44,307 bases of DNA from the NCBI GenBank assembly GCA_964452375.1, contig CAYVLJ010000001.1, positions 2,703 to 47,009 on the forward strand, in the 5' to 3' direction. Source of the DNA: an uncultured bacterium (GTDB taxonomy: Bacteria > Fidelibacterota > Fidelibacteria > Fidelibacterales > Fidelibacteraceae). The position numbers were made by a program, and so were the translations under genes. This document shows, piece after piece, positions 1-44,307 of this stretch; positions within the stretch are counted from its first letter, which is position 1; the number at the start of each line of letters is the position of its first letter. The notes under the pieces were generated by a model, which did no database searches, was not told the DNA's origin, and worked only from the letters and a program-made list of their open reading frames with translations.

Positions 1-483
1 TTTATCGGTGTAATGCTTATTCTTATGAAGGCACCCGCACTGTTGGCCAAAGATACGTTTTCAAAACACAGCTTATCTGCCAATCTTGGTGGTCCCGGAG
101 CGCTTGCAACATTTGAATATCAATATCAAATCCGTTCAAGTGAAAAAAGCAGCTTTTTTCTTACCGCCGGCATGGGAAACGCATTGCTGATGTTTTCCTT
201 TCCTCTCGGATTCAATTATACCTATGGAGATAAAAATCAATTATTGGCGGGCGCTCACTTTGTTCCTCTGGCAATTTATTCCGATCTATTTGGCAGTTTT
301 TTATCTTCTGATCAAAGCGATTCGTGGCAAATAGCCTATGCATTTTCTCCTCGTTTCGGTTATCGCAGAATGATCAACGGCCTTAATGGAGATTCATATT
401 TTCAAATATATTTTTCACCTCTTTTCGGTTTACAGGGCGGATTTTTTCCCAGTGGCGGAATTGGATGGGGAGTATATCTGTAA
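1..483 (+). CDS. small predicted outer-membrane beta-barrel protein, paralog A (N-terminus probably cut by window edge)
   Basis: The reading frame is open back to base 1, with no stop upstream of the listed Met at 13. It shares the opening LSxNxGGP...EYQYQ, a Gly/Tyr/Phe-rich alternating pattern and its length with the next ORF. It has no Cys and a hydrophobic C-terminus (GVYL). Confidence 0.5.
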   Translation, partial: FIGVMLILMKAPALLAKDTFSKHSLSANLGGPGALATFEYQYQIRSSEKSSFFLTAGMGNALLMFSFPLGFNYTYGDKNQLLAGAHFVPLAIYSDLFGSFLSSDQSDSWQIAYAFSPRFGYRRMINGLNGDSYFQIYFSPLFGLQGGFFPSGGIGWGVYL

Positions 484-513
484 TACATTTTATTAGCAAC
501 TCTTGAGGTGAAT

Positions 514-957
514 ATGAAAAAGATCATTATCTTGTTGTTGGTTTTTTGCCTGACTGTTTTTGCCTTTGCGGAAGATAAACCCTACCGTCATGGACTTTCA
601 TTGAACTACGGCGGCCCTTCATCAAAGTTTCATGCTGAATACCAGTACCAGCTCATAGCAAAAGAAAAACACCATTTGGGTGTTTCTGCCGGTGTAGGTT
701 ATATATTTGGCGGCGTCGGTATTCCGATCGGTGTCCAATACCGCTTTGGAAAGATCCATCAGCTTGAAACGGGATTATATTATTCACAACTGGCATCCAG
801 TGTTACGACGAGTTTTAATATTTCCCTGAGATTGGGTTATCGGTTCAACTATAAGCAATTCTTTGCCCATGCTTATGTTTCACCCTGGATGGGTGTCAGT
901 TATTCAGGCTCACCCTGGATGGGATTTGGTATTGGTATGTTTCTTGATTCTTTTTGA
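514..957 (+). CDS. small predicted outer-membrane beta-barrel protein, paralog B (signal peptide)
   Basis: ATG at 514 is preceded by GAGGTG; the listed GTG at 508 is less likely. Signal peptide MKKIIILLLVFCLTVFAFA. Mature part is about 125 aa with the LSLNYGGP...EYQYQ motif and a terminal Phe (LDSF) typical of OMP beta-signals. Confidence 0.6.
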   Translation: MKKIIILLLVFCLTVFAFAEDKPYRHGLSLNYGGPSSKFHAEYQYQLIAKEKHHLGVSAGVGYIFGGVGIPIGVQYRFGKIHQLETGLYYSQLASSVTTSFNISLRLGYRFNYKQFFAHAYVSPWMGVSYSGSPWMGFGIGMFLDSF

Positions 958-987
958 AATTCCATTGCTTTATTATAAATTAATTCT

Positions 988-1860
988 ATGATAAAAAATA
1001 TACTGCTTCGATCATTTCAAATTTTATCCATCATTCTTCTGGCTTTCCTGACAGTCAGCACTTTTATGCCATTGAAAGAGGATGCGGGATTCTTATTTCT
1101 GAATCGTTTTTATGATTCGCCCCTAAATTTCGCCCTGTGGATATTGATGGCGGTATTGCTCGTTGCAGCCGTGCTTTTTAAAGGAATACGTTCACCCCGG
1201 CAGAAATTCCTGCACCTGGCCTTAGCCATTATCATTGTTCTTTTTATTATTGATAAATCGACAAACGAACGTTTTTATATGACGTTAAAAGAGGGAAATA
1301 CCACAGATCTGTCCAATTACATTGATTCTGACCCTGAGATATATGATGTTGATATAAAACTCAAACGTTTTGAGATCGATCTTCACGAAGATGAACAGTC
1401 ACCTAGATCTTATCGCAGTTATCTGAAGCTGAATGATAAAGATGTTGTTCTGGAAGTGAACAAACCGCTGGCGATCGGTCGATATCGCTTGTATCAGTCC
1501 GCTTTTGAAAAGCATTATTATTTTGATCTTCAGATCGGAAGCAAACATTATGAACTTAGTTTTGGTGATACGATAAAGAACGCGCAAGAAAAAATAATCG
1601 TGCTTGATGATTACAACAGCCGTATCAGACATTTCCGTTTGATCGTTGATGAGCAAACGCGTTGGCTGCCACTAAACTCACCGGTTATGATCGACGATGA
1701 CGAGTGGAGCATTACTTCCATTGGCGAGGTTTACAGTTCGGTGATCGAAGTGGTGGAAGTGCGTGGGTTGTTTTGGCTTCTGCTGGCCGGTATTCTTTAT
1801 TTGGCCTTCATGGCCTGGGATTTCTGGAAGCCCAAAAAGCAACAAGAGGAGACGGCTTAA
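988..1860 (+). CDS. ccsB: cytochrome c biogenesis protein, ResB/CcsB-like (short form)
   Basis: N-terminal TM segments, a soluble loop and a C-terminal TM. ResB/Ccs1-type motif VNKPLAIGRYRLYQSAF. The stop overlaps the ccsA start (TAATG, 1858-1862). Confidence 0.65.
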   Translation: MIKNILLRSFQILSIILLAFLTVSTFMPLKEDAGFLFLNRFYDSPLNFALWILMAVLLVAAVLFKGIRSPRQKFLHLALAIIIVLFIIDKSTNERFYMTLKEGNTTDLSNYIDSDPEIYDVDIKLKRFEIDLHEDEQSPRSYRSYLKLNDKDVVLEVNKPLAIGRYRLYQSAFEKHYYFDLQIGSKHYELSFGDTIKNAQEKIIVLDDYNSRIRHFRLIVDEQTRWLPLNSPVMIDDDEWSITSIGEVYSSVIEVVEVRGLFWLLLAGILYLAFMAWDFWKPKKQQEETA

Positions 1861-2612
1861 TGGAAATGATCTTTCTTGTTATTGCGCTTGTTTTTTATCT
1901 CGTGTCCGCCATATTGCGTTTGTTACCGGTAAAAAAACAATATTCGGACTGGTTCTTGCTGCTCGCGGGTTTATCTCACCTGGGCTTGCTGATCACCCGG
2001 TCAGTTCTTGCTAAGCATCCGCCTTTTACGAATATCTACGAAACCTTTCTTTTACTGCCTTTCCTGCTCTTTTTGCGCATAGTTCTCTGGCCGAAACGCC
2101 ATGTTGGGTCTTACGGAATGATCATGACCTTTATTTCTGCGGCTTTTTTAACGGTTGCCCTGATCCTTCCTGCGGATATAAAAACGCCCAAACCCCTGAT
2201 GCCGGCCCTGAACAGCATTTGGATGTACATTCACGTGCCCGCCTATTTCTTTGCCTATATGGCGCTGATCGCGGCATTGGTTTATGCAGTGATGGTTCTG
2301 ACAAAAAAGGACCATGCAATCGGGGAAACAGCTAAGCGTTTGGATGAAGAGCTTAAGATCGCTTTCTTTTTCTTAAATGTCGGTTTAGTAACAGGGGCCG
2401 TTTGGGCCTACGTAAGCTGGGGCAATTACTGGTCCTGGGATCCGAAAGAAACCTGGGCGTTGATCAATGTGCTGGTGTTGTCCTATGTTTTTCATTTGAA
2501 AATACCAAATCCGCAAAAGAAAGCGTGGATCCTGATCATCGCTGTGCTGACGGTAGCTTTCACGTATTGGGGGGTCACTTATATTCTCAGCGGGTTGCAT
2601 AGTTATACATAA
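1860..2612 (+). CDS. ccsA: cytochrome c assembly protein CcsA (system II heme handling)
   Basis: Polytopic membrane protein with the Trp-rich WWD motif WGNYWSWDPKETWAL. The listed ORF start at 1704 is an upstream extension overlapping ccsB. The in-frame ATG at 1860 gives MEMIFLVIAL..., a hydrophobic N-terminus. Confidence 0.85.
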   Translation: MEMIFLVIALVFYLVSAILRLLPVKKQYSDWFLLLAGLSHLGLLITRSVLAKHPPFTNIYETFLLLPFLLFLRIVLWPKRHVGSYGMIMTFISAAFLTVALILPADIKTPKPLMPALNSIWMYIHVPAYFFAYMALIAALVYAVMVLTKKDHAIGETAKRLDEELKIAFFFLNVGLVTGAVWAYVSWGNYWSWDPKETWALINVLVLSYVFHLKIPNPQKKAWILIIAVLTVAFTYWGVTYILSGLHSYT

Positions 2613-2622
2613 GATTTATTGA

Positions 2623-2718
2623 TTTGACTCAAATCGAATTATTAAATTTGAGTCGAATTTAATTGTTATGTTTGAGTCAAATCAAATTGTTATCATTGAG
2701 TCAAACACTTCTATCTTG
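2623..2718. repeat. four tandem copies of a 24-bp repeat with a TGAGTCA/TGACTCA core, upstream of the multiheme cytochrome gene
   Basis: The copies start at 2623, 2647, 2671 and 2695, an exact 24-bp period. Their sequences are TTTGACTCAAATCGAATTATTAAA, TTTGAGTCGAATTTAATTGTTATG, TTTGAGTCAAATCAAATTGTTATC and ATTGAGTCAAACACTTCTATCTTG. Copies 2 and 3 match at 20/24 positions. Confidence 0.8.
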
Positions 2719-2744
2719 CAAATCAAACTCATATATTTTATATT
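2716..2744 (+). promoter_or_regulatory. candidate sigma70-type promoter for the cytochrome operon (TTGCAA-17 nt-TATATT)
   Basis: TTGCAA at 2716-2721, a 17-nt spacer, and TATATT at 2739-2744, about 37 nt before the ATG at 2781. RBS AGGAG lies 5 nt upstream of the start. The -35 element overlaps the last 24-bp repeat copy. Confidence 0.35.
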
Positions 2745-2780
2745 AAATAAAACAAATAATTAATCCCATTAGGAGTCAAT

Positions 2781-4118
2781 ATGAAACGCGTTGCTGTGAT
2801 TTTCATATGTGTGTTTTCTCTGTATCTCATTGCTGAAGAGATCCCTTCCGGAGAACATGCGATGGGGTCAAGAAAGTATTCGGACTATGAAAAACCCGAA
2901 AGCTGTAAAAGTTGTCACACCCGGATCTACCAGCAGTGGTCGCAATCCATGATGTCCCAGGCCTATACCCACCATTGGGATGAGATCGAATACTGGGAAC
3001 TTGCCGTGCCGCATGGTGATAAAGATCCCACCTTCAAGGCTGCCGCAGACGGCTGCAACGGCTGTCATGCTCCGCTGGCCTTTTTGGCCGGTGACGTGCC
3101 GCCGCCGAAACCCGCTGAAAACTCCCGCGCGAATGAAAGTGTGAGCTGCGACCTCTGTCACACGATAACCGGGATCAGCGGCGATCCGGTGAATTTCAAT
3201 TGGATCTCCGAACCCGGACGCACCAAATATGGGGCAAAAGAAGGACTGGAATCTCCGCACCATATTACAAAATTCAATGATATCTATACCGTTGCCGATT
3301 ATTGCGGGTCTTGTCATAACGAGCAAAATCCCTTCGGACTATGGGTTAAGTCCACTCAGATCGAATGGGAAGAAGGACCCTACGCTGAACAAGGTGTCCC
3401 CTGCTTTGTGTGCCATATGCCGAAAGCTCCCGGACGAAGCGCGCCCATGGCGGAAGAAAGTATGGTCGCTCAGCATATTTTTCTCGGCGCTCATAACGAA
3501 GCGAAACTGAAAAGCGCCATCGAGGTATCCATACACCCGGACGAACGGGAGATCCCATATGACGGAGCGGTTGTTTTTCAGGTCGAACTTTTCAATGCCA
3601 AGGCCGGACACAAGATCCCGACCGGTTCGGTCGAGGACCGCATTCTCTGGCTGGATGTCCGCGCCGTTGATGCCGAAGGCAAAGAATATCATCTGCCTGT
3701 AGACCTGAAAGGATTTGAAGGCGAGGAATATACGGTTGCCTCTGATGAACTTGCATACAGCGACATGGGATTTCCATTGGGGATCGAGGATTTTGAAGGC
3801 GTACAGAGAGACGGAGTTCCTGTTGGAAACCGCATTTTCCGCATGCCCTATTTCGACGAGAAAGGGATCATGACTATTCAACAATGGAATACACGCTCAT
3901 TCGGTGTTGATTATCGTGTTGGACCGCGGGAAACAAAACTGGAACATTATACCTGGTATATGCCGGATGATATCGCATTCGGCGATGTGGTCATCACGGC
4001 ACGTTTGTATTACCAAAAACTGGTTAAGCCCGTTGCGGATTTTCTGAATGTCCCGGCGGATGAAAGTGAAATGATATTAATGAATGAAGCCTCAACAACA
4101 ATAGAGGTTTATGATTAA
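2781..4118 (+). CDS. secreted pentaheme c-type cytochrome with a heme-free C-terminal domain
   Basis: Signal peptide. Five CxxCH motifs (CKSCH, CNGCH, CDLCH, CGSCH, CFVCH), all within residues about 42-212. Residues about 213-445 lack Cys. RBS AGGAG precedes the start. Confidence 0.85.
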   Translation: MKRVAVIFICVFSLYLIAEEIPSGEHAMGSRKYSDYEKPESCKSCHTRIYQQWSQSMMSQAYTHHWDEIEYWELAVPHGDKDPTFKAAADGCNGCHAPLAFLAGDVPPPKPAENSRANESVSCDLCHTITGISGDPVNFNWISEPGRTKYGAKEGLESPHHITKFNDIYTVADYCGSCHNEQNPFGLWVKSTQIEWEEGPYAEQGVPCFVCHMPKAPGRSAPMAEESMVAQHIFLGAHNEAKLKSAIEVSIHPDEREIPYDGAVVFQVELFNAKAGHKIPTGSVEDRILWLDVRAVDAEGKEYHLPVDLKGFEGEEYTVASDELAYSDMGFPLGIEDFEGVQRDGVPVGNRIFRMPYFDEKGIMTIQQWNTRSFGVDYRVGPRETKLEHYTWYMPDDIAFGDVVITARLYYQKLVKPVADFLNVPADESEMILMNEASTTIEVYD

Positions 4119-4128
4119 GGAGGCCGGT

Positions 4129-5313
4129 ATGAAAAAGATGAAACTGTTTTTACTTATTGTTTTGATCATCATGTTGTCGGTACAAAGCGCGATGGCGATA
4201 CCTGCGTTCGCCCGGCGATATAAATATTCATGTACTACTTGCCATGATCCCTTTCCACGTTTAAAGGATTATGGAGATGAATTTGCAGGTAACGGTTTTA
4301 TTGAACCGGATGAAGAGCGCGAGCGGGATTACGTTACGGCGGGTGACGACAAGCTTTGGCTGAATCGTGATTTTCCTTTTGCCGTTAGGTTTGATGTATA
4401 CGGACTGGCGGAAACCGGCGGTGACGTCAAGCTCGATCTTCAAACGCCTTACGGTGTTAAGCTTTTAACCGGTGGCACGCTTTACAAGAACATCGGTTAT
4501 TACATGTATTTTTATCTCTTCGAACGCGGTGAAGTAGCCGGGCTGGAAGATGCTTATATCCATTTCGATAATGTATTCAAAAGCAACCTGGATATTCTTG
4601 TTGGCCAATTCCAAACCTGCGACCCCCTTATGAAACGCGAGCTTCGCTTGACCTATGAAGATTATCATGCCTACAAGGTCAAGATCGGCGATTCGAATAT
4701 TAATCTCGCTTATGACCGGGGACTGGCTTTTGCTTACGGCATCGATAAGACCGGCACGGATATCATCGCGACGGTAACCACCGGAAACGGTATTCCGGAA
4801 GCCGGTGTCGATAAACGCTTTGACGCGGATCCCTATAAGAACTTTATGATCAGGGTAGCCCAGGGAATCGGCGAGCATATCAGTATCGGCGGGTTTTATT
4901 ATCGCGGCAAGGAGGATAAGGTCATCGACGAGGTGCTGACACCGGGATTGTCCAATACGGTCACCTATTTTGGACCGGACATTGTTCTGAGTCTCGGAAA
5001 ATTCGTTCTGACCGGACAATATCTGCGACGCCACGATTCCGATCCTCTCTTTACAGGAGGAACGTTCTCTCCCGTTACAACCCACGGTATTGTGGGGGAA
5101 CTTGTTTTTGCACCCAATTATGACCGGTCCAACACTTACTGGACATTATTATACAACCGTATAGATTCCGACCTGCCTACACATGATTACCACACCATCG
5201 CCTTTAGCGGCACATATATGATGGCGCGTAACTTGAGATTGATCGGAGAATATATCTACGACCTGGAAAATACGAACCACATGTTCATTCTGGGACTTAC
5301 CTCTGCATTCTGA
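4129..5313 (+). CDS. Cyc2-like fused monoheme cytochrome c / outer-membrane beta-barrel (porin-cytochrome)
   Basis: ATG at 4129 sits 5 nt after a strong AAGGAGG; the listed start at 4111 overlaps the upstream stop. Signal peptide ends in AMA. A single CTTCH lies 12 residues after the predicted cleavage site (IPAFARRYKYSCTTCH). The remaining about 355 aa are Gly/Tyr/Asp-rich alternating segments with one other Cys and a terminal Phe (GLTSAF). Confidence 0.6.
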   Translation: MKKMKLFLLIVLIIMLSVQSAMAIPAFARRYKYSCTTCHDPFPRLKDYGDEFAGNGFIEPDEERERDYVTAGDDKLWLNRDFPFAVRFDVYGLAETGGDVKLDLQTPYGVKLLTGGTLYKNIGYYMYFYLFERGEVAGLEDAYIHFDNVFKSNLDILVGQFQTCDPLMKRELRLTYEDYHAYKVKIGDSNINLAYDRGLAFAYGIDKTGTDIIATVTTGNGIPEAGVDKRFDADPYKNFMIRVAQGIGEHISIGGFYYRGKEDKVIDEVLTPGLSNTVTYFGPDIVLSLGKFVLTGQYLRRHDSDPLFTGGTFSPVTTHGIVGELVFAPNYDRSNTYWTLLYNRIDSDLPTHDYHTIAFSGTYMMARNLRLIGEYIYDLENTNHMFILGLTSAF

Positions 5314-5398
5314 TATCAACCGGAACCGGATCATCGAAATACTGAATATGCCTTAAAAACACCGTGGTTCAATCGTATCAATTAAAAAAGGATCGCTT

Positions 5399-8300
5399 AT
5401 GAACCGGAATATGTTTTTTAAGTTTTTTTTGATGATGCTTTTATATCCCCTGTTATTGTTATCTGCGACATGGACCCATACGGATGCGGCCACAGAACCG
5501 ATCTCCACCCGGCCTGTGATCTGCGCTGACCCATTGGGACATCTTCACATTGCATGGACGGCCAATGATCCCTACGGGGAAACACTTCATTATGCTACCA
5601 ACCAATCGGGAGATTGGACATATGCCAAACAAGTTGCCGGCGGCTCCAGCAACACGGCATATACACCATCCATAACTGTAGACCGATACGGCTTCCCCTA
5701 TATCGTTGCCAGGTTCTACAGCTATAACTACAATATTAGATACTTTACCAATGCATTTCAAACCTCGTCTTATTGGCTGGGAATGACGGCCATGGGCAAC
5801 GGGCATTATCACGAGTCTTCCATAGAGGTCGATAGTGAAAATAATGCGCATGTCTTCGCTCAGGAAGATACCTGGGGAAGCAATGTGTTTTATCAGAATC
5901 ATGATCTGGCGGATGTTGTGATCGAAGGGGGTACTTCCCAATTTTTTGCCACGGCTATCGATAAAAATGATGTACTGCACTTTTTGGGAAGTCATGAAAA
6001 TAATATCTGGTATACATACAATGACGGAACCGGCTGGAGCACACCGGATTCTATTGATCAACTTGAAATATCGACTTATCATCCGTCGCTCTTCTGCGAC
6101 GGGGATGGCAATCTGCATGCGGTTTTCGCCAGCACGAACGGTATCTATTATACAAATAATGTTTCGGGCGGCTGGAGTGTCCCGGAGCAGGTGGTTACTT
6201 CAGGCATATTTCCAAATGTTGCCGTTGATGAGAACGGCAAAGCACATATCGTTTATTATACGCAAGTCGAATACGGCGGATTGTTTTATGTAAATAACTT
6301 AAGCGGCAGTTGGTCTTCCGGCGAATTCATTGCCTCTATCAATACGGATGCCAGTCCTGCTACCGAAGATGTCGCTCACGTTGAAAGCAAGATCGCTCTT
6401 GATCTGAAGAACAGCACGGTTAATATTGTCTATATTGCTGACGGCAATACGGTCAAAGTAGCTCATACAGATGATTATGACCTCAGAGCAATACACCAAC
6501 ATGATACGACAAGTACCTGTGTCAGCCTGGGTACAATGCCTGAACTTGACACATTAAGCACATCCGTTAGCGGTTCAATAGAACTCATGAATTTTCGTAT
6601 CAGCGACGCAAGCGGGGATGGACTTCCCACCTCGATCGAGGAGATGGTCTTCCAGGCAGGCCCGGGAATGTCCGACGATCTTGTTTTTAATGATGTTTTT
6701 CAAAGTGTCTCGTTGTCGTGCTCAGACGGAAGCAGCTCTTCCTGTTCTGTTTATGGCAATAAAATTCTTGCCGGAACAAAAGACAATATTTGGAAAAATG
6801 TTCCTGATGGCGGCTCGCTTGATTTTACTTTAAGCGGAGTATTCAAAGACCCGCTCACAGATATGGACGGAAAAAGCCTTCAGGTCAAGATCAACGGATT
6901 GAACGAAATAATCGCAGATACCGCCGGTTCGGCATTTAGCAAAACCTGTGCTGATATCTGTTCCGACACGCTGTTGTTCAGAGTAGTCCCCGACCATTTT
7001 ATCTTTTTAAATCTCGGAGATGATTTTTATAACGAGAACCTGATCATTGGTTGGTGGATGCAGCTTCAGATCGTTGATGCCGCCGGGAATGTGGCTACCG
7101 GTGTGTCCGATGTCAACGTGACCCTGTCTGCCGTTGAGCTTGATGGCTTAACCCCAACGTCACTTCAGCTTCAATCTACCGAAACACTCACCAAAACATT
7201 TACCAACGGCGTGGTTAATTGGAACAATATCACCTATCCGGCTTCCGGACAGATCCGCATTCAGGCCAGTTGTGATCTCTTGACTGCAGCATCAGATACG
7301 ATAACCGTTATGCCTTTCAACCGAACGCTTTTGATCACTGCCGATGATACCATCTCGGATTTTCTGAACAGCGAAGGCATCGCACATGATTACTATCACG
7401 AAGGCAATTATCAATTTCCTACCGCAAGCAAGATCCCGGCTTATGATCATATACTAATGTGTCCGTCATTGAATTATGCCTGGTATGTCGATAGCACCAA
7501 GATCCGGTCCTTTCTGGAGAGCGGGACGGATACAAGCAGAAAATCCATGCTTGCGATGGGAGAAAGCGGATTAGGCAATGTTTATGATTCCCCCTTTGCA
7601 AAGGATTGTTTCGGTGCGACGCGCGAACAGATTTTTTCGCACCCCGGAAACGGTCTCACCGGAGTCGCGGATGATCCGGTAACAGACGGTATCCAACTTT
7701 CTGTTCCTGCCGGGAATTTGTATGAAATCATACCCTCACCCGGAGGCGCCACAGCAGTTCTGCATGAAGATCAGACCGATAAGACCGTGGGTACCCGATA
7801 TGACACACCTGCATTCAGAACGATCATGTTAACACCCGAATTTAGAAGTATATCGCCGGATATCGGACGTTCAAATCTTTTTTCTCAGATCATGGCCTGG
7901 TTTGACAGCTACGTTATTCCTGAATATCCTCCCGAATTGGCCGATCTTCCGGATATCAATATGACTGAGGACGTGATCAAACGTATCCCGCTGTCAGATT
8001 GGCATGCATACGTTTCAGATGAAGATACTCCGGCGGATTCTCTTCAATGGATAATTAGCGGATTGAATTTACTGAATTATTCGATCATACATGATACGCT
8101 GATTTTAACACCCTATGAGAATGTTTTCGGAATGGATACTATCTTCGTCACTGTCTCCGATGGTGAATACAATGATACCGATACGGTGCTGGTGACTGTT
8201 GGTCCCGTAAACGATGCACCCGAACCTTTTAACTTGCTTCTGCCAACGAATGGAACAGTCGCACCTGATACGTCATCCTTATTGCTGAGTTGGGAACCTG

Positions 8301-8812
8301 CCGTTGATATCGATGATGATACCCTGTATTATCAACTGCACTTTAGTGCGACAGATTTTGATTCTACGATCTATTTGATGAATACAGTCAATATGATTTT
8401 GGAAGACCTGACATTATTTCCCGCTGACACGACGATCTTGTGGTCGGTCAGCGTCAGTGATCCCGATGATAGTACGGTAACAGCACTTAATGCGCCTTTT
8501 TCATTTTGTGTCACGCATATTGAAGTTTCACTGGCTGAGCGCTTTCCAGAAGATTATGTCCTTCTGCCCTGTTATCCCAATCCCTTTAATCCCCAAACAA
8601 CAATAAGCTTTGGCTTACCGGAAAAAAGTTTTGTTAAAATCTCAGTGTTTGACCTAAACGGAAAACATATAAAAACACTTTTGAATAACATGATAGCAGC
8701 GGGCTTTCATAAAGTAAACTGGAATGCCGGAGATATGCCATCAGGAATATATATCATTGCGATCCATGCGGGGGAATTCGTTAATACGCAAAAAGTCGCC
8801 TTGTTGAAATGA
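5399..8812 (+). CDS. large T9SS-secreted surface protein (N-terminal ~7-blade propeller-like repeats, cadherin-like and FN3-like modules, T9SS C-terminal domain)
   Basis: Signal peptide. About seven repeats of roughly 45 aa of the form D..G..H(I/V)(V/A)(Y/F)...Y..N.SG.WS. A VTVGPVNDAPE cadherin-like strand and a LSWEPAVD FN3-like segment. C-terminus YPNPFNPQTTISF...PSGIYIIAIHAG...KVALLK is typical of a T9SS sorting domain. Confidence 0.8.
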   Translation: MNRNMFFKFFLMMLLYPLLLLSATWTHTDAATEPISTRPVICADPLGHLHIAWTANDPYGETLHYATNQSGDWTYAKQVAGGSSNTAYTPSITVDRYGFPYIVARFYSYNYNIRYFTNAFQTSSYWLGMTAMGNGHYHESSIEVDSENNAHVFAQEDTWGSNVFYQNHDLADVVIEGGTSQFFATAIDKNDVLHFLGSHENNIWYTYNDGTGWSTPDSIDQLEISTYHPSLFCDGDGNLHAVFASTNGIYYTNNVSGGWSVPEQVVTSGIFPNVAVDENGKAHIVYYTQVEYGGLFYVNNLSGSWSSGEFIASINTDASPATEDVAHVESKIALDLKNSTVNIVYIADGNTVKVAHTDDYDLRAIHQHDTTSTCVSLGTMPELDTLSTSVSGSIELMNFRISDASGDGLPTSIEEMVFQAGPGMSDDLVFNDVFQSVSLSCSDGSSSSCSVYGNKILAGTKDNIWKNVPDGGSLDFTLSGVFKDPLTDMDGKSLQVKINGLNEIIADTAGSAFSKTCADICSDTLLFRVVPDHFIFLNLGDDFYNENLIIGWWMQLQIVDAAGNVATGVSDVNVTLSAVELDGLTPTSLQLQSTETLTKTFTNGVVNWNNITYPASGQIRIQASCDLLTAASDTITVMPFNRTLLITADDTISDFLNSEGIAHDYYHEGNYQFPTASKIPAYDHILMCPSLNYAWYVDSTKIRSFLESGTDTSRKSMLAMGESGLGNVYDSPFAKDCFGATREQIFSHPGNGLTGVADDPVTDGIQLSVPAGNLYEIIPSPGGATAVLHEDQTDKTVGTRYDTPAFRTIMLTPEFRSISPDIGRSNLFSQIMAWFDSYVIPEYPPELADLPDINMTEDVIKRIPLSDWHAYVSDEDTPADSLQWIISGLNLLNYSIIHDTLILTPYENVFGMDTIFVTVSDGEYNDTDTVLVTVGPVNDAPEPFNLLLPTNGTVAPDTSSLLLSWEPAVDIDDDTLYYQLHFSATDFDSTIYLMNTVNMILEDLTLFPADTTILWSVSVSDPDDSTVTALNAPFSFCVTHIEVSLAERFPEDYVLLPCYPNPFNPQTTISFGLPEKSFVKISVFDLNGKHIKTLLNNMIAAGFHKVNWNAGDMPSGIYIIAIHAGEFVNTQKVALLK

Positions 8813-8925
8813 TTGAATCATAATAAAAAACGATGCATCCCGGAAGCTAAACGAAGAGTTGCTTATCCCGGATCGACCCAAATGCTGTCGAGTGTAATTT
8901 ATTAGTGGAATTATATCCGGATATT

Positions 8926-10206
8926 TTACTTTTTCTTTTTATCTTTGATCTTAACTTCAAGAATCTCATCCCACCTCGTTGTATATGATCTTGAGCGCAT
9001 ATTCTGTTTCAAGGCATGTTTGTCTTTCAAGCCTTGATCTGCGATCTTAAGAGTGTTTCGTCCGAATTTATCATTGACCAGGTCCAGCGCTTCAACCAGG
9101 CGATTGTCTTTGTCATTTAAAGTATTGTCCGTAAAAAGATCTTCCTGCAAAGCCTCCGCCTGCTGAAAATCCATCAAGATCACGCCGGCTTTTTTATAAT
9201 CGTAACCGGGTTTATATATCTTTTTTAACGCTTCTTTGGCTTGTTTTATCAGCACGATCGAGTTCTGCGTTGCCGGGAATTTTATAACGATGTTTCGCTT
9301 GTACTGCGGCAGATCCTCCCTGAAATAATTGGTATGAATGAATACCATCATCGAGGATGCGAAAGAATGCTGTTTCCTAAGTTTGACCGCACAGGTCGCG
9401 CAATGAGTGGCAACTGCCTGTTCCAGGTAATCATAATCCCGGATCATTTCTCCGAACGATCGTGCGGTGCAAATGGCTTTTTTGGGTTTTGTTGTCGATT
9501 CAAAGATCACGGAAGGTTCACCCTCGAGTTCTTTCTTGATCCTTAGTCCGACAACCGTCAATTCTCGAAGCACCAGATCGTCATTCAGGCGGATCAACTC
9601 ACCCGCGGTTTCAACACCCATCATGGCCAGTTTTTGTGTGGTCCTTCGTCCTATGCCCCAGACCTTCCCGACAGGGAATTCATTAAGAACCTTCTTGATT
9701 TGTCTTTGCTCTGAAAGCGCCATGCATCCTTTTAGAGCCGGATCTTTTTTTGCCAAATGAGTCGCGATCTTTGCCAGGGTCTTGGTTGGAGCAATACCGA
9801 TGCTGACGGGAATACCGGTGTACTTACCCACTAGATCTTTGAGATGCCGTGCTATCTTCAACATGGATATATCGTTGCCCTCTTCCAGTTCAAGAAAAGC
9901 TTCGTCGATGGAATATATCTCGATATCTTTTGAATACTCGCTCAAGATATTCATGACACGCCGGCTCATGTCGCCGTATAATGCAAAATTAGTGGAAAAG
10001 ACTTTCACGCCTTCTGCTTCGACCAATTGTTTATACTTGAAAGCAGGAGCACCCATGGGAATGCCGAGGGCTTTAGCCTCATTGGAACGTGCAATGACGC
10101 AACCGTCATTATTTGATAAAACAACAACGGGCTTCCCGTTCAGGTCGGGAGAAAATACTCGTTCACATGAGGCATAGAAGTTGTTGCAGTCGACAAGCGC
10201 GATCAT
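8926..10206 (-). CDS. umuC: Y-family translesion DNA polymerase V catalytic subunit UmuC
   Basis: N-terminus [18 protein letters not shown] and the overall Y-family layout. A 4-nt overlap with the upstream umuD. Confidence 0.9.
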
Positions 10207-10655
10207 TTTTTCATCTTCTTGATCACATAAGTAACAATGCCCCAGATAATGAAGTCATTATCTTCCCCAACTGGAATAGGGGCATAATCCTCATTTTCCG
10301 GCAGCAAATAGCAGGTGTTTTTTTCCACATGTACGCGTTTGACGGTAAAATCTCCGTCGATATAACATACCGCAATGGCATCGTTCTTTGGGTCCAGAGA
10401 ACGGTCGATCACTAAAACATCCCCATCGTGGATATCGATATTCTGCATCGAGTTCCCTTTAACGCGACCATAGAATGTGGCATTGGGATTTTTGATCAAT
10501 TCTTTGTTAAGATCCAGACTCATGTCTATGTAATCGTCAGCCGGAGAAGGGAATCCGGCTGAAATATTCTCAGCATACGGCAGTTCCATTTCGGAACCGC
10601 TGTCTGCGGTGTAAAAATCAATCTTATTGTGTTTTTTAATTCGCGAAAGTTTCAT
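10203..10655 (-). CDS. umuD: UmuD-like S24 self-cleaving peptidase (LexA/UmuD family)
   Basis: Ala-Gly cleavage site (NISAGFPSP), a Ser (GNSM) and Lys (TVKRV) catalytic dyad. Size is 150 aa with no N-terminal HTH domain. Translationally coupled to umuC. Confidence 0.85.
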
Positions 10656-10718
10656 TTCTCTATTCCACCCTTACTCCAATACTCCCGTACTCCACTCCGA
10701 ACCCCGATCTCCGAACTC
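10656..10718 (-). repeat. 63-nt umuD leader packed with GGAG(T) motifs (ACTCC on + strand)
   Basis: The minus-strand reading is TAGGAGTTCGGAGATCGGGGTTCGGAGTGGAGTACGGGAGTATTGGAGTAAGGGTGGAATAGAGAAATG. It contains six GGAG occurrences, five of them as GGAGT. Confidence 0.6.
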
Positions 10719-11066
10719 CTAAACTCGATTATAATCATCTTCGTAGCGAATGATATCATCTTCACCGAAATACTCACCGCATTGGACCTCGATCACAACA
10801 GCCGGTTCCTTTCCGGGATTCTCCATACGGTGCTTCGCCTTTTTGGCAATGAACACATGATCGCCGGGTTGGTGATCCTTAACGGTTTTATCGATGGTAA
10901 TACGCATTACACCTTCAGTTACGACCCAGTGTTCCGAACGTTTTTTATGTGATTGAAGTGACAATCTCTCACCCGGCTTAACAGTGATCTTTTTTACTTT
11001 ACAGGCATCATCGTCAAGCAAAACCTCAAATTTTCCCCATGGACGTTCCTCAACATAATGGCTCAC
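10719..11066 (-). CDS. cupin-domain protein (type II phosphomannose isomerase C-terminal cupin-like)
   Basis: ERPWGKFEVL...KKITVKPGERLSLQSHKKRSEHWVV...G matches the cupin signature of mannose-6-phosphate isomerase type II. Confidence 0.75.
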   Translation of the reverse strand: MSHYVEERPWGKFEVLLDDDACKVKKITVKPGERLSLQSHKKRSEHWVVTEGVMRITIDKTVKDHQPGDHVFIAKKAKHRMENPGKEPAVVIEVQCGEYFGEDDIIRYEDDYNRV

Positions 11067-11067
11067 G

Positions 11068-12030
11068 TTATTCTCCTTCGATTTCCACTTTTTCTTTTTG
11101 CGGTTTACGTCTGACGATCATAAAGAAGGCCAGCAGTAAAACGGCTGCTGAAAGATATTGAATTCCATTCAAGGTGTTTTTGTTTATTATGAAATCAAGA
11201 ATTACGGCTGATAGCGGCCAGACCAACTCAAAAATTGTCGCTACGGATGCAGGAATACGCTTTAGTCCGAAATAGTAAATGAACATGGACATCGCACCGC
11301 TGGTAAATACGATCACGATCAGCAGTTTCCAGTGAATGGGCTGCATGCTTGGGACGGAATTTAATTGGCCGGCAATAAGAATAAAGATCAATGCCAAAAC
11401 TGTGGTACTGCCAAAACGCATGGAAGTAGCGGTTGGGAAACTCACTTCATTTGTAAAGCGTTTGCCAAAAACCGTGGATGAGCCAAAAGCAAAAGCAGCC
11501 AAAAAGGCATAACCTGCTGCCGGATCTATCAAACGGATATCCGTTATTTTCAGTCCACCATGCTGTGAGAATGAAAGAACATACGCTGCCAGAATAGCCA
11601 AGACCGCCCAGATATAGAAATCTTTCCTAAGCTTTTCTTTAAGTATAATCCTGGCAAGAAGCAAAGCGAAAACTGGTTGTAATTTCTGAAGGATCACAAC
11701 CGTCGCCAATGTTGTTCCGGAACTGGGGTCAAAAGCGGCAAAAAATGCTTTTGTAATAAAGAGCGTTCCCAGCAATCCTCCCCAAATCGAGACCCAGACC
11801 AATGATCCCCAGCCGGCGGGAGACAGTTCACGAATTTCTTTTCTTCCTCGGATAAGAAAAGGTATAAGCACAAGAAAGCCGAAAGCATGTTCAAAAAATA
11901 CGACAAGTCCGGCGGGCAGTTCATAGAATTTTGGACGAATAAAAACGCCGTCAAGACTCCAAAGCAAAGCCGCCAAGCCAACGGCCAGTGCTCCGATAAG
12001 CAAAGTGATGTTTATTTTTGTTTTTTTCAT
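11068..12030 (-). CDS. EamA/DMT-family transporter
   Basis: About 10 TM segments in two repeated halves, size 320 aa. Typical drug/metabolite transporter composition. Confidence 0.8.
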   Translation of the reverse strand: MKKTKINITLLIGALAVGLAALLWSLDGVFIRPKFYELPAGLVVFFEHAFGFLVLIPFLIRGRKEIRELSPAGWGSLVWVSIWGGLLGTLFITKAFFAAFDPSSGTTLATVVILQKLQPVFALLLARIILKEKLRKDFYIWAVLAILAAYVLSFSQHGGLKITDIRLIDPAAGYAFLAAFAFGSSTVFGKRFTNEVSFPTATSMRFGSTTVLALIFILIAGQLNSVPSMQPIHWKLLIVIVFTSGAMSMFIYYFGLKRIPASVATIFELVWPLSAVILDFIINKNTLNGIQYLSAAVLLLAFFMIVRRKPQKEKVEIEGE

Positions 12031-12031
12031 T

Positions 12032-12937
12032 TTACTTCTTCCCTTTCTGTATATCCATTATTCTTTCCAGTTTTTTTGATTCCGCTTCCAGCCATTTTTT
12101 GAATGAATCCACATCCCCCTTGTTGCGAATTTCGGCCAATACCTGCATTCCGGGCGTTTCAAAATTCTCGTCAATTCGCAATTTAACACCCTTGGATAAA
12201 GAAATATTATTCAAATGATCACTCATTTGTTTTCTAAAATTCGCGATCGTCGGGTATCTCATTTCATACAGCGATCGGCGTATTTCCTGAAGCTTTTGTG
12301 ATGATGACATTTCTTCATTTTCTGGCGTTTGTTGCAGTGAAGAGTTTTTCCATACATCGCCGACTGAGATCTTTTTTATTATACTGATATCTTGTAAAAG
12401 CGTTGCAATGGATTCCAACAGGTTAATTCCCGGATTCATTTCAAGCAGGGGATCTAAAAGCTTCCGGATGTCGGGGTTCGAAAAACGCAGGATGCGTTTT
12501 AAAGGAACGTTTTTAGAAATTAAATAGTATTTCCAATTCTTTTCATAATAGTTCAGTATTTCAATGTTGTCCCACTGATGTTTCCCGATCCCCATTTTTT
12601 TTGACCATACTTCTTTATTATGATCGGGGGCATATTTTTCAAGCAGACGCATGAATTTCGCAAGGTCGAAGTGGTGATGCTGCTGACTTAGCTTCAGCAT
12701 ATCAGATAATACGGATTCATATGTGCTGTCTTCCGAATAAACCAAAGCATGAATAACACCCGATCCTTTTTTTATTTTTTTATTCAACAATACGGGAATA
12801 TAGCGTTTTCCGTTTTTCCAGAATACCGGTAATTCATTGGGCTTATCCGTTTCAATATCATGATAGCCGTCATGGTAATCAAAGCGCTTATCGTTAAAAT
12901 CAATGCTGTCTGAGTCTATGGTTTTGTACTCTCGCAT
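12032..12937 (-). CDS. hypothetical protein (orphan; weak ParB/Srx-like N-terminal opening)
   Basis: A long ORF tightly packed with the downstream EamA gene (1-nt gap), highly charged and lacking TM segments. The opening YKTIDSDSIDFNDKRF loosely resembles ParB-N-type domains. No confident family assignment. Confidence 0.6.
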   Translation of the reverse strand: MREYKTIDSDSIDFNDKRFDYHDGYHDIETDKPNELPVFWKNGKRYIPVLLNKKIKKGSGVIHALVYSEDSTYESVLSDMLKLSQQHHHFDLAKFMRLLEKYAPDHNKEVWSKKMGIGKHQWDNIEILNYYEKNWKYYLISKNVPLKRILRFSNPDIRKLLDPLLEMNPGINLLESIATLLQDISIIKKISVGDVWKNSSLQQTPENEEMSSSQKLQEIRRSLYEMRYPTIANFRKQMSDHLNNISLSKGVKLRIDENFETPGMQVLAEIRNKGDVDSFKKWLEAESKKLERIMDIQKGKK

Positions 12938-13140
12938 ATCAACGAAATACTACACAAAATTTTTATTTTTAAAAAGTAAATTATCGCTTAAAGATCAAGA
13001 CCTTATATCATTCCAAACTGAACTCTTTACACTTTTGTCATGATCTTCGGATTATCATTGAATTTCAACAAGCTCGAAAATCAAAAAAATATTGTCTTTT
13101 TATAAAATTGACTGTAAGTTGGTATTGATCTTTGAATTAA

Positions 13141-13310
13141 ACTTGCGGTCAGTATTTTTTTGAATCAACAGTAAAAAATTGGGAGCCCAAGCTCATACCG
13201 GCGGAAATCAGGCCTTTCCTACTACGCCAAGGCTTCGTAGGATCAAGGAAGATTGAACCCGGCGGCAGGCACCCACCGTGTAAAACGGGTTCATTAAATA
13301 AACCGCAAGT
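13141..13310. other. 170-nt GC-rich element closed by imperfect inverted-repeat arms (candidate structured sRNA or MITE-like element)
   Basis: ACTTGCGGT (13141-13149) is the exact reverse complement of ACCGCAAGT (13302-13310). The helix can be extended by TATTT/AAATA and TGAATC/GGTTCA. Internal hairpins are GAGC-CCAA-GCTC (13183-13194) and GGAAA-TCAGGCC-TTTCC (13203-13219). A T-run follows at 13310-13316. Confidence 0.3.
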
Positions 13311-13316
13311 TTTTTT

Positions 13317-13349
13317 ATTGTCTTGAAAAACCCTGTTTTTCAAGACAAT
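13317..13349. repeat. perfect 15-bp inverted repeat (hairpin/palindromic site) with 3-nt centre
   Basis: ATTGTCTTGAAAAAC (13317-13331), CCT, then GTTTTTCAAGACAAT (13335-13349). It is preceded, not followed, by a T-run on the + strand, so it is not a canonical terminator in either orientation. Confidence 0.8.
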
Positions 13350-13512
13350 TATCCATCATAGCCCTTAGAAGCTTTAGCGAAGAGGGGGCAAAGGCAGATA
13401 GTCTATATTTTTACTTAATGATCTTTCCCGGCTTCTGCAAAATAGGATACACAGCAAATTTAACCAGGTATATTTCGTTTCATCCCTTCATTAAAACACC
13501 TCTTACAAGGTT

Positions 13513-13551
13513 TTACGATTTACGTCTTACGCCTTACGTCTAACGTCTTAC
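13513..13551. repeat. heptamer tandem repeat (TTACGTC)n, about 5.5 copies
   Basis: TTACGAT TTACGTC TTACGCC TTACGTC TAACGTC TTAC, read directly in the dnaA-upstream intergenic region. Confidence 0.85.
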
Positions 13552-13613
13552 TTTTATACAATATTTTTCTTGTTTTTTTCTTATGTTTGACTTAAGTTTT
13601 AATATACATGGCA

Positions 13614-13787
13614 TGTGTATAACCTGTGGATAATTGAAATATCAACGCTTAGAAAACTGTTTATTGTTTTTTCATTCCGAACAAATATTTCCTATAAGTG
13701 TTTGTTTTTTATGAAACAATAATACTACTCGGGGTGTGTAAAAACTGTTGGTATAATGTGGATAACTATGGTTTAGGGTGTGGATAA
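13614..13787. promoter_or_regulatory. DnaA-box cluster / candidate oriC and dnaA autoregulatory region
   Basis: Perfect TGTGGATAA (complement of TTATCCACA) at 13625-13633, 13757-13765 and 13779-13787. Degenerate boxes are TGTGTATAA at 13614-13622 and TGTGTAAAA at 13735-13743. All are in the same orientation. AT-rich tracts at about 13552-13612 and 13640-13725 are candidate unwinding regions. Confidence 0.7.
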
Positions 13788-15192
13788 CTTAAATTTTGAT
13801 GATCGTGTAACAGAAGGGATACAATGGGAAGCTTGTTTAAAGGATCTTGAGGGTTCTTTAAACCCCCAATCCTTCTCATCGTGGTTTTCACCATTGCAAT
13901 TTTGCTCAAATGAAAATGACGTGCTAACCTTGGCGGCGCCGAATAAATTTCATATTGAATTTATTGAATATAATTACTGGGATACCTTATCCCCGATCAT
14001 TGATAAGCATTTTCCTTCCAATAAAAAGGTCCAATTCATTATCAACACCCGGCTTCAGTCGGAAAGAGATATATCCGGAACGGTACAAGAAAACGTATCG
14101 CGGCAAAAGGAACAGGATACTATGTCCATTCCCAAGGCTGAGCCACCTAAACCCGATGTTTATTCGACTTTCAACAGTCGTTTTACTTTTGAAGAATTTG
14201 TGGAGGGGCCGCACAACCAATTTGCCAAGGTTGCGGCCTCTTCTGTTTCTGAAAATCCCGGACGCACTTATAACCCGCTTTTCATTTATGGCGGTACAGG
14301 GCTTGGAAAAACCCATTTGCTTCAGGCGATCGGCAACAGAGCATATGCAAGAAATCCCTACAGCCGGGTTATCTATGTTTCTATTGACACTTTCATGCGC
14401 GACTTTATTGACGCCATAAAGAACAATAAAAAAAATGACTTTAGTTTGTTGTATAAACAGGCAGATATCCTGCTCGTGGACGATGTTCAGTTCTTAAAGT
14501 CAAGAGAAGGGACACAGGAGCAGTTCTTTCACATATTTAACGATTTGCTCCAGCGAGATAAACAAATTGTTATTACTTCGGACAGGCCTCCGAAGGAGTT
14601 AGAGGGTTTGGAAGAACGCCTTGTGTCCCGTTTTCTTTCCGGTTTGATGGTCGATGTTCAGGCACCTGATCTGGAATCCCGGATCGCCATTCTTCAACAT
14701 AAGACTATCATGGAAAACCTGGATATACCCTATGAGGTCATTGAATTCATTGCTCAGAACGTTTCCTCCAATATCCGCGAATTGGAAGGAACTTTAACGA
14801 CCATGCTTGCCCGTTCTTCTCTTAATCATATTGATATTACGCTCGGCCTTGCGAAATCCGTTTTGATGGACATGAAAGGTGTTAAGCGAGATAGAATTAT
14901 TTCTATAGACACGGTGCAAAAGGTTGTAACGCGTTATTACAAAGTTTCTGAAAATGAGATCATCGGTAAAGGTCGTCGTAAAGAAGTTGCTTTGGCAAGA
15001 CAGGTCATGATGTACCTTTGCAGAGAGATGTGCAACGCTTCTTTAAAGACTATCGGACTGCGCCTTGGTGGGCGGGACCATACCACGGTTATGTATGGTG
15101 TTCGCGAGATCGGCAAGCGCACCCGGAATGATGAAGCATTTAAAAAAGAAGTTGCGCTCATTACGCAGCAGATCGAATTCGAAGGCGATTAA
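13780..15192 (+). CDS. dnaA: chromosomal replication initiator protein DnaA
   Basis: N-terminal WEACLKDLEGSLNPQSFSSWFSPL, Walker A GGTGLGKTHLL, Walker B LLVDDVQF, and a C-terminal DNA-binding domain (GGRDHTTVMYG). The GTG start lies inside a perfect DnaA box. Confidence 0.95.
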   Translation: MDNLNFDDRVTEGIQWEACLKDLEGSLNPQSFSSWFSPLQFCSNENDVLTLAAPNKFHIEFIEYNYWDTLSPIIDKHFPSNKKVQFIINTRLQSERDISGTVQENVSRQKEQDTMSIPKAEPPKPDVYSTFNSRFTFEEFVEGPHNQFAKVAASSVSENPGRTYNPLFIYGGTGLGKTHLLQAIGNRAYARNPYSRVIYVSIDTFMRDFIDAIKNNKKNDFSLLYKQADILLVDDVQFLKSREGTQEQFFHIFNDLLQRDKQIVITSDRPPKELEGLEERLVSRFLSGLMVDVQAPDLESRIAILQHKTIMENLDIPYEVIEFIAQNVSSNIRELEGTLTTMLARSSLNHIDITLGLAKSVLMDMKGVKRDRIISIDTVQKVVTRYYKVSENEIIGKGRRKEVALARQVMMYLCREMCNASLKTIGLRLGGRDHTTVMYGVREIGKRTRNDEAFKKEVALITQQIEFEGD

Positions 15193-15196
15193 AGAC

Positions 15197-15403
15197 CTCA
15201 CACAAAGCCACAAAGTACCAAAAAGTCACAAAGGTTTTTATAACCGCTAAGGTATACAAGCACACGGTAGAATTATCCGCAAAGAAACAAAGACATAAAA
15301 AAGCCACATATTTTGTGGCTCTCTTTTGTGTATTTTTATAATCTTGGTGGTTTTATTTAATATTTTCTTGGTTTCTTTGTGGTACTTGGTGGCTTTGTGT
15401 GAG
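15197..15403. repeat. 29-bp imperfect inverted repeats (27/29) bracketing about 150 bp downstream of dnaA; arms built of CACAAAG words
   Basis: Left arm CTCACACAAAGCCACAAAGTACCAAAAAG (15197-15225). The right arm (15375-15403) has reverse complement CTCACACAAAGCCACCAAGTACCACAAAG. The interior contains a one-mismatch DnaA box TTATCCGCA (15273-15281) and a terminator hairpin. Confidence 0.8.
15297..15330. terminator. bidirectional intrinsic terminator between convergent dnaA and bcp
   Basis: AAAAAAGCCACA-TATTT-TGTGGCT, a 7-bp stem (15302-15308 / 15314-15320). It has an A-run 5' and a T-rich tail 3' on the + strand, and TTTTTT after the stem on the - strand. Confidence 0.6.
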
Positions 15404-15441
15404 ATACGTGCCTTATGTTTCTTGGTGTGGGTTTCTTCGAA

Positions 15442-15912
15442 CTAATTCTCTATGTCAAATTCTTTCAATATTGCTTCGGAATGTCCGTTGACTCGAACTC
15501 TCGGATAAATCTTTACGATCTTGCCTTTCTCATCGATCAAAAAAGTTTTTCGGATGACACCCATGAAGGTCTTGCCGTACATGTTTTTTTCTCCCCATGC
15601 ACCATAGGCATCCATGACCTTTTTATCTTCATCGGAAAGAAGGATGAACGGCAACTCATATTTTTCAGCGAATTCCCTGTGCGATGCCGCATTATCCTTG
15701 GAAATACCGATGATCACAATATTGTTATCGGTATAAACCTTATAGTCGTCTCTAAAAGCGCAGGCTTCCTTAGTACATCCGGGCGTATCGTCTTTAGGGT
15801 AAAAATAAAGAACTCCTTTTTTACCCCGGAACTGTTCAAGAGAATAGCTCTTCCCATCCGCATCATTAAGCTTAAAGGAAGGGGCTATATCATTGATCTG
15901 TAATTTACTCAT
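15442..15912 (-). CDS. bcp: thiol peroxidase / peroxiredoxin Bcp
   Basis: FYPKDDTPGCTKEAC active-site motif, AhpC/TSA fold, length 156 aa. Confidence 0.9.
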   Translation of the reverse strand: MSKLQINDIAPSFKLNDADGKSYSLEQFRGKKGVLYFYPKDDTPGCTKEACAFRDDYKVYTDNNIVIIGISKDNAASHREFAEKYELPFILLSDEDKKVMDAYGAWGEKNMYGKTFMGVIRKTFLIDEKGKIVKIYPRVRVNGHSEAILKEFDIEN

Positions 15913-15961
15913 GTGGTTTCCTTTTGTTTATCGTATCTCAACGCGTTCTCTGAGCGAAAGT

Positions 15962-16975
15962 TCACTTTTTCTTCAAAAATCTGTTCATGGCTTTTTTGAC
16001 ACGTTCGATCTCATAAGTAATTCCTAAATGTCCCCTATTGTTGTTAAGCTTTAATGTTTTTGCTCCGATCATCTTTGCAAGATCAAGCGCCTCCCATGGA
16101 GAAACGGTATGGTCTTGCATATTCACAATAATAAAAACATCGGCCTTGATGCGTTTTGCCGTTTTTTCCATATCATAATCATCGCGCCAACTGATATCAT
16201 ATGTTCTTAATGCTTTTGTTTGAAAATAAAAATTATCTACCGAATAAATGCCGGGATTATAATGATCAAATTTTGCAATATGTTCTTCAGATTCCGAGGA
16301 GTGCATTTCCCTGGCATAAAATTCCGGAGATTTTGCATTGACGTTTTGCGCCAGCCGAACCGCTCTCATATAATCTTCAGGCGGAATACCGTATTCTCTG
16401 CCCATTTCGATAATGCTTAGTGAAACCTCTCTGCGAATATTGTCATATACCGAGTTGCGCGGTGATGATACGTAAAGAATCGCTTTATCTGCAAGATCGG
16501 GATATTCGCAGATCAGTTCAAAACCCTGCATGGACCCCATTGAACCTCCTACAATCGCATGGATATGCTTCAAGTCAAGATGGTCTGTTACAGCCTTTAC
16601 GCACCTTGCCATATCGATAACACGTATTTCGGGAAAATTCTCTCCTGCTTGAGCTTCGGAATTTGACGGTGAGCTTGACACGCCGTTCGCCAAGGCATCT
16701 ACCGCGATTATACAGTACCTTGCGGTATCGATAAAATTGTATTTGTTTATCAGACCAAAAATATGTTCCGAGGTTCCGCCATGCCAAGTGGGATATAGCA
16801 CAACATTCGTAGAATCCTCATTTGGTTGACCGATCATGCGATACCCCATTTTACAGTCCCTCAGGATCTCGCCATTGAATAATTTCACATCACCGAGTTC
16901 AACGAATTGCTGTTCAGGAACAGGAAGAGCAAAAAGCATGTTAACAGCTAATAACAGAATAATGAGTTTTTTCAT
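15962..16975 (-). CDS. secreted alpha/beta-fold hydrolase (homoserine O-acetyltransferase/MetX-like family)
   Basis: Signal peptide MKKLIILLLAVNMLFA. Nucleophile elbow GGSMGSMQG. MetX-like YPTWHGGTSE segment. Confidence 0.75.
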   Translation of the reverse strand: MKKLIILLLAVNMLFALPVPEQQFVELGDVKLFNGEILRDCKMGYRMIGQPNEDSTNVVLYPTWHGGTSEHIFGLINKYNFIDTARYCIIAVDALANGVSSSPSNSEAQAGENFPEIRVIDMARCVKAVTDHLDLKHIHAIVGGSMGSMQGFELICEYPDLADKAILYVSSPRNSVYDNIRREVSLSIIEMGREYGIPPEDYMRAVRLAQNVNAKSPEFYAREMHSSESEEHIAKFDHYNPGIYSVDNFYFQTKALRTYDISWRDDYDMEKTAKRIKADVFIIVNMQDHTVSPWEALDLAKMIGAKTLKLNNNRGHLGITYEIERVKKAMNRFLKKK

Positions 16976-17115
16976 TTCAATATTCCTCTTAATTAATGTT
17001 CGTGAGCAAATATAACCATCTTATACAAACTGTGAAACAAAAGTTATCTCAATAAAATGATGATATTGATTTTAAGAATAATAGTTTGGGAAAGTCTCTT
17101 GCAAAGGTTTAACCG

Positions 17116-18270
17116 TCACATATTCTGTGTATCAATACACTCGCGAATAGCGGCAATGCCTTGTTGGATTTCTTTTTCATCGATTGCAAAGGATATTCTT
17201 ATATATCCCCTGGCAGCAGGACCAAACTGTGATCCCGGTGTTACGATGATCTCGTGTCTTTCTCTGAGGATCTTGACAAAATCTTTATCGGACAAGGTTT
17301 TATTAAGCTCACTTTGAACGTTTAGCAGAATAAAATAGCCCGCTTTGGGTTTAACATAGTTTTTAAAACCGTGATGATCCAGAGTTTCGAACATCAGTTT
17401 TCGTCTGTTCTGCAAAATAGAAAGGAGTTTTTCCTTTGTCTCTTGTCCAAGCCCGTCGACCATCCTAAGAACAAAACGCTGTGAGAACGTATTGGCGCAG
17501 GTTGATGAAATATATCTCACGGAATTTACCGCTTCGGTGATCTTGGGATGAGCAAAAAGCCAGCCGATACGCAAGCCGCTGATACTGAAAAGTTTTGTCA
17601 TGCTGGAAAAGGTAATCACGTGTTTTGCATATCCGGCATAGGATCTGGAAGCATTGCCGGCAAAACGGATCTCATAAAATGATTCGTCAACTAAAATAAA
17701 AATGTTGTTCTTTTCGCAATGATCAGACAACTTTTCAAATTCCGCAGGGTCAAAAAGCTGTCCTGTTGCGATCAAAGGATTATTGATCAGGATGGCTTTT
17801 GTTTTATCTCCGATAAATTCGATCAGAGATTCCGCACTTACGGGATGATCGCCTTCAAGCGATATGGGATATTCAGTGACCGTACCCGAAAAGAAGTGTC
17901 CCACCGATTCATGAGCCCTAAGTGTGAGAGACGGAACAAGGAGTTCATCATTTGGATCCAGAATTGCGGCAAGCACACAAAAGATCGCTTCCGTTGTGCC
18001 GGTTGTAATGGTTACTCCGTCCATCCCCCATACCAATTCATGCTTTTCGGCCAATGCTTCGCGAAGTTTCGGTAATCCGTAAGTTTCCGTATAATTCATA
18101 TTTTCGGAACGGATGATCTCCTGGGCGGCATTCAACAACACACCCGGTACCGGAAAAGGGGGCACTGAAGATGTCATGTCGATATGTCCTTTGGGGATCG
18201 CTTCTCGTAGGAGTCTTTCGCTGGACCCGATAAGGTCCTGCAAGTGCTGTATGCGTGTGCTAAAATTCAT
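17116..18270 (-). CDS. PLP-dependent aminotransferase, class I/II
   Basis: Aminotransferase fold-type I layout. PLP-lysine region SSMTKLFSISGLRIGW. ILINNPLIATG (NP.NPTG-like) motif. Confidence 0.85.
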   Translation of the reverse strand: MNFSTRIQHLQDLIGSSERLLREAIPKGHIDMTSSVPPFPVPGVLLNAAQEIIRSENMNYTETYGLPKLREALAEKHELVWGMDGVTITTGTTEAIFCVLAAILDPNDELLVPSLTLRAHESVGHFFSGTVTEYPISLEGDHPVSAESLIEFIGDKTKAILINNPLIATGQLFDPAEFEKLSDHCEKNNIFILVDESFYEIRFAGNASRSYAGYAKHVITFSSMTKLFSISGLRIGWLFAHPKITEAVNSVRYISSTCANTFSQRFVLRMVDGLGQETKEKLLSILQNRRKLMFETLDHHGFKNYVKPKAGYFILLNVQSELNKTLSDKDFVKILRERHEIIVTPGSQFGPAARGYIRISFAIDEKEIQQGIAAIRECIDTQNM

Positions 18271-18368
18271 CGCGTTCAGATATTAGGTTTATTTATGTAG
18301 ATAGGCAAGGGTTTTATAGTTAAGAATTTGGAGAGCCCTGAAAATGTGATTTGGGACACAATTCTTGT

Positions 18369-19436
18369 TCATTTGATATTTTTTGTCATGCCGGCGATCT
18401 TGATCGTTATCTTTGAACGGGGAAGTTTTTCCATTTCATCATTGTTTACATTTCTAGCATCTTTCCATTTTGGAAATTCCGGTTCTCCGTCTAATTTTGC
18501 CTCATATAGTTTTAATTCCTGATGAAAGTGTGAATAGGTATGCTTTGCCGTTTCGGGAAATTCCTTAATGATCTTGATATTGTTTTCTTTGCAAAATTGT
18601 TCAAAATATTGCGGTTCGGGCTCTTTGAGCGTAAAACAGGGATATTCCCACAATCCTCCCAGAAACCCTTCATCCGGACGTTTTAACATTAAGACTTTGT
18701 TTTTTCTTTTAATAATGAATGCTGCACCGTAACGGGTGGGTATTTTCTTCTTTTGTGTTTTTACGGGAAATTCATTAACGCTCCCGGTAAGATAAGCGCA
18801 ACAATGATCTTTTAGTGGACACTTACTACAATCCGGTTTTGGTGTACATTGCAAAGACCCGAGTTCCATCCACGCCTGATTGACCCATCCGGGGTGAAGA
18901 TCATAAAAACCTTTATTCATAACATCAAAAAGCATTTTGTGATACTTTTGAGTCGAAATATTCGAGTCGAAACAGAATAGTCTCGCCATAACACGTTTAA
19001 CATTGCCATCAACAACAGCTGCTGGATACCCGAAAGCAATGCTGGATACCGCAGCTGCCGTATACGGCCCAACGCCGGGTACTTTTAACCAGTCGTCATA
19101 ATTATCAGGAAATGGCTGATCTGTACTGTCAGTATGTTCAACAATATATTTTGCACCTTTATGAAAATTACGCGCGCGAGTGTAATAGCCCAATCCCTCC
19201 CAGATCTTTAATACGTCCTCCAAAGGTGCTTCTGCCAGAGTGAACACATCCGGAAAACGTTCGATCCAGTTGGGATAATAGTTTTCTACCGTTGCTACCT
19301 GCGTTTGCTGAAGCATCATCTCACTGACCCAAATATGGTAGGGATTGTCAGAGCCGCGCCAGGGCATTTCACGGCGATGTTCAGTGAACCAACGCATTAA
19401 ATCGTTTGTCATATCAGTACTGATGATCTTTATCAT
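18369..19436 (-). CDS. mutY: A/G-specific adenine DNA glycosylase MutY
   Basis: HhH-GPD core (VPGVGPYTAAAV), 4Fe-4S cluster loop CxxxxxxCxxCxxxxxC (CTPKPDCSKCPLKDHCC), and a C-terminal NUDIX-like domain. Confidence 0.9.
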   Translation of the reverse strand: MIKIISTDMTNDLMRWFTEHRREMPWRGSDNPYHIWVSEMMLQQTQVATVENYYPNWIERFPDVFTLAEAPLEDVLKIWEGLGYYTRARNFHKGAKYIVEHTDSTDQPFPDNYDDWLKVPGVGPYTAAAVSSIAFGYPAAVVDGNVKRVMARLFCFDSNISTQKYHKMLFDVMNKGFYDLHPGWVNQAWMELGSLQCTPKPDCSKCPLKDHCCAYLTGSVNEFPVKTQKKKIPTRYGAAFIIKRKNKVLMLKRPDEGFLGGLWEYPCFTLKEPEPQYFEQFCKENNIKIIKEFPETAKHTYSHFHQELKLYEAKLDGEPEFPKWKDARNVNNDEMEKLPRSKITIKIAGMTKNIK

Positions 19437-20149
19437 TATTTACCGGTGGGAAAATTAAAAGGAATTGAAACGGAAAGCGGCGGGACGATCAATCCCCGGT
19501 CGATCTTCGCTCTCTCTTCACCTTTGTAGAACATATAAGGAACGGCGATGCCGATAGCAGCCCCCATGATCACATCGCTGAACCAGTGCCGGTTGTCGTC
19601 TAGACGCTGAAAAGCCGTTATGGCTGCAAAGGCATAGGCTGGGACTCCCCCTTTCCAGCCGTACCACATTTGGTACATGGTGGCAGTGGCAAATGCAACG
19701 GACGTATGTCCCGAGGGATAAGATTTCCGGTCGCTTCCGTCCGGGCGGGTTCTGCCGATACCGTATTTTAGTGCATATGTCAATCCGATCGTCCCAAGAT
19801 TTGAGAAAGCCCAATAGCGAAATGATTCGCCGTAATTCCCGGTTTGAATACCGTAACCCAAGGCACCCAGTGCTGACACTCCGAATGCCCAATAATGATC
19901 AACATATGAATCAGCCACCGCATCAAGCCAATGCGGAAGATAGGCTTTTTTTGTCATGAATTCGCGAACGGGCTTATCTGCCATCAGTGCAAGCCCGGAT
20001 AATGCCGCCCCGGAACCGAGAATTGCATATCCTTCCCAGGTCTTGCCGATCTCGGGCATGGCATATTTAAAATAATCTTTTCCGTTGAACTGCTGCGCAC
20101 TGACTATAGTTAATATTATTAGCAATATGATGAATATTTTTTTGATCAT
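19436..20149 (-). CDS. PAP2-family (acid) phosphatase, secreted/membrane associated
   Basis: PAP2 motifs KYGIGRTRP, PSGHTS, QRLDDNRHWFSDV. ATG at 20149 gives the signal peptide MIKKIFIILLIIL; the listed start at 20176 is a TTG extension. Confidence 0.8.
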   Translation of the reverse strand: MIKKIFIILLIILTIVSAQQFNGKDYFKYAMPEIGKTWEGYAILGSGAALSGLALMADKPVREFMTKKAYLPHWLDAVADSYVDHYWAFGVSALGALGYGIQTGNYGESFRYWAFSNLGTIGLTYALKYGIGRTRPDGSDRKSYPSGHTSVAFATATMYQMWYGWKGGVPAYAFAAITAFQRLDDNRHWFSDVIMGAAIGIAVPYMFYKGEERAKIDRGLIVPPLSVSIPFNFPTGK

Positions 20150-20172
20150 TGTCAATTGTCCTTTATCAATTG

Positions 20173-20772
20173 TCAATTGATTTGATATTTCTCAAATACT
20201 TTAAACAATTCATTCTCGCTTTTAACCACTTCCGCATGCCACCCGGCTTTACGAGCGCCTTCGACATTCTCTATTCGGTCATCAACGAACAGGGTGTTCG
20301 CCGGGTCGATCATAAAAAGCTCTTTTACTCTTTCATAAGATTCCGGCGCAGGCTTGATAAAACCCTGGGCATAGGAAACGTACGCTGACCGGATAACCCG
20401 TCTTAGATCGATCGCTTTGTCGACCGCATCGAAATCCAGTGAATTTGTATTGGAAAATAAGATAACCTGATAATGCTTTCTTAGCCAATGAACCTTAGCC
20501 CAAGTCCGCGGCCTCAATGGAAAAGTCTTTCCAATATTATCCCTGTAACGCTGTTCATCACCATTTTTCAAGGGAATATACTCGTTCAGCTTCTTAAAAA
20601 ATGTCTTTTCCGTGTGTTTTCCTATTTCGAATTCGCGAAAAAAAGAAGAGTTATAAAACTTCATGAACGTTTCATGATCCCAGCCCATGGCATCGGTAAA
20701 ATTCCTGTAGTTTACATCCACAAGAACATTGCCAAGATCAAAAACTATAGTTTTAATTCGGGTAGCAGCCAT
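20173..20772 (-). CDS. HAD-superfamily hydrolase (subfamily IA-like)
   Basis: The motif I Asp lies in TIVFDLGNVLVD. SNTN and FVDD motifs are present. Confidence 0.8.
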   Translation of the reverse strand: MAATRIKTIVFDLGNVLVDVNYRNFTDAMGWDHETFMKFYNSSFFREFEIGKHTEKTFFKKLNEYIPLKNGDEQRYRDNIGKTFPLRPRTWAKVHWLRKHYQVILFSNTNSLDFDAVDKAIDLRRVIRSAYVSYAQGFIKPAPESYERVKELFMIDPANTLFVDDRIENVEGARKAGWHAEVVKSENELFKVFEKYQIN

Positions 20773-21845
20773 TAAAGCTCAAGTAATTCTTTGGTGGCTT
20801 TTGTGATATTTTCGTGACCTGTTTCGGTAATGATCACATCATCTTCGATGCGCACACCGCTCCAGTCGGGAATATATATGCCGGGTTCAACAGTGACGAC
20901 TTGATTTGCTTTCAACTTTTTATCATATGTCGGCGATAGGCGAGGCTCAGCATGGATCTCATAACTTAAACCGTGACCTAATCCGTGACCAAAATAATCT
21001 CCGTAACCTTTCGATGCAATGTAATCACGAGCAACGGCATCGACTTCTTTGCCTGTCAAGCCCGGTTTAAGGGCGTCAAGCGATTTCAACTGGGCTTGAA
21101 GAACGATATCGTATATTTCTCGCTGCTTTGTATCTGATTTTCCCAGACAAACGGTTCTTGTCACATCACCATGGTAACCTTTATATAAAGCGCCGAAATC
21201 TATGGTGATCAGATCGCCTTTTTCCAGAAGTTTATCCGAAGGGCTGTGATGTGGGCGAGATCCGTTAACACCGGATGCTACGATGGTATCAAAACTGTCT
21301 TTCTCTGCGCCGCATTCAGCCATGATATACGATAATTTTGCACTTAGCATTCTTTCAGTGATACCGGGTTTGATCACTTTGATCAATTCTGCGAACGCAG
21401 CATCAGTTATTCGGGCGGCTTCTCTTAGGTAGTCCAGCTCGATCTCTTCCTTCACGGAGGCAAGATCTTCCATTAATGTAGCTTTATTTACAAATTTGCT
21501 TTCAGGAAACAAGTTTTTTAGTTTATCAAATTCGTCACAACTTAAATGATTTCCCTCAAAACCTATCACGGCATTTTTCTTTACACATTTTGTTTCTTTC
21601 ATCGCCCGCAGAATGTCTTTTCCGATCTGAACAACGATGTTCATATTGTTCACTTCAGCTACACTCTGCGTTTTATAGCGGAAATCGGTAAAAAACCAAG
21701 CATCATCATGGCTTATGTAAGTCATACCGTTTGAACCGGAATATCCGGAAATATATCTCAGGTTTGATGAATATCTAACGAACATGGCGTCCAGGTTTTC
21801 TTTTTTCATTATATCCCGTAGTCTTTTCAGGCGCAGTGTATTCAT
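20772..21845 (-). CDS. M24-family Xaa-Pro aminopeptidase/dipeptidase
   Basis: Creatinase-like N-domain plus a pita-bread domain with metal ligands (DFGALYKGYHGDVTRT, HGLGHGLSYEIHAEP, VEPGIY, RIEDDV). Confidence 0.85.
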   Translation of the reverse strand: MNTLRLKRLRDIMKKENLDAMFVRYSSNLRYISGYSGSNGMTYISHDDAWFFTDFRYKTQSVAEVNNMNIVVQIGKDILRAMKETKCVKKNAVIGFEGNHLSCDEFDKLKNLFPESKFVNKATLMEDLASVKEEIELDYLREAARITDAAFAELIKVIKPGITERMLSAKLSYIMAECGAEKDSFDTIVASGVNGSRPHHSPSDKLLEKGDLITIDFGALYKGYHGDVTRTVCLGKSDTKQREIYDIVLQAQLKSLDALKPGLTGKEVDAVARDYIASKGYGDYFGHGLGHGLSYEIHAEPRLSPTYDKKLKANQVVTVEPGIYIPDWSGVRIEDDVIITETGHENITKATKELLEL

Positions 21846-22618
21846 TATGACTCCTTTTTATCGTTCATAAGCTGTTTAACCCTTTCAATTTCCTCTTTTA
21901 CCAGGCTGGAATCGGGATCGCGCTGTTGCAGCTTTATCAGTATTCCCATGGCTTGTTCCAATAATCCCTGACGAACGTAAAGTTTTGCCATGGTAAGTGT
22001 CTCTATACCATATTTTGTTGCCTGATCATTTTTATTGTTTTGCATCGGTACCGCTTTCTTGGGAGGCGGAACAAATTCTTTTTCCGGAATAATAGATATC
22101 TCTTTTCGGGGAGGTATTTCCTTTTTTGTGGACTGCTCGGGCTTATCCATTTCGTTGATCAGATGCTCAATATAATCATTGTTATCCGGTCCGGGAACCT
22201 CTTTTGTTTTAAGGGAATCCTGTCCGAGTTCCGGTATTCCCAGGTTCGCCTTCAGCGGGATATCTTTAAATTTTTCAATGAACTGATACATTTCATCTGT
22301 TCCGTCTTTATATGCGATGATCAGGCTGTAAATGTATTTTAATTCACCTAATGAATAGTTGTCTTTATTCAACTTCAACAGCATCTCGGCTGCAGTAATA
22401 AAAGCCGGATCAAGTTGCAGTGCCTTGGTAAAACATTCAATGGCATGAAAGATATCTTCCTTCTGATGATAACATAGGCCCATGGAAAAATGCGAGAGCG
22501 CCTTTTCAGGATATTTGTTGACCAGTAATCTTGCTTTTTCCAGCGCAACCGCCGTTTCTTTTTTCTCAAGATGATCTAGGACCGATTGGTTGTCCTCATA
22601 ATAATTGATCTGTTCCAT
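21845..22618 (-). CDS. TPR-repeat protein
   Basis: N- and C-terminal TPR-like helices (ALSHFSMGLCYHQKEDIFHAIECFTKALQLDP; MAKLYVRQGLLEQAMGILIKLQQRDP) flank a low-complexity linker. Confidence 0.7.
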   Translation of the reverse strand: MEQINYYEDNQSVLDHLEKKETAVALEKARLLVNKYPEKALSHFSMGLCYHQKEDIFHAIECFTKALQLDPAFITAAEMLLKLNKDNYSLGELKYIYSLIIAYKDGTDEMYQFIEKFKDIPLKANLGIPELGQDSLKTKEVPGPDNNDYIEHLINEMDKPEQSTKKEIPPRKEISIIPEKEFVPPPKKAVPMQNNKNDQATKYGIETLTMAKLYVRQGLLEQAMGILIKLQQRDPDSSLVKEEIERVKQLMNDKKES

Positions 22619-22620
22619 AT

Positions 22621-23316
22621 TTACTCCAAATGTCCCTCTTCCCTTAAACTCAAATACCCTGAATGACCGATAATGATATGGTCCAGTAAGGGAATATCAA
22701 GGATTTCTCCGGCCTGGTGGATCATTTTCGTGATCTCGATATCCTGACGGCTTGCCTTCAATTCACCGCTGGGATGATTGTGCATGAGAATGATCGCCGA
22801 GGCAAGATGATCGATCGCCGGTTTGAAAACTTCCCTCGGGTGAACGATAGATGCCGAAATACTTCCGATGGAAATATTTATATCCCGATATGCCCTGTGC
22901 GCCCTGTTCAGCAAAATTACCTTGCAGATCTCTTTGCGAAGTAAGCGCATTCGTTCACCGTAAGCGTTTGCAACGCTCTCGGGACCCGTGATCACGGGCG
23001 TGTCGTTTTTTTGCATAGCTTCATGGAAACGCGCACCCAGTTGAAAAGCAGCAGCCAGGGTCGTTGCCTTAGCCGGACCTACTCCATGATGTTTTGAAAG
23101 AGCTCCTGTGGTCATCATGCCAAGCTGTAACAATCCGTCATTATCAGACAGCAGTTGTTTCGCTATATCCAAAGCTGAACTTTTAACCGTTCCGGATCTC
23201 AGCAAAATGGCTATCAATTCGGCATGTGACAGTGTTTCAGCACCTTGCTGAATACATTTTTCTCGCGGCCGGTCGTCTTCCGGCCATTGTTTCATGGTCG
23301 TTTTCGTCACCCCCAT
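22621..23316 (-). CDS. radC: RadC-like JAB/MPN-domain protein
   Basis: HhH N-terminal part and a JAMM motif (ILMHNHPSG). Confidence 0.85.
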   Translation of the reverse strand: MGVTKTTMKQWPEDDRPREKCIQQGAETLSHAELIAILLRSGTVKSSALDIAKQLLSDNDGLLQLGMMTTGALSKHHGVGPAKATTLAAAFQLGARFHEAMQKNDTPVITGPESVANAYGERMRLLRKEICKVILLNRAHRAYRDINISIGSISASIVHPREVFKPAIDHLASAIILMHNHPSGELKASRQDIEITKMIHQAGEILDIPLLDHIIIGHSGYLSLREEGHLE

Positions 23317-23333
23317 ATCGTCCCCTTATGTTT

Positions 23334-23744
23334 TTATGAGTTCCGCGAACTGTTCTTAAACCAGCTTTCGATATAATCCACCGTTTTAGTGGTTGGCGTT
23401 CCCGGCCCGAACAGTTCGGCCACTCCCATTTCTTTCAATTCTTTCATATCTTCTTCCGGTATGACCCCTCCACCGACCAGAAGAACATCGTTCATGTCAT
23501 TTTCTTTCAGTAATTCCAGGACTTTCGGAAATATCGTCATATGGGCGCCGGAAAGAATTGACAGCGAGATCACATCCGCATCTTCCTGAATAGCCGCATT
23601 TACGATCATTTCCGGCGTCTGGCGCAAACCGAGATAGATCACTTCCATTCCGGCATCTCTCAATGCGTTGGCGATCACCTTGGCCCCTCTGTCATGTCCG
23701 TCAAGTCCGGGTTTTGCTAAAACAACACGAATTTTCTTTTTCAT
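23334..23744 (-). CDS. stand-alone cobalamin (B12)-binding domain protein, methylmalonyl-CoA mutase C-terminal-domain type
   Basis: DxHxxG motif in [11 protein letters not shown]; SLSILSGAH and GGGVIP segments. Size 136 aa. Confidence 0.85.
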
Positions 23745-23763
23745 TTTTTCCTCATTTTATCAC

Positions 23764-24210
23764 TCATTTAAGTTGGCTGTCCAATACAAAAGTTACGGGG
23801 CCTTCGTTGATCAGCGACACATCCATCATGGCGCCGAATTCTCCGGTTTCCACCAGAATACCCTGAGCTCCCAGAACATTGCAAAAATAATCGTAGAGCC
23901 GCTCTCCTTCACCGGGTTCAGCCGCTTTGACAAAACTCGGCCGGCGTCCTTTTCTCCAATCGCCGCACAGGGTGAACTGTGAGATAACCAATGCCGATCC
24001 CTGAACGTCTTTCAAAGAAATATTCATTTTATCGTCGGCATCGGGAAATATTCTCAGTCCGGTGATCTTTTCTGCAAGGAAATCGGCATCTTGTTCCGTA
24101 TCGCCTTTTGCCACACCAAGAAGAATGACCAGACCCTGGTCAATACAACCCTTGGTTTGTCTGTCTATGGTTACTTCCGCTCTGGCGACTCTTTGTATAA
24201 CAGCTATCAT
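23764..24210 (-). CDS. dtd: D-aminoacyl-tRNA deacylase
   Basis: MIAVIQRV... N-terminus and the SQFTL..D motif are typical of Dtd. ATG at 24210 is preferred over the TTG-initiated extension at 24255. Confidence 0.9.
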   Translation of the reverse strand: MIAVIQRVARAEVTIDRQTKGCIDQGLVILLGVAKGDTEQDADFLAEKITGLRIFPDADDKMNISLKDVQGSALVISQFTLCGDWRKGRRPSFVKAAEPGEGERLYDYFCNVLGAQGILVETGEFGAMMDVSLINEGPVTFVLDSQLK

Positions 24211-24291
24211 ATTCCTGTCACTTTTAATCAAGTAATTTAGGTTAAAAATACTCAAACTTCAATCTTTACAAGAAAAAACAGCCTTATTCTG

Positions 24292-25233
24292 TCATGATCG
24301 TTTTAATTGATAAAAAAGACCTCTTTCCATGTTGAGAGTTTCGATCTTTGCTTCGGATTCCAGTGTAGATAAATATTTATTGATTTCATTTTCATGCAAA
24401 CCCAGAATTCGACAAAGGTCTTCCAGGGTACAAGGACGTCGCGATATGGTTTCAAGAATGGCCTGTTCAACATCTGATCGAAAAGATTTTTTTTCACGCC
24501 GCTGGCTTACCGGGGCAATGATCTCGGTATTTGGAAAACCCAATATTTTTTTTATTTTTTCCAGATCCTGAATTTCCATAGCTTCCAAACCCCGTATCAC
24601 ACCGGGCCGGTCCAAAGTGTTCAGTTGTACGCTGTCCGGTTTGATCTGTTCAATGACAGATCTAAGAGCAAGTAAATTTTCATCATCGTCATTGTAATCT
24701 TTCAACAGGAACACTTCGAGCCATATTTTACCTTTGAATTCTTTACGAAATGCGGTCAGTCCCTCAATATGTTTTTCATGTTCCAAACTATGATGGGGAC
24801 GATTTATTCTGAGGAATGCATTCCGGGTGGCGGCGTCCATGGAGGGCAAAACAACGTCTGCCCCATACAAGGATCGCCGCACGTTCCTGTCGTAAAAAAG
24901 GGTTCCGTTCGTTAGGACGGCTATCTTGATATCCGGGTAATGCTTTTTTAAATAGGATATCACATCGGCAATACGTGAATTCAGAGTCGGCTCGCCGGAT
25001 CCTGAAAAAGTTACATAATCCGGTGCAGGATGATTCAGGATATAGTCATCCAACTCATTGATAACAGTGTCATATGGCACATATTCTTTGCGCTCTACCG
25101 TTAATACGGTCGTAGCGCCGCACTCGCAATAAATACAATTGAGGGTGCAAATTTTGTGGGGAACAAGATCCACACCGAGAGATATGCCCAATCGTCTTGA
25201 GGGAACGGGTCCAAATAAATAATGATAGGTCAT
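24292..25233 (-). CDS. radical SAM protein with C-terminal winged-helix-like domain
   Basis: N-terminal GPVPSRRLGISLGV followed by CTLNCIYCEC (CxxxCxxC). The C-terminal about 70 aa (ILETISRRPCTLEDLCRILGLHENEINKYLSTLE) is wHTH-like. Confidence 0.85.
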   Translation of the reverse strand: MTYHYLFGPVPSRRLGISLGVDLVPHKICTLNCIYCECGATTVLTVERKEYVPYDTVINELDDYILNHPAPDYVTFSGSGEPTLNSRIADVISYLKKHYPDIKIAVLTNGTLFYDRNVRRSLYGADVVLPSMDAATRNAFLRINRPHHSLEHEKHIEGLTAFRKEFKGKIWLEVFLLKDYNDDDENLLALRSVIEQIKPDSVQLNTLDRPGVIRGLEAMEIQDLEKIKKILGFPNTEIIAPVSQRREKKSFRSDVEQAILETISRRPCTLEDLCRILGLHENEINKYLSTLESEAKIETLNMERGLFYQLKRS

Positions 25234-25237
25234 GATC

Positions 25238-25684
25238 TTAATCGTATGATTTTCTTATTTCAAGAGTATCATTCAATGACTTCAGCATACTTTGCCAAAT
25301 ATCGCTTTTCCAGGTACCGAGATCTTTGTGCACGGTATAATATTTTTCCGGAATGGGGTGTGTGCCGATCACAACAGGAATATTAAAACGTGTTTCTATG
25401 TAGCGTTTAAAATGGTCGATCCTGGGGCATGGGGGATATCCGACAACCAATCCTGTTGCAAAATGAATGACTTCCGCTCCATTCTTGATCATTTCTTCAG
25501 GAGCATATTCCACATTACCCCCGGGACATCCTCCGCATGAAGTATATCCAATGATCTCAATATCCTCATCTTGGCTATAGCGCTTAAAAGCACCTTCGCG
25601 TTCTCTTATAGCACGAAAACACTTCCCACCGGCACAATGATGATAACGATGGCAAATGATAATACCAATTTTTGTCTTTTTCAT
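25238..25684 (-). CDS. CGGC-domain protein (Cys/His-rich, putative metal binding)
   Basis: CHRYHHCAGGKC and CGGCPG motifs. ATG at 25684 lies 1 nt after the upstream stop; the listed longer ORF overlaps the upstream gene. Confidence 0.75.
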   Translation of the reverse strand: MKKTKIGIIICHRYHHCAGGKCFRAIREREGAFKRYSQDEDIEIIGYTSCGGCPGGNVEYAPEEMIKNGAEVIHFATGLVVGYPPCPRIDHFKRYIETRFNIPVVIGTHPIPEKYYTVHKDLGTWKSDIWQSMLKSLNDTLEIRKSYD

Positions 25685-25685
25685 T

Positions 25686-26552
25686 TTATTGTCTCTGTTT
25701 TGTTTTTTCTGCTGAGAACATGACAATATCATCCTCGTTTACACCGATATCCCGGGCGATCACCGGACATTTCGCCTTCAACAGAAAAAAGACGGGCCGT
25801 TCCGTTTCCGATAAGCCTTCATAATTTCCTTGTCCCTTGCTGATGATCATATCGGCTTTGTTAAAACGCTCCAAGAATTCATCATTGCACAATTTGAGTA
25901 TCGTTGCCGGTGCAGGAGAACCGGATGAAACGATCTCCGCCACTTCGTCAAGCCCTGAATCTATGGCATCCTGATATGTGACATCATTGATAATGGGTTT
26001 TCCGCGGACAACATAGGTAACAGGTTTTTCAAGGGTTTCGATCAAGATCTTGTCAAAAACGGATTCGCCGGCATTGTCGCCGAGATACAAAATATGATCT
26101 GCCTTGGATAAGCGTTCCCTGAATAACTTAATATCGTTTAAAGCAAAATCCTGTTGCAATATTTTTTCAAGATCATTCTCTATATGAAAATGTTTATCCA
26201 TCCCCAAGTCCATCACATTCCCGGCGATCGCGATCCGGATCGCCATAAGCAAGGGATCCGCAGCATTTTTTAAGCGATCTTTTAAGAAAGGATAGAGACG
26301 TTTAGCCTCATTAATATGTTCATTTTTTTCTTTTTCAAAAGGGTCGTCGATACCGGTGATCCTGTGGATCTCATCATAGATGATCACCCCCATCTCCGGG
26401 GGCGTGTCACCGAGCGAAATATCCTTGATACGACATCCGATGCGGTCCATCAGTGCTTTGATCTCGGCATCGTCATCGCTTGCCATTCGTCCGGCCCTCA
26501 GGGCTTGTTTCACGAAACAGGGAATACAGTCGAGGTAGGTTTTCATTTTCAT
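25686..26552 (-). CDS. DUF89 / ARMT1-like damage-control phosphatase family protein
   Basis: The N-terminal LDCIPCFVKQAL and the overall length fit the DUF89 family. The start is ambiguous: TTG at 26570, ATG at 26552 or ATG at 26546. Confidence 0.7.
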   Translation of the reverse strand: MKMKTYLDCIPCFVKQALRAGRMASDDDAEIKALMDRIGCRIKDISLGDTPPEMGVIIYDEIHRITGIDDPFEKEKNEHINEAKRLYPFLKDRLKNAADPLLMAIRIAIAGNVMDLGMDKHFHIENDLEKILQQDFALNDIKLFRERLSKADHILYLGDNAGESVFDKILIETLEKPVTYVVRGKPIINDVTYQDAIDSGLDEVAEIVSSGSPAPATILKLCNDEFLERFNKADMIISKGQGNYEGLSETERPVFFLLKAKCPVIARDIGVNEDDIVMFSAEKTKQRQ

Positions 26553-26590
26553 ACAAGAGACAATAGACAAATTCCAAGATACGGTTAAAA

Positions 26591-27298
26591 TCAGCTTTTA
26601 GAATTTGGATATTGGGATTTGTTTACTGTTTCTTTTCCTTGGTTATTGGTTATTGGAATTTCTATAATTTTTCCCGCTCCTCCGGGTATATATTTTTGAG
26701 AGTAGCGTTTTTTGATCTCTTCGATGTGGCGCGTGCAATGTGTAGGACAAACAAAATCGATGTCATTCAGGATATCAAACTCCCTGAATCCGTGAAACCC
26801 GCCCAATATCATATGGATCTTGCCGTGTACTTTTGCCGCCTCAAGGATTATGCCAAGTCCGGGATGGGAACATCCTGCGATCACGACAGCACCTGCAGGG
26901 GTATCGATGACAAGGGACTGTTCGATATTTTCCAGTTCTCCGGTTGAATAAATACCGTCGGTCAGAGAGATAGCATCTTCGACATGCGTAATGCTTTTTG
27001 CACGCCGCACACCTCTCAACGATACGGGAACGTAAACATCCACATCGGGATTAATATGAAGGAACGAGGCCAATCCTCCGGTATGATCAAAATGGTGATG
27101 AGATATGAAAACCTTATCGATCTTCAGAGGGTCAAGATGCATTTTTTTCATATTTTCAAGTAAAATATGTCCGTCGGATCCTGTATCGAATAAGATATTC
27201 ATATCCTCAGTTTCGATATAAGCGGCAAAACCCCAATCGGCTTCCAGGTCCTTTCTGATTGTGGTGTTATCGTAAACGATAGATATTTTAAGCATCAT
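26591..27298 (-). CDS. small MBL-fold metallo-hydrolase
   Basis: HHHFDHTGG (HxHxDH) motif plus downstream His/Cys ligands. The N-terminal LKISIVYDN...GFAAYIE pattern matches stand-alone MBL proteins of anaerobes. Confidence 0.8.
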   Translation of the reverse strand: MMLKISIVYDNTTIRKDLEADWGFAAYIETEDMNILFDTGSDGHILLENMKKMHLDPLKIDKVFISHHHFDHTGGLASFLHINPDVDVYVPVSLRGVRRAKSITHVEDAISLTDGIYSTGELENIEQSLVIDTPAGAVVIAGCSHPGLGIILEAAKVHGKIHMILGGFHGFREFDILNDIDFVCPTHCTRHIEEIKKRYSQKYIPGGAGKIIEIPITNNQGKETVNKSQYPNSKS

Positions 27299-27323
27299 TT
27301 TATTCTTGGTTATTTGAGTTTGG

Positions 27324-27845
27324 TTATTGTTTCTTTTTTATTCTTGGTATCCACATGGGAACTTCTTTCATATATTTCAGGTAATCGTCTCCGAAATGAT
27401 CAAGCAAAAGCTTTTCTTCATACCTGCAAATGGAGTATAGAAAAATAATAATGATAATAAAAAATATCGCTGCAGCTATCGAAATGTTCAGACACAAAAG
27501 TCCGAAATACATTAGGATCTCCGAAACATACATGGGATGTCTAATTTTTCCATAAATGTCTTTTTTGACAATTTCGGGATTATCTCGTTTTTCACCAAAA
27601 ATGATCGACATACTTTTTTTTACAAGATATACTGACACAATTAATGATAAAACTGCAAGGGGCAAACGTACATATAATGGCACAATATCATTTAAGAAAG
27701 TCGTTTTACGGAAGACGAAACTGTCACCGACCCAGATAAGAGTAAATATAATGAAAGAAATCAGCTGTCCCATATCACCGAAACGATGTTCGCCGATAAG
27801 GTCCGGGCGATCATGATGTTCTTTTGTCTTCATGTTTAACCTCAT
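27324..27845 (-). CDS. isoprenylcysteine carboxyl methyltransferase (ICMT)/phospholipid methyltransferase-family membrane protein
   Basis: About 4 TM segments, an RHPMYVSE motif and a C-terminal EE..L segment. Confidence 0.7.
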   Translation of the reverse strand: MRLNMKTKEHHDRPDLIGEHRFGDMGQLISFIIFTLIWVGDSFVFRKTTFLNDIVPLYVRLPLAVLSLIVSVYLVKKSMSIIFGEKRDNPEIVKKDIYGKIRHPMYVSEILMYFGLLCLNISIAAAIFFIIIIIFLYSICRYEEKLLLDHFGDDYLKYMKEVPMWIPRIKKKQ

Positions 27846-27878
27846 GTTTCACTGCAGTGACATGTATTCAAATATATT

Positions 27879-28868
27879 TCATTGCTTACATATTCTATCC
27901 ATGACATCTGACGTTCTGGCGGCGGTCTCCCCCGTGCTGGGACATGAACCTTCTCCACGTAATTCAGATATGATAGTTCGGATCAGCGGCATTTGTATAT
28001 GCTCCGGCAGAACATATTCTTCCGATATCTGTCCCAATTCCGCAGATACACCTTCAATGCGCCCATGAGCGAAGGTTGAAAATTTGATCTGTCCCTTGTC
28101 TCCCCTGATGATGATCTCATCTTTTACATCCGGTTCGGCGCAAGCAAAATCCCAAGTGCCGTATCCCTTGACACCATGTTGGAAGACCAGTTCCGCTTTA
28201 ACGTGATCTGCCGGTTTGTAAAGTCCGGCTCGATTTTGTGTTGCACTCTTAAGATCTATGACCGGACCAAAAAAATGATCCATCAGATCCAACTGATGAG
28301 AAGCCAGATCATGAAAATGACCGCCGCCGGAGATCTCCGGCTGAACGCGCCAATTTTTCTCGGGATGGGTCATGTCTTCGGGTCGGGGACTGCGGTTAAA
28401 ATTGATCTCAAAAGACGTGATGGTTCCCAAATATGATTTTGACAGCATTTCTTTGATCCTGACGAAATGAGGAAGAGCTCTGCGATAATAGGCAACAAAG
28501 AGTGGCACATTCGCTTTTAAGCATGCCGATATCATTGTTCTGCATTCATGATGATCCCTGGCCATAGGTTTTTCAACATATACTGCTTTTCCGGAATGTG
28601 CCGCTTTGATAGCGTAATATGCATGTGCGTCCGGGGGTGTTGATACATAAACGGCGTTAATATCCGGATCGTGAAAGATATCATTGTCATCGGTCGTCCA
28701 ATCGGGAATGCCATGCCTTGAAGCATAAGACATACATGCTTCTTTATTCCGCCTCATAACTGTTTTTACGCGGGAATGAGGAAGCTTATACATGGCCGGG
28801 ACGCTTTTCTTTTCACAAACGTTCCCGCCTCCGATCACACCCCAAACGATCTCTTTAAGCTTTTCCAT
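27879..28868 (-). CDS. Gfo/Idh/MocA-family NAD(P)-dependent oxidoreductase
   Basis: N-terminal Rossmann motif VWGVIGGGNV, an EKP motif (VYVEKPMA), and a C-terminal alpha/beta domain. Confidence 0.85.
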   Translation of the reverse strand: MEKLKEIVWGVIGGGNVCEKKSVPAMYKLPHSRVKTVMRRNKEACMSYASRHGIPDWTTDDNDIFHDPDINAVYVSTPPDAHAYYAIKAAHSGKAVYVEKPMARDHHECRTMISACLKANVPLFVAYYRRALPHFVRIKEMLSKSYLGTITSFEINFNRSPRPEDMTHPEKNWRVQPEISGGGHFHDLASHQLDLMDHFFGPVIDLKSATQNRAGLYKPADHVKAELVFQHGVKGYGTWDFACAEPDVKDEIIIRGDKGQIKFSTFAHGRIEGVSAELGQISEEYVLPEHIQMPLIRTIISELRGEGSCPSTGETAARTSDVMDRICKQ

Positions 28869-28881
28869 TTCTTACAGGTTG

Positions 28882-29163
28882 TTATTTGTCTTCTATTTCA
28901 AGAACGATACCGCCGAAACGTGCGGCAGCTTTGTTGTATATCCAATACATCAAACGAGAAAAAATGTAGACCAGGATGAAATTCCATAAAGGCATCAGTA
29001 AATAGATCACACCTATTGATTTTAAGTAGTTCGACCCCTGACCAATACCGAACAGGATTATCACCAGGCCGACCAAAATAAATATCAATGAAAACAATGC
29101 CGATACGATCGCAATAATTTTTGCGCTTTGTTTTGAATCCACAGAGGTAATTTCTTTTTTCAA
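28882..29163 (-). CDS. small membrane protein, unknown function
   Basis: A 93-aa ORF with two clear hydrophobic helices. It sits between the histidine kinase and oxidoreductase genes with short gaps. Confidence 0.5.
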   Translation of the reverse strand: MKKEITSVDSKQSAKIIAIVSALFSLIFILVGLVIILFGIGQGSNYLKSIGVIYLLMPLWNFILVYIFSRLMYWIYNKAAARFGGIVLEIEDK

Positions 29164-29181
29164 ACGGAGCCCTCCTTTTTA

Positions 29182-31296
29182 TTATTTTTTCATAACTTGC
29201 CGGATCTCTTGATATAATATATCCGGCTCAATCGGTTTAGACACGTACCCCAGACAACCGGCGCTTAAACAACGGTTCTTTTCATTTTCCATGGCATAGG
29301 CCGTTTGCGCGATGATTTTGCAAGGGTAATTGTTTTCTTGAATTTTCTGCAAACAGGCATATCCGTCTTTTTTGGGCATGTTGATATCAAGAAGCACCAG
29401 ATCCGGCATTTTTTCGCTTATCATCGACAACAATACTTCGCCATCGATAGCATGAGCAACATCAGCACCGGTTTCATTCAGAAATTCTTTTAATAAATAA
29501 TATGACGTGATGTCGTCATCCGCGATAAGAATATAGTTGCCCTTTAAATTGGGAATATTTGTGATTTCATCCTTTTTGTCCGGCAGCGGTTCAAAAGCTC
29601 TCTCCAGATCCAGAGTAAAGAAAAAATCAGATCCTTTGCCTTCTTCCGACTCAAATCCGATCGTGCCCCCCATCAATTCAACGATCCCTTTTGCAATACT
29701 GAGACCAAGCCCCGCTCCTTCACGATACGTGTTTTCTTCAACTTGTCTGAAACGTTCAAAAATGATATCTTTTTTATCATTCGGGATGCCGATACCGGTA
29801 TCTTTGACGTGTGTTTCAACATGAACCATATTTTGGTTTATTGTGGGTATGCAGCTAAGTGTGATGTTCCCTGTATCCGTATATTTTATGGCATTGTTCA
29901 ATAAATTGTCAATTACCTGCCTTATTCTATATGGGTCGGCCATGATACGGATTTCTTTGCAGCTTCTTGGAAAATCAAGTTCTAATTTAACGCCTTTTTT
30001 TTCCTTCAACTGATAGTTGTTTTTAAAAACCTCTATACTTTGAGCAAAGATCTCTTGAAGATTACAATTTTTTAAATTGACATTCAACTGTTTGGCTTCC
30101 AGCTTAGATATATCCACAATATCATTGATAATATGCATTAATTGATTTCCCGCTGTGCGAATCATGTTGATATAATGACTTCTTTTTTCCTGCGGTGTAT
30201 TTTTATTATCCAGAAGATCTGAAAAGCCCAGAATGGCATTCATGGGTGTGCGGATCTCATGACTCATATTGGCAAGGAATACAGTTTTCAGCTTATCGCT
30301 GTTTACCGCTTTTTCCTTTGCCAGAACAAGTTGGCGTGATGTCTCTCTCAATGAAGTCACATCCGACAAAAAGCTTAAACTTGCCGGGACGCCGTTCCAT
30401 TCGAAGTAAACGGAATTGATTTCTATCCATTTTACCTCACCGGTATTCGACACGATCCTGAAAGAATAAAATTTCGGCACATCATGCTTTTGGATACGCT
30501 CCTTGTGCCTTTGCATGACAAATTCACGATCATCCGGATGAATGAAATCGGTAAATGGCCTTGACCTAATTTCTTCATAACTTCTTCCAAGAATATCACT
30601 CAAGCGTTCGTTGGCAAAGGTAATAAAACCTTCTTGCGCTACCAGGATAGCTTCTCCGGCATTTTCAAATAATTTTCTATAACGATTCTCTTCTTCTTCA
30701 ATATTTTTTTGCTGTTGCCAGAAAGACCATCTTTTGATCATTAACAATCCCAGCAACATTGTGCCGGGAGTATATAGAAGCAGAAGCGGAAGCGCTATCA
30801 TTCTCATTGTTTCAAAGATACTGTCACGTGGAAGGAAAAAAGTACAAAGCATCATGGTGAAGTGAACGATCAGTCCCATGAACAGAATATTGAATTGAGG
30901 CTGCCGGATCTTTTTAGGCGGAAAAAATTGCCCCCAGACAATACCTATAAAACCGGAGCTCAAAATAACCGCTACGCCCATCCACATGCCACCGCCACCA
31001 AGATAGATCCTATATGCGGCAGCTACCAGCATGGCAATAAATGTCGGAATATAACCGAAGAATAAACCGGTTATCGATAAAAGAACGGAACGGCTGTCAA
31101 ACTGTATTCCCGGTGAAAGAGTCCAAGGGATCATCATCAGAAATATAGCAATAAAACCGATCGTAAAACCGGCCAAAATCTTACCGGATATTTTCAGACT
31201 ATCTTCATTCTTAGCCCAAAAATAATCGTAGATCATAGTGAATGCGAGCATAACCGCGATATTCTCGATCAAGCCAATAAATATTGAATTTTCCAT
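29182..31296 (-). CDS. hybrid sensor histidine kinase (5TM LytS-type sensor, PAS, HisKA, HATPase, receiver)
   Basis: Multi-TM N-terminus, a PAS segment, H-box SHEIRTPMNAILGF, N/G boxes (LLNNAIKYT, DTGIGI, GAGLGLSI), and a C-terminal receiver (ADDD...LLDINMP...K). Confidence 0.9.
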   Translation of the reverse strand: MENSIFIGLIENIAVMLAFTMIYDYFWAKNEDSLKISGKILAGFTIGFIAIFLMMIPWTLSPGIQFDSRSVLLSITGLFFGYIPTFIAMLVAAAYRIYLGGGGMWMGVAVILSSGFIGIVWGQFFPPKKIRQPQFNILFMGLIVHFTMMLCTFFLPRDSIFETMRMIALPLLLLYTPGTMLLGLLMIKRWSFWQQQKNIEEEENRYRKLFENAGEAILVAQEGFITFANERLSDILGRSYEEIRSRPFTDFIHPDDREFVMQRHKERIQKHDVPKFYSFRIVSNTGEVKWIEINSVYFEWNGVPASLSFLSDVTSLRETSRQLVLAKEKAVNSDKLKTVFLANMSHEIRTPMNAILGFSDLLDNKNTPQEKRSHYINMIRTAGNQLMHIINDIVDISKLEAKQLNVNLKNCNLQEIFAQSIEVFKNNYQLKEKKGVKLELDFPRSCKEIRIMADPYRIRQVIDNLLNNAIKYTDTGNITLSCIPTINQNMVHVETHVKDTGIGIPNDKKDIIFERFRQVEENTYREGAGLGLSIAKGIVELMGGTIGFESEEGKGSDFFFTLDLERAFEPLPDKKDEITNIPNLKGNYILIADDDITSYYLLKEFLNETGADVAHAIDGEVLLSMISEKMPDLVLLDINMPKKDGYACLQKIQENNYPCKIIAQTAYAMENEKNRCLSAGCLGYVSKPIEPDILYQEIRQVMKK

Positions 31297-31498
31297 TTAA
31301 TAATATCCTTACCCCTGTTTTTAATTTTATTAAGATTTATTTTCATTTCAAAGGATTATATCCCAAGTAAAGAAATAGCATGATATGTTTTGTATTTTTT
31401 GAATACTTTCTATTTTAAAATCTCATATTCGATCTTTATTTCGTCTTGCAACTAAGGTGATTTTCTCGTAAACTCTTTCACTTAATTCGAGGAAGGAA

Positions 31499-33031
31499 AT
31501 GAAAGTTATTTTTACAAGCGATTGGGGTCTGTTTTTTCTTTTTACCGTCAGTATCATTGTTATTTTAGGGTTGGCGGATCTATTGTTGAAAAAACTCAAT
31601 GTTCATTCTCATACTACCCGGCGGCTTGTTCATATTCTTGTTGGATGTCTTGTATGTGTAGCCCCTTTTATTTTCGAAACTCAGTTGCCTGTCTTGCTTG
31701 TTGCTTTTATCTTTGCTCTGCTGAATTTTGTTGCGATTAAGAAAAATCTCATAAAAAGTATCCATGAAACTGACCGTATCTCATACGGAACGGTATATTT
31801 CCCCATATCTTTTTTCATCCTTGTTTGTTGGTTCTGGTATCATGACCTGGCTATTCTGATGACATCAATGTTGATCATGGCCTTGGGTGATCCCGTTGCC
31901 AGCTGGGTCGGCGAATCCAGGAAAAAGCCGCTCACTTTCAAGATCCTGACCGAAAAAAAATCCCTGCAGGGTTCAACGGCGATGTTCATTGTTTCTTTTA
32001 TCGTAGCTGTTTTGAGCATGAAGATCTTTCGGGAAGTCTTTTTCTCACCTATCTCCTGGCTGACGGCATTGATCTTTGGATTTTTTACCGCCATTTTTGC
32101 AACCGGCGCGGAAACCATCTCCCACAAAGGAACCGACAACTTGATGGTTCCCATCGGCGCTGGTGTGATCCTCGATGCTCTATATAACGGAACTCCTGAA
32201 TTACAGCTTCATCTGATGATCTGGATGGCTATTACGATCGTAATTGCCTATTTGGCTTATTTAACAAAATCTTTGAGTTTATCGGGCGCAATGGGCGCTT
32301 GGCTGCTTGGAACTGTTATTTTTGGTTTGGGCGGAACCGAATGGATGATCCCTGTTGTGGTCTTTTTTCTTTTTTCTTCAATTTTGACCAAACTGGGGAA
32401 AAAACATAAGAAAAAACTGGAAACCGTATTCGAGAAAACGGGTAAACGAGATATATTTCAGGTATTTGCAAACGGCGGAATTGCTATGATCGCAACCATG
32501 TGCTGGCATTTTCTTGCAGCAGTATGGCCAAATCTGGAATTATTCTGGTATTTGATATTCCTTGGCGCCATCGCTGCGGCCACGGCAGATACATGGGGTA
32601 CGGAAATAGGTGCCTTCAGCACACACCAACCCAGAAGTATTTTAAATTTCAAGCGCGTTCCGCAAGGTACTTCGGGCGGACTGACAATTATTGGAACAAG
32701 CGGGGCATTGTTCGGCGCTTTTCTAATTGCCGTAACAGGGAAATATGCTCTTTATTATTTTGTAAACATAGAAATGTCCTGGCTTGCTGTGATCCTGATA
32801 AGTATTGCCGGATTGGCCGGCGCAATGATAGACTCTTTGTTGGGAGCTACCGTCCAGGCCCAATATAAATGTCCGACCTGTAACAAAATTACTGAAAGGG
32901 TTCATCATTGCGATAATGAGAATATTCCTTTGGTCAGCGGCAATAAAAAGATCAATAACGATATGGTCAATTTTTCCAATACTTTGGCCGGCGGTTTACT
33001 TGGCGCATTGATTTACTTATTATTATATTAA
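31499..33031 (+). CDS. fusion membrane protein: phytol/dolichol-kinase-like (CTP-transferase family) N-half + DUF92/TMEM19 (VTE6-like) C-half
   Basis: N-half motifs: TRRLVHILVG, SYGTVYFP, ALGDPVASWVGESRKK...KKSLQGSTAMF. C-half motifs: GAMGAWLLGTVIFGLGG, ATADTWGTEIG, VPQGTSGGLTIIGTSGALFGA. A CPTCN...HHC knuckle lies near the end. Confidence 0.7.
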   Translation: MKVIFTSDWGLFFLFTVSIIVILGLADLLLKKLNVHSHTTRRLVHILVGCLVCVAPFIFETQLPVLLVAFIFALLNFVAIKKNLIKSIHETDRISYGTVYFPISFFILVCWFWYHDLAILMTSMLIMALGDPVASWVGESRKKPLTFKILTEKKSLQGSTAMFIVSFIVAVLSMKIFREVFFSPISWLTALIFGFFTAIFATGAETISHKGTDNLMVPIGAGVILDALYNGTPELQLHLMIWMAITIVIAYLAYLTKSLSLSGAMGAWLLGTVIFGLGGTEWMIPVVVFFLFSSILTKLGKKHKKKLETVFEKTGKRDIFQVFANGGIAMIATMCWHFLAAVWPNLELFWYLIFLGAIAAATADTWGTEIGAFSTHQPRSILNFKRVPQGTSGGLTIIGTSGALFGAFLIAVTGKYALYYFVNIEMSWLAVILISIAGLAGAMIDSLLGATVQAQYKCPTCNKITERVHHCDNENIPLVSGNKKINNDMVNFSNTLAGGLLGALIYLLLY

Positions 33032-33043
33032 AAAGAGGCAAAC

Positions 33044-33856
33044 ATGAAAAAGATCATCAAAACCCCTTTTGCAAATATGTATGAAGAGTCCCGCTTTGCA
33101 TCCCAACTCGTTACACAGGGAACCATGTGGGATATAGCCGAAGTGCTGGACAAGAACGGCGACTGGATCAAACTCAGGACGCCCGATGGCTATGAGGCGT
33201 GGTCGCAAAATTTTTCTACTCTTGATCTAAACGAAGATATGGAAAAAATGATCGCTTCGTTGCCACGTTTAATGATCCATACCCCTTTTCTGCCCATTTA
33301 CGACAAGCCGGAAATGGGAGCTCCGCGAAAAGCGGTTGCCGCAATTGGGGCCGCCTTTCCCTATCTGAAAAAAAACGGGCATATTTACGAAGTCCTGATG
33401 CCGGATGGTTCAACCGGATATCTTGAACAAAAACCACTTGATGTCAGCGATCCGCGAGATATTATTCTTTGTGTTGCTGGCAAGCTGCTTGGCTGTTCCT
33501 ATTTCTGGGGGGGAAAGACAGAGAACGGTTGCGATTGTTCCGGACTCACGCAAATGTGTTTTAATGTTGCTGGACTAAGTTTACCTCGTGATGCCTCCCA
33601 GCAGATCAAGATATTGAAAGATCATCCGGTAAATAAAAATGCGGCAAAACCCGGCGATCTTGCTTTTTTTCAAAATGATAATGGCAATATAACACACGTT
33701 GCAATTATGCGCCGCACACCCGAGTTCATTCACTCCTCAGGAGAAGTTAAGCTTAACAGTTTTGATAAAGATGAGCCTCATTATTCGGAAAAACTCGATA
33801 AGATGCTCGAGGGCATCTATTCGATCGATACATTAATTGGAAAGGATAAGTCATGA
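33044..33856 (+). CDS. NlpC/P60 (C40) cell-wall peptidase with N-terminal SH3-like domains
   Basis: Catalytic Cys in CDCSGLTQMCF, His in THVAIM. The upstream SH3b-like segment includes GDWIKLRTPDGYEAW. Confidence 0.85.
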   Translation: MKKIIKTPFANMYEESRFASQLVTQGTMWDIAEVLDKNGDWIKLRTPDGYEAWSQNFSTLDLNEDMEKMIASLPRLMIHTPFLPIYDKPEMGAPRKAVAAIGAAFPYLKKNGHIYEVLMPDGSTGYLEQKPLDVSDPRDIILCVAGKLLGCSYFWGGKTENGCDCSGLTQMCFNVAGLSLPRDASQQIKILKDHPVNKNAAKPGDLAFFQNDNGNITHVAIMRRTPEFIHSSGEVKLNSFDKDEPHYSEKLDKMLEGIYSIDTLIGKDKS

Positions 33857-34851
33857 GCCGTAAGGTATCTTTAACAGGTATAAAACCGTCCGGCACTCCC
33901 CATATCGGTAATTACTTTGGGGCAATTAAGCCGGCCATCGAGTTGGCAAAGCAATATGAAGCCCGTTATTTTATTGCAGACTATCATGCATTGAACACTA
34001 TTAAAGACCCCGCCATATTAAAGGAATTGACCCATAAACTGGCAGCTACCTGGCTGGCATGCGGACTTGATCCCGAAACCATGCTTTTTTATCGCCAGTC
34101 GGATGTTCCGGAAACCTTTGAACTGACAACAATTTTAATGGCATTTACATCAAAAGGATTAATGAACCGGGCTCATGCATATAAAGCCTGTGTTCAGGAA
34201 AACACTCAAGCGGGCAATGATCCCGATGCCGGTGTAAATATGGGGTTATTTACATATCCTGTCTTAATGGCAGCAGACATTCTTTTATTTGACACTAATG
34301 TTGTTCCTGTCGGTAAAGATCAGAAACAGCACGTGGAGATAGCTGCGGATATCGCACAATCCTTGAACCATGTATACGGAAAAGAACTTCTTGTCGTTCC
34401 GGAACCAGTGATCAGTGAGACAACACAGGTTATCGTTGGTCTCGACGGTCGCAAGATGAGCAAGAGCTATGACAATGTCATTCCCTTGTTTTTGCCCTCC
34501 AAGAAATTCCGCAAGACTATCATGAAGATCGTTACGAATTCTCAGGATATTGATGAACCGAAAGATCCGGATGCATCGCACATTTTCAGTCTATACAAAC
34601 TTTTTGCCAATGAGAAAGAACAGGAAGCTGCCCGTGAACGATATCTTGCCGGCGGCATGGGTTGGGGACATGCAAAGCAGGAATTATATGAGATCATGGA
34701 AACGCACTTTGCACCCATGAGAGAAAAATACGATGCGCTCATGGAAGATCCGGGGCATATTGATAAGATCCTTAAAGAAGGTGCCGAAAAAGCACGTCTG
34801 ATCGCAGCAGCAACCGTGAAAAGACTACGGGATGCGGCGGGGATCGATTGA
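33853..34851 (+). CDS. trpS: tryptophan--tRNA ligase
   Basis: HIGH-type motif (GTPHIGNYFG), KMSKS, and a GKDQKQH segment. A 4-nt overlap with the upstream gene. Confidence 0.95.
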   Translation: MSRKVSLTGIKPSGTPHIGNYFGAIKPAIELAKQYEARYFIADYHALNTIKDPAILKELTHKLAATWLACGLDPETMLFYRQSDVPETFELTTILMAFTSKGLMNRAHAYKACVQENTQAGNDPDAGVNMGLFTYPVLMAADILLFDTNVVPVGKDQKQHVEIAADIAQSLNHVYGKELLVVPEPVISETTQVIVGLDGRKMSKSYDNVIPLFLPSKKFRKTIMKIVTNSQDIDEPKDPDASHIFSLYKLFANEKEQEAARERYLAGGMGWGHAKQELYEIMETHFAPMREKYDALMEDPGHIDKILKEGAEKARLIAAATVKRLRDAAGID

Positions 34852-34869
34852 AAGAAAAGTTAATAGTTG

Positions 34870-35288
34870 ATAACTAATAACGGAAGAACGATTCCAAGAC
34901 ATTGAGGGGGACACATGATTAAAAGCATTATTGTTGAAAAGACCTTTCGTTTTTCCAAAAGAATTTCAAAATGCTGTGATCTTTTACGGGATAAAAGAGA
35001 ATTTGTAATTGTCAATCAATTATTGAAATCAGGTACGAGTATTGGTGCAAATGTCGCAGAAGGTGAATATGCCCAGAGCAAGAAAGATTTTCTTTCAAAA
35101 ATGAATATAGCCTTGAAAGAAGCTAAAGAAGCCGAGTATTGGATCGATCTGGTAAAAAACACAAAGAATTATGAAGGAGATTGGAACTCGCTTCTTGACG
35201 ATTGTATTGAGATCATAAAGATTCTTCATTCAATAGTAAAAACCACCGGAAATAATCTGAATGTAAAATAAAATCCGTTATTAGTTAT
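34870..35288. repeat. 14-bp perfect inverted repeats bracketing the four-helix-bundle gene
   Basis: ATAACTAATAACGG (34870-34883) and CCGTTATTAGTTAT (35275-35288) are exact reverse complements. The flanks extend the match imperfectly by about 9 bp. Confidence 0.8.
34915..35271 (+). CDS. four-helix-bundle protein (23S rRNA intervening-sequence protein / Avd family)
   Basis: A 118-aa protein with the family signature LLKSGTSIGANVAEG...A.KEA.E..YW. RBS GAGGGGG lies upstream. Confidence 0.85.
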   Translation: MIKSIIVEKTFRFSKRISKCCDLLRDKREFVIVNQLLKSGTSIGANVAEGEYAQSKKDFLSKMNIALKEAKEAEYWIDLVKNTKNYEGDWNSLLDDCIEIIKILHSIVKTTGNNLNVK

Positions 35289-35311
35289 TCACTCTTAGTT
35301 ATTAATTCGCT

Positions 35312-37639
35312 TTACTTCATCAGCACCATTTTCTTCGTCACAACCTCATTACCTGCTGTCAGACGGTACAAGTAGACACCGCTGGGCAAGTCTGCCGCAT
35401 TAAAGTTTACATTGTAGTATCCGGCATCCTGAAAGCCGGAAATCAGGGTGCGAACTTTTTGTCCGCGCAAGTCATATATGCTTAAGTCAATTCGTTCATC
35501 ATATGGTAATTGATAAGATATGACTGCGTTGGGATTAAATGGATTTGGGTAATGAGATAAAGAATAATTTTCGGGAATGCCGCCCATAATGCTGACCGGG
35601 TAACTGCTGTTAATGACAAATTCCTTTGCCCAGCGCATTTCCATATCATTGTATTTTGGCACATCGGCGCTGATCTGCATTAATAAGGGGAATGAGTAGG
35701 TTCCGGTGAAATTGTAAGTTAACACAAAATCTTGTTCCGGCATGATATTGGTTTGCAGGGCTTTGACCGTTTCCTGTGTGCCTGACACAACATTGTATGG
35801 GTAATGCGAGTAAACTACTCCACTGGCCCCGCTGCGGAAATCCCAGATATCTATTTCATCGGATAAAGCAAACAGTTCCCCTTCGACCTTATCGTATTCA
35901 TTGTTACTCACATTATTCAAAAGAGGAATGATCTCTGCGGTTTCACCGGGCTCAATGATATCGTCGTTATCGCCTTGACTATCGGGATTGTTATCATCAT
36001 CGATCAATACTAATCCTATTTCAAAAGGATCCAGAACTACGGGTACAATAAAGCTGGATACCCAGGGGCCACCGCTCAGTATCTGATCCGAGATCTCTAA
36101 CTCAAATTCGGCGATAAACTCATCTGGAGCATCCGCAGAAATTTGAAACTCAAATTCTTTCGATGACCATTCGAACTGATTAACAAGAATGTTGTTATAC
36201 GATGAAACGCTATCAGTTAGAGTAATATACTCATTCTTTGACCTTAATACACCGGAAGCGCTTAATAGGTTTTGTGTCAAATTGTTCTTTACTTTCACTT
36301 TCATTCTGACAGGGGTCTGTTTTTCAAACACATTAAATGGATTCATTTCAGAGAAATCGCACCTATCATACAGGTCATAATCAGCATAAGAAATGGGAAG
36401 CTCACTGATGGTAAATGCGTCATCAGACTGGTCTGTATCTCGCAGATACAAGCTATCGCATGGCTCAAGTTTTATAAAGCACTCGGTGGACGGTTCATCG
36501 GGAACCTGCCAAATATAAGATCTGGACAAAGTGGAAACGGAATCATCGATCATGGTCCAATCGCTTCCATTTGTCGTATAGAATATATTGATTTCCGGGA
36601 TCACGTCAGATGTCCAGGTGATCTGTACTGTTTCGCCCACACCAAGATCTTCCCCCCCGTTTGGATATGTCAAATTCAATGTGGGTGCGGTTGTATATTT
36701 ATAAATATGTTCTTCGCCTGCGATCCAGGCGGTTGAGGTGTCAAACGCACACATATCATTGAGATAGAATACATCCCAGGAATTTGTCGGGTCCGATATA
36801 TAGGTGTCTTGATTTTCCCAATGATCACCGCCGTCCACCGTTCTGTAAATTGGTGTCTGCCAATATGCGGCCATTTGACCAATAAGCCAGATCGTGTTCT
36901 CGTTCAAATTATACAACTTGGGGTTACCGGTATAATTTATATCATAATTCTCACGCCAAGTTTGCCCGCCATTGGTACTTTTATAAATGTTTCCCATTGT
37001 TGCAAAACCTGTTGTGGTATCTGTGAAACATACGCTATTTACTGAAGAGGAAAGTGAAAAACCGTCCCAAGTATCGCCACCGTCTTTTGTTTGTACCATT
37101 CGATTTCCTGCTCCTAACCAAACATAGTCCTCATTCACCGCTTTTACATAATAAATCGTATTGATAAAAAAGGGAATTGAAATGGAATTCCATGTAACCC
37201 CACCGTTGATCGTTTTCATGACTGTGCTATTATTCCCTACAACCCAGAAAACATTCTCAGAAACTATGGCAAGACTTTGAAATGCCACATTGCTTGATAT
37301 GACCGTTGTTGTCCAGGTTTTACCGCCATCCGTTGTTTTCGAGAAATTACCCGGCCACCCCACAGCATATCCTATTTGATCGCTGTAAAATTTGAAATCA
37401 TTTACACCATAATCAAAGCTATAGATCAGTTCCCAATTCTCACCACCATCATTGCTTTTTAAAAGATCACGAGAACTTAAAGCCCAAACGATATCTTTAC
37501 CAAAATTGTCAATTTTAGTGAAACTTTGATATTCTTCGGGTGTATTAAGCGGCATCCAAGTATTGGCTGCTAGTAGCGGTATTGAGCAAACTAAAGCTAT
37601 TGCTATTATAAGATGAATATTTAATTTCTTTCTTATCAT
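35312..37639 (-). CDS. T9SS-secreted BNR/Asp-box beta-propeller (Ycf48/sialidase-like) protein
   Basis: Signal peptide. Six SxDxGxTW-type boxes (SNDGGENW, TTDGGKTW, TINGGVTW, TKDGGDTW, STNGGQTW, TVDGGDHW). T9SS C-terminal domain YPNPFNPNAVISY...GVYLYRLTAGNEVVTKKMVLMK. Confidence 0.85.
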   Translation of the reverse strand: MIRKKLNIHLIIAIALVCSIPLLAANTWMPLNTPEEYQSFTKIDNFGKDIVWALSSRDLLKSNDGGENWELIYSFDYGVNDFKFYSDQIGYAVGWPGNFSKTTDGGKTWTTTVISSNVAFQSLAIVSENVFWVVGNNSTVMKTINGGVTWNSISIPFFINTIYYVKAVNEDYVWLGAGNRMVQTKDGGDTWDGFSLSSSVNSVCFTDTTTGFATMGNIYKSTNGGQTWRENYDINYTGNPKLYNLNENTIWLIGQMAAYWQTPIYRTVDGGDHWENQDTYISDPTNSWDVFYLNDMCAFDTSTAWIAGEEHIYKYTTAPTLNLTYPNGGEDLGVGETVQITWTSDVIPEINIFYTTNGSDWTMIDDSVSTLSRSYIWQVPDEPSTECFIKLEPCDSLYLRDTDQSDDAFTISELPISYADYDLYDRCDFSEMNPFNVFEKQTPVRMKVKVKNNLTQNLLSASGVLRSKNEYITLTDSVSSYNNILVNQFEWSSKEFEFQISADAPDEFIAEFELEISDQILSGGPWVSSFIVPVVLDPFEIGLVLIDDDNNPDSQGDNDDIIEPGETAEIIPLLNNVSNNEYDKVEGELFALSDEIDIWDFRSGASGVVYSHYPYNVVSGTQETVKALQTNIMPEQDFVLTYNFTGTYSFPLLMQISADVPKYNDMEMRWAKEFVINSSYPVSIMGGIPENYSLSHYPNPFNPNAVISYQLPYDERIDLSIYDLRGQKVRTLISGFQDAGYYNVNFNAADLPSGVYLYRLTAGNEVVTKKMVLMK

Positions 37640-37819
37640 TTTGTCACCCTTTTACATTTTTCCTTTTTAGATTTTCCAATAAATAAGTGAAAAATTTATA
37701 TCAAAATAAGCTGTTTTCAAAATATTGTTTTTTTAAACGTTCCTTATATTGTTTTTTTTATAAATAAAAAGAACCGGTGAGTTCCAGCCCTTTCTGATCT
37801 TTCTCTTTTGCTTTAGGTT

Positions 37820-40800
37820 TTATTTCATCAATACCATCTTTTTCGTCACAACCTCATTTCCCGCACTCAAACGGTACAAATAAACTCCGCTGGGAAGATC
37901 GCCGGCATAGAAATTGACGGTATAATATCCCGGATCTTGCATACCGCTGATCAGAGTTTTAATCTTGTGTCCATTCAGGTCGTAAATATTCAGTTCAACC
38001 CGGCTGAATGCTGATAATTGATAGCTGATAGCTGTTGTCGGATTAAAGGGATTCGGGTAGTTTTGCGATAACTTGAATTCGGTCGGCCTTGCATCGGCGA
38101 TACCGGTTTCTGAAACCCAAACATCTACGCTGTGAACAGTGCTGTCGTTCTCGTTGTCTTTTGCGACAAGCGTGATCGTTTCCGTTCCCATATAATCCGT
38201 GCCCGGTGTCAAGACAAGTAGTGAATCATCCTGCAGGTTGATATCGAGATCCTCCGAATTACCGAACCAGCTAAATGTCATAGGGTCACCATTCGGATCC
38301 ATAAAAATATTTTTCAGGTTATAGGTGTTCGGTGTGTTTTTTGCAACATCCAGAGTATCCTTATCGAGGATCACTGCGGGTGCGTTGTTAATGACCTCGA
38401 TGTAATTTTCCTTGAATATCGCAGAGGTATTTCCATTTTTGAGCGCAGTAAGGGATACGCTGAATAAACCTGACATTGTATAGGTATGTGTCGGTTCTTT
38501 TTCGTAATAAAAATTACCGTCATCACCGAATTCCCAGATATAACTGTCAGCAGTATCGGTATATGATACGGTGGTATTGACAAATTCGACCGTCAGAGGT
38601 TTTGAACCCGAAACTTGCGCCGTATGAAGCCCCGCGGAAAGTCCCGTATCCTGTGCGGCGGAGATCTCAAAATCATCAATACACCAATATTTTTCATTGA
38701 TGCCCTGATAGTAAAATTTAAATTTTACATCACGAAAACCGGCAAGTTCTGCCGTCAGATCGAATTCTTCAACGGCAGGGTTCGGAGTGTTCGACATCCA
38801 TCGCGCTATTTCAAACCATGTGAGGCCGTTATTCATGGTAAAAAGAACACGGGCAAGCGTAAGATCATCGACTTCCAGCCGGTGCTGGAATTTCAGAACC
38901 ACCGATCGGCTCAGGGAAAAATTAAAGGATCGGGTGATCAATTCGGTATCAACCAGAATATCTCCCGCATGCTCAGAATCCATGACCATGAATCCGTTGG
39001 AACCTGTTGTGGAAGCGATCGTCCTGCCTTCGGGGTTATTCGATGAGAAAGCGCCATGCCCCAACCGGTCATGGATCAACCAGCCTCTGGGCAAACCATC
39101 GGAAAAGTCCTCACTGTAAAAAGGTGGTGATGCAGTCTTGGCGTGCCCGCCAATTTTTTCGGAATAGGTATAGGTGCTGTCATTAAAAGCGTAAACGGCA
39201 TAATATTGTGTCGTTCCGTTAGGCAAACCGGTATGGTAGAATACTGTGTCAATACCCTTGTAGATAACTTCGCCGCCGGCAACCGTTTCACCTATCTCAT
39301 ATTTTCTAAGGTTTTCCGGGAAACCTGTCATGCGTGACTCGTTATTGACAAGCATGACCGAATCGGCATCATTGTTAAGCGACCAACTGACGCGGATCGA
39401 ATCATTCCCCTCTGGCTGCGCCATAAAATTACCCGGTGAGTCAACGGGCATATCGCCGAAGCTGAACGTGATCACTCCGTCAATTTCCTGAATATTGCGT
39501 AAAGCTGAACGGCTGGGATTGCCCGCCCAGTCAAGTGCGTTCGGTGAACCGACATCAAGGAAAACACTGTTTCCGGATGTGCCCGGAAAAGCATCTCCGG
39601 CATTGATAAAAGTCGACGAGAGATTGCCAAGCCCATCCGCTTCTTCAAGATCAAAAGCTTGTCGTGAAGGGTTAGTATTCAAAGTATTATCATACCAACC
39701 TGATGAATTCATGTCGATATGAAAAACCAAAAGACCATGTCCCGGGATCCCGGCATCAAAACCGACTTGCTGCCGGTTTTCCATCATAAAGAATTCATCG
39801 TCAGTCGGGGACATAAAATAGTAAATATCATTGCTGGTGTAAGCAGAATCGACCAAGACCTGTCTTGTCCCTGTTAATTCTACGGGCGTTGCCCACCTTA
39901 AGTACATCCGCGACCAGGCATTGAAGATCGGCGGGCGTCGTCCGGAATAGTTCCAGGACCCACCTGCCATTTCATCCCAATCACCCAAACCGCCGCAATT
40001 ACCGCCGCTTCCTGAATAATCGGTATCATAAAAATCCGGTAATCCGCAGACGTGACCGAACTCGTGACAGATCACGCCAATACTGGTCCGTGTCGTACCG
40101 GAAGTACCATACAGTTCGTTTGATGTCGAATAATCATATACGATCTTGCCGTCGGCATAGAGCGTGCTGGCCCAATAGGCCCAGCGGTGAGGCCAGATCG
40201 TATTGGAGGGAGCGCCGGATGCTTGTCCGTAACCTGCATAAATAAAATAAATATTATCGACATAACCGTCGCCGTCAAGATCATATTGACTGAAATCCAC
40301 GCTCGGATCAGCCGCTTTTACGGCATCGTAGACGAATTGCTGTATATTTGCATCCGTGTTATCGCCTTCATCACGGCCATAGTAGGCATAACTGCTGTCC
40401 AGGGTAAAAGGACCGGCAACATCGAATTTCGGATCGAATTGACCGAAAGAAGTGGTTCGGTAATATTCGTTGACAGAACCGATGGCGCCATTATAAGTGT
40501 AATCCTTTGCGTTCATCAGACTGTCGAAATCTTCGGCCCTGTGCGTCATGGCCTTATCGGGAAAATCCACCAGGATCAACAGAAATTTTCTGGTCCCCAG
40601 CGTTGGAAAGGTTGTTTGTTCGAAAGGCGATTCAATAGGAGCGCCCATCTTGAGGCTTTTGGGGTCTTTGGGTTGAATAACGACCTCTTTATCAAGTTGC
40701 GATACAAAGGTCCGTTCATCGGCATCGCGATATTCGGGATCATGAGCGATCATTTTTTTATCCGCGACTGCTTTTTTAAAATCTTTTTGGACATATTCAA

Positions 40801-40996
40801 AACGACCGTCGGCATTTTCTTTTACACGCAAACCGTCCGAGGTCGTAAGCCAGTTGTAATTTTCATCTCCATGCAGGTAAACTGTCAGGCTTTTTCCGTT
40901 TTCATATTCAACAACAACGGGTTCGGGACTCGCCGGTACGGCAATAAGTAAAGCTGATAAGGACAGTATTAAAAACAGTAAAAAGATCTTCTTCAT
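37820..40996 (-). CDS. T9SS-secreted M6-family (immune inhibitor A-like) zinc metalloprotease with PKD-like domain
   Basis: Signal peptide. HEFGHVCGLPDFYD zinc site. PKD-like WEFGDDG...THTY. T9SS C-terminal domain YPNPFNPTTAISY...GVYLYRLSAGNEVVTKKMVLMK. Confidence 0.85.
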   Translation of the reverse strand: MKKIFLLFLILSLSALLIAVPASPEPVVVEYENGKSLTVYLHGDENYNWLTTSDGLRVKENADGRFEYVQKDFKKAVADKKMIAHDPEYRDADERTFVSQLDKEVVIQPKDPKSLKMGAPIESPFEQTTFPTLGTRKFLLILVDFPDKAMTHRAEDFDSLMNAKDYTYNGAIGSVNEYYRTTSFGQFDPKFDVAGPFTLDSSYAYYGRDEGDNTDANIQQFVYDAVKAADPSVDFSQYDLDGDGYVDNIYFIYAGYGQASGAPSNTIWPHRWAYWASTLYADGKIVYDYSTSNELYGTSGTTRTSIGVICHEFGHVCGLPDFYDTDYSGSGGNCGGLGDWDEMAGGSWNYSGRRPPIFNAWSRMYLRWATPVELTGTRQVLVDSAYTSNDIYYFMSPTDDEFFMMENRQQVGFDAGIPGHGLLVFHIDMNSSGWYDNTLNTNPSRQAFDLEEADGLGNLSSTFINAGDAFPGTSGNSVFLDVGSPNALDWAGNPSRSALRNIQEIDGVITFSFGDMPVDSPGNFMAQPEGNDSIRVSWSLNNDADSVMLVNNESRMTGFPENLRKYEIGETVAGGEVIYKGIDTVFYHTGLPNGTTQYYAVYAFNDSTYTYSEKIGGHAKTASPPFYSEDFSDGLPRGWLIHDRLGHGAFSSNNPEGRTIASTTGSNGFMVMDSEHAGDILVDTELITRSFNFSLSRSVVLKFQHRLEVDDLTLARVLFTMNNGLTWFEIARWMSNTPNPAVEEFDLTAELAGFRDVKFKFYYQGINEKYWCIDDFEISAAQDTGLSAGLHTAQVSGSKPLTVEFVNTTVSYTDTADSYIWEFGDDGNFYYEKEPTHTYTMSGLFSVSLTALKNGNTSAIFKENYIEVINNAPAVILDKDTLDVAKNTPNTYNLKNIFMDPNGDPMTFSWFGNSEDLDINLQDDSLLVLTPGTDYMGTETITLVAKDNENDSTVHSVDVWVSETGIADARPTEFKLSQNYPNPFNPTTAISYQLSAFSRVELNIYDLNGHKIKTLISGMQDPGYYTVNFYAGDLPSGVYLYRLSAGNEVVTKKMVLMK

Positions 40997-41098
40997 CTAT
41001 GGTTCTCCTATAGTGGCAATAACATACAAAAGCATTTTGATACTCAAAAATATTTTTATAACTTTTTGCCTGCAAATAACTTAAAGGATTCACCGGCT

Positions 41099-42538
41099 AT
41101 GGAAAGAAAACTGTTGATCGAACGTTCAGCGGAAGGCAAACAAAGTCTGGCTCTTCCCGGTTGCGATGTTCCGGAGCATCCCATAGAAAATTTAATTCCA
41201 AAAGAACACTTACGTTCCCGAGAATGTGGATTACCCGAGGTCAGCGAGCCTGAAGTGGTTCGCCATTACGTCAATCTTTCAACTTTGAATCATCATGTGG
41301 ACAAGGATTTTTATCCGCTCGGCTCATGCACCATGAAATATAATCCCAAGATAAATGAAGCTGTTGCCGCAAGTCCCTGTATTTCCGAGGTTCATCCTTT
41401 TCAGGAAGAAAGCACCATTCAATCCGCGTTGAAAATATATCATGATGTAGAACAATATCTTTGTGCCATCACGGGCATGAGGCGATTCACGCTTCAACCG
41501 GCTGCAGGCTCTCATGGCGAGCTTTGCGGCGTGATGCTTATGCGTGCTTACCATAAGGAAAAGGGAAATCATAAAACGACCATCCTTATTCCCGACTCCG
41601 CACACGGAACAAATCCCGCTTCCGTTCATCTGGGCGGATATAAAGCCGTAACCGTCAAATCAACGGATGAAGGCTTGGTCAATATTGATGATCTCAAGGC
41701 AAAGCTGAATGATGAAGTTGCAGGTTTCATGCTGACCAATCCGAATACGCTCGGTGTCTTCGAAAAGAATGTACTGGAAATATCTGATTTGATTCATTCT
41801 GTTGACGGCCTGATGTACATGGACGGTGCCAACATGAACGCGCTTCTTGGACAAGTTAAAACCGCCGATATGAATTTTGATATCACACATCTGAATTTGC
41901 ATAAGACTTTTTCAACGCCGCACGGCGGTGGCGGACCCGGTTCCGGCCCTATTGGGGTGACTGAAAAATTGGTCCCTTATCTACCCATACCGATCATTGA
42001 AAAAACAAACGATCGTTATTTCCTTGATTTTGACAGGCCAAAAAGTATTGGCAAGGTCCTTGGGTTCTGGGGCAATTATTCCGTGATCGTCAAAACCTGG
42101 GTTTATATTCGAATGCTGGGCGAAGAAGGTTTAAAAGACGTATCCAAACATGCAATCATCAATTCGAATTATATCCGGGCCGCTTTGAAAGACGTCTATG
42201 ATCTGCCGTTTACTTCTCCCACTATGCACGAATGTGTATTTTCGGGAGACCGGCAAAAAGCTCAGGGCGTCAGAACTCTTGATATCGCCAAGCGCATGCT
42301 GGACTATGGAGTGCACGCGCCGACCATCTATTTTCCCTTGATCGTCCATGAAGCCCTGATGATCGAGCCGACAGAAACGGAGAGCAAAGAATCGCTGGAT
42401 CATTTTATTGATATCATGCGGACTATCGCAGAAGAAGCCAAGAACGATCCCGAACTCGTGACTTCCGCACCGCAGAAAACCCCGGTCAAGCGACTGGATG
42501 AAGTGAAAGCGAATAGGGAATTGAATGTAAGGTGGTAA
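41099..42538 (+). CDS. gcvPB: glycine dehydrogenase (aminomethyl-transferring) subunit 2
   Basis: PLP-lysine region HLNLHKTFSTPHGGGGPG and DSAHGTNPAS. ATG at 41099 (AAAGGA upstream) is preferred to the listed TTG at 41066. Confidence 0.9.
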   Translation: MERKLLIERSAEGKQSLALPGCDVPEHPIENLIPKEHLRSRECGLPEVSEPEVVRHYVNLSTLNHHVDKDFYPLGSCTMKYNPKINEAVAASPCISEVHPFQEESTIQSALKIYHDVEQYLCAITGMRRFTLQPAAGSHGELCGVMLMRAYHKEKGNHKTTILIPDSAHGTNPASVHLGGYKAVTVKSTDEGLVNIDDLKAKLNDEVAGFMLTNPNTLGVFEKNVLEISDLIHSVDGLMYMDGANMNALLGQVKTADMNFDITHLNLHKTFSTPHGGGGPGSGPIGVTEKLVPYLPIPIIEKTNDRYFLDFDRPKSIGKVLGFWGNYSVIVKTWVYIRMLGEEGLKDVSKHAIINSNYIRAALKDVYDLPFTSPTMHECVFSGDRQKAQGVRTLDIAKRMLDYGVHAPTIYFPLIVHEALMIEPTETESKESLDHFIDIMRTIAEEAKNDPELVTSAPQKTPVKRLDEVKANRELNVRW

Positions 42539-42555
42539 AATATATGCTCATGTAA

Positions 42556-42575
42556 GGAACGGTCGCGACCGTTCC
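42556..42575. terminator. GC-rich 20-bp perfect palindrome after gcvPB (possible terminator/REP-like hairpin)
   Basis: GGAACGGTCG|CGACCGTTCC lies 18 nt after the gcvPB stop. No clear U-tract follows, so the terminator function is uncertain. Confidence 0.4.
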
Positions 42576-42598
42576 CTACTACAACAATTTATATCATT

Positions 42599-44236
42599 AT
42601 GATTCTTTCATACCAAAATACCCAGATCGCCATTGAGCGCAACGGCACATTGTCCGGTCTGGACATCATTCGCAAACATTTTCCCGATGATGAAGGCAAG
42701 ATACTTTGTATGTCTTGTGATACTGAACTTCAAAGCCTGAACAACATCATTCTGAAAGAGATCTCAAGATGCTGTTTTTATGATATTCACGATACGCTGG
42801 GCGCGGAATGTCTTGCGGTAAGCACTACTGCTTTGATGCTGATGGCAGCCGAAGGGCTTTTCCCCGACACGCGCATATCAGTTGAACATTCATATGGGAA
42901 CGGTTTTTACTGCGAACCGGTTCATCCCGAGACTTTGCCGGATAATTTTATCGAATTACTTGAAAAAAAGATGCGCGAATATGTTCAGGCAGACCATGAA
43001 TTTGAAGAACGGGCGATCAGCCACGAAGGTTTGGAAGCGATTGAACTCAAGCGATTCGATGTTCTGAAGAATTCACCCAAGAAAATCTTCAGGATCTATG
43101 ATCTTTGCGGTTTTGCCCATTGGTTCATTTCTGCATTGGTACCGTCTGCAGGATATATAAAACAATTCCGGATCACACCCTATCAGGACGGTTTTGTCCT
43201 GGAATTCCCAAAGCAATCTTCACCCTATCGAATTCCCGAGTTTTTATCTTATCCCAACCTTTTCCAGGTGATCAGAGAAAGTGAAATGCGCGGCAATATG
43301 CTGAACATTCGTCATGTCAACGATCTTAATGAACAGGCACTCCAGGGCAAACAGGGTGAGATCATCCAGCTCTATGAAGCTCTGCACGAGAAGAAGATCG
43401 CCGAGATCGCTGATGTGATCACACATCGAAAAGGATTGCGATTTGTTTTTATCGCCGGACCGAGCGCATCGGGGAAAACCACGTTCATGAAGCGGCTTTC
43501 CCTTCAACTCCGCATCAACGGTCTGAAACCAAAACACATATCATTGGATGACTACTTTGTTGATCGCGATTTCACCCCCCTTGATGAGAAAGGGGATTAT
43601 GATTTTGAACATTTTGATGCCATTGACCATAAATTGCTCAATGATCATCTCATTGATCTGATGAAAGGCAAAGGTGTTCATCTCCCGAGGTTTCTCTTCA
43701 ACGAAGGCATGAAGGCCTTCCATAAAGAAGAAACTCTTTTGCATGAAGACGAGATCCTGATCCTCGAAGGTATACACGGTTTGAATCCCGGACTTGCAAA
43801 ACCCGTTCCCGACGCTGCCAAATTCAGGATTTACACATCCGCACTGACTCAATTGAATTTCAATCTTTATAATCGCGTTTCCACTTCCGATACGCGTCTT
43901 TTGAGGCGCATGTACCGCGATTCTCAATTCCGGGGGCATTCCCCCGAAGAAACCCTTCTGCGCTGGCCATCCGTTCGCAGCGGGGAATCCCGATGGATTT
44001 TCCCCTATCAGGAAAATGCTGATGTTTATTTCAATTCCGCCCTGGAATATGAGTGGTCGGTGTTCAGCGGTATACTAATGGACATTTTAAGCGGTATTCC
44101 CATGGACTCCTCCGTTAAAGTGGAAGCGGAACGTCTAAAAAGATTAATGGAATTGTTCGTGCCCTTCAATACGGATTATATTCCACCTACTTCCCTGTTG
44201 CAGGAATTTTTGGGTGGAAGTTCGTTTAATTATTAG
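42599..44236 (+). CDS. uridine kinase/phosphoribulokinase-family P-loop kinase fused to an N-terminal TGS / ThrRS-SAD-like region
   Basis: Walker A FIAGPSASGKTTF, and a C-terminal nucleoside-kinase-like half (ILEGIHGLNP, RRMYRD). The N-terminal about 250 aa are non-kinase. Confidence 0.7.
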   Translation: MILSYQNTQIAIERNGTLSGLDIIRKHFPDDEGKILCMSCDTELQSLNNIILKEISRCCFYDIHDTLGAECLAVSTTALMLMAAEGLFPDTRISVEHSYGNGFYCEPVHPETLPDNFIELLEKKMREYVQADHEFEERAISHEGLEAIELKRFDVLKNSPKKIFRIYDLCGFAHWFISALVPSAGYIKQFRITPYQDGFVLEFPKQSSPYRIPEFLSYPNLFQVIRESEMRGNMLNIRHVNDLNEQALQGKQGEIIQLYEALHEKKIAEIADVITHRKGLRFVFIAGPSASGKTTFMKRLSLQLRINGLKPKHISLDDYFVDRDFTPLDEKGDYDFEHFDAIDHKLLNDHLIDLMKGKGVHLPRFLFNEGMKAFHKEETLLHEDEILILEGIHGLNPGLAKPVPDAAKFRIYTSALTQLNFNLYNRVSTSDTRLLRRMYRDSQFRGHSPEETLLRWPSVRSGESRWIFPYQENADVYFNSALEYEWSVFSGILMDILSGIPMDSSVKVEAERLKRLMELFVPFNTDYIPPTSLLQEFLGGSSFNY

Positions 44237-44307
44237 TGATCTAAATCACACATTAAAAATCACGATTGTTATTCATCTTATTTTCACCTATTCTATCTTT
44301 TAGAAAC

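Follow-up and report, generated by a model that had tools for sequence, protein, structure and literature searches.

A conserved gene pair encoding a pentaheme cytochrome and a Cyc2-family cytochrome-porin, a probable electron conduit across the outer membrane, in a Marinimicrobia bacterium

Introduction

The electron carriers of published Cyc2 pathways are Cyc1, rusticyanin and other monoheme or diheme proteins. Oxidation of Fe(II) has been reported for Cyc2 proteins of all three clusters (PMC8406198), and FeGenie surveys have disclosed Cyc2 homologues in Krumholzibacteria, KSB1, Calditrichota and Eisenbacteria. One sample of these surveys, SWIR Dive96, is also the source of the MAGs behind two of the loci compared here (L065 and L066). 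Pentaheme cytochromes are known from other contexts. The polysulfide reductase MccSep of Geobacter, a periplasmic pentaheme selenoprotein, has a cap-plus-Ig-stem architecture, and its variants C239H and U325A/C are inactive (PMC13510729). Its gene adjoins the porin gene extI, and extH and extKL, presumably also extI, are reported to be Fur-regulated (PMC5877670). For cytochrome c552 of Thermochromatium tepidum, a role in sulfur metabolism has been suggested.

We analysed a stretch of 44,307 nucleotides (the window) from a Marinimicrobia (Fidelibacterota) bacterium of anoxic water, whose first seven genes had been proposed to form a single locus for extracellular electron transfer.

Results

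Gene content of the locus

The 5′ part of the window contains seven open reading frames on the + strand (13-483, 508-957, 988-1860, 1860-2612, 2781-4118, 4129-5313 and 5399-8812), separated in this order by 24, 30, -1, 168, 10 and 85 nt. Together with a repeat, the features are:

1..483, + strand, small outer-membrane beta-barrel paralogue 1, 5′ end cut by the window edge (frame open from nt 1)
508..957, + strand, small outer-membrane beta-barrel paralogue 2, 149 aa (Pfam OMP_b-brl PF13505)
988..1860, + strand, ccsB (ResB-like, short 290-aa form), system II cytochrome c maturation (Pfam ResB PF05140, E 1.9e-13)
1860..2612, + strand, ccsA, system II heme handling and ligation subunit (Pfam Cytochrom_C_asm, E 9e-32)
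2622..2705, no strand, 24-bp tandem repeat, 3.5 copies, with the palindrome TTTGAGTCAAA in each unit (TRF score 91)
2781..4118, + strand, periplasmic pentaheme cytochrome c (PHC) of the c552/ExtKL fold (five CXXCH, 5ZE8 match, Foldseek)
4129..5313, + strand, cyc2, outer-membrane monoheme cytochrome fused to a 16-strand porin (motifs, AF2, Foldseek, BLASTP, hhalign)
5399..8812, + strand, 1137-aa T9SS-sorted surface protein (Por_Secre_tail, residues 1059-1133)

All seven co-directional genes with their short gaps were thus found where the original prediction had placed them, and ORF, domain and motif checks bore out nearly all of its sequence observations. The first ORF is present but incomplete, as its frame runs past the 5′ end of the window; the sister strain L008 possesses the full paralogue 1 of 163 aa including an MKK... 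signal peptide that is absent from the window. The two small barrels are indeed paralogous (29% identity, E 1e-15), and paralogue 2 matched OMP_b-brl with an E value of 1.9e-8 (35.1 bits, cut-off 28.7). ccsB and ccsA form the anticipated system II pair, the stop codon of the former and the start codon of the latter overlapping in TAATG (1858-1862). CcsA contains the WWD motif WGNYWSWD at residue 187 with His residues on its flanks; its score against NCBIfam TIGR03144 (146.8 bits) lay under the cut-off of 187.6. Export of the 1137-aa protein by the T9SS was corroborated by its C-terminal sorting domain (37.6 bits, cut-off 27). A scan of its full sequence revealed no CXXCH motif. Two further T9SS cargo genes reside elsewhere in the window, which makes the adjacency to one of them unremarkable. 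The T9SS gene is followed by umuCD.

The cytochrome genes do not reach the GC content of 53-63% that had been estimated by eye. In a windowed run, the maximum of any 1-kb segment was 0.52, and the pentaheme gene and cyc2 have values of 0.498 and 0.467, respectively, against a mean of 0.435 (sd 0.027) for the 33 genes of the window. Moreover, the AT-rich region near 12.5 kb used for comparison is atypical because dnaA and its DnaA boxes lie next to it. Base composition is therefore weak evidence for horizontal acquisition.

Four exact matches to TTGAGTCRAA were detected in the 168-nt gap, all of them clustered in the repeat array, which is common to the window and L008 only. From its sequence and position, the array is a candidate operator upstream of the pentaheme gene. 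The gap with its repeat and palindromes probably divides two transcription units.

The pentaheme cytochrome

The 2781-4118 product (445 aa) contains exactly five CXXCH motifs, where 0.001 would be expected by chance, in agreement with its earlier assignment as a pentaheme cytochrome. Its N-terminal domain is predicted to bind five hemes, and an Ig-like beta-sandwich makes up the C-terminal domain. PDB entry 5ZE8 was found with E values of 1e-8 (single sequence) and 9e-13 (profile) and was also the top Foldseek match (E 3e-11). The NCBIfam ExtKL model gave 48.7 bits (E 4e-13), under the family cut-off of 250. All 71 distinct PHC homologues have kept the five CXXCH motifs. The conserved His residues (64, 65, 78, 160, 161, 232, 238 and 277) are sufficient for bis-His ligation of every heme, and all five hemes are probably ligated in this way. 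Bis-His hemes usually have low potentials. The closest solved relative of PHC is termed low-potential by Chen et al. (2019). With low-potential hemes in PHC and a Cyc2 heme near +200 mV, outward electron flow would be favoured over inward flow.

The Cyc2 protein

The 4129-5313 product comprises 394 aa with a signal peptide and harbors a single CXXCH (residues 35-39) ahead of the predicted barrel. Its mature N-terminus, AIPAFARRYKYSCTTCHDPFPRL, fits the motifs of Keffer 2021, with AIPAFARRY upstream and PRL downstream of the heme site. The AF2 model contains 16 strands (residues 85-393, pTM 0.71) and retrieved OmpU, OmpC and OprO-type porins in Foldseek (E 1e-11); the heme domains of both this protein and the pentaheme protein were poorly predicted. 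BLASTP revealed a Gallionellaceae homologue with 31% identity (E 2e-46), and hhalign aligned the protein over its full length with the Gallionellaceae-type Cyc2 (E 6.9e-54). This full-length homology extends to proteins of Gallionellaceae, Thiobacillaceae and Nitrospinota containing the canonical AIPxFARQY motif. On the basis of its motifs, predicted barrel and full-length homology, the protein matches the published definition of Cyc2, which goes beyond the mere Cyc2-likeness originally suggested for this fused monoheme cytochrome/beta-barrel. The ATG of cyc2 at 4129 is located 10 nt past the PHC stop codon and is preceded by a strong ribosome-binding site, the Shine-Dalgarno sequence AAGGAGG.

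Conservation of the gene pair

Synteny was studied in 88 loci of Marinimicrobia, KSB1, Latescibacterota, Krumholzibacteriota, Calditrichota and Eisenbacteria, representing at least six phylum-level groups. The pentaheme gene lies directly upstream of cyc2 on the same strand, at a distance of 13-312 nt, in 87 of them; in the only other locus the contig begins 74 nt before cyc2. Across phyla, the two proteins exhibit an unusually high identity of 55-60% and 61-70%. The conserved unit is the two genes, pentaheme plus cyc2, and we found no published report of this pair or its neighbourhood. Many of the loci originate from anoxic and sulfidic habitats (Zodletone spring, Black Sea at 750 m), others from samples taken at depth in stratified lakes (Tobar, 13.5-16.5 m). 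In sulfidic water, little dissolved Fe(II) or oxidant is present.

ccsBA is next to the pair in about one quarter of the 88 loci, in three layouts (split co-directional, split divergent, or fused downstream), with ccsB adjoining the pair in loci of the Marinimicrobia type. It is a genuine but looser functional neighbour. The remaining genes behave differently. Mini-barrels, with the same distribution for both paralogues, were only found in the window, L008 and L012, and a full-length homologue of the T9SS protein only in the window and L008. In related Marinimicrobia, hutI directly precedes ccsB where the window has the mini-barrels, and DJ-1/PfpI or umuC takes the position of the T9SS gene, while the downstream umuCD, cupin and EamA genes are the same. 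Neither the mini-barrels nor the T9SS protein belongs to the conserved module; both are insertions specific to the lineage. Hence, the predicted coupling of a cytochrome-porin to a secreted pentaheme cytochrome held, but the seven genes are not conserved together. The near-invariant pairing, the identity of Cyc2 and the looser coupling of ccsBA make the logic of a porin-cytochrome conduit reasonable.

Discussion

In our judgement a conduit across the outer membrane, composed of Cyc2 and the pentaheme protein, is the likely best explanation of the locus. Its functional core would be the two-gene module at 2781-5313, probably one operon. The first gene is predicted to encode a secreted soluble cytochrome with the fold of T. 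tepidum c552 and Geobacter ExtKL, and the second a 16-strand porin of the Cyc2 family with one c-type heme on its N-terminal domain. In this minimal conduit, electrons would pass between the Cyc2 heme and a dissolved redox species outside the cell, and the pentaheme protein would extend the path through the periplasm. Judged by its three characterised homologues, Cyc2 would most likely oxidise dissolved Fe(II) at the cell surface; we infer both this step and an inward flow of the electrons. The ccsBA genes directly upstream would provide the system II machinery attaching heme to both proteins, and the mini-barrels and the T9SS protein probably have no part in the conduit. Among the ORFs and domains of the window, no gene for an inner-membrane partner or terminal oxidase was found near the pair. 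Given its recurrent neighbours elsewhere, a protective role against Fe(II)/O2 seems at least as plausible as lithotrophic growth.

An alternative is that the host FCB bacteria, which are mostly anaerobic, use the pair not as an energy-conserving iron oxidase but as the envelope arm of a defence against oxidative or iron stress. Either surface Fe(II) would be removed and its electrons fed into periplasmic reduction of O2 or H2O2, or cellular reducing power would be exported via low-potential hemes, for which the conserved His residues of PHC are suitable, to quench external oxidants. The reading arises from an unbiased census, in which the two ORFs flanking the pair most closely on either side were assigned to Pfam families at 80 species-level loci. 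Ranked after cytochrome c maturation genes, the top neighbours were desulfoferrodoxin (8), Fe/Mn superoxide dismutase (7) and nitroreductase (7), with HAD-type hydrolases (7) and ODP/metallo-beta-lactamase-type proteins (6) also frequent; AhpC (3+4), ferritin (2), rubrerythrin (2) and DJ-1 (2) occurred as well. Arrangements vary by group: ferritin-SOR-AhpC-[pair]-SOD in KSB1-type loci, Trx-peroxiredoxin-[pair] in Latescibacterota and [pair]-DJ-1 in Marinimicrobia. SOR and SOD were not among the top families of a control set 5.5-10 kb off; however, most of their cases may stem from one KSB1-related clade and thus represent few independent events. AhpC and rubrerythrin also topped the control set and are therefore not specific to the pair. 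The case is entirely one of gene neighbours, and according to tblastn about three quarters of the loci have none of this kind; in the window, the T9SS gene and then umuCD occupy the place. We consider this defence rather unlikely.

Far less probable is a polysulfide or sulfur oxidoreductase like MccSep, whose substrate the porin would admit, as proposed for ExtI. Such a function would agree with the homology of PHC to the ExtKL model, the common cap-plus-Ig-stem architecture, the adjoining porin gene in Geobacter, the sulfidic nature of several source habitats and the role suggested for c552, the fold relative of PHC. However, the catalytic Sec/Cys site is replaced by an invariant Ser (VEMTNHAGHSIPDGU of MccSep aligns with VELFNAKAGHKIPTGS of the window), and PHC has no conserved Cys beyond its five CXXCH motifs, so that the His/Cys-ligated active heme is missing. 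In MccSep, the C239H and U325A/C variants show no activity. In addition, the ExtKL score is far under its cut-off, and the porin is a Cyc2 with its own heme, not of the ExtI type.

It is similarly hard to credit that the pair serves iron acquisition by reducing extracellular Fe(III), the Fe(II) formed entering via the Cyc2 pore. Ferritin and ZIP-family transporter genes among the neighbours, the Fur regulation of extH and extKL and the probably low potential of the PHC hemes would fit, but TonB, Feo and siderophore genes were not among the top neighbour families of the 80-locus census. Moreover, Fe(II) is seldom limiting in anoxic habitats, and we know of no characterised Cyc2 that runs in the Fe(III)-reducing direction.

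The original proposal of one integrated locus, in which barrels and T9SS protein aid the cytochromes, had in its favour the co-directional genes with short gaps, the predicted envelope location of every product and a mini-barrel homologue at the matching position in a second Marinimicrobia species (L012), but it is largely refuted by synteny (mini-barrels missing in 85 and the T9SS protein in 86 of 88 loci, with different genes at both positions in close relatives whose flanks are otherwise identical) and, given also the heme-free T9SS protein, the other T9SS cargo genes of the genome and the repeat-containing 168-nt gap dividing the cluster, appears highly improbable.

How, then, does the putative Cyc2-pentaheme conduit compare with known systems? 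It shares with Mtr/Pcc the genetic coupling of a multiheme cytochrome of the periplasm to a barrel in the outer membrane, across which electrons would be moved. Mtr/Pcc complexes consist of a larger heme-free porin sheathing an 8-10-heme cytochrome, and an extracellular multiheme lipoprotein, whereas here the 16-strand barrel itself carries a heme, the partner has five hemes and there is no surface cytochrome. The proposed likeness thus applies to the functional logic; none of the defining parts of Mtr/Pcc was found, the Pfam MtrC-domain match (26.1) being under the threshold of 30.

[quoted passage not shown] PHC and ExtKL/MccSep are both periplasmic and have an Ig-like stem topped by a five-heme cap and a homologous catalytic-residue loop, which contains Ser in PHC and Sec/Cys in ExtKL/MccSep; the heme-ligating Cys of MccSep has no conserved counterpart. 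Both genes adjoin an outer-membrane porin gene, but only the porin of the window type carries heme, and rhodanese, ExtJ, bc-type and larger multiheme genes are absent from the window locus.

The closest agreement is with Cyc2 itself. Cyc2PV-1 of Mariprofundus, Cyc2 of Acidithiobacillus ferrooxidans and Cyt572 of Leptospirillum likewise have a signal peptide and, in the N-terminal part, just one CXXCH, and known Cyc2 proteins share with the window protein AxPxFAR..Y before and PxL after the heme site, the 16-strand porin and a length slightly below 400 aa. The window protein differs by an Arg in place of the Gln/Lys of the published consensus and also in length, the Gallionellaceae type exceeding it by about 30-40 aa. 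Unlike the classic Cyc2 hosts, its hosts are heterotrophic FCB-group bacteria of anoxic habitats and not known iron oxidisers. The cyc2 gene of the window type is always preceded by a dedicated pentaheme cytochrome gene, which is not the case at the one Gallionellaceae locus inspected.

Gene layout of the locus

The original prediction described seven co-directional genes in 1-8812, and seven ORFs were indeed found there on the + strand:

1-483, + strand, small beta-barrel protein
508-957, + strand, second small beta-barrel protein
988-1860, + strand, ccsB
1860-2612, + strand, ccsA
2622-2705, 24-bp tandem repeat, 3.5 copies, in the gap from ccsA to the pentaheme gene
2781-4118, + strand, pentaheme cytochrome gene (445 aa)
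4129-5313, + strand, cyc2 (394 aa)
5399-8812, + strand, giant T9SS protein (1137 aa)

The gaps between the ORFs are, in order, 24, 30, -1, 168, 10 and 85 nt. The overlap claimed for ccsB and ccsA is present as TAATG at 1858-1862, in which the stop codon of ccsB runs into the start codon of ccsA. A strong ribosome-binding site (AAGGAGG) lies ahead of the cyc2 ATG at 4129, and the pentaheme gene stops 10 nt before it. In the first ORF the reading frame is already open at nt 1. Since its version in the sister strain (L008) is full length (163 aa) and possesses a signal peptide, the window edge evidently removes the first few codons. The two small proteins, supposed to be paralogous, share 29% identity (E 1e-15), the second one being a match to OMP_b-brl of Pfam.

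The system II maturation pair was recovered as predicted, by ResB (E 1.9e-13) and Cytochrom_C_asm (E 9e-32). CcsA contains the WWD motif WGNYWSWD with His residues on its flanks and reached 146.8 bits with TIGR03144, which is under the equivalog cut-off of 187.6, while CcsB (290 aa) matches only the middle of the 486-position ResB model. Short CcsB proteins of 248-291 aa also occur in other Marinimicrobia (loci L004 and L005). T9SS export of the 1137-aa protein, also claimed, agrees with a C-terminal sorting domain detected by Por_Secre_tail (residues 1059-1133; 37.6 bits, cut-off 27) and TIGR04183 (37.2 bits, cut-off 23). T9SS cargo is common in this genome, and the window encodes further examples:

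35312-37639, - strand, T9SS-sorted BNR/Ycf48-like repeat protein
37820-40996, - strand, T9SS-sorted M6-family metallopeptidase with PKD and Big_9 domains

Every unit of the tandem repeat at 2622-2705 contains the palindrome TTTGAGTCAAA. The array resembles a multi-site operator and may be regarded as a candidate for one. A search of 77 distinct regions upstream of the pentaheme gene for a common operator yielded AT-rich k-mers only, the TGAGTCA repeat being confined to the window and the sister strain. Promoter and terminator counts in 1-9000 were about those of shuffled sequence, in a scan whose coverage does not extend to FCB promoters; Rfam and tRNA scans across the window gave no match. 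Convergent with the giant T9SS gene, a umuC/umuD-type translesion polymerase pair is located at 8926-10655 on the - strand. Such a pair comes after cyc2, or after DJ-1, in the Marinimicrobia loci L004, L011, L012 and L082.

The 394-aa product is a predicted cytochrome-porin of the Cyc2 family

Keffer et al. 2021 (PMC8406198) defined Cyc2 by an N-terminal signal peptide, only one CXXCH near the N-terminus, the motif AXPXFAR[Q/K][T/Y] directly upstream of CXXCH, PXL four residues after it, a 16-strand C-terminal porin and a minimum length of 365 aa. The 394-aa product had no match in Pfam or NCBIfam. As read from the sequence, it starts with the signal peptide MKKMKLFLLIVLIIMLSVQSAMA (basic n-region, hydrophobic core, A-x-A site), cleaved before IP, so that the mature N-terminus is AIPAFARRYKYSCTTCHDPFPRL. 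Its single heme motif, CTTCH, occupies residues 35-39, and C35, C38 and H39 do not vary among 40 homologues. The upstream motif A-I-P-A-F-A-R-R-Y, followed by KYS-CTTCH, fits the Cyc2 pattern at 8/9 positions, with Arg at the [Q/K] position, for which reason a strict pattern screen would miss the window protein. FARKY is found in a few members of the clade, and FARQY or FARKY in distant full-length relatives. Downstream of the heme site the sequence reads CTTCH-DPF-PRL, P43 and L45 being invariant.

An AF2 model based on 40 homologues (mean pLDDT 69.7, pTM 0.71) showed 16 strands in residues 85-393, with Phe as the C-terminal residue, and a poorly modelled heme domain (residues 17-82), as expected without the cofactor. 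The best Foldseek matches in the PDB were 16-strand general and phosphate porins (OmpU, OmpC/OmpK36, OprO) with E values down to 8e-12. The prediction of a beta-barrel for 4129-5313, which had been named as a test, is thus borne out by both the strands and the porin matches.

No solved Cyc2 structure was among the PDB sequences searched, and the link to canonical Cyc2 was made via distant representatives and a Gallionellaceae homologue. The clade profile retrieved 2,736 relatives from 1.84 billion representatives, and the canonical motif is present in distant full-length matches, e.g. AIPVFARQYNMTCVACHAAFPRLN. A second family, which carries the canonical motif, contains proteins of Gallionellaceae, Thiobacillaceae, Acidiferrobacterales and Nitrospinota. 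In BLASTP the window protein aligned with the Gallionellaceae protein P0295 over residues 6-384 (31% identity, E 2e-46), and hhalign of the clade profile (A1) with the Gallionellaceae-type profile (A6) gave a probability of 100% (E 6.9e-54, 357 columns). Barrel blocks common to both families are EDAY/EDAW, GQFQxSD, RExRLT, YDRG, NGNGI, LLYN and RNxK/R. [quoted passage not shown]

The pentaheme cytochrome is best read as an electron carrier

The 445-aa protein carries five CXXCH motifs behind a type I signal peptide, as expected for the secreted pentaheme cytochrome originally proposed. One CXXCH is present in the 394-aa protein and none in any other window gene, the chance expectation for a protein of 445 aa being about 0.001. 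Pfam and NCBIfam returned nothing stronger than weak multiheme-family matches. Exactly five CXXCH were counted in all 71 distinct homologues from the loci, in which eight further His residues (64, 65, 78, 160, 161, 232, 238 and 277) are conserved to at least 96%, a number that would allow bis-His ligation at every heme. The sole significant sequence match in the PDB was the pentaheme cytochrome c552 of Thermochromatium tepidum (5ZE8; E 1e-8 with the single sequence, 9e-13 with the profile). The AF2 model was poor in the heme domain and confident in a C-terminal beta-sandwich (residues 240-445); by Foldseek 5ZE8 was again far ahead (E 3e-11; next match 2e-4).

The ExtKL model NF040886 of NCBIfam also matched the 445-aa protein (E 4e-13, 48.7 bits, below the curated cut-off of 250). 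A 2025 paper placed c552, Geobacter ExtKL and proteins of cable bacteria in one pentaheme cytochrome family, and according to a 2026 paper (PMC13510729), ExtKL (MccSep) is a periplasmic polysulfide reductase with a distal Cys ligand (C239) on heme 2 and a catalytic selenocysteine (U325) in a loop of the Ig-like domain. A PDB sequence search found no MccSep structure. When the MccSep Sec peptide VEMTNHAGHSIPDGUPTPNR was aligned by eye with the window sequence VELFNAKAGHKIPTGSVEDR, Ser stood at the Sec position. This residue, S283 in the window loop GHKIPTG-S, which corresponds to G-H-x-I-P-x-G-[U/C] of MccSep/ExtKL, is invariant in 36/36 aligned homologues, and beyond the ten CXXCH cysteines no Cys is conserved to 90% or more in the 71 homologues. 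With Ser at the Sec/Cys position and no conserved heme-ligating Cys, a polysulfide reductase of the MccSep type was rejected. A protein that has the MccSep fold and lacks both catalytic hallmarks is, from its sequence, best read as an electron carrier.

The conserved unit is Cyc2 with its pentaheme partner

The closest named relatives of the 394-aa protein are MAGs of Candidatus Marinimicrobia/Neomarinimicrobiota/Fidelibacterota, the nearest being the sister strain from a Lake El Tobar sample at 13.5 m (96% identity). A scan with one genome per species detected the clade in at least 251 species-level genomes. The best 80 of these 251 are all MAGs, belonging to Neomarinimicrobiota/Fidelibacterota, Krumholzibacteriota, Latescibacterota, KSB1, Calditrichota, Eisenbacteria and Zhuqueibacterota. 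At 90% identity the clade falls into about 1,600 protein clusters, and its hosts are heterotrophs of anoxic waters and sediments.

In the neighbourhoods of six homologues from different phyla, a multiheme gene of about 445 aa was located directly upstream of the cytochrome-porin gene, whereas the remaining genes varied. By tblastn over 88 loci (87 loci and the window), the pentaheme gene was found on the same strand 13-312 nt 5' of cyc2 in 87; the lone exception is a contig starting 74 nt before cyc2. At the one Gallionellaceae cyc2 locus inspected, the pentaheme gene is absent upstream. The conserved unit is Cyc2 together with a dedicated pentaheme partner, and the two are strictly coupled genetically.

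Homologues of ccsB/ccsA were detected beside the pair in about 22 of the 88 loci, chiefly Marinimicrobia-like ones. In a Pfam census of 80 species-level loci, 15 upstream ORFs had CcsA and 10 had ResB, and there were four downstream matches. Three of the latter are ORFs of about 1,040-1,090 aa directly 3' of cyc2, apparently fused CcsBA, recognised by ccsA tblastn and by ResB and Cytochrom_C_asm:

L077, 11282-14410, apparent fused CcsBA
L080, 2131-5316, apparent fused CcsBA
L081, 4261-7539, apparent fused CcsBA

Maturation genes are thus next to the pair in three arrangements, an observation in favour of a functional link.

The small barrels occur only in the window, the sister strain and L012 (one copy), and the giant T9SS protein only in the window and the sister strain, other loci matching its sorting domain alone. 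In the Marinimicrobia locus L004, a histidine-utilisation cluster (FTCD and amidohydrolase genes) lies directly 5' of ccsB, where the sister strain has hutI; its pair is followed by DJ-1/PfpI and then by umuC, umuD, cupin and EamA, the genes that follow the giant T9SS gene in the window. The same flanks in related Marinimicrobia indicate that the small barrel genes and the giant T9SS gene are insertions in a conserved backbone. Of the integrated seven-gene locus that had been proposed, the coupling of pentaheme cytochrome and Cyc2 and the link to the maturation genes persisted, while the association with T9SS and the small barrels did not: across the window and its relatives the pair was kept in 87/88 loci, the small barrels in 3/88 and the giant T9SS gene in 2/88.

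Base composition

It had been suggested from their GC content that the cytochrome genes might have been horizontally acquired. Of the 33 window genes, the pentaheme gene is the richest in GC (0.498) and cyc2 reaches 0.467, the mean being 0.435 (sd 0.027); the top 1-kb window has a GC of 0.52. The AT-rich stretch used for comparison adjoins the following gene:

13780-15192, dnaA

The three perfect DnaA boxes of the window, at 13625, 13757 and 13779, all fall within 13625-13787, and a box with one mismatch is also situated just upstream of dnaA (13614-13787 region). This stretch has the lowest GC of the window (0.35-0.38), and 13614-15192 is probably the replication origin region. Given dnaA and its boxes, the low-GC comparison stretch is origin-proximal and atypical. 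The backbone of ccsBA, the pair and umuCD is also present in related Marinimicrobia. In view of the GC values, the atypical comparison and the common backbone, the suggestion was abandoned; gene GC, 1-kb GC and the backbone in relatives make no case for a recent horizontal acquisition. Between EamA and the region upstream of dnaA, a 301-aa protein of low GC (0.38) is encoded at 12032-12937 on the - strand; at the matching position L004 has a 310-aa product without a Pfam family on record.

Possible function of the pair

Cyc2 and the pentaheme cytochrome would form a conduit across the outer membrane. By analogy with three characterised Cyc2 proteins (PMC8406198), the likeliest reaction would be that dissolved Fe(II) is oxidised at the surface and its electrons pass to the periplasmic carrier. 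No inner-membrane partner is encoded nearby in the window. Bis-His hemes generally have low potentials, and a low potential is also ascribed to c552, the closest relative of the carrier with a solved structure. From a low-potential carrier, electrons would more readily move outward, onto a Cyc2 heme near +200 mV.

The gene neighbours raise a serious rival, which we do not adopt as the main conclusion and consider rather unlikely: the pair might be a first-line envelope defence against oxidative or iron stress in anaerobes of the FCB group and not a lithotrophic iron oxidase. It might then, as doubtfully, quench O2 and peroxide in a reaction coupled either to the removal of Fe(II) at the surface or to an export of cellular reductant, and a co-regulation with superoxide reductase (desulfoferrodoxin, SOR), SOD, peroxiredoxin, rubrerythrin and ferritin is a similarly tentative part of it. 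When Pfam families were counted in the two ORFs closest to the pair on either side (80 species-level loci), the commonest neighbours after the maturation genes were desulfoferrodoxin (8) and Fe/Mn SOD (7), along with nitroreductase and HAD-type hydrolases, seven each, and six ODP/metallo-beta-lactamase-type proteins. Less common were AhpC (3+4), ferritin (2), rubrerythrin (2) and DJ-1 (2). KSB1-type loci show the order ferritin-SOR-AhpC-pair-SOD on a single strand (e.g., L001 6485-12134, L031, L059 and L063), Latescibacterota thioredoxin-peroxiredoxin-pair, and Marinimicrobia pair-DJ-1. SOR and SOD were not among the top families of control ORFs 5.5-10 kb away. However, these control ORFs were headed by AhpC (5) and rubrerythrin (3), which are thereby ruled out as specific neighbours, and a single clade probably accounts for many of the SOR/SOD loci, which would then represent few independent events.

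Relation to known systems

Cyc2 is the main marker gene for calling iron oxidisers in metagenomes, and its function beyond the well-studied clades was regarded as uncertain by Keffer et al. (PMC8406198). The present clade is very highly conserved, has an invariant pentaheme partner and occurs in heterotrophs from anoxic settings. The pair offers a concrete two-protein system for probing the role of Cyc2 in organisms other than iron oxidisers, and could answer in which direction electrons flow, which redox potentials the hemes have and how a porin with a single heme docks a multiheme carrier in the periplasm. If the pair did serve defence, metagenomic Cyc2 counts in these phyla would be misread as iron-oxidising metabolism, and the surveys would need re-reading.

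FeGenie-based surveys have already listed Cyc2 homologues in Krumholzibacteria, KSB1, Calditrichota and Eisenbacteria, one of them covering the SWIR Dive96 sample from which two of our MAGs (L065 and L066) originate; Cyc2 was thus already known from these phyla. We found no paper on the invariant pentaheme partner, its relation to c552/ExtKL or the stress-gene neighbourhood, and literature searches on Cyc2 with pentaheme cytochromes or oxidative stress and on Cyc2 in Marinimicrobia gave no description of the pair.

Mtr/Pcc systems consist of a large heme-free porin, a periplasmic cytochrome with at least eight hemes and an extracellular multiheme lipoprotein. In contrast, the window protein is a 16-strand barrel with a heme of its own, its partner has five hemes, and there is no third cytochrome in the window; the DmsE and OmcA/MtrC models gave about 20 bits against cut-offs near 200. 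With MccSep/ExtKL, the pentaheme protein shares five CXXCH and a C-terminal Ig-like domain. In the Geobacter ext cluster (PMC5877670), the porin gene extI adjoins the homologous pentaheme gene, as in the pair. There, however, the porin is heme-free and the cytochrome is an enzyme, whereas the window porin carries a heme of its own.

Follow-up and report, generated by a model that had tools for sequence, protein, structure and literature searches.

The gene cyc2 is widely used as a marker of neutrophilic iron oxidation, for example in FeGenie, and a locus from an uncultured member of the Fidelibacteraceae raises the question of what a Cyc2-like protein does in such a host: is it an iron oxidase, with which partner does it act, and in which direction would it pass electrons? 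A 2022 survey (PMC9769843) counts the Cyc2-like genes of Calditrichota, KSB1, Krumholzibacteriota, Eisenbacteria and Bacteroidota as marking putative iron oxidisers, and describes the FCB-group hosts of the clade treated here as putative heterotrophs without known iron oxidation. Those who developed the marker call the function of Cluster 3 of the family 'most uncertain' and state that Cyc2 'may have additional functions' (PMC8406198). The gene lies in a 44,307-nucleotide stretch of contig CAYVLJ010000001.1 (the window), and its parts are as follows.

4129..5313, forward strand: Cyc2-family fused monoheme cytochrome-porin gene, 394 aa plus stop
4117..4122, forward strand: Shine-Dalgarno AGGAGG for this gene, overlapping the final codons of the upstream pentaheme gene
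4129..4197, forward strand: predicted signal peptide, residues 1-23, cut between SAMA and I (read from the sequence; layout kept in homologs)
4195..4263, forward strand: Cyc2 signature A-I-P-A-F-A-R-R-Y-KYS-CTTCH-DPF-P-R-L, residues 23-45 (alignment conservation, profile comparison)
4231-4245, forward strand: heme-binding CxxCH, within the Cyc2 signature
4378..5310, forward strand: predicted 16-strand beta-barrel porin domain, residues 84-394, with C-terminal Phe (AlphaFold2 DSSP, Foldseek)
4612..4713, forward strand: highly conserved, extended loop joining strands 5 and 6, residues 162-195, QTCDPLMKRELRLTYEDY... (alignment, AlphaFold2)

An in-frame alternative ATG at 4111 overlaps the stop of the upstream pentaheme gene; we prefer 4129 as the start because the AGGAGG lies 7 nt 5′ of it. 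Read by eye, the N-terminus (MKKMKLFLLIVLIIMLSVQSAMA, followed after the predicted cut by IPAF) has an n-h-c layout with A-x-A, comprising a K-rich n-region, a 15-residue hydrophobic core and an A-M-A cleavage motif. The heme motif CTTCH occupies residues 35-39, and there is no second CxxCH in the protein. An earlier note on this DNA had described the same architecture, and its details stand: a signal peptide apparently cut after AMA, CTTCH 12 residues into the mature protein (C35 is the 12th residue past the predicted cleavage site), a single further cysteine in the remaining 355 residues (C164) and a terminal Phe (the protein ends in TSAF).

To be more than a chance occurrence, the CxxCH should be retained by relatives, and it is. 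We examined the 120 best homologs, of which 118 are full-length, and a divergent set of 45 representatives, each of at least 360 aa. All 118 full-length close homologs have a single CxxCH, with identical spacing to the flanking motif in every one, and 44 of the 45 divergent representatives have it as well; because of this conservation in both sets, the motif is unlikely to be fortuitous. Alignment A1 shows no variation at nine positions of the region (P25, F27, R29, C35, C38, H39, P43, L45 and G49), and these stay 95-100% conserved in members that are only 27-54% identical. A published motif, AxPxFAR[Q/K][T/Y] just before CxxCH, has been termed unique to Cyc2 (Keffer et al. 2021, PMC8406198), and the A-I-P-A-F-A-R-R-Y found here matches eight of its nine positions. 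The exception is an R in place of [Q/K], which fails the literal expression and is shared by 113 of the 118 close homologs (among all 118, RRY occurs in 98, RRH in 12, RKY in 5 and RRN in 2); a literal application of the published filter would therefore drop this clade. ARKY or ARQY is present in most divergent representatives and also in pentaheme-partnered members such as P0244/L090. The 3-residue spacing between signature and CxxCH equals that in proteobacterial Cyc2-type proteins, and the PxL downstream of CTTCH keeps its own 3-residue spacing in 118/118. A distal heme ligand shared by the wider family did not emerge from the alignments: H145 and M168, fixed or almost so in the close clade, are not kept beyond it, and neither can therefore be named as the ligand.

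The remainder of the protein is predicted to be a porin. The AlphaFold2 model (pTM 0.70) has 16 DSSP strands between residues 84 and 393, with barrel pLDDT mostly 75-91 in the C-terminal half; over the heme segment (residues 23-82) pLDDT falls below 50. The top Foldseek matches are 16-strand porins (E 4e-11 and below), with OprP (2o4v) at rank 11 (TMq 0.58) and OprO (4rjx) at rank 19 (TMq 0.53); both proteins have been named as structural homologs of Cyc2 (Keffer et al., PMC8406198). The barrel shares with OprP/OprO and with OmpF/OmpU-class porins its fold, its 16 strands and the long conserved loop that joins strands 5 and 6. In this loop Q162, D165, P166, K169, R170, E171, L172 and R173 are invariant in A1, with D165 and R173 at least 95% conserved in divergent members; residues 164-172 are modelled at AlphaFold2 confidence below 50, and by analogy the loop probably sits where the L3 constriction loop of general porins lies.

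This resemblance raises the simplest alternative, that the protein is an ordinary diffusion porin with a CxxCH that arose by chance or has no function. Its fold matches are indeed plain porins, no Pfam or NCBIfam cytochrome model matches it, and a few family members (7-8 of 45) give weak matches to Porin_4, BBP2 or SlpA_C. Yet even relatives with only 27% overall identity keep the CxxCH and about 12 residues around it unchanged, those flanks fit the Cyc2-specific signature, and the neighbourhood of the gene supplies a linked cytochrome gene plus, in this genome, genes for heme attachment, all of which makes this explanation very improbable. We likewise rejected the identification of the protein as a heme-free OprO/OprP or general porin, given that it has no Pfam match at E <= 1 and an invariant heme motif, whereas OprP/OprO and the OmpF/OmpU-class porins have no heme motif, no N-terminal extension and no detectable sequence similarity to it. 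Thus the earlier note's proposal of a Cyc2-like fused cytochrome-porin is supported by CxxCH conservation, a near-complete signature, a modelled 16-strand barrel and a profile link to Cyc2-type proteins (below); the topology prediction gave no non-barrel fold, the heme motif proved conserved in orthologs, and the closest homologs are heme-motif proteins and not ordinary phosphate or anion porins.

How close is this protein to Cyc2 itself? With A. ferrooxidans Cyc2, M. ferrooxydans Cyc2PV-1 and Leptospirillum Cyt572 it shares a signal peptide, one CxxCH near the N-terminus, A-x-P-x-F-A-R-x-Y three residues before that motif and PxL three residues after it, an OprO/OprP-like 16-strand barrel, a length above 365 aa (its 394 aa exceed the FeGenie Cyc2 rule of at least 365 aa) and a C-terminal aromatic residue. 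The nearest group is 'Cluster 3' (McAllister 2020 / Keffer 2021), whose form of the motif is the K/R-Y seen here; FARKY occurs in Leptospirillum, Nitrospira and Tenderia (Fig. S9 of PMC9769843, a machine-read figure with corrupted or duplicated strings, usable at motif level only). Pfam and NCBIfam scans of the protein returned no match, in Pfam not even at E <= 1, so neither appears to hold a curated Cyc2 model; a Pfam scan of four proteobacterial Cyc2-type proteins was empty for three and gave an insignificant DUF7430 match (E 0.11) for the fourth. Searching PDB sequences with either the protein or the family profile gave nothing meaningful, so a Cyc2 relative of known structure could not be recognised by sequence. 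Profile comparison was more informative. With hhalign, A1 aligns to Cyc2-type proteins of Ralstonia, Caballeronia, Paraburkholderia and Methylocystis, which are Cyc2 homologs by motif and context and not biochemically validated proteins, at 97.9% probability (E 4.7e-13, 59 columns). Divergent members of the family (A4) bridge the two groups: A1 matches A4 over the full length (100% probability, E 1e-74), and A4 matches the proteobacterial profile A2 over 100 columns that reach the first strands (99.1% probability, E 7.5e-19). The sequence alignment to the proteobacterial proteins is confined to these N-terminal 60-100 columns. A scan of a genome collection for validated Cyc2 settled on motifs of the barrel and brought up close FCB relatives alone, and a homolog search with the divergent profile listed no named iron oxidiser among its results.

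The clade is sizeable: 251 loci were confirmed in a species-representative genome collection, and a separate homolog search clustered at 50% identity gives 145 representatives at E <= 1e-30. Its hosts belong to the FCB group, namely Marinimicrobia/Fidelibacterota, KSB1, Calditrichota, Latescibacterota, Krumholzibacteriota, Eisenbacteria and Zhuqueibacterota. The clade itself had been seen before: metagenome surveys have reported FCB-group Cyc2-like genes (PMC9769843, PMC6344600), and the 2022 survey, which places about 75% of its Cyc2 homologs in Cluster III, lists 'cyc2-like' sequences in the MAGs Dive96_bin3.88 and bin1.135; these are the source MAGs of our loci L058 and L059, a match made at the level of the MAG from machine-read figure text. 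The feature for which we found no earlier description is a fixed partner, encoded immediately upstream.

2781..4118, forward strand: pentaheme c-type cytochrome gene of the c552 type, 445 aa (five CxxCH, synteny, relationship to 5ze8)

In 79 of 80 related loci a pentaheme gene lies directly 5′ of the Cyc2-like gene on the same strand, the lone exception being a contig end, and around the pair we found no other conserved neighbour. The gap is 10 nt in the window and across loci typically 3-25 nt (median about 11-16 nt) or an overlap; in the window the AGGAGG falls within the last codons of the pentaheme gene, which is consistent with translational coupling. We predict that the two genes are a two-gene operon with the porin second. 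The identities of porin and pentaheme co-vary across loci (r = 0.92, n = 75), a correlation that shared phylogeny alone also gives. The pairing holds in members that score about 400-480 bits against the A1 profile (L090, L092). More divergent relatives have no adjacent multiheme cytochrome, and the partner is therefore not intrinsic to the fold. We did not find a Cyc2-pentaheme pairing described in the literature searched, which took in few subscription journals.

These observations bear on a second alternative, in which the protein would be a canonical stand-alone Cyc2 iron oxidase as in Mariprofundus or Acidithiobacillus, and the pentaheme would be loosely related to it, for instance as an interchangeable periplasmic carrier. 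The biochemically characterised members of the family are all Fe(II) oxidases (PMC8406198), divergent relatives of the target do without any adjacent cytochrome, and proteobacterial Cyc2-type genes adjoin small c-type cytochromes and HiPIP, not multihemes. In the four such loci examined, small c-type cytochromes lie nearby (with HiPIP in one), unlike the target clade, whose gene is preceded by a c552-type pentaheme gene. We nevertheless consider a stand-alone oxidase quite improbable, given that the adjacency persists over at least seven phylum-level lineages while all other neighbours vary, that the gene junctions are short or overlapping, and that the pair is unusually conserved across phyla (mean identity 60% in the porin, 68% in the pentaheme). 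Such conservation also sets the barrel apart, which at 55% identity or more across phyla is far more conserved than the usual Cyc2 porin domain.

What kind of protein is the partner? It has a signal peptide, CxxCH motifs at residues 42, 92, 123, 175 and 208 and a C-terminal beta-sandwich of about 200 aa, with no lipobox seen and no T9SS tail; 72 of 75 orthologs have five CxxCH. It resembles the soluble, low-potential penta-heme cytochrome c552 of Thermochromatium tepidum (PDB 5ze8): in sequence searches of the PDB nothing else was significant (phmmer E 1.1e-8, with aligned stretches in both domains; profile E 1.2e-12), and c552 is also its top fold match (Foldseek rank 1, E 1.9e-12, with the next match at E 3.8e-5). 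Both have five CxxCH, about 440 aa, an N-terminal heme domain and a C-terminal Ig-like beta-sandwich, although they are only about 20% identical. Seven His residues outside the motifs are invariant (H64, H65, H78, H161, H232, H238 and H277), enough in number for the predicted bis-His ligation of all five hemes. The wider pentaheme family includes Geobacter ExtKL/MccSep and sPHC of cable bacteria. We know of no published case in which c552 or MccSep acts together with a porin that bears heme.

The pair could instead be a channel plus an enzyme: the pentaheme would be a catalytic periplasmic reductase or oxidase (as MccSep/ExtKL is for polysulfide and NrfA for nitrite), the heme-porin would mainly import a small, possibly anionic substrate, and the pore heme would serve in gating, sensing or an auxiliary role. 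The partner does belong to one family with c552 and ExtKL (PMC11976967), and ExtKL is a periplasmic polysulfide reductase whose substrate route over the outer membrane is unknown (bioRxiv 10.1101/2025.11.18.688581). The barrel, moreover, resembles the anion-specific porins OprP and OprO. In Geobacter, extKL adjoins a porin-like gene, extI, and the record names of several relatives (Zod_Metabat, BS750m, SulCav) suggest what we take to be sulfidic, anoxic sites; we counted both in favour of this explanation. The partner's match to the NCBIfam ExtKL model NF040886 also counts for it, but is weak, at 48.7 bits against a cutoff of 250. At the active site, MccSep has a strictly conserved heme-ligating Cys239 and a Sec/Cys325 site, whereas non-heme Cys is absent from the mature pentaheme of the window and from 57 of 72 orthologs, and its gene has no in-frame stop; because this Cys/Sec dyad is missing, we rejected the identification of the partner as an MccSep/ExtKL polysulfide reductase. 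Bis-His ligation of all five hemes, for which the invariant His would suffice, is of the electron-transfer type, and the absolute conservation of the porin CxxCH argues that the pore heme is central and not auxiliary. On balance we judge a channel-plus-enzyme arrangement improbable.

A barrel gene adjoining a periplasmic multiheme gene also recalls MtrAB/MtrCAB, MtoAB/PioAB and the Geobacter Pcc/Ext systems, and as in those a conduit across the outer membrane is presumed. However, Mtr/Mto/Pio-type barrels have 20-26 strands, are heme-free and sheathe a typically decaheme wire, whereas the barrel here has 16 strands and a heme motif of its own. The 16-strand heme-bearing barrel and the five-heme partner rule out a complex of the Mtr/Mto/Pio type, since a barrel of 16 strands is too narrow to sheathe a cytochrome.

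Two genes directly upstream of the pair suggest how its hemes might be attached.

988..1860, forward strand: ResB/CcsB-like System II cytochrome c maturation protein, 290 aa, short (Pfam PF05140 ResB, E 1.9e-13)
1704..2612, forward strand: CcsA-like cytochrome c assembly protein, for heme handling and CxxCH attachment (Pfam PF01578 Cytochrom_C_asm, E 1.7e-31)

The called GTG of the CcsA-like gene overlaps the ResB reading frame, so its true start is probably later. A CcsA-like gene is near the module in 23 of 80 loci and a ResB/CcsB-like gene in 13 of 80, mostly Marinimicrobia; the latter is an accessory and not a universal part of the module.

Taken with the operon, these features lead us to a reading that we consider probable, in which the Cyc2-family heme-porin and the periplasmic c552-type pentaheme form a two-protein electron conduit of the outer membrane. 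A single c-type heme would be covalently held on a peptide of about 57 residues fused to the 16-strand outer-membrane porin, which would be co-transcribed with a Sec-exported, presumably periplasmic pentaheme of the T. tepidum c552 type. Judging from the signal peptides, the CxxCH motifs and the neighbouring genes, Sec would export both proteins and System II (CcsBA) would attach the heme. BAM would then insert the porin, and by analogy with Cyc2 the N-terminal heme peptide would lie at the barrel's periplasmic mouth or inside it. A multiheme cytochrome would not fit within a 16-strand pore, so what enters it must be a small soluble redox species, of which dissolved Fe(II) and chelated Fe(III) are the likeliest, and this species would exchange an electron with the heme. 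We modelled this exchange on what is reportedly the case for Cyc2 of M. ferrooxydans PV-1. The operon linkage suggests that the pore heme would in turn exchange electrons with the pentaheme, which would wire it to inner-membrane redox enzymes.

The direction of flow through such a conduit is not fixed by the sequence, as the earlier note had cautioned, and elsewhere in the window we looked for respiratory genes informative on this point and found only housekeeping genes. If the conduit exists, inward flow, in which Fe(II) or another soluble donor would be oxidised as in every characterised Cyc2, seems to us to have nearly an even chance. Outward flow, in which a soluble acceptor would be reduced by these mostly heterotrophic lineages, is possible and we hold it more doubtfully. 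A more specific proposal, which we consider somewhat unlikely, is that the FCB-group 'Cyc2' is no iron oxidase and forms an outward conduit, from a low-potential pentaheme through the pore heme to a soluble extracellular acceptor; chelated Fe(III), humic quinones or sulfur species would be the acceptors. Were this so, it would amount to a cheap form of extracellular respiration for anaerobic heterotrophs, and cyc2 matches in these lineages would have been misread as iron-oxidation potential in metagenome surveys. The clade may thus work differently from the textbook Cyc2, and the fixed operon with a c552-type pentaheme offers a concrete, testable handle on the role of these proteins. The pairing would also give a functional context to the c552-type pentahemes, since c552 has no assigned function (PMC11976967).

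Other features of the window bear less directly on the pair. The earlier note had placed the gene in a T9SS-bearing lineage, which is true of the host (three window proteins have a Por_Secre_tail) and is not relevant to the system. We considered a functional link to the downstream T9SS-sorted protein of 1137 aa and rejected it: this neighbour is syntenic in only one of 80 related loci, the near-identical locus L001, and is therefore not part of the system. An Rfam scan of the window gave no match, so we assign no riboswitch or leader to the operon. A consensus scan did place one candidate promoter in the 168-bp gap 5′ of the pentaheme gene.

2716..2744, forward strand: sigma-70-like promoter match TTGCAA-17-TATATT (9/12, weak)

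Matches of this kind numbered 25 in the scanned region, against 18.3 expected.

The open reading frame at 4129-5313 (+), which the earlier note had read as a Cyc2-like fused cytochrome-porin, is intact over its 394 codons. An in-frame ATG at 4111, 5′ of 4129, would give an overlap with the preceding gene's stop codon, and we favour 4129 as the start because an AGGAGG lies at 4117-4122. The individual features claimed for the protein are borne out: the N-terminus has the lysine-rich start, hydrophobic core and A-M-A before I24 of a predicted signal peptide, the CTTCH occupies residues 35-39 (C35 being residue 12 of the mature form), C164 is the sole other cysteine, and the chain ends in Phe. 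Conservation of the CxxCH in orthologs had been named as a check, and it held: exactly one is present in each of the 118 full-length sequences that occur among the top 120 homologs, and in 44 of 45 full-length representatives retrieved when 1.84 billion cluster representatives were searched. The heme motif of the porin is no chance feature.

The proposed barrel, whose strands were also to be counted, appears in an AlphaFold2 model built from a 45-sequence alignment (pLDDT 69, pTM 0.70) as 16 predicted strands spanning residues 84-393. A Foldseek search of the PDB with this model returned 16-strand porins only, OprP (2o4v) ranking 11th and OprO (4rjx) 19th, and weak matches to the barrel models Porin_4, BBP2 or SlpA_C occur in 7-8 of the 45 family members. 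Porin-domain identity is at least 55% across phyla, which is unusually high for such a domain. Residues 162-195, the loop that connects strands 5 and 6, hardly vary within the window protein's close family; in general porins, the constriction loop lies at this same position. Across family members 27-54% identical, many charged barrel residues are kept and no second His or Met is conserved, so the distal heme ligand cannot be named. Some divergent family members (P0413, P0430, P0431, P0437 and P0445) carry a precomputed match to PF07396, which we take to be the phosphate-selective porin O/P family; if so, this would link Cyc2-type barrels to OprO/OprP directly at the sequence level.

Cyc2 has been defined by a signal peptide, a single CxxCH, a 16-strand OprO/OprP-like porin and a minimum length of 365 aa, with AxPxFAR[Q/K][T/Y] upstream of the CxxCH, called unique to Cyc2, and PxL downstream (Keffer et al. 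2021, PMC8406198). In the window protein, A23-I-P-A-F-A-R-R-Y31 is separated from CTTCH by three residues, and CTTCH from P-R-L by another three; all elements are present except that R replaces [Q/K], a conservative change on which a literal motif test fails. Because 113 of the 118 close homologs share this R, the literal motif filter of the 2021 reference tree (PMC8406198) would drop the clade. Motif spacing is the same in all 118; of the four proteobacterial Cyc2-type proteins used as comparators, from Ralstonia, Caballeronia, Paraburkholderia and Methylocystis replicons, three share it. In the three annotated records (the Ralstonia stretch is without annotation), the comparator genes adjoin small c-type cytochrome genes, together with a HiPIP gene in Caballeronia. 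Profile-profile comparison of the close family with the comparators gave 97.9% probability (E 4.7e-13) over 59 N-terminal columns; the divergent family members show full-length homology to the close family (100%, E 1e-74, 384 columns) and match the comparators over 100 columns reaching the first barrel strands (99.1%, E 7.5e-19). No Pfam or NCBIfam model matched the window protein, nor did any PDB entry by sequence. The motif match, the profile links and the predicted 16-strand fold support the Cyc2-like reading and place the protein among the Cyc2-family fused cytochrome-porins whose motif is of the K/R-Y ('Cluster 3-like') type, with putative heme attachment.

The genes on the 5′ side of the porin gene are as follows.

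508-957: OMP_b-brl protein, with an ORF at 13-483, 5′ of the ccs genes
Within 988-2612: ResB-like ORF (System II), 290 aa, short against the 486-position Pfam model
Within 988-2612: CcsA-like ORF (System II), whose GTG-start call overlaps the ResB-like ORF by 157 nt
2781-4118 (+): pentaheme cytochrome with signal peptide and five CxxCH, 445 aa, directly upstream of the porin gene

The true start of the CcsA-like gene is probably later than the GTG call. Among the best 80 of 251 confirmed related loci from species-representative genomes, 79 have a pentaheme ortholog of 62-100% identity as the immediate upstream neighbour in the same orientation, and the sole exception is cut short by the end of its contig. 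These 80 loci come from Marinimicrobia/Fidelibacterota, Krumholzibacteriota, Latescibacterota, KSB1, Calditrichota, Eisenbacteria and Zhuqueibacterota. Clustering of all their ORFs yielded no other conserved neighbour, the next commonest being CcsA-like (19 loci) and ResB-like (13 loci) genes; by locus comparison the System II pair adjoins mainly in Marinimicrobia (ResB-like in 13/80, CcsA-like in 23/80), and the ORF at 13-483 has an upstream match in only 2/80. Junctions between the two genes are short or overlapping, and the identities of their products co-vary across loci (r = 0.92). The pairing is kept in the more distant members P0244, which has a strict ARKY motif, and P0257; an adjacent pentaheme was not found with still more divergent members, a Gemmatimonadales protein included. 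The pentaheme and the Cyc2-like porin are a clade-specific two-gene module. At least one MAG, MFD09964.bin.2.223, has two copies on separate contigs (loci L049 and L055), and the module can therefore be paralogous within a genome. In the pentaheme ortholog adjoining P0244 (locus L090, 2166-3485), the canonical CxxCH motifs number only four and there are two additional cysteines; one heme may have been lost, or its motif may be a variant.

Cyc2-like genes in FCB-group bacteria are already known, from Ignavibacteriaceae and Bacteroidetes (He et al. 2019, PMC6344600) and, in a Southwest Indian Ridge survey that placed ~75% of its homologs in Cluster III, from Calditrichota, KSB1, Krumholzibacteriota, Eisenbacteria and others (PMC9769843). 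Two bins named in Fig. S9 of that survey, Dive96_bin3.88 and Dive96_bin1.135, are the MAGs of loci L058 and L059, a correspondence at the level of the MAG rather than the gene and taken from machine-read, visibly corrupted figure text. In the searchable literature we found no description of Cyc2 paired with a pentaheme, and we regard this unvarying association with a c552-type pentaheme as a variant at the system level. The pairing overturns nothing by itself; it makes the role of Cyc2 homologs in non-iron-oxidisers a directly testable question.

The partner's sole PDB relative by sequence is the Thermochromatium tepidum penta-heme cytochrome c552 (5ze8), with stretches aligning in the heme domain as well as in the C-terminal domain (E 1.1e-8 with a single sequence, 1.2e-12 with a profile). 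In an AlphaFold2 model, residues 245-445 form a C-terminal beta-sandwich that is predicted with confidence, and the fold search with this model again placed 5ze8 on top (E 1.9e-12), the next hit being weaker by about seven orders of magnitude. Geobacter ExtKL belongs to the same family as the c552-type pentahemes (PMC11976967) and has recently been identified as MccSep, a selenoenzyme of the periplasm that reduces polysulfide. MccSep depends on a Cys that ligates heme and on a Sec/Cys residue, and both are strictly conserved throughout the MccSep family (bioRxiv 10.1101/2025.11.18.688581). We reject this identity for the partner because these residues are missing (no Cys lies outside the heme motifs in the mature window partner or in 57/72 orthologs) and because it scores 48.7 bits against the NCBIfam ExtKL model, whose cutoff is 250; nor does its gene contain an internal stop codon. 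Seven non-motif His are invariant, a number that would allow each of the five hemes to be bis-His ligated, as is usual in multihemes that transfer electrons. With no lipobox visible and no T9SS tail, a soluble, periplasmic protein is the default prediction.

An Mtr-type architecture is excluded, since a 16-strand barrel is too small to sheathe a multiheme cytochrome, as compared with the 26-strand MtrB that sheathes MtrA (PMC8406198). The best-supported model is instead a minimal two-protein conduit. As proposed for Cyc2PV-1, a small soluble redox species would enter the pore and swap an electron with its one heme, positioned in or at the barrel's periplasmic opening; this heme would in turn exchange electrons with the periplasmic pentaheme. 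Attachment of heme to both proteins would be consistent with the System II genes directly upstream in this genome. Conserved motifs, a predicted fold, operon linkage and family relationships are what the analysis shows; the attached hemes, the cellular positions and mutual contact of the two proteins, the substrate and the direction of flow are inferred. As to direction, we tentatively lean towards inward flow (oxidation), at somewhat short of an even chance: all Cyc2 proteins characterised biochemically oxidise Fe(II). Outward flow is a lesser though substantial prospect, favoured by the survey's description of the hosts as putative heterotrophs (PMC9769843), by Cyc2-like genes in Fe(III)-reducing taxa (PMC6344600) and by the description of the partner's closest solved relative as a low-potential cytochrome; the remainder falls to other roles. 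The 44-kb window contains no respiratory genes informative on direction.

Elsewhere the window holds the following.

5399-8812, 35312-37639 and 37820-40996: three large proteins with T9SS C-terminal sorting domains
8926-10655 (-): umuD-like (Peptidase_S24) and umuC-like (IMS family) translesion-polymerase pair, just downstream
13780-15192: dnaA, preceded by a gap at 12938-13779
23334-26570 (-): B12-binding domain protein, D-Tyr-tRNA deacylase, radical SAM protein, CGGC-domain protein and ARMT1-like phosphatase

The three T9SS-tailed proteins (one with Ig-like and beta-propeller-like repeats, one with BNR repeats and one an M6-like peptidase with PKD domains) agree with the earlier note's T9SS-bearing lineage, but none is a conserved neighbour of the module. 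Four Marinimicrobia loci show synteny of the module with the umuDC-like pair and an EamA transporter gene. The ORFs at 13-483 (156 aa), 12032-12937 (301 aa) and 15415-15903 (162 aa) gave no Pfam match at E <= 0.001. The grouped B12, radical SAM and CGGC genes may form a functional unit. All three perfect DnaA boxes (TTATCCACA) of the 44-kb window and a one-mismatch box fall within 175 bp (13614-13787) at the dnaA start, a cluster that probably represents either the origin of the chromosome or the promoter region of dnaA.
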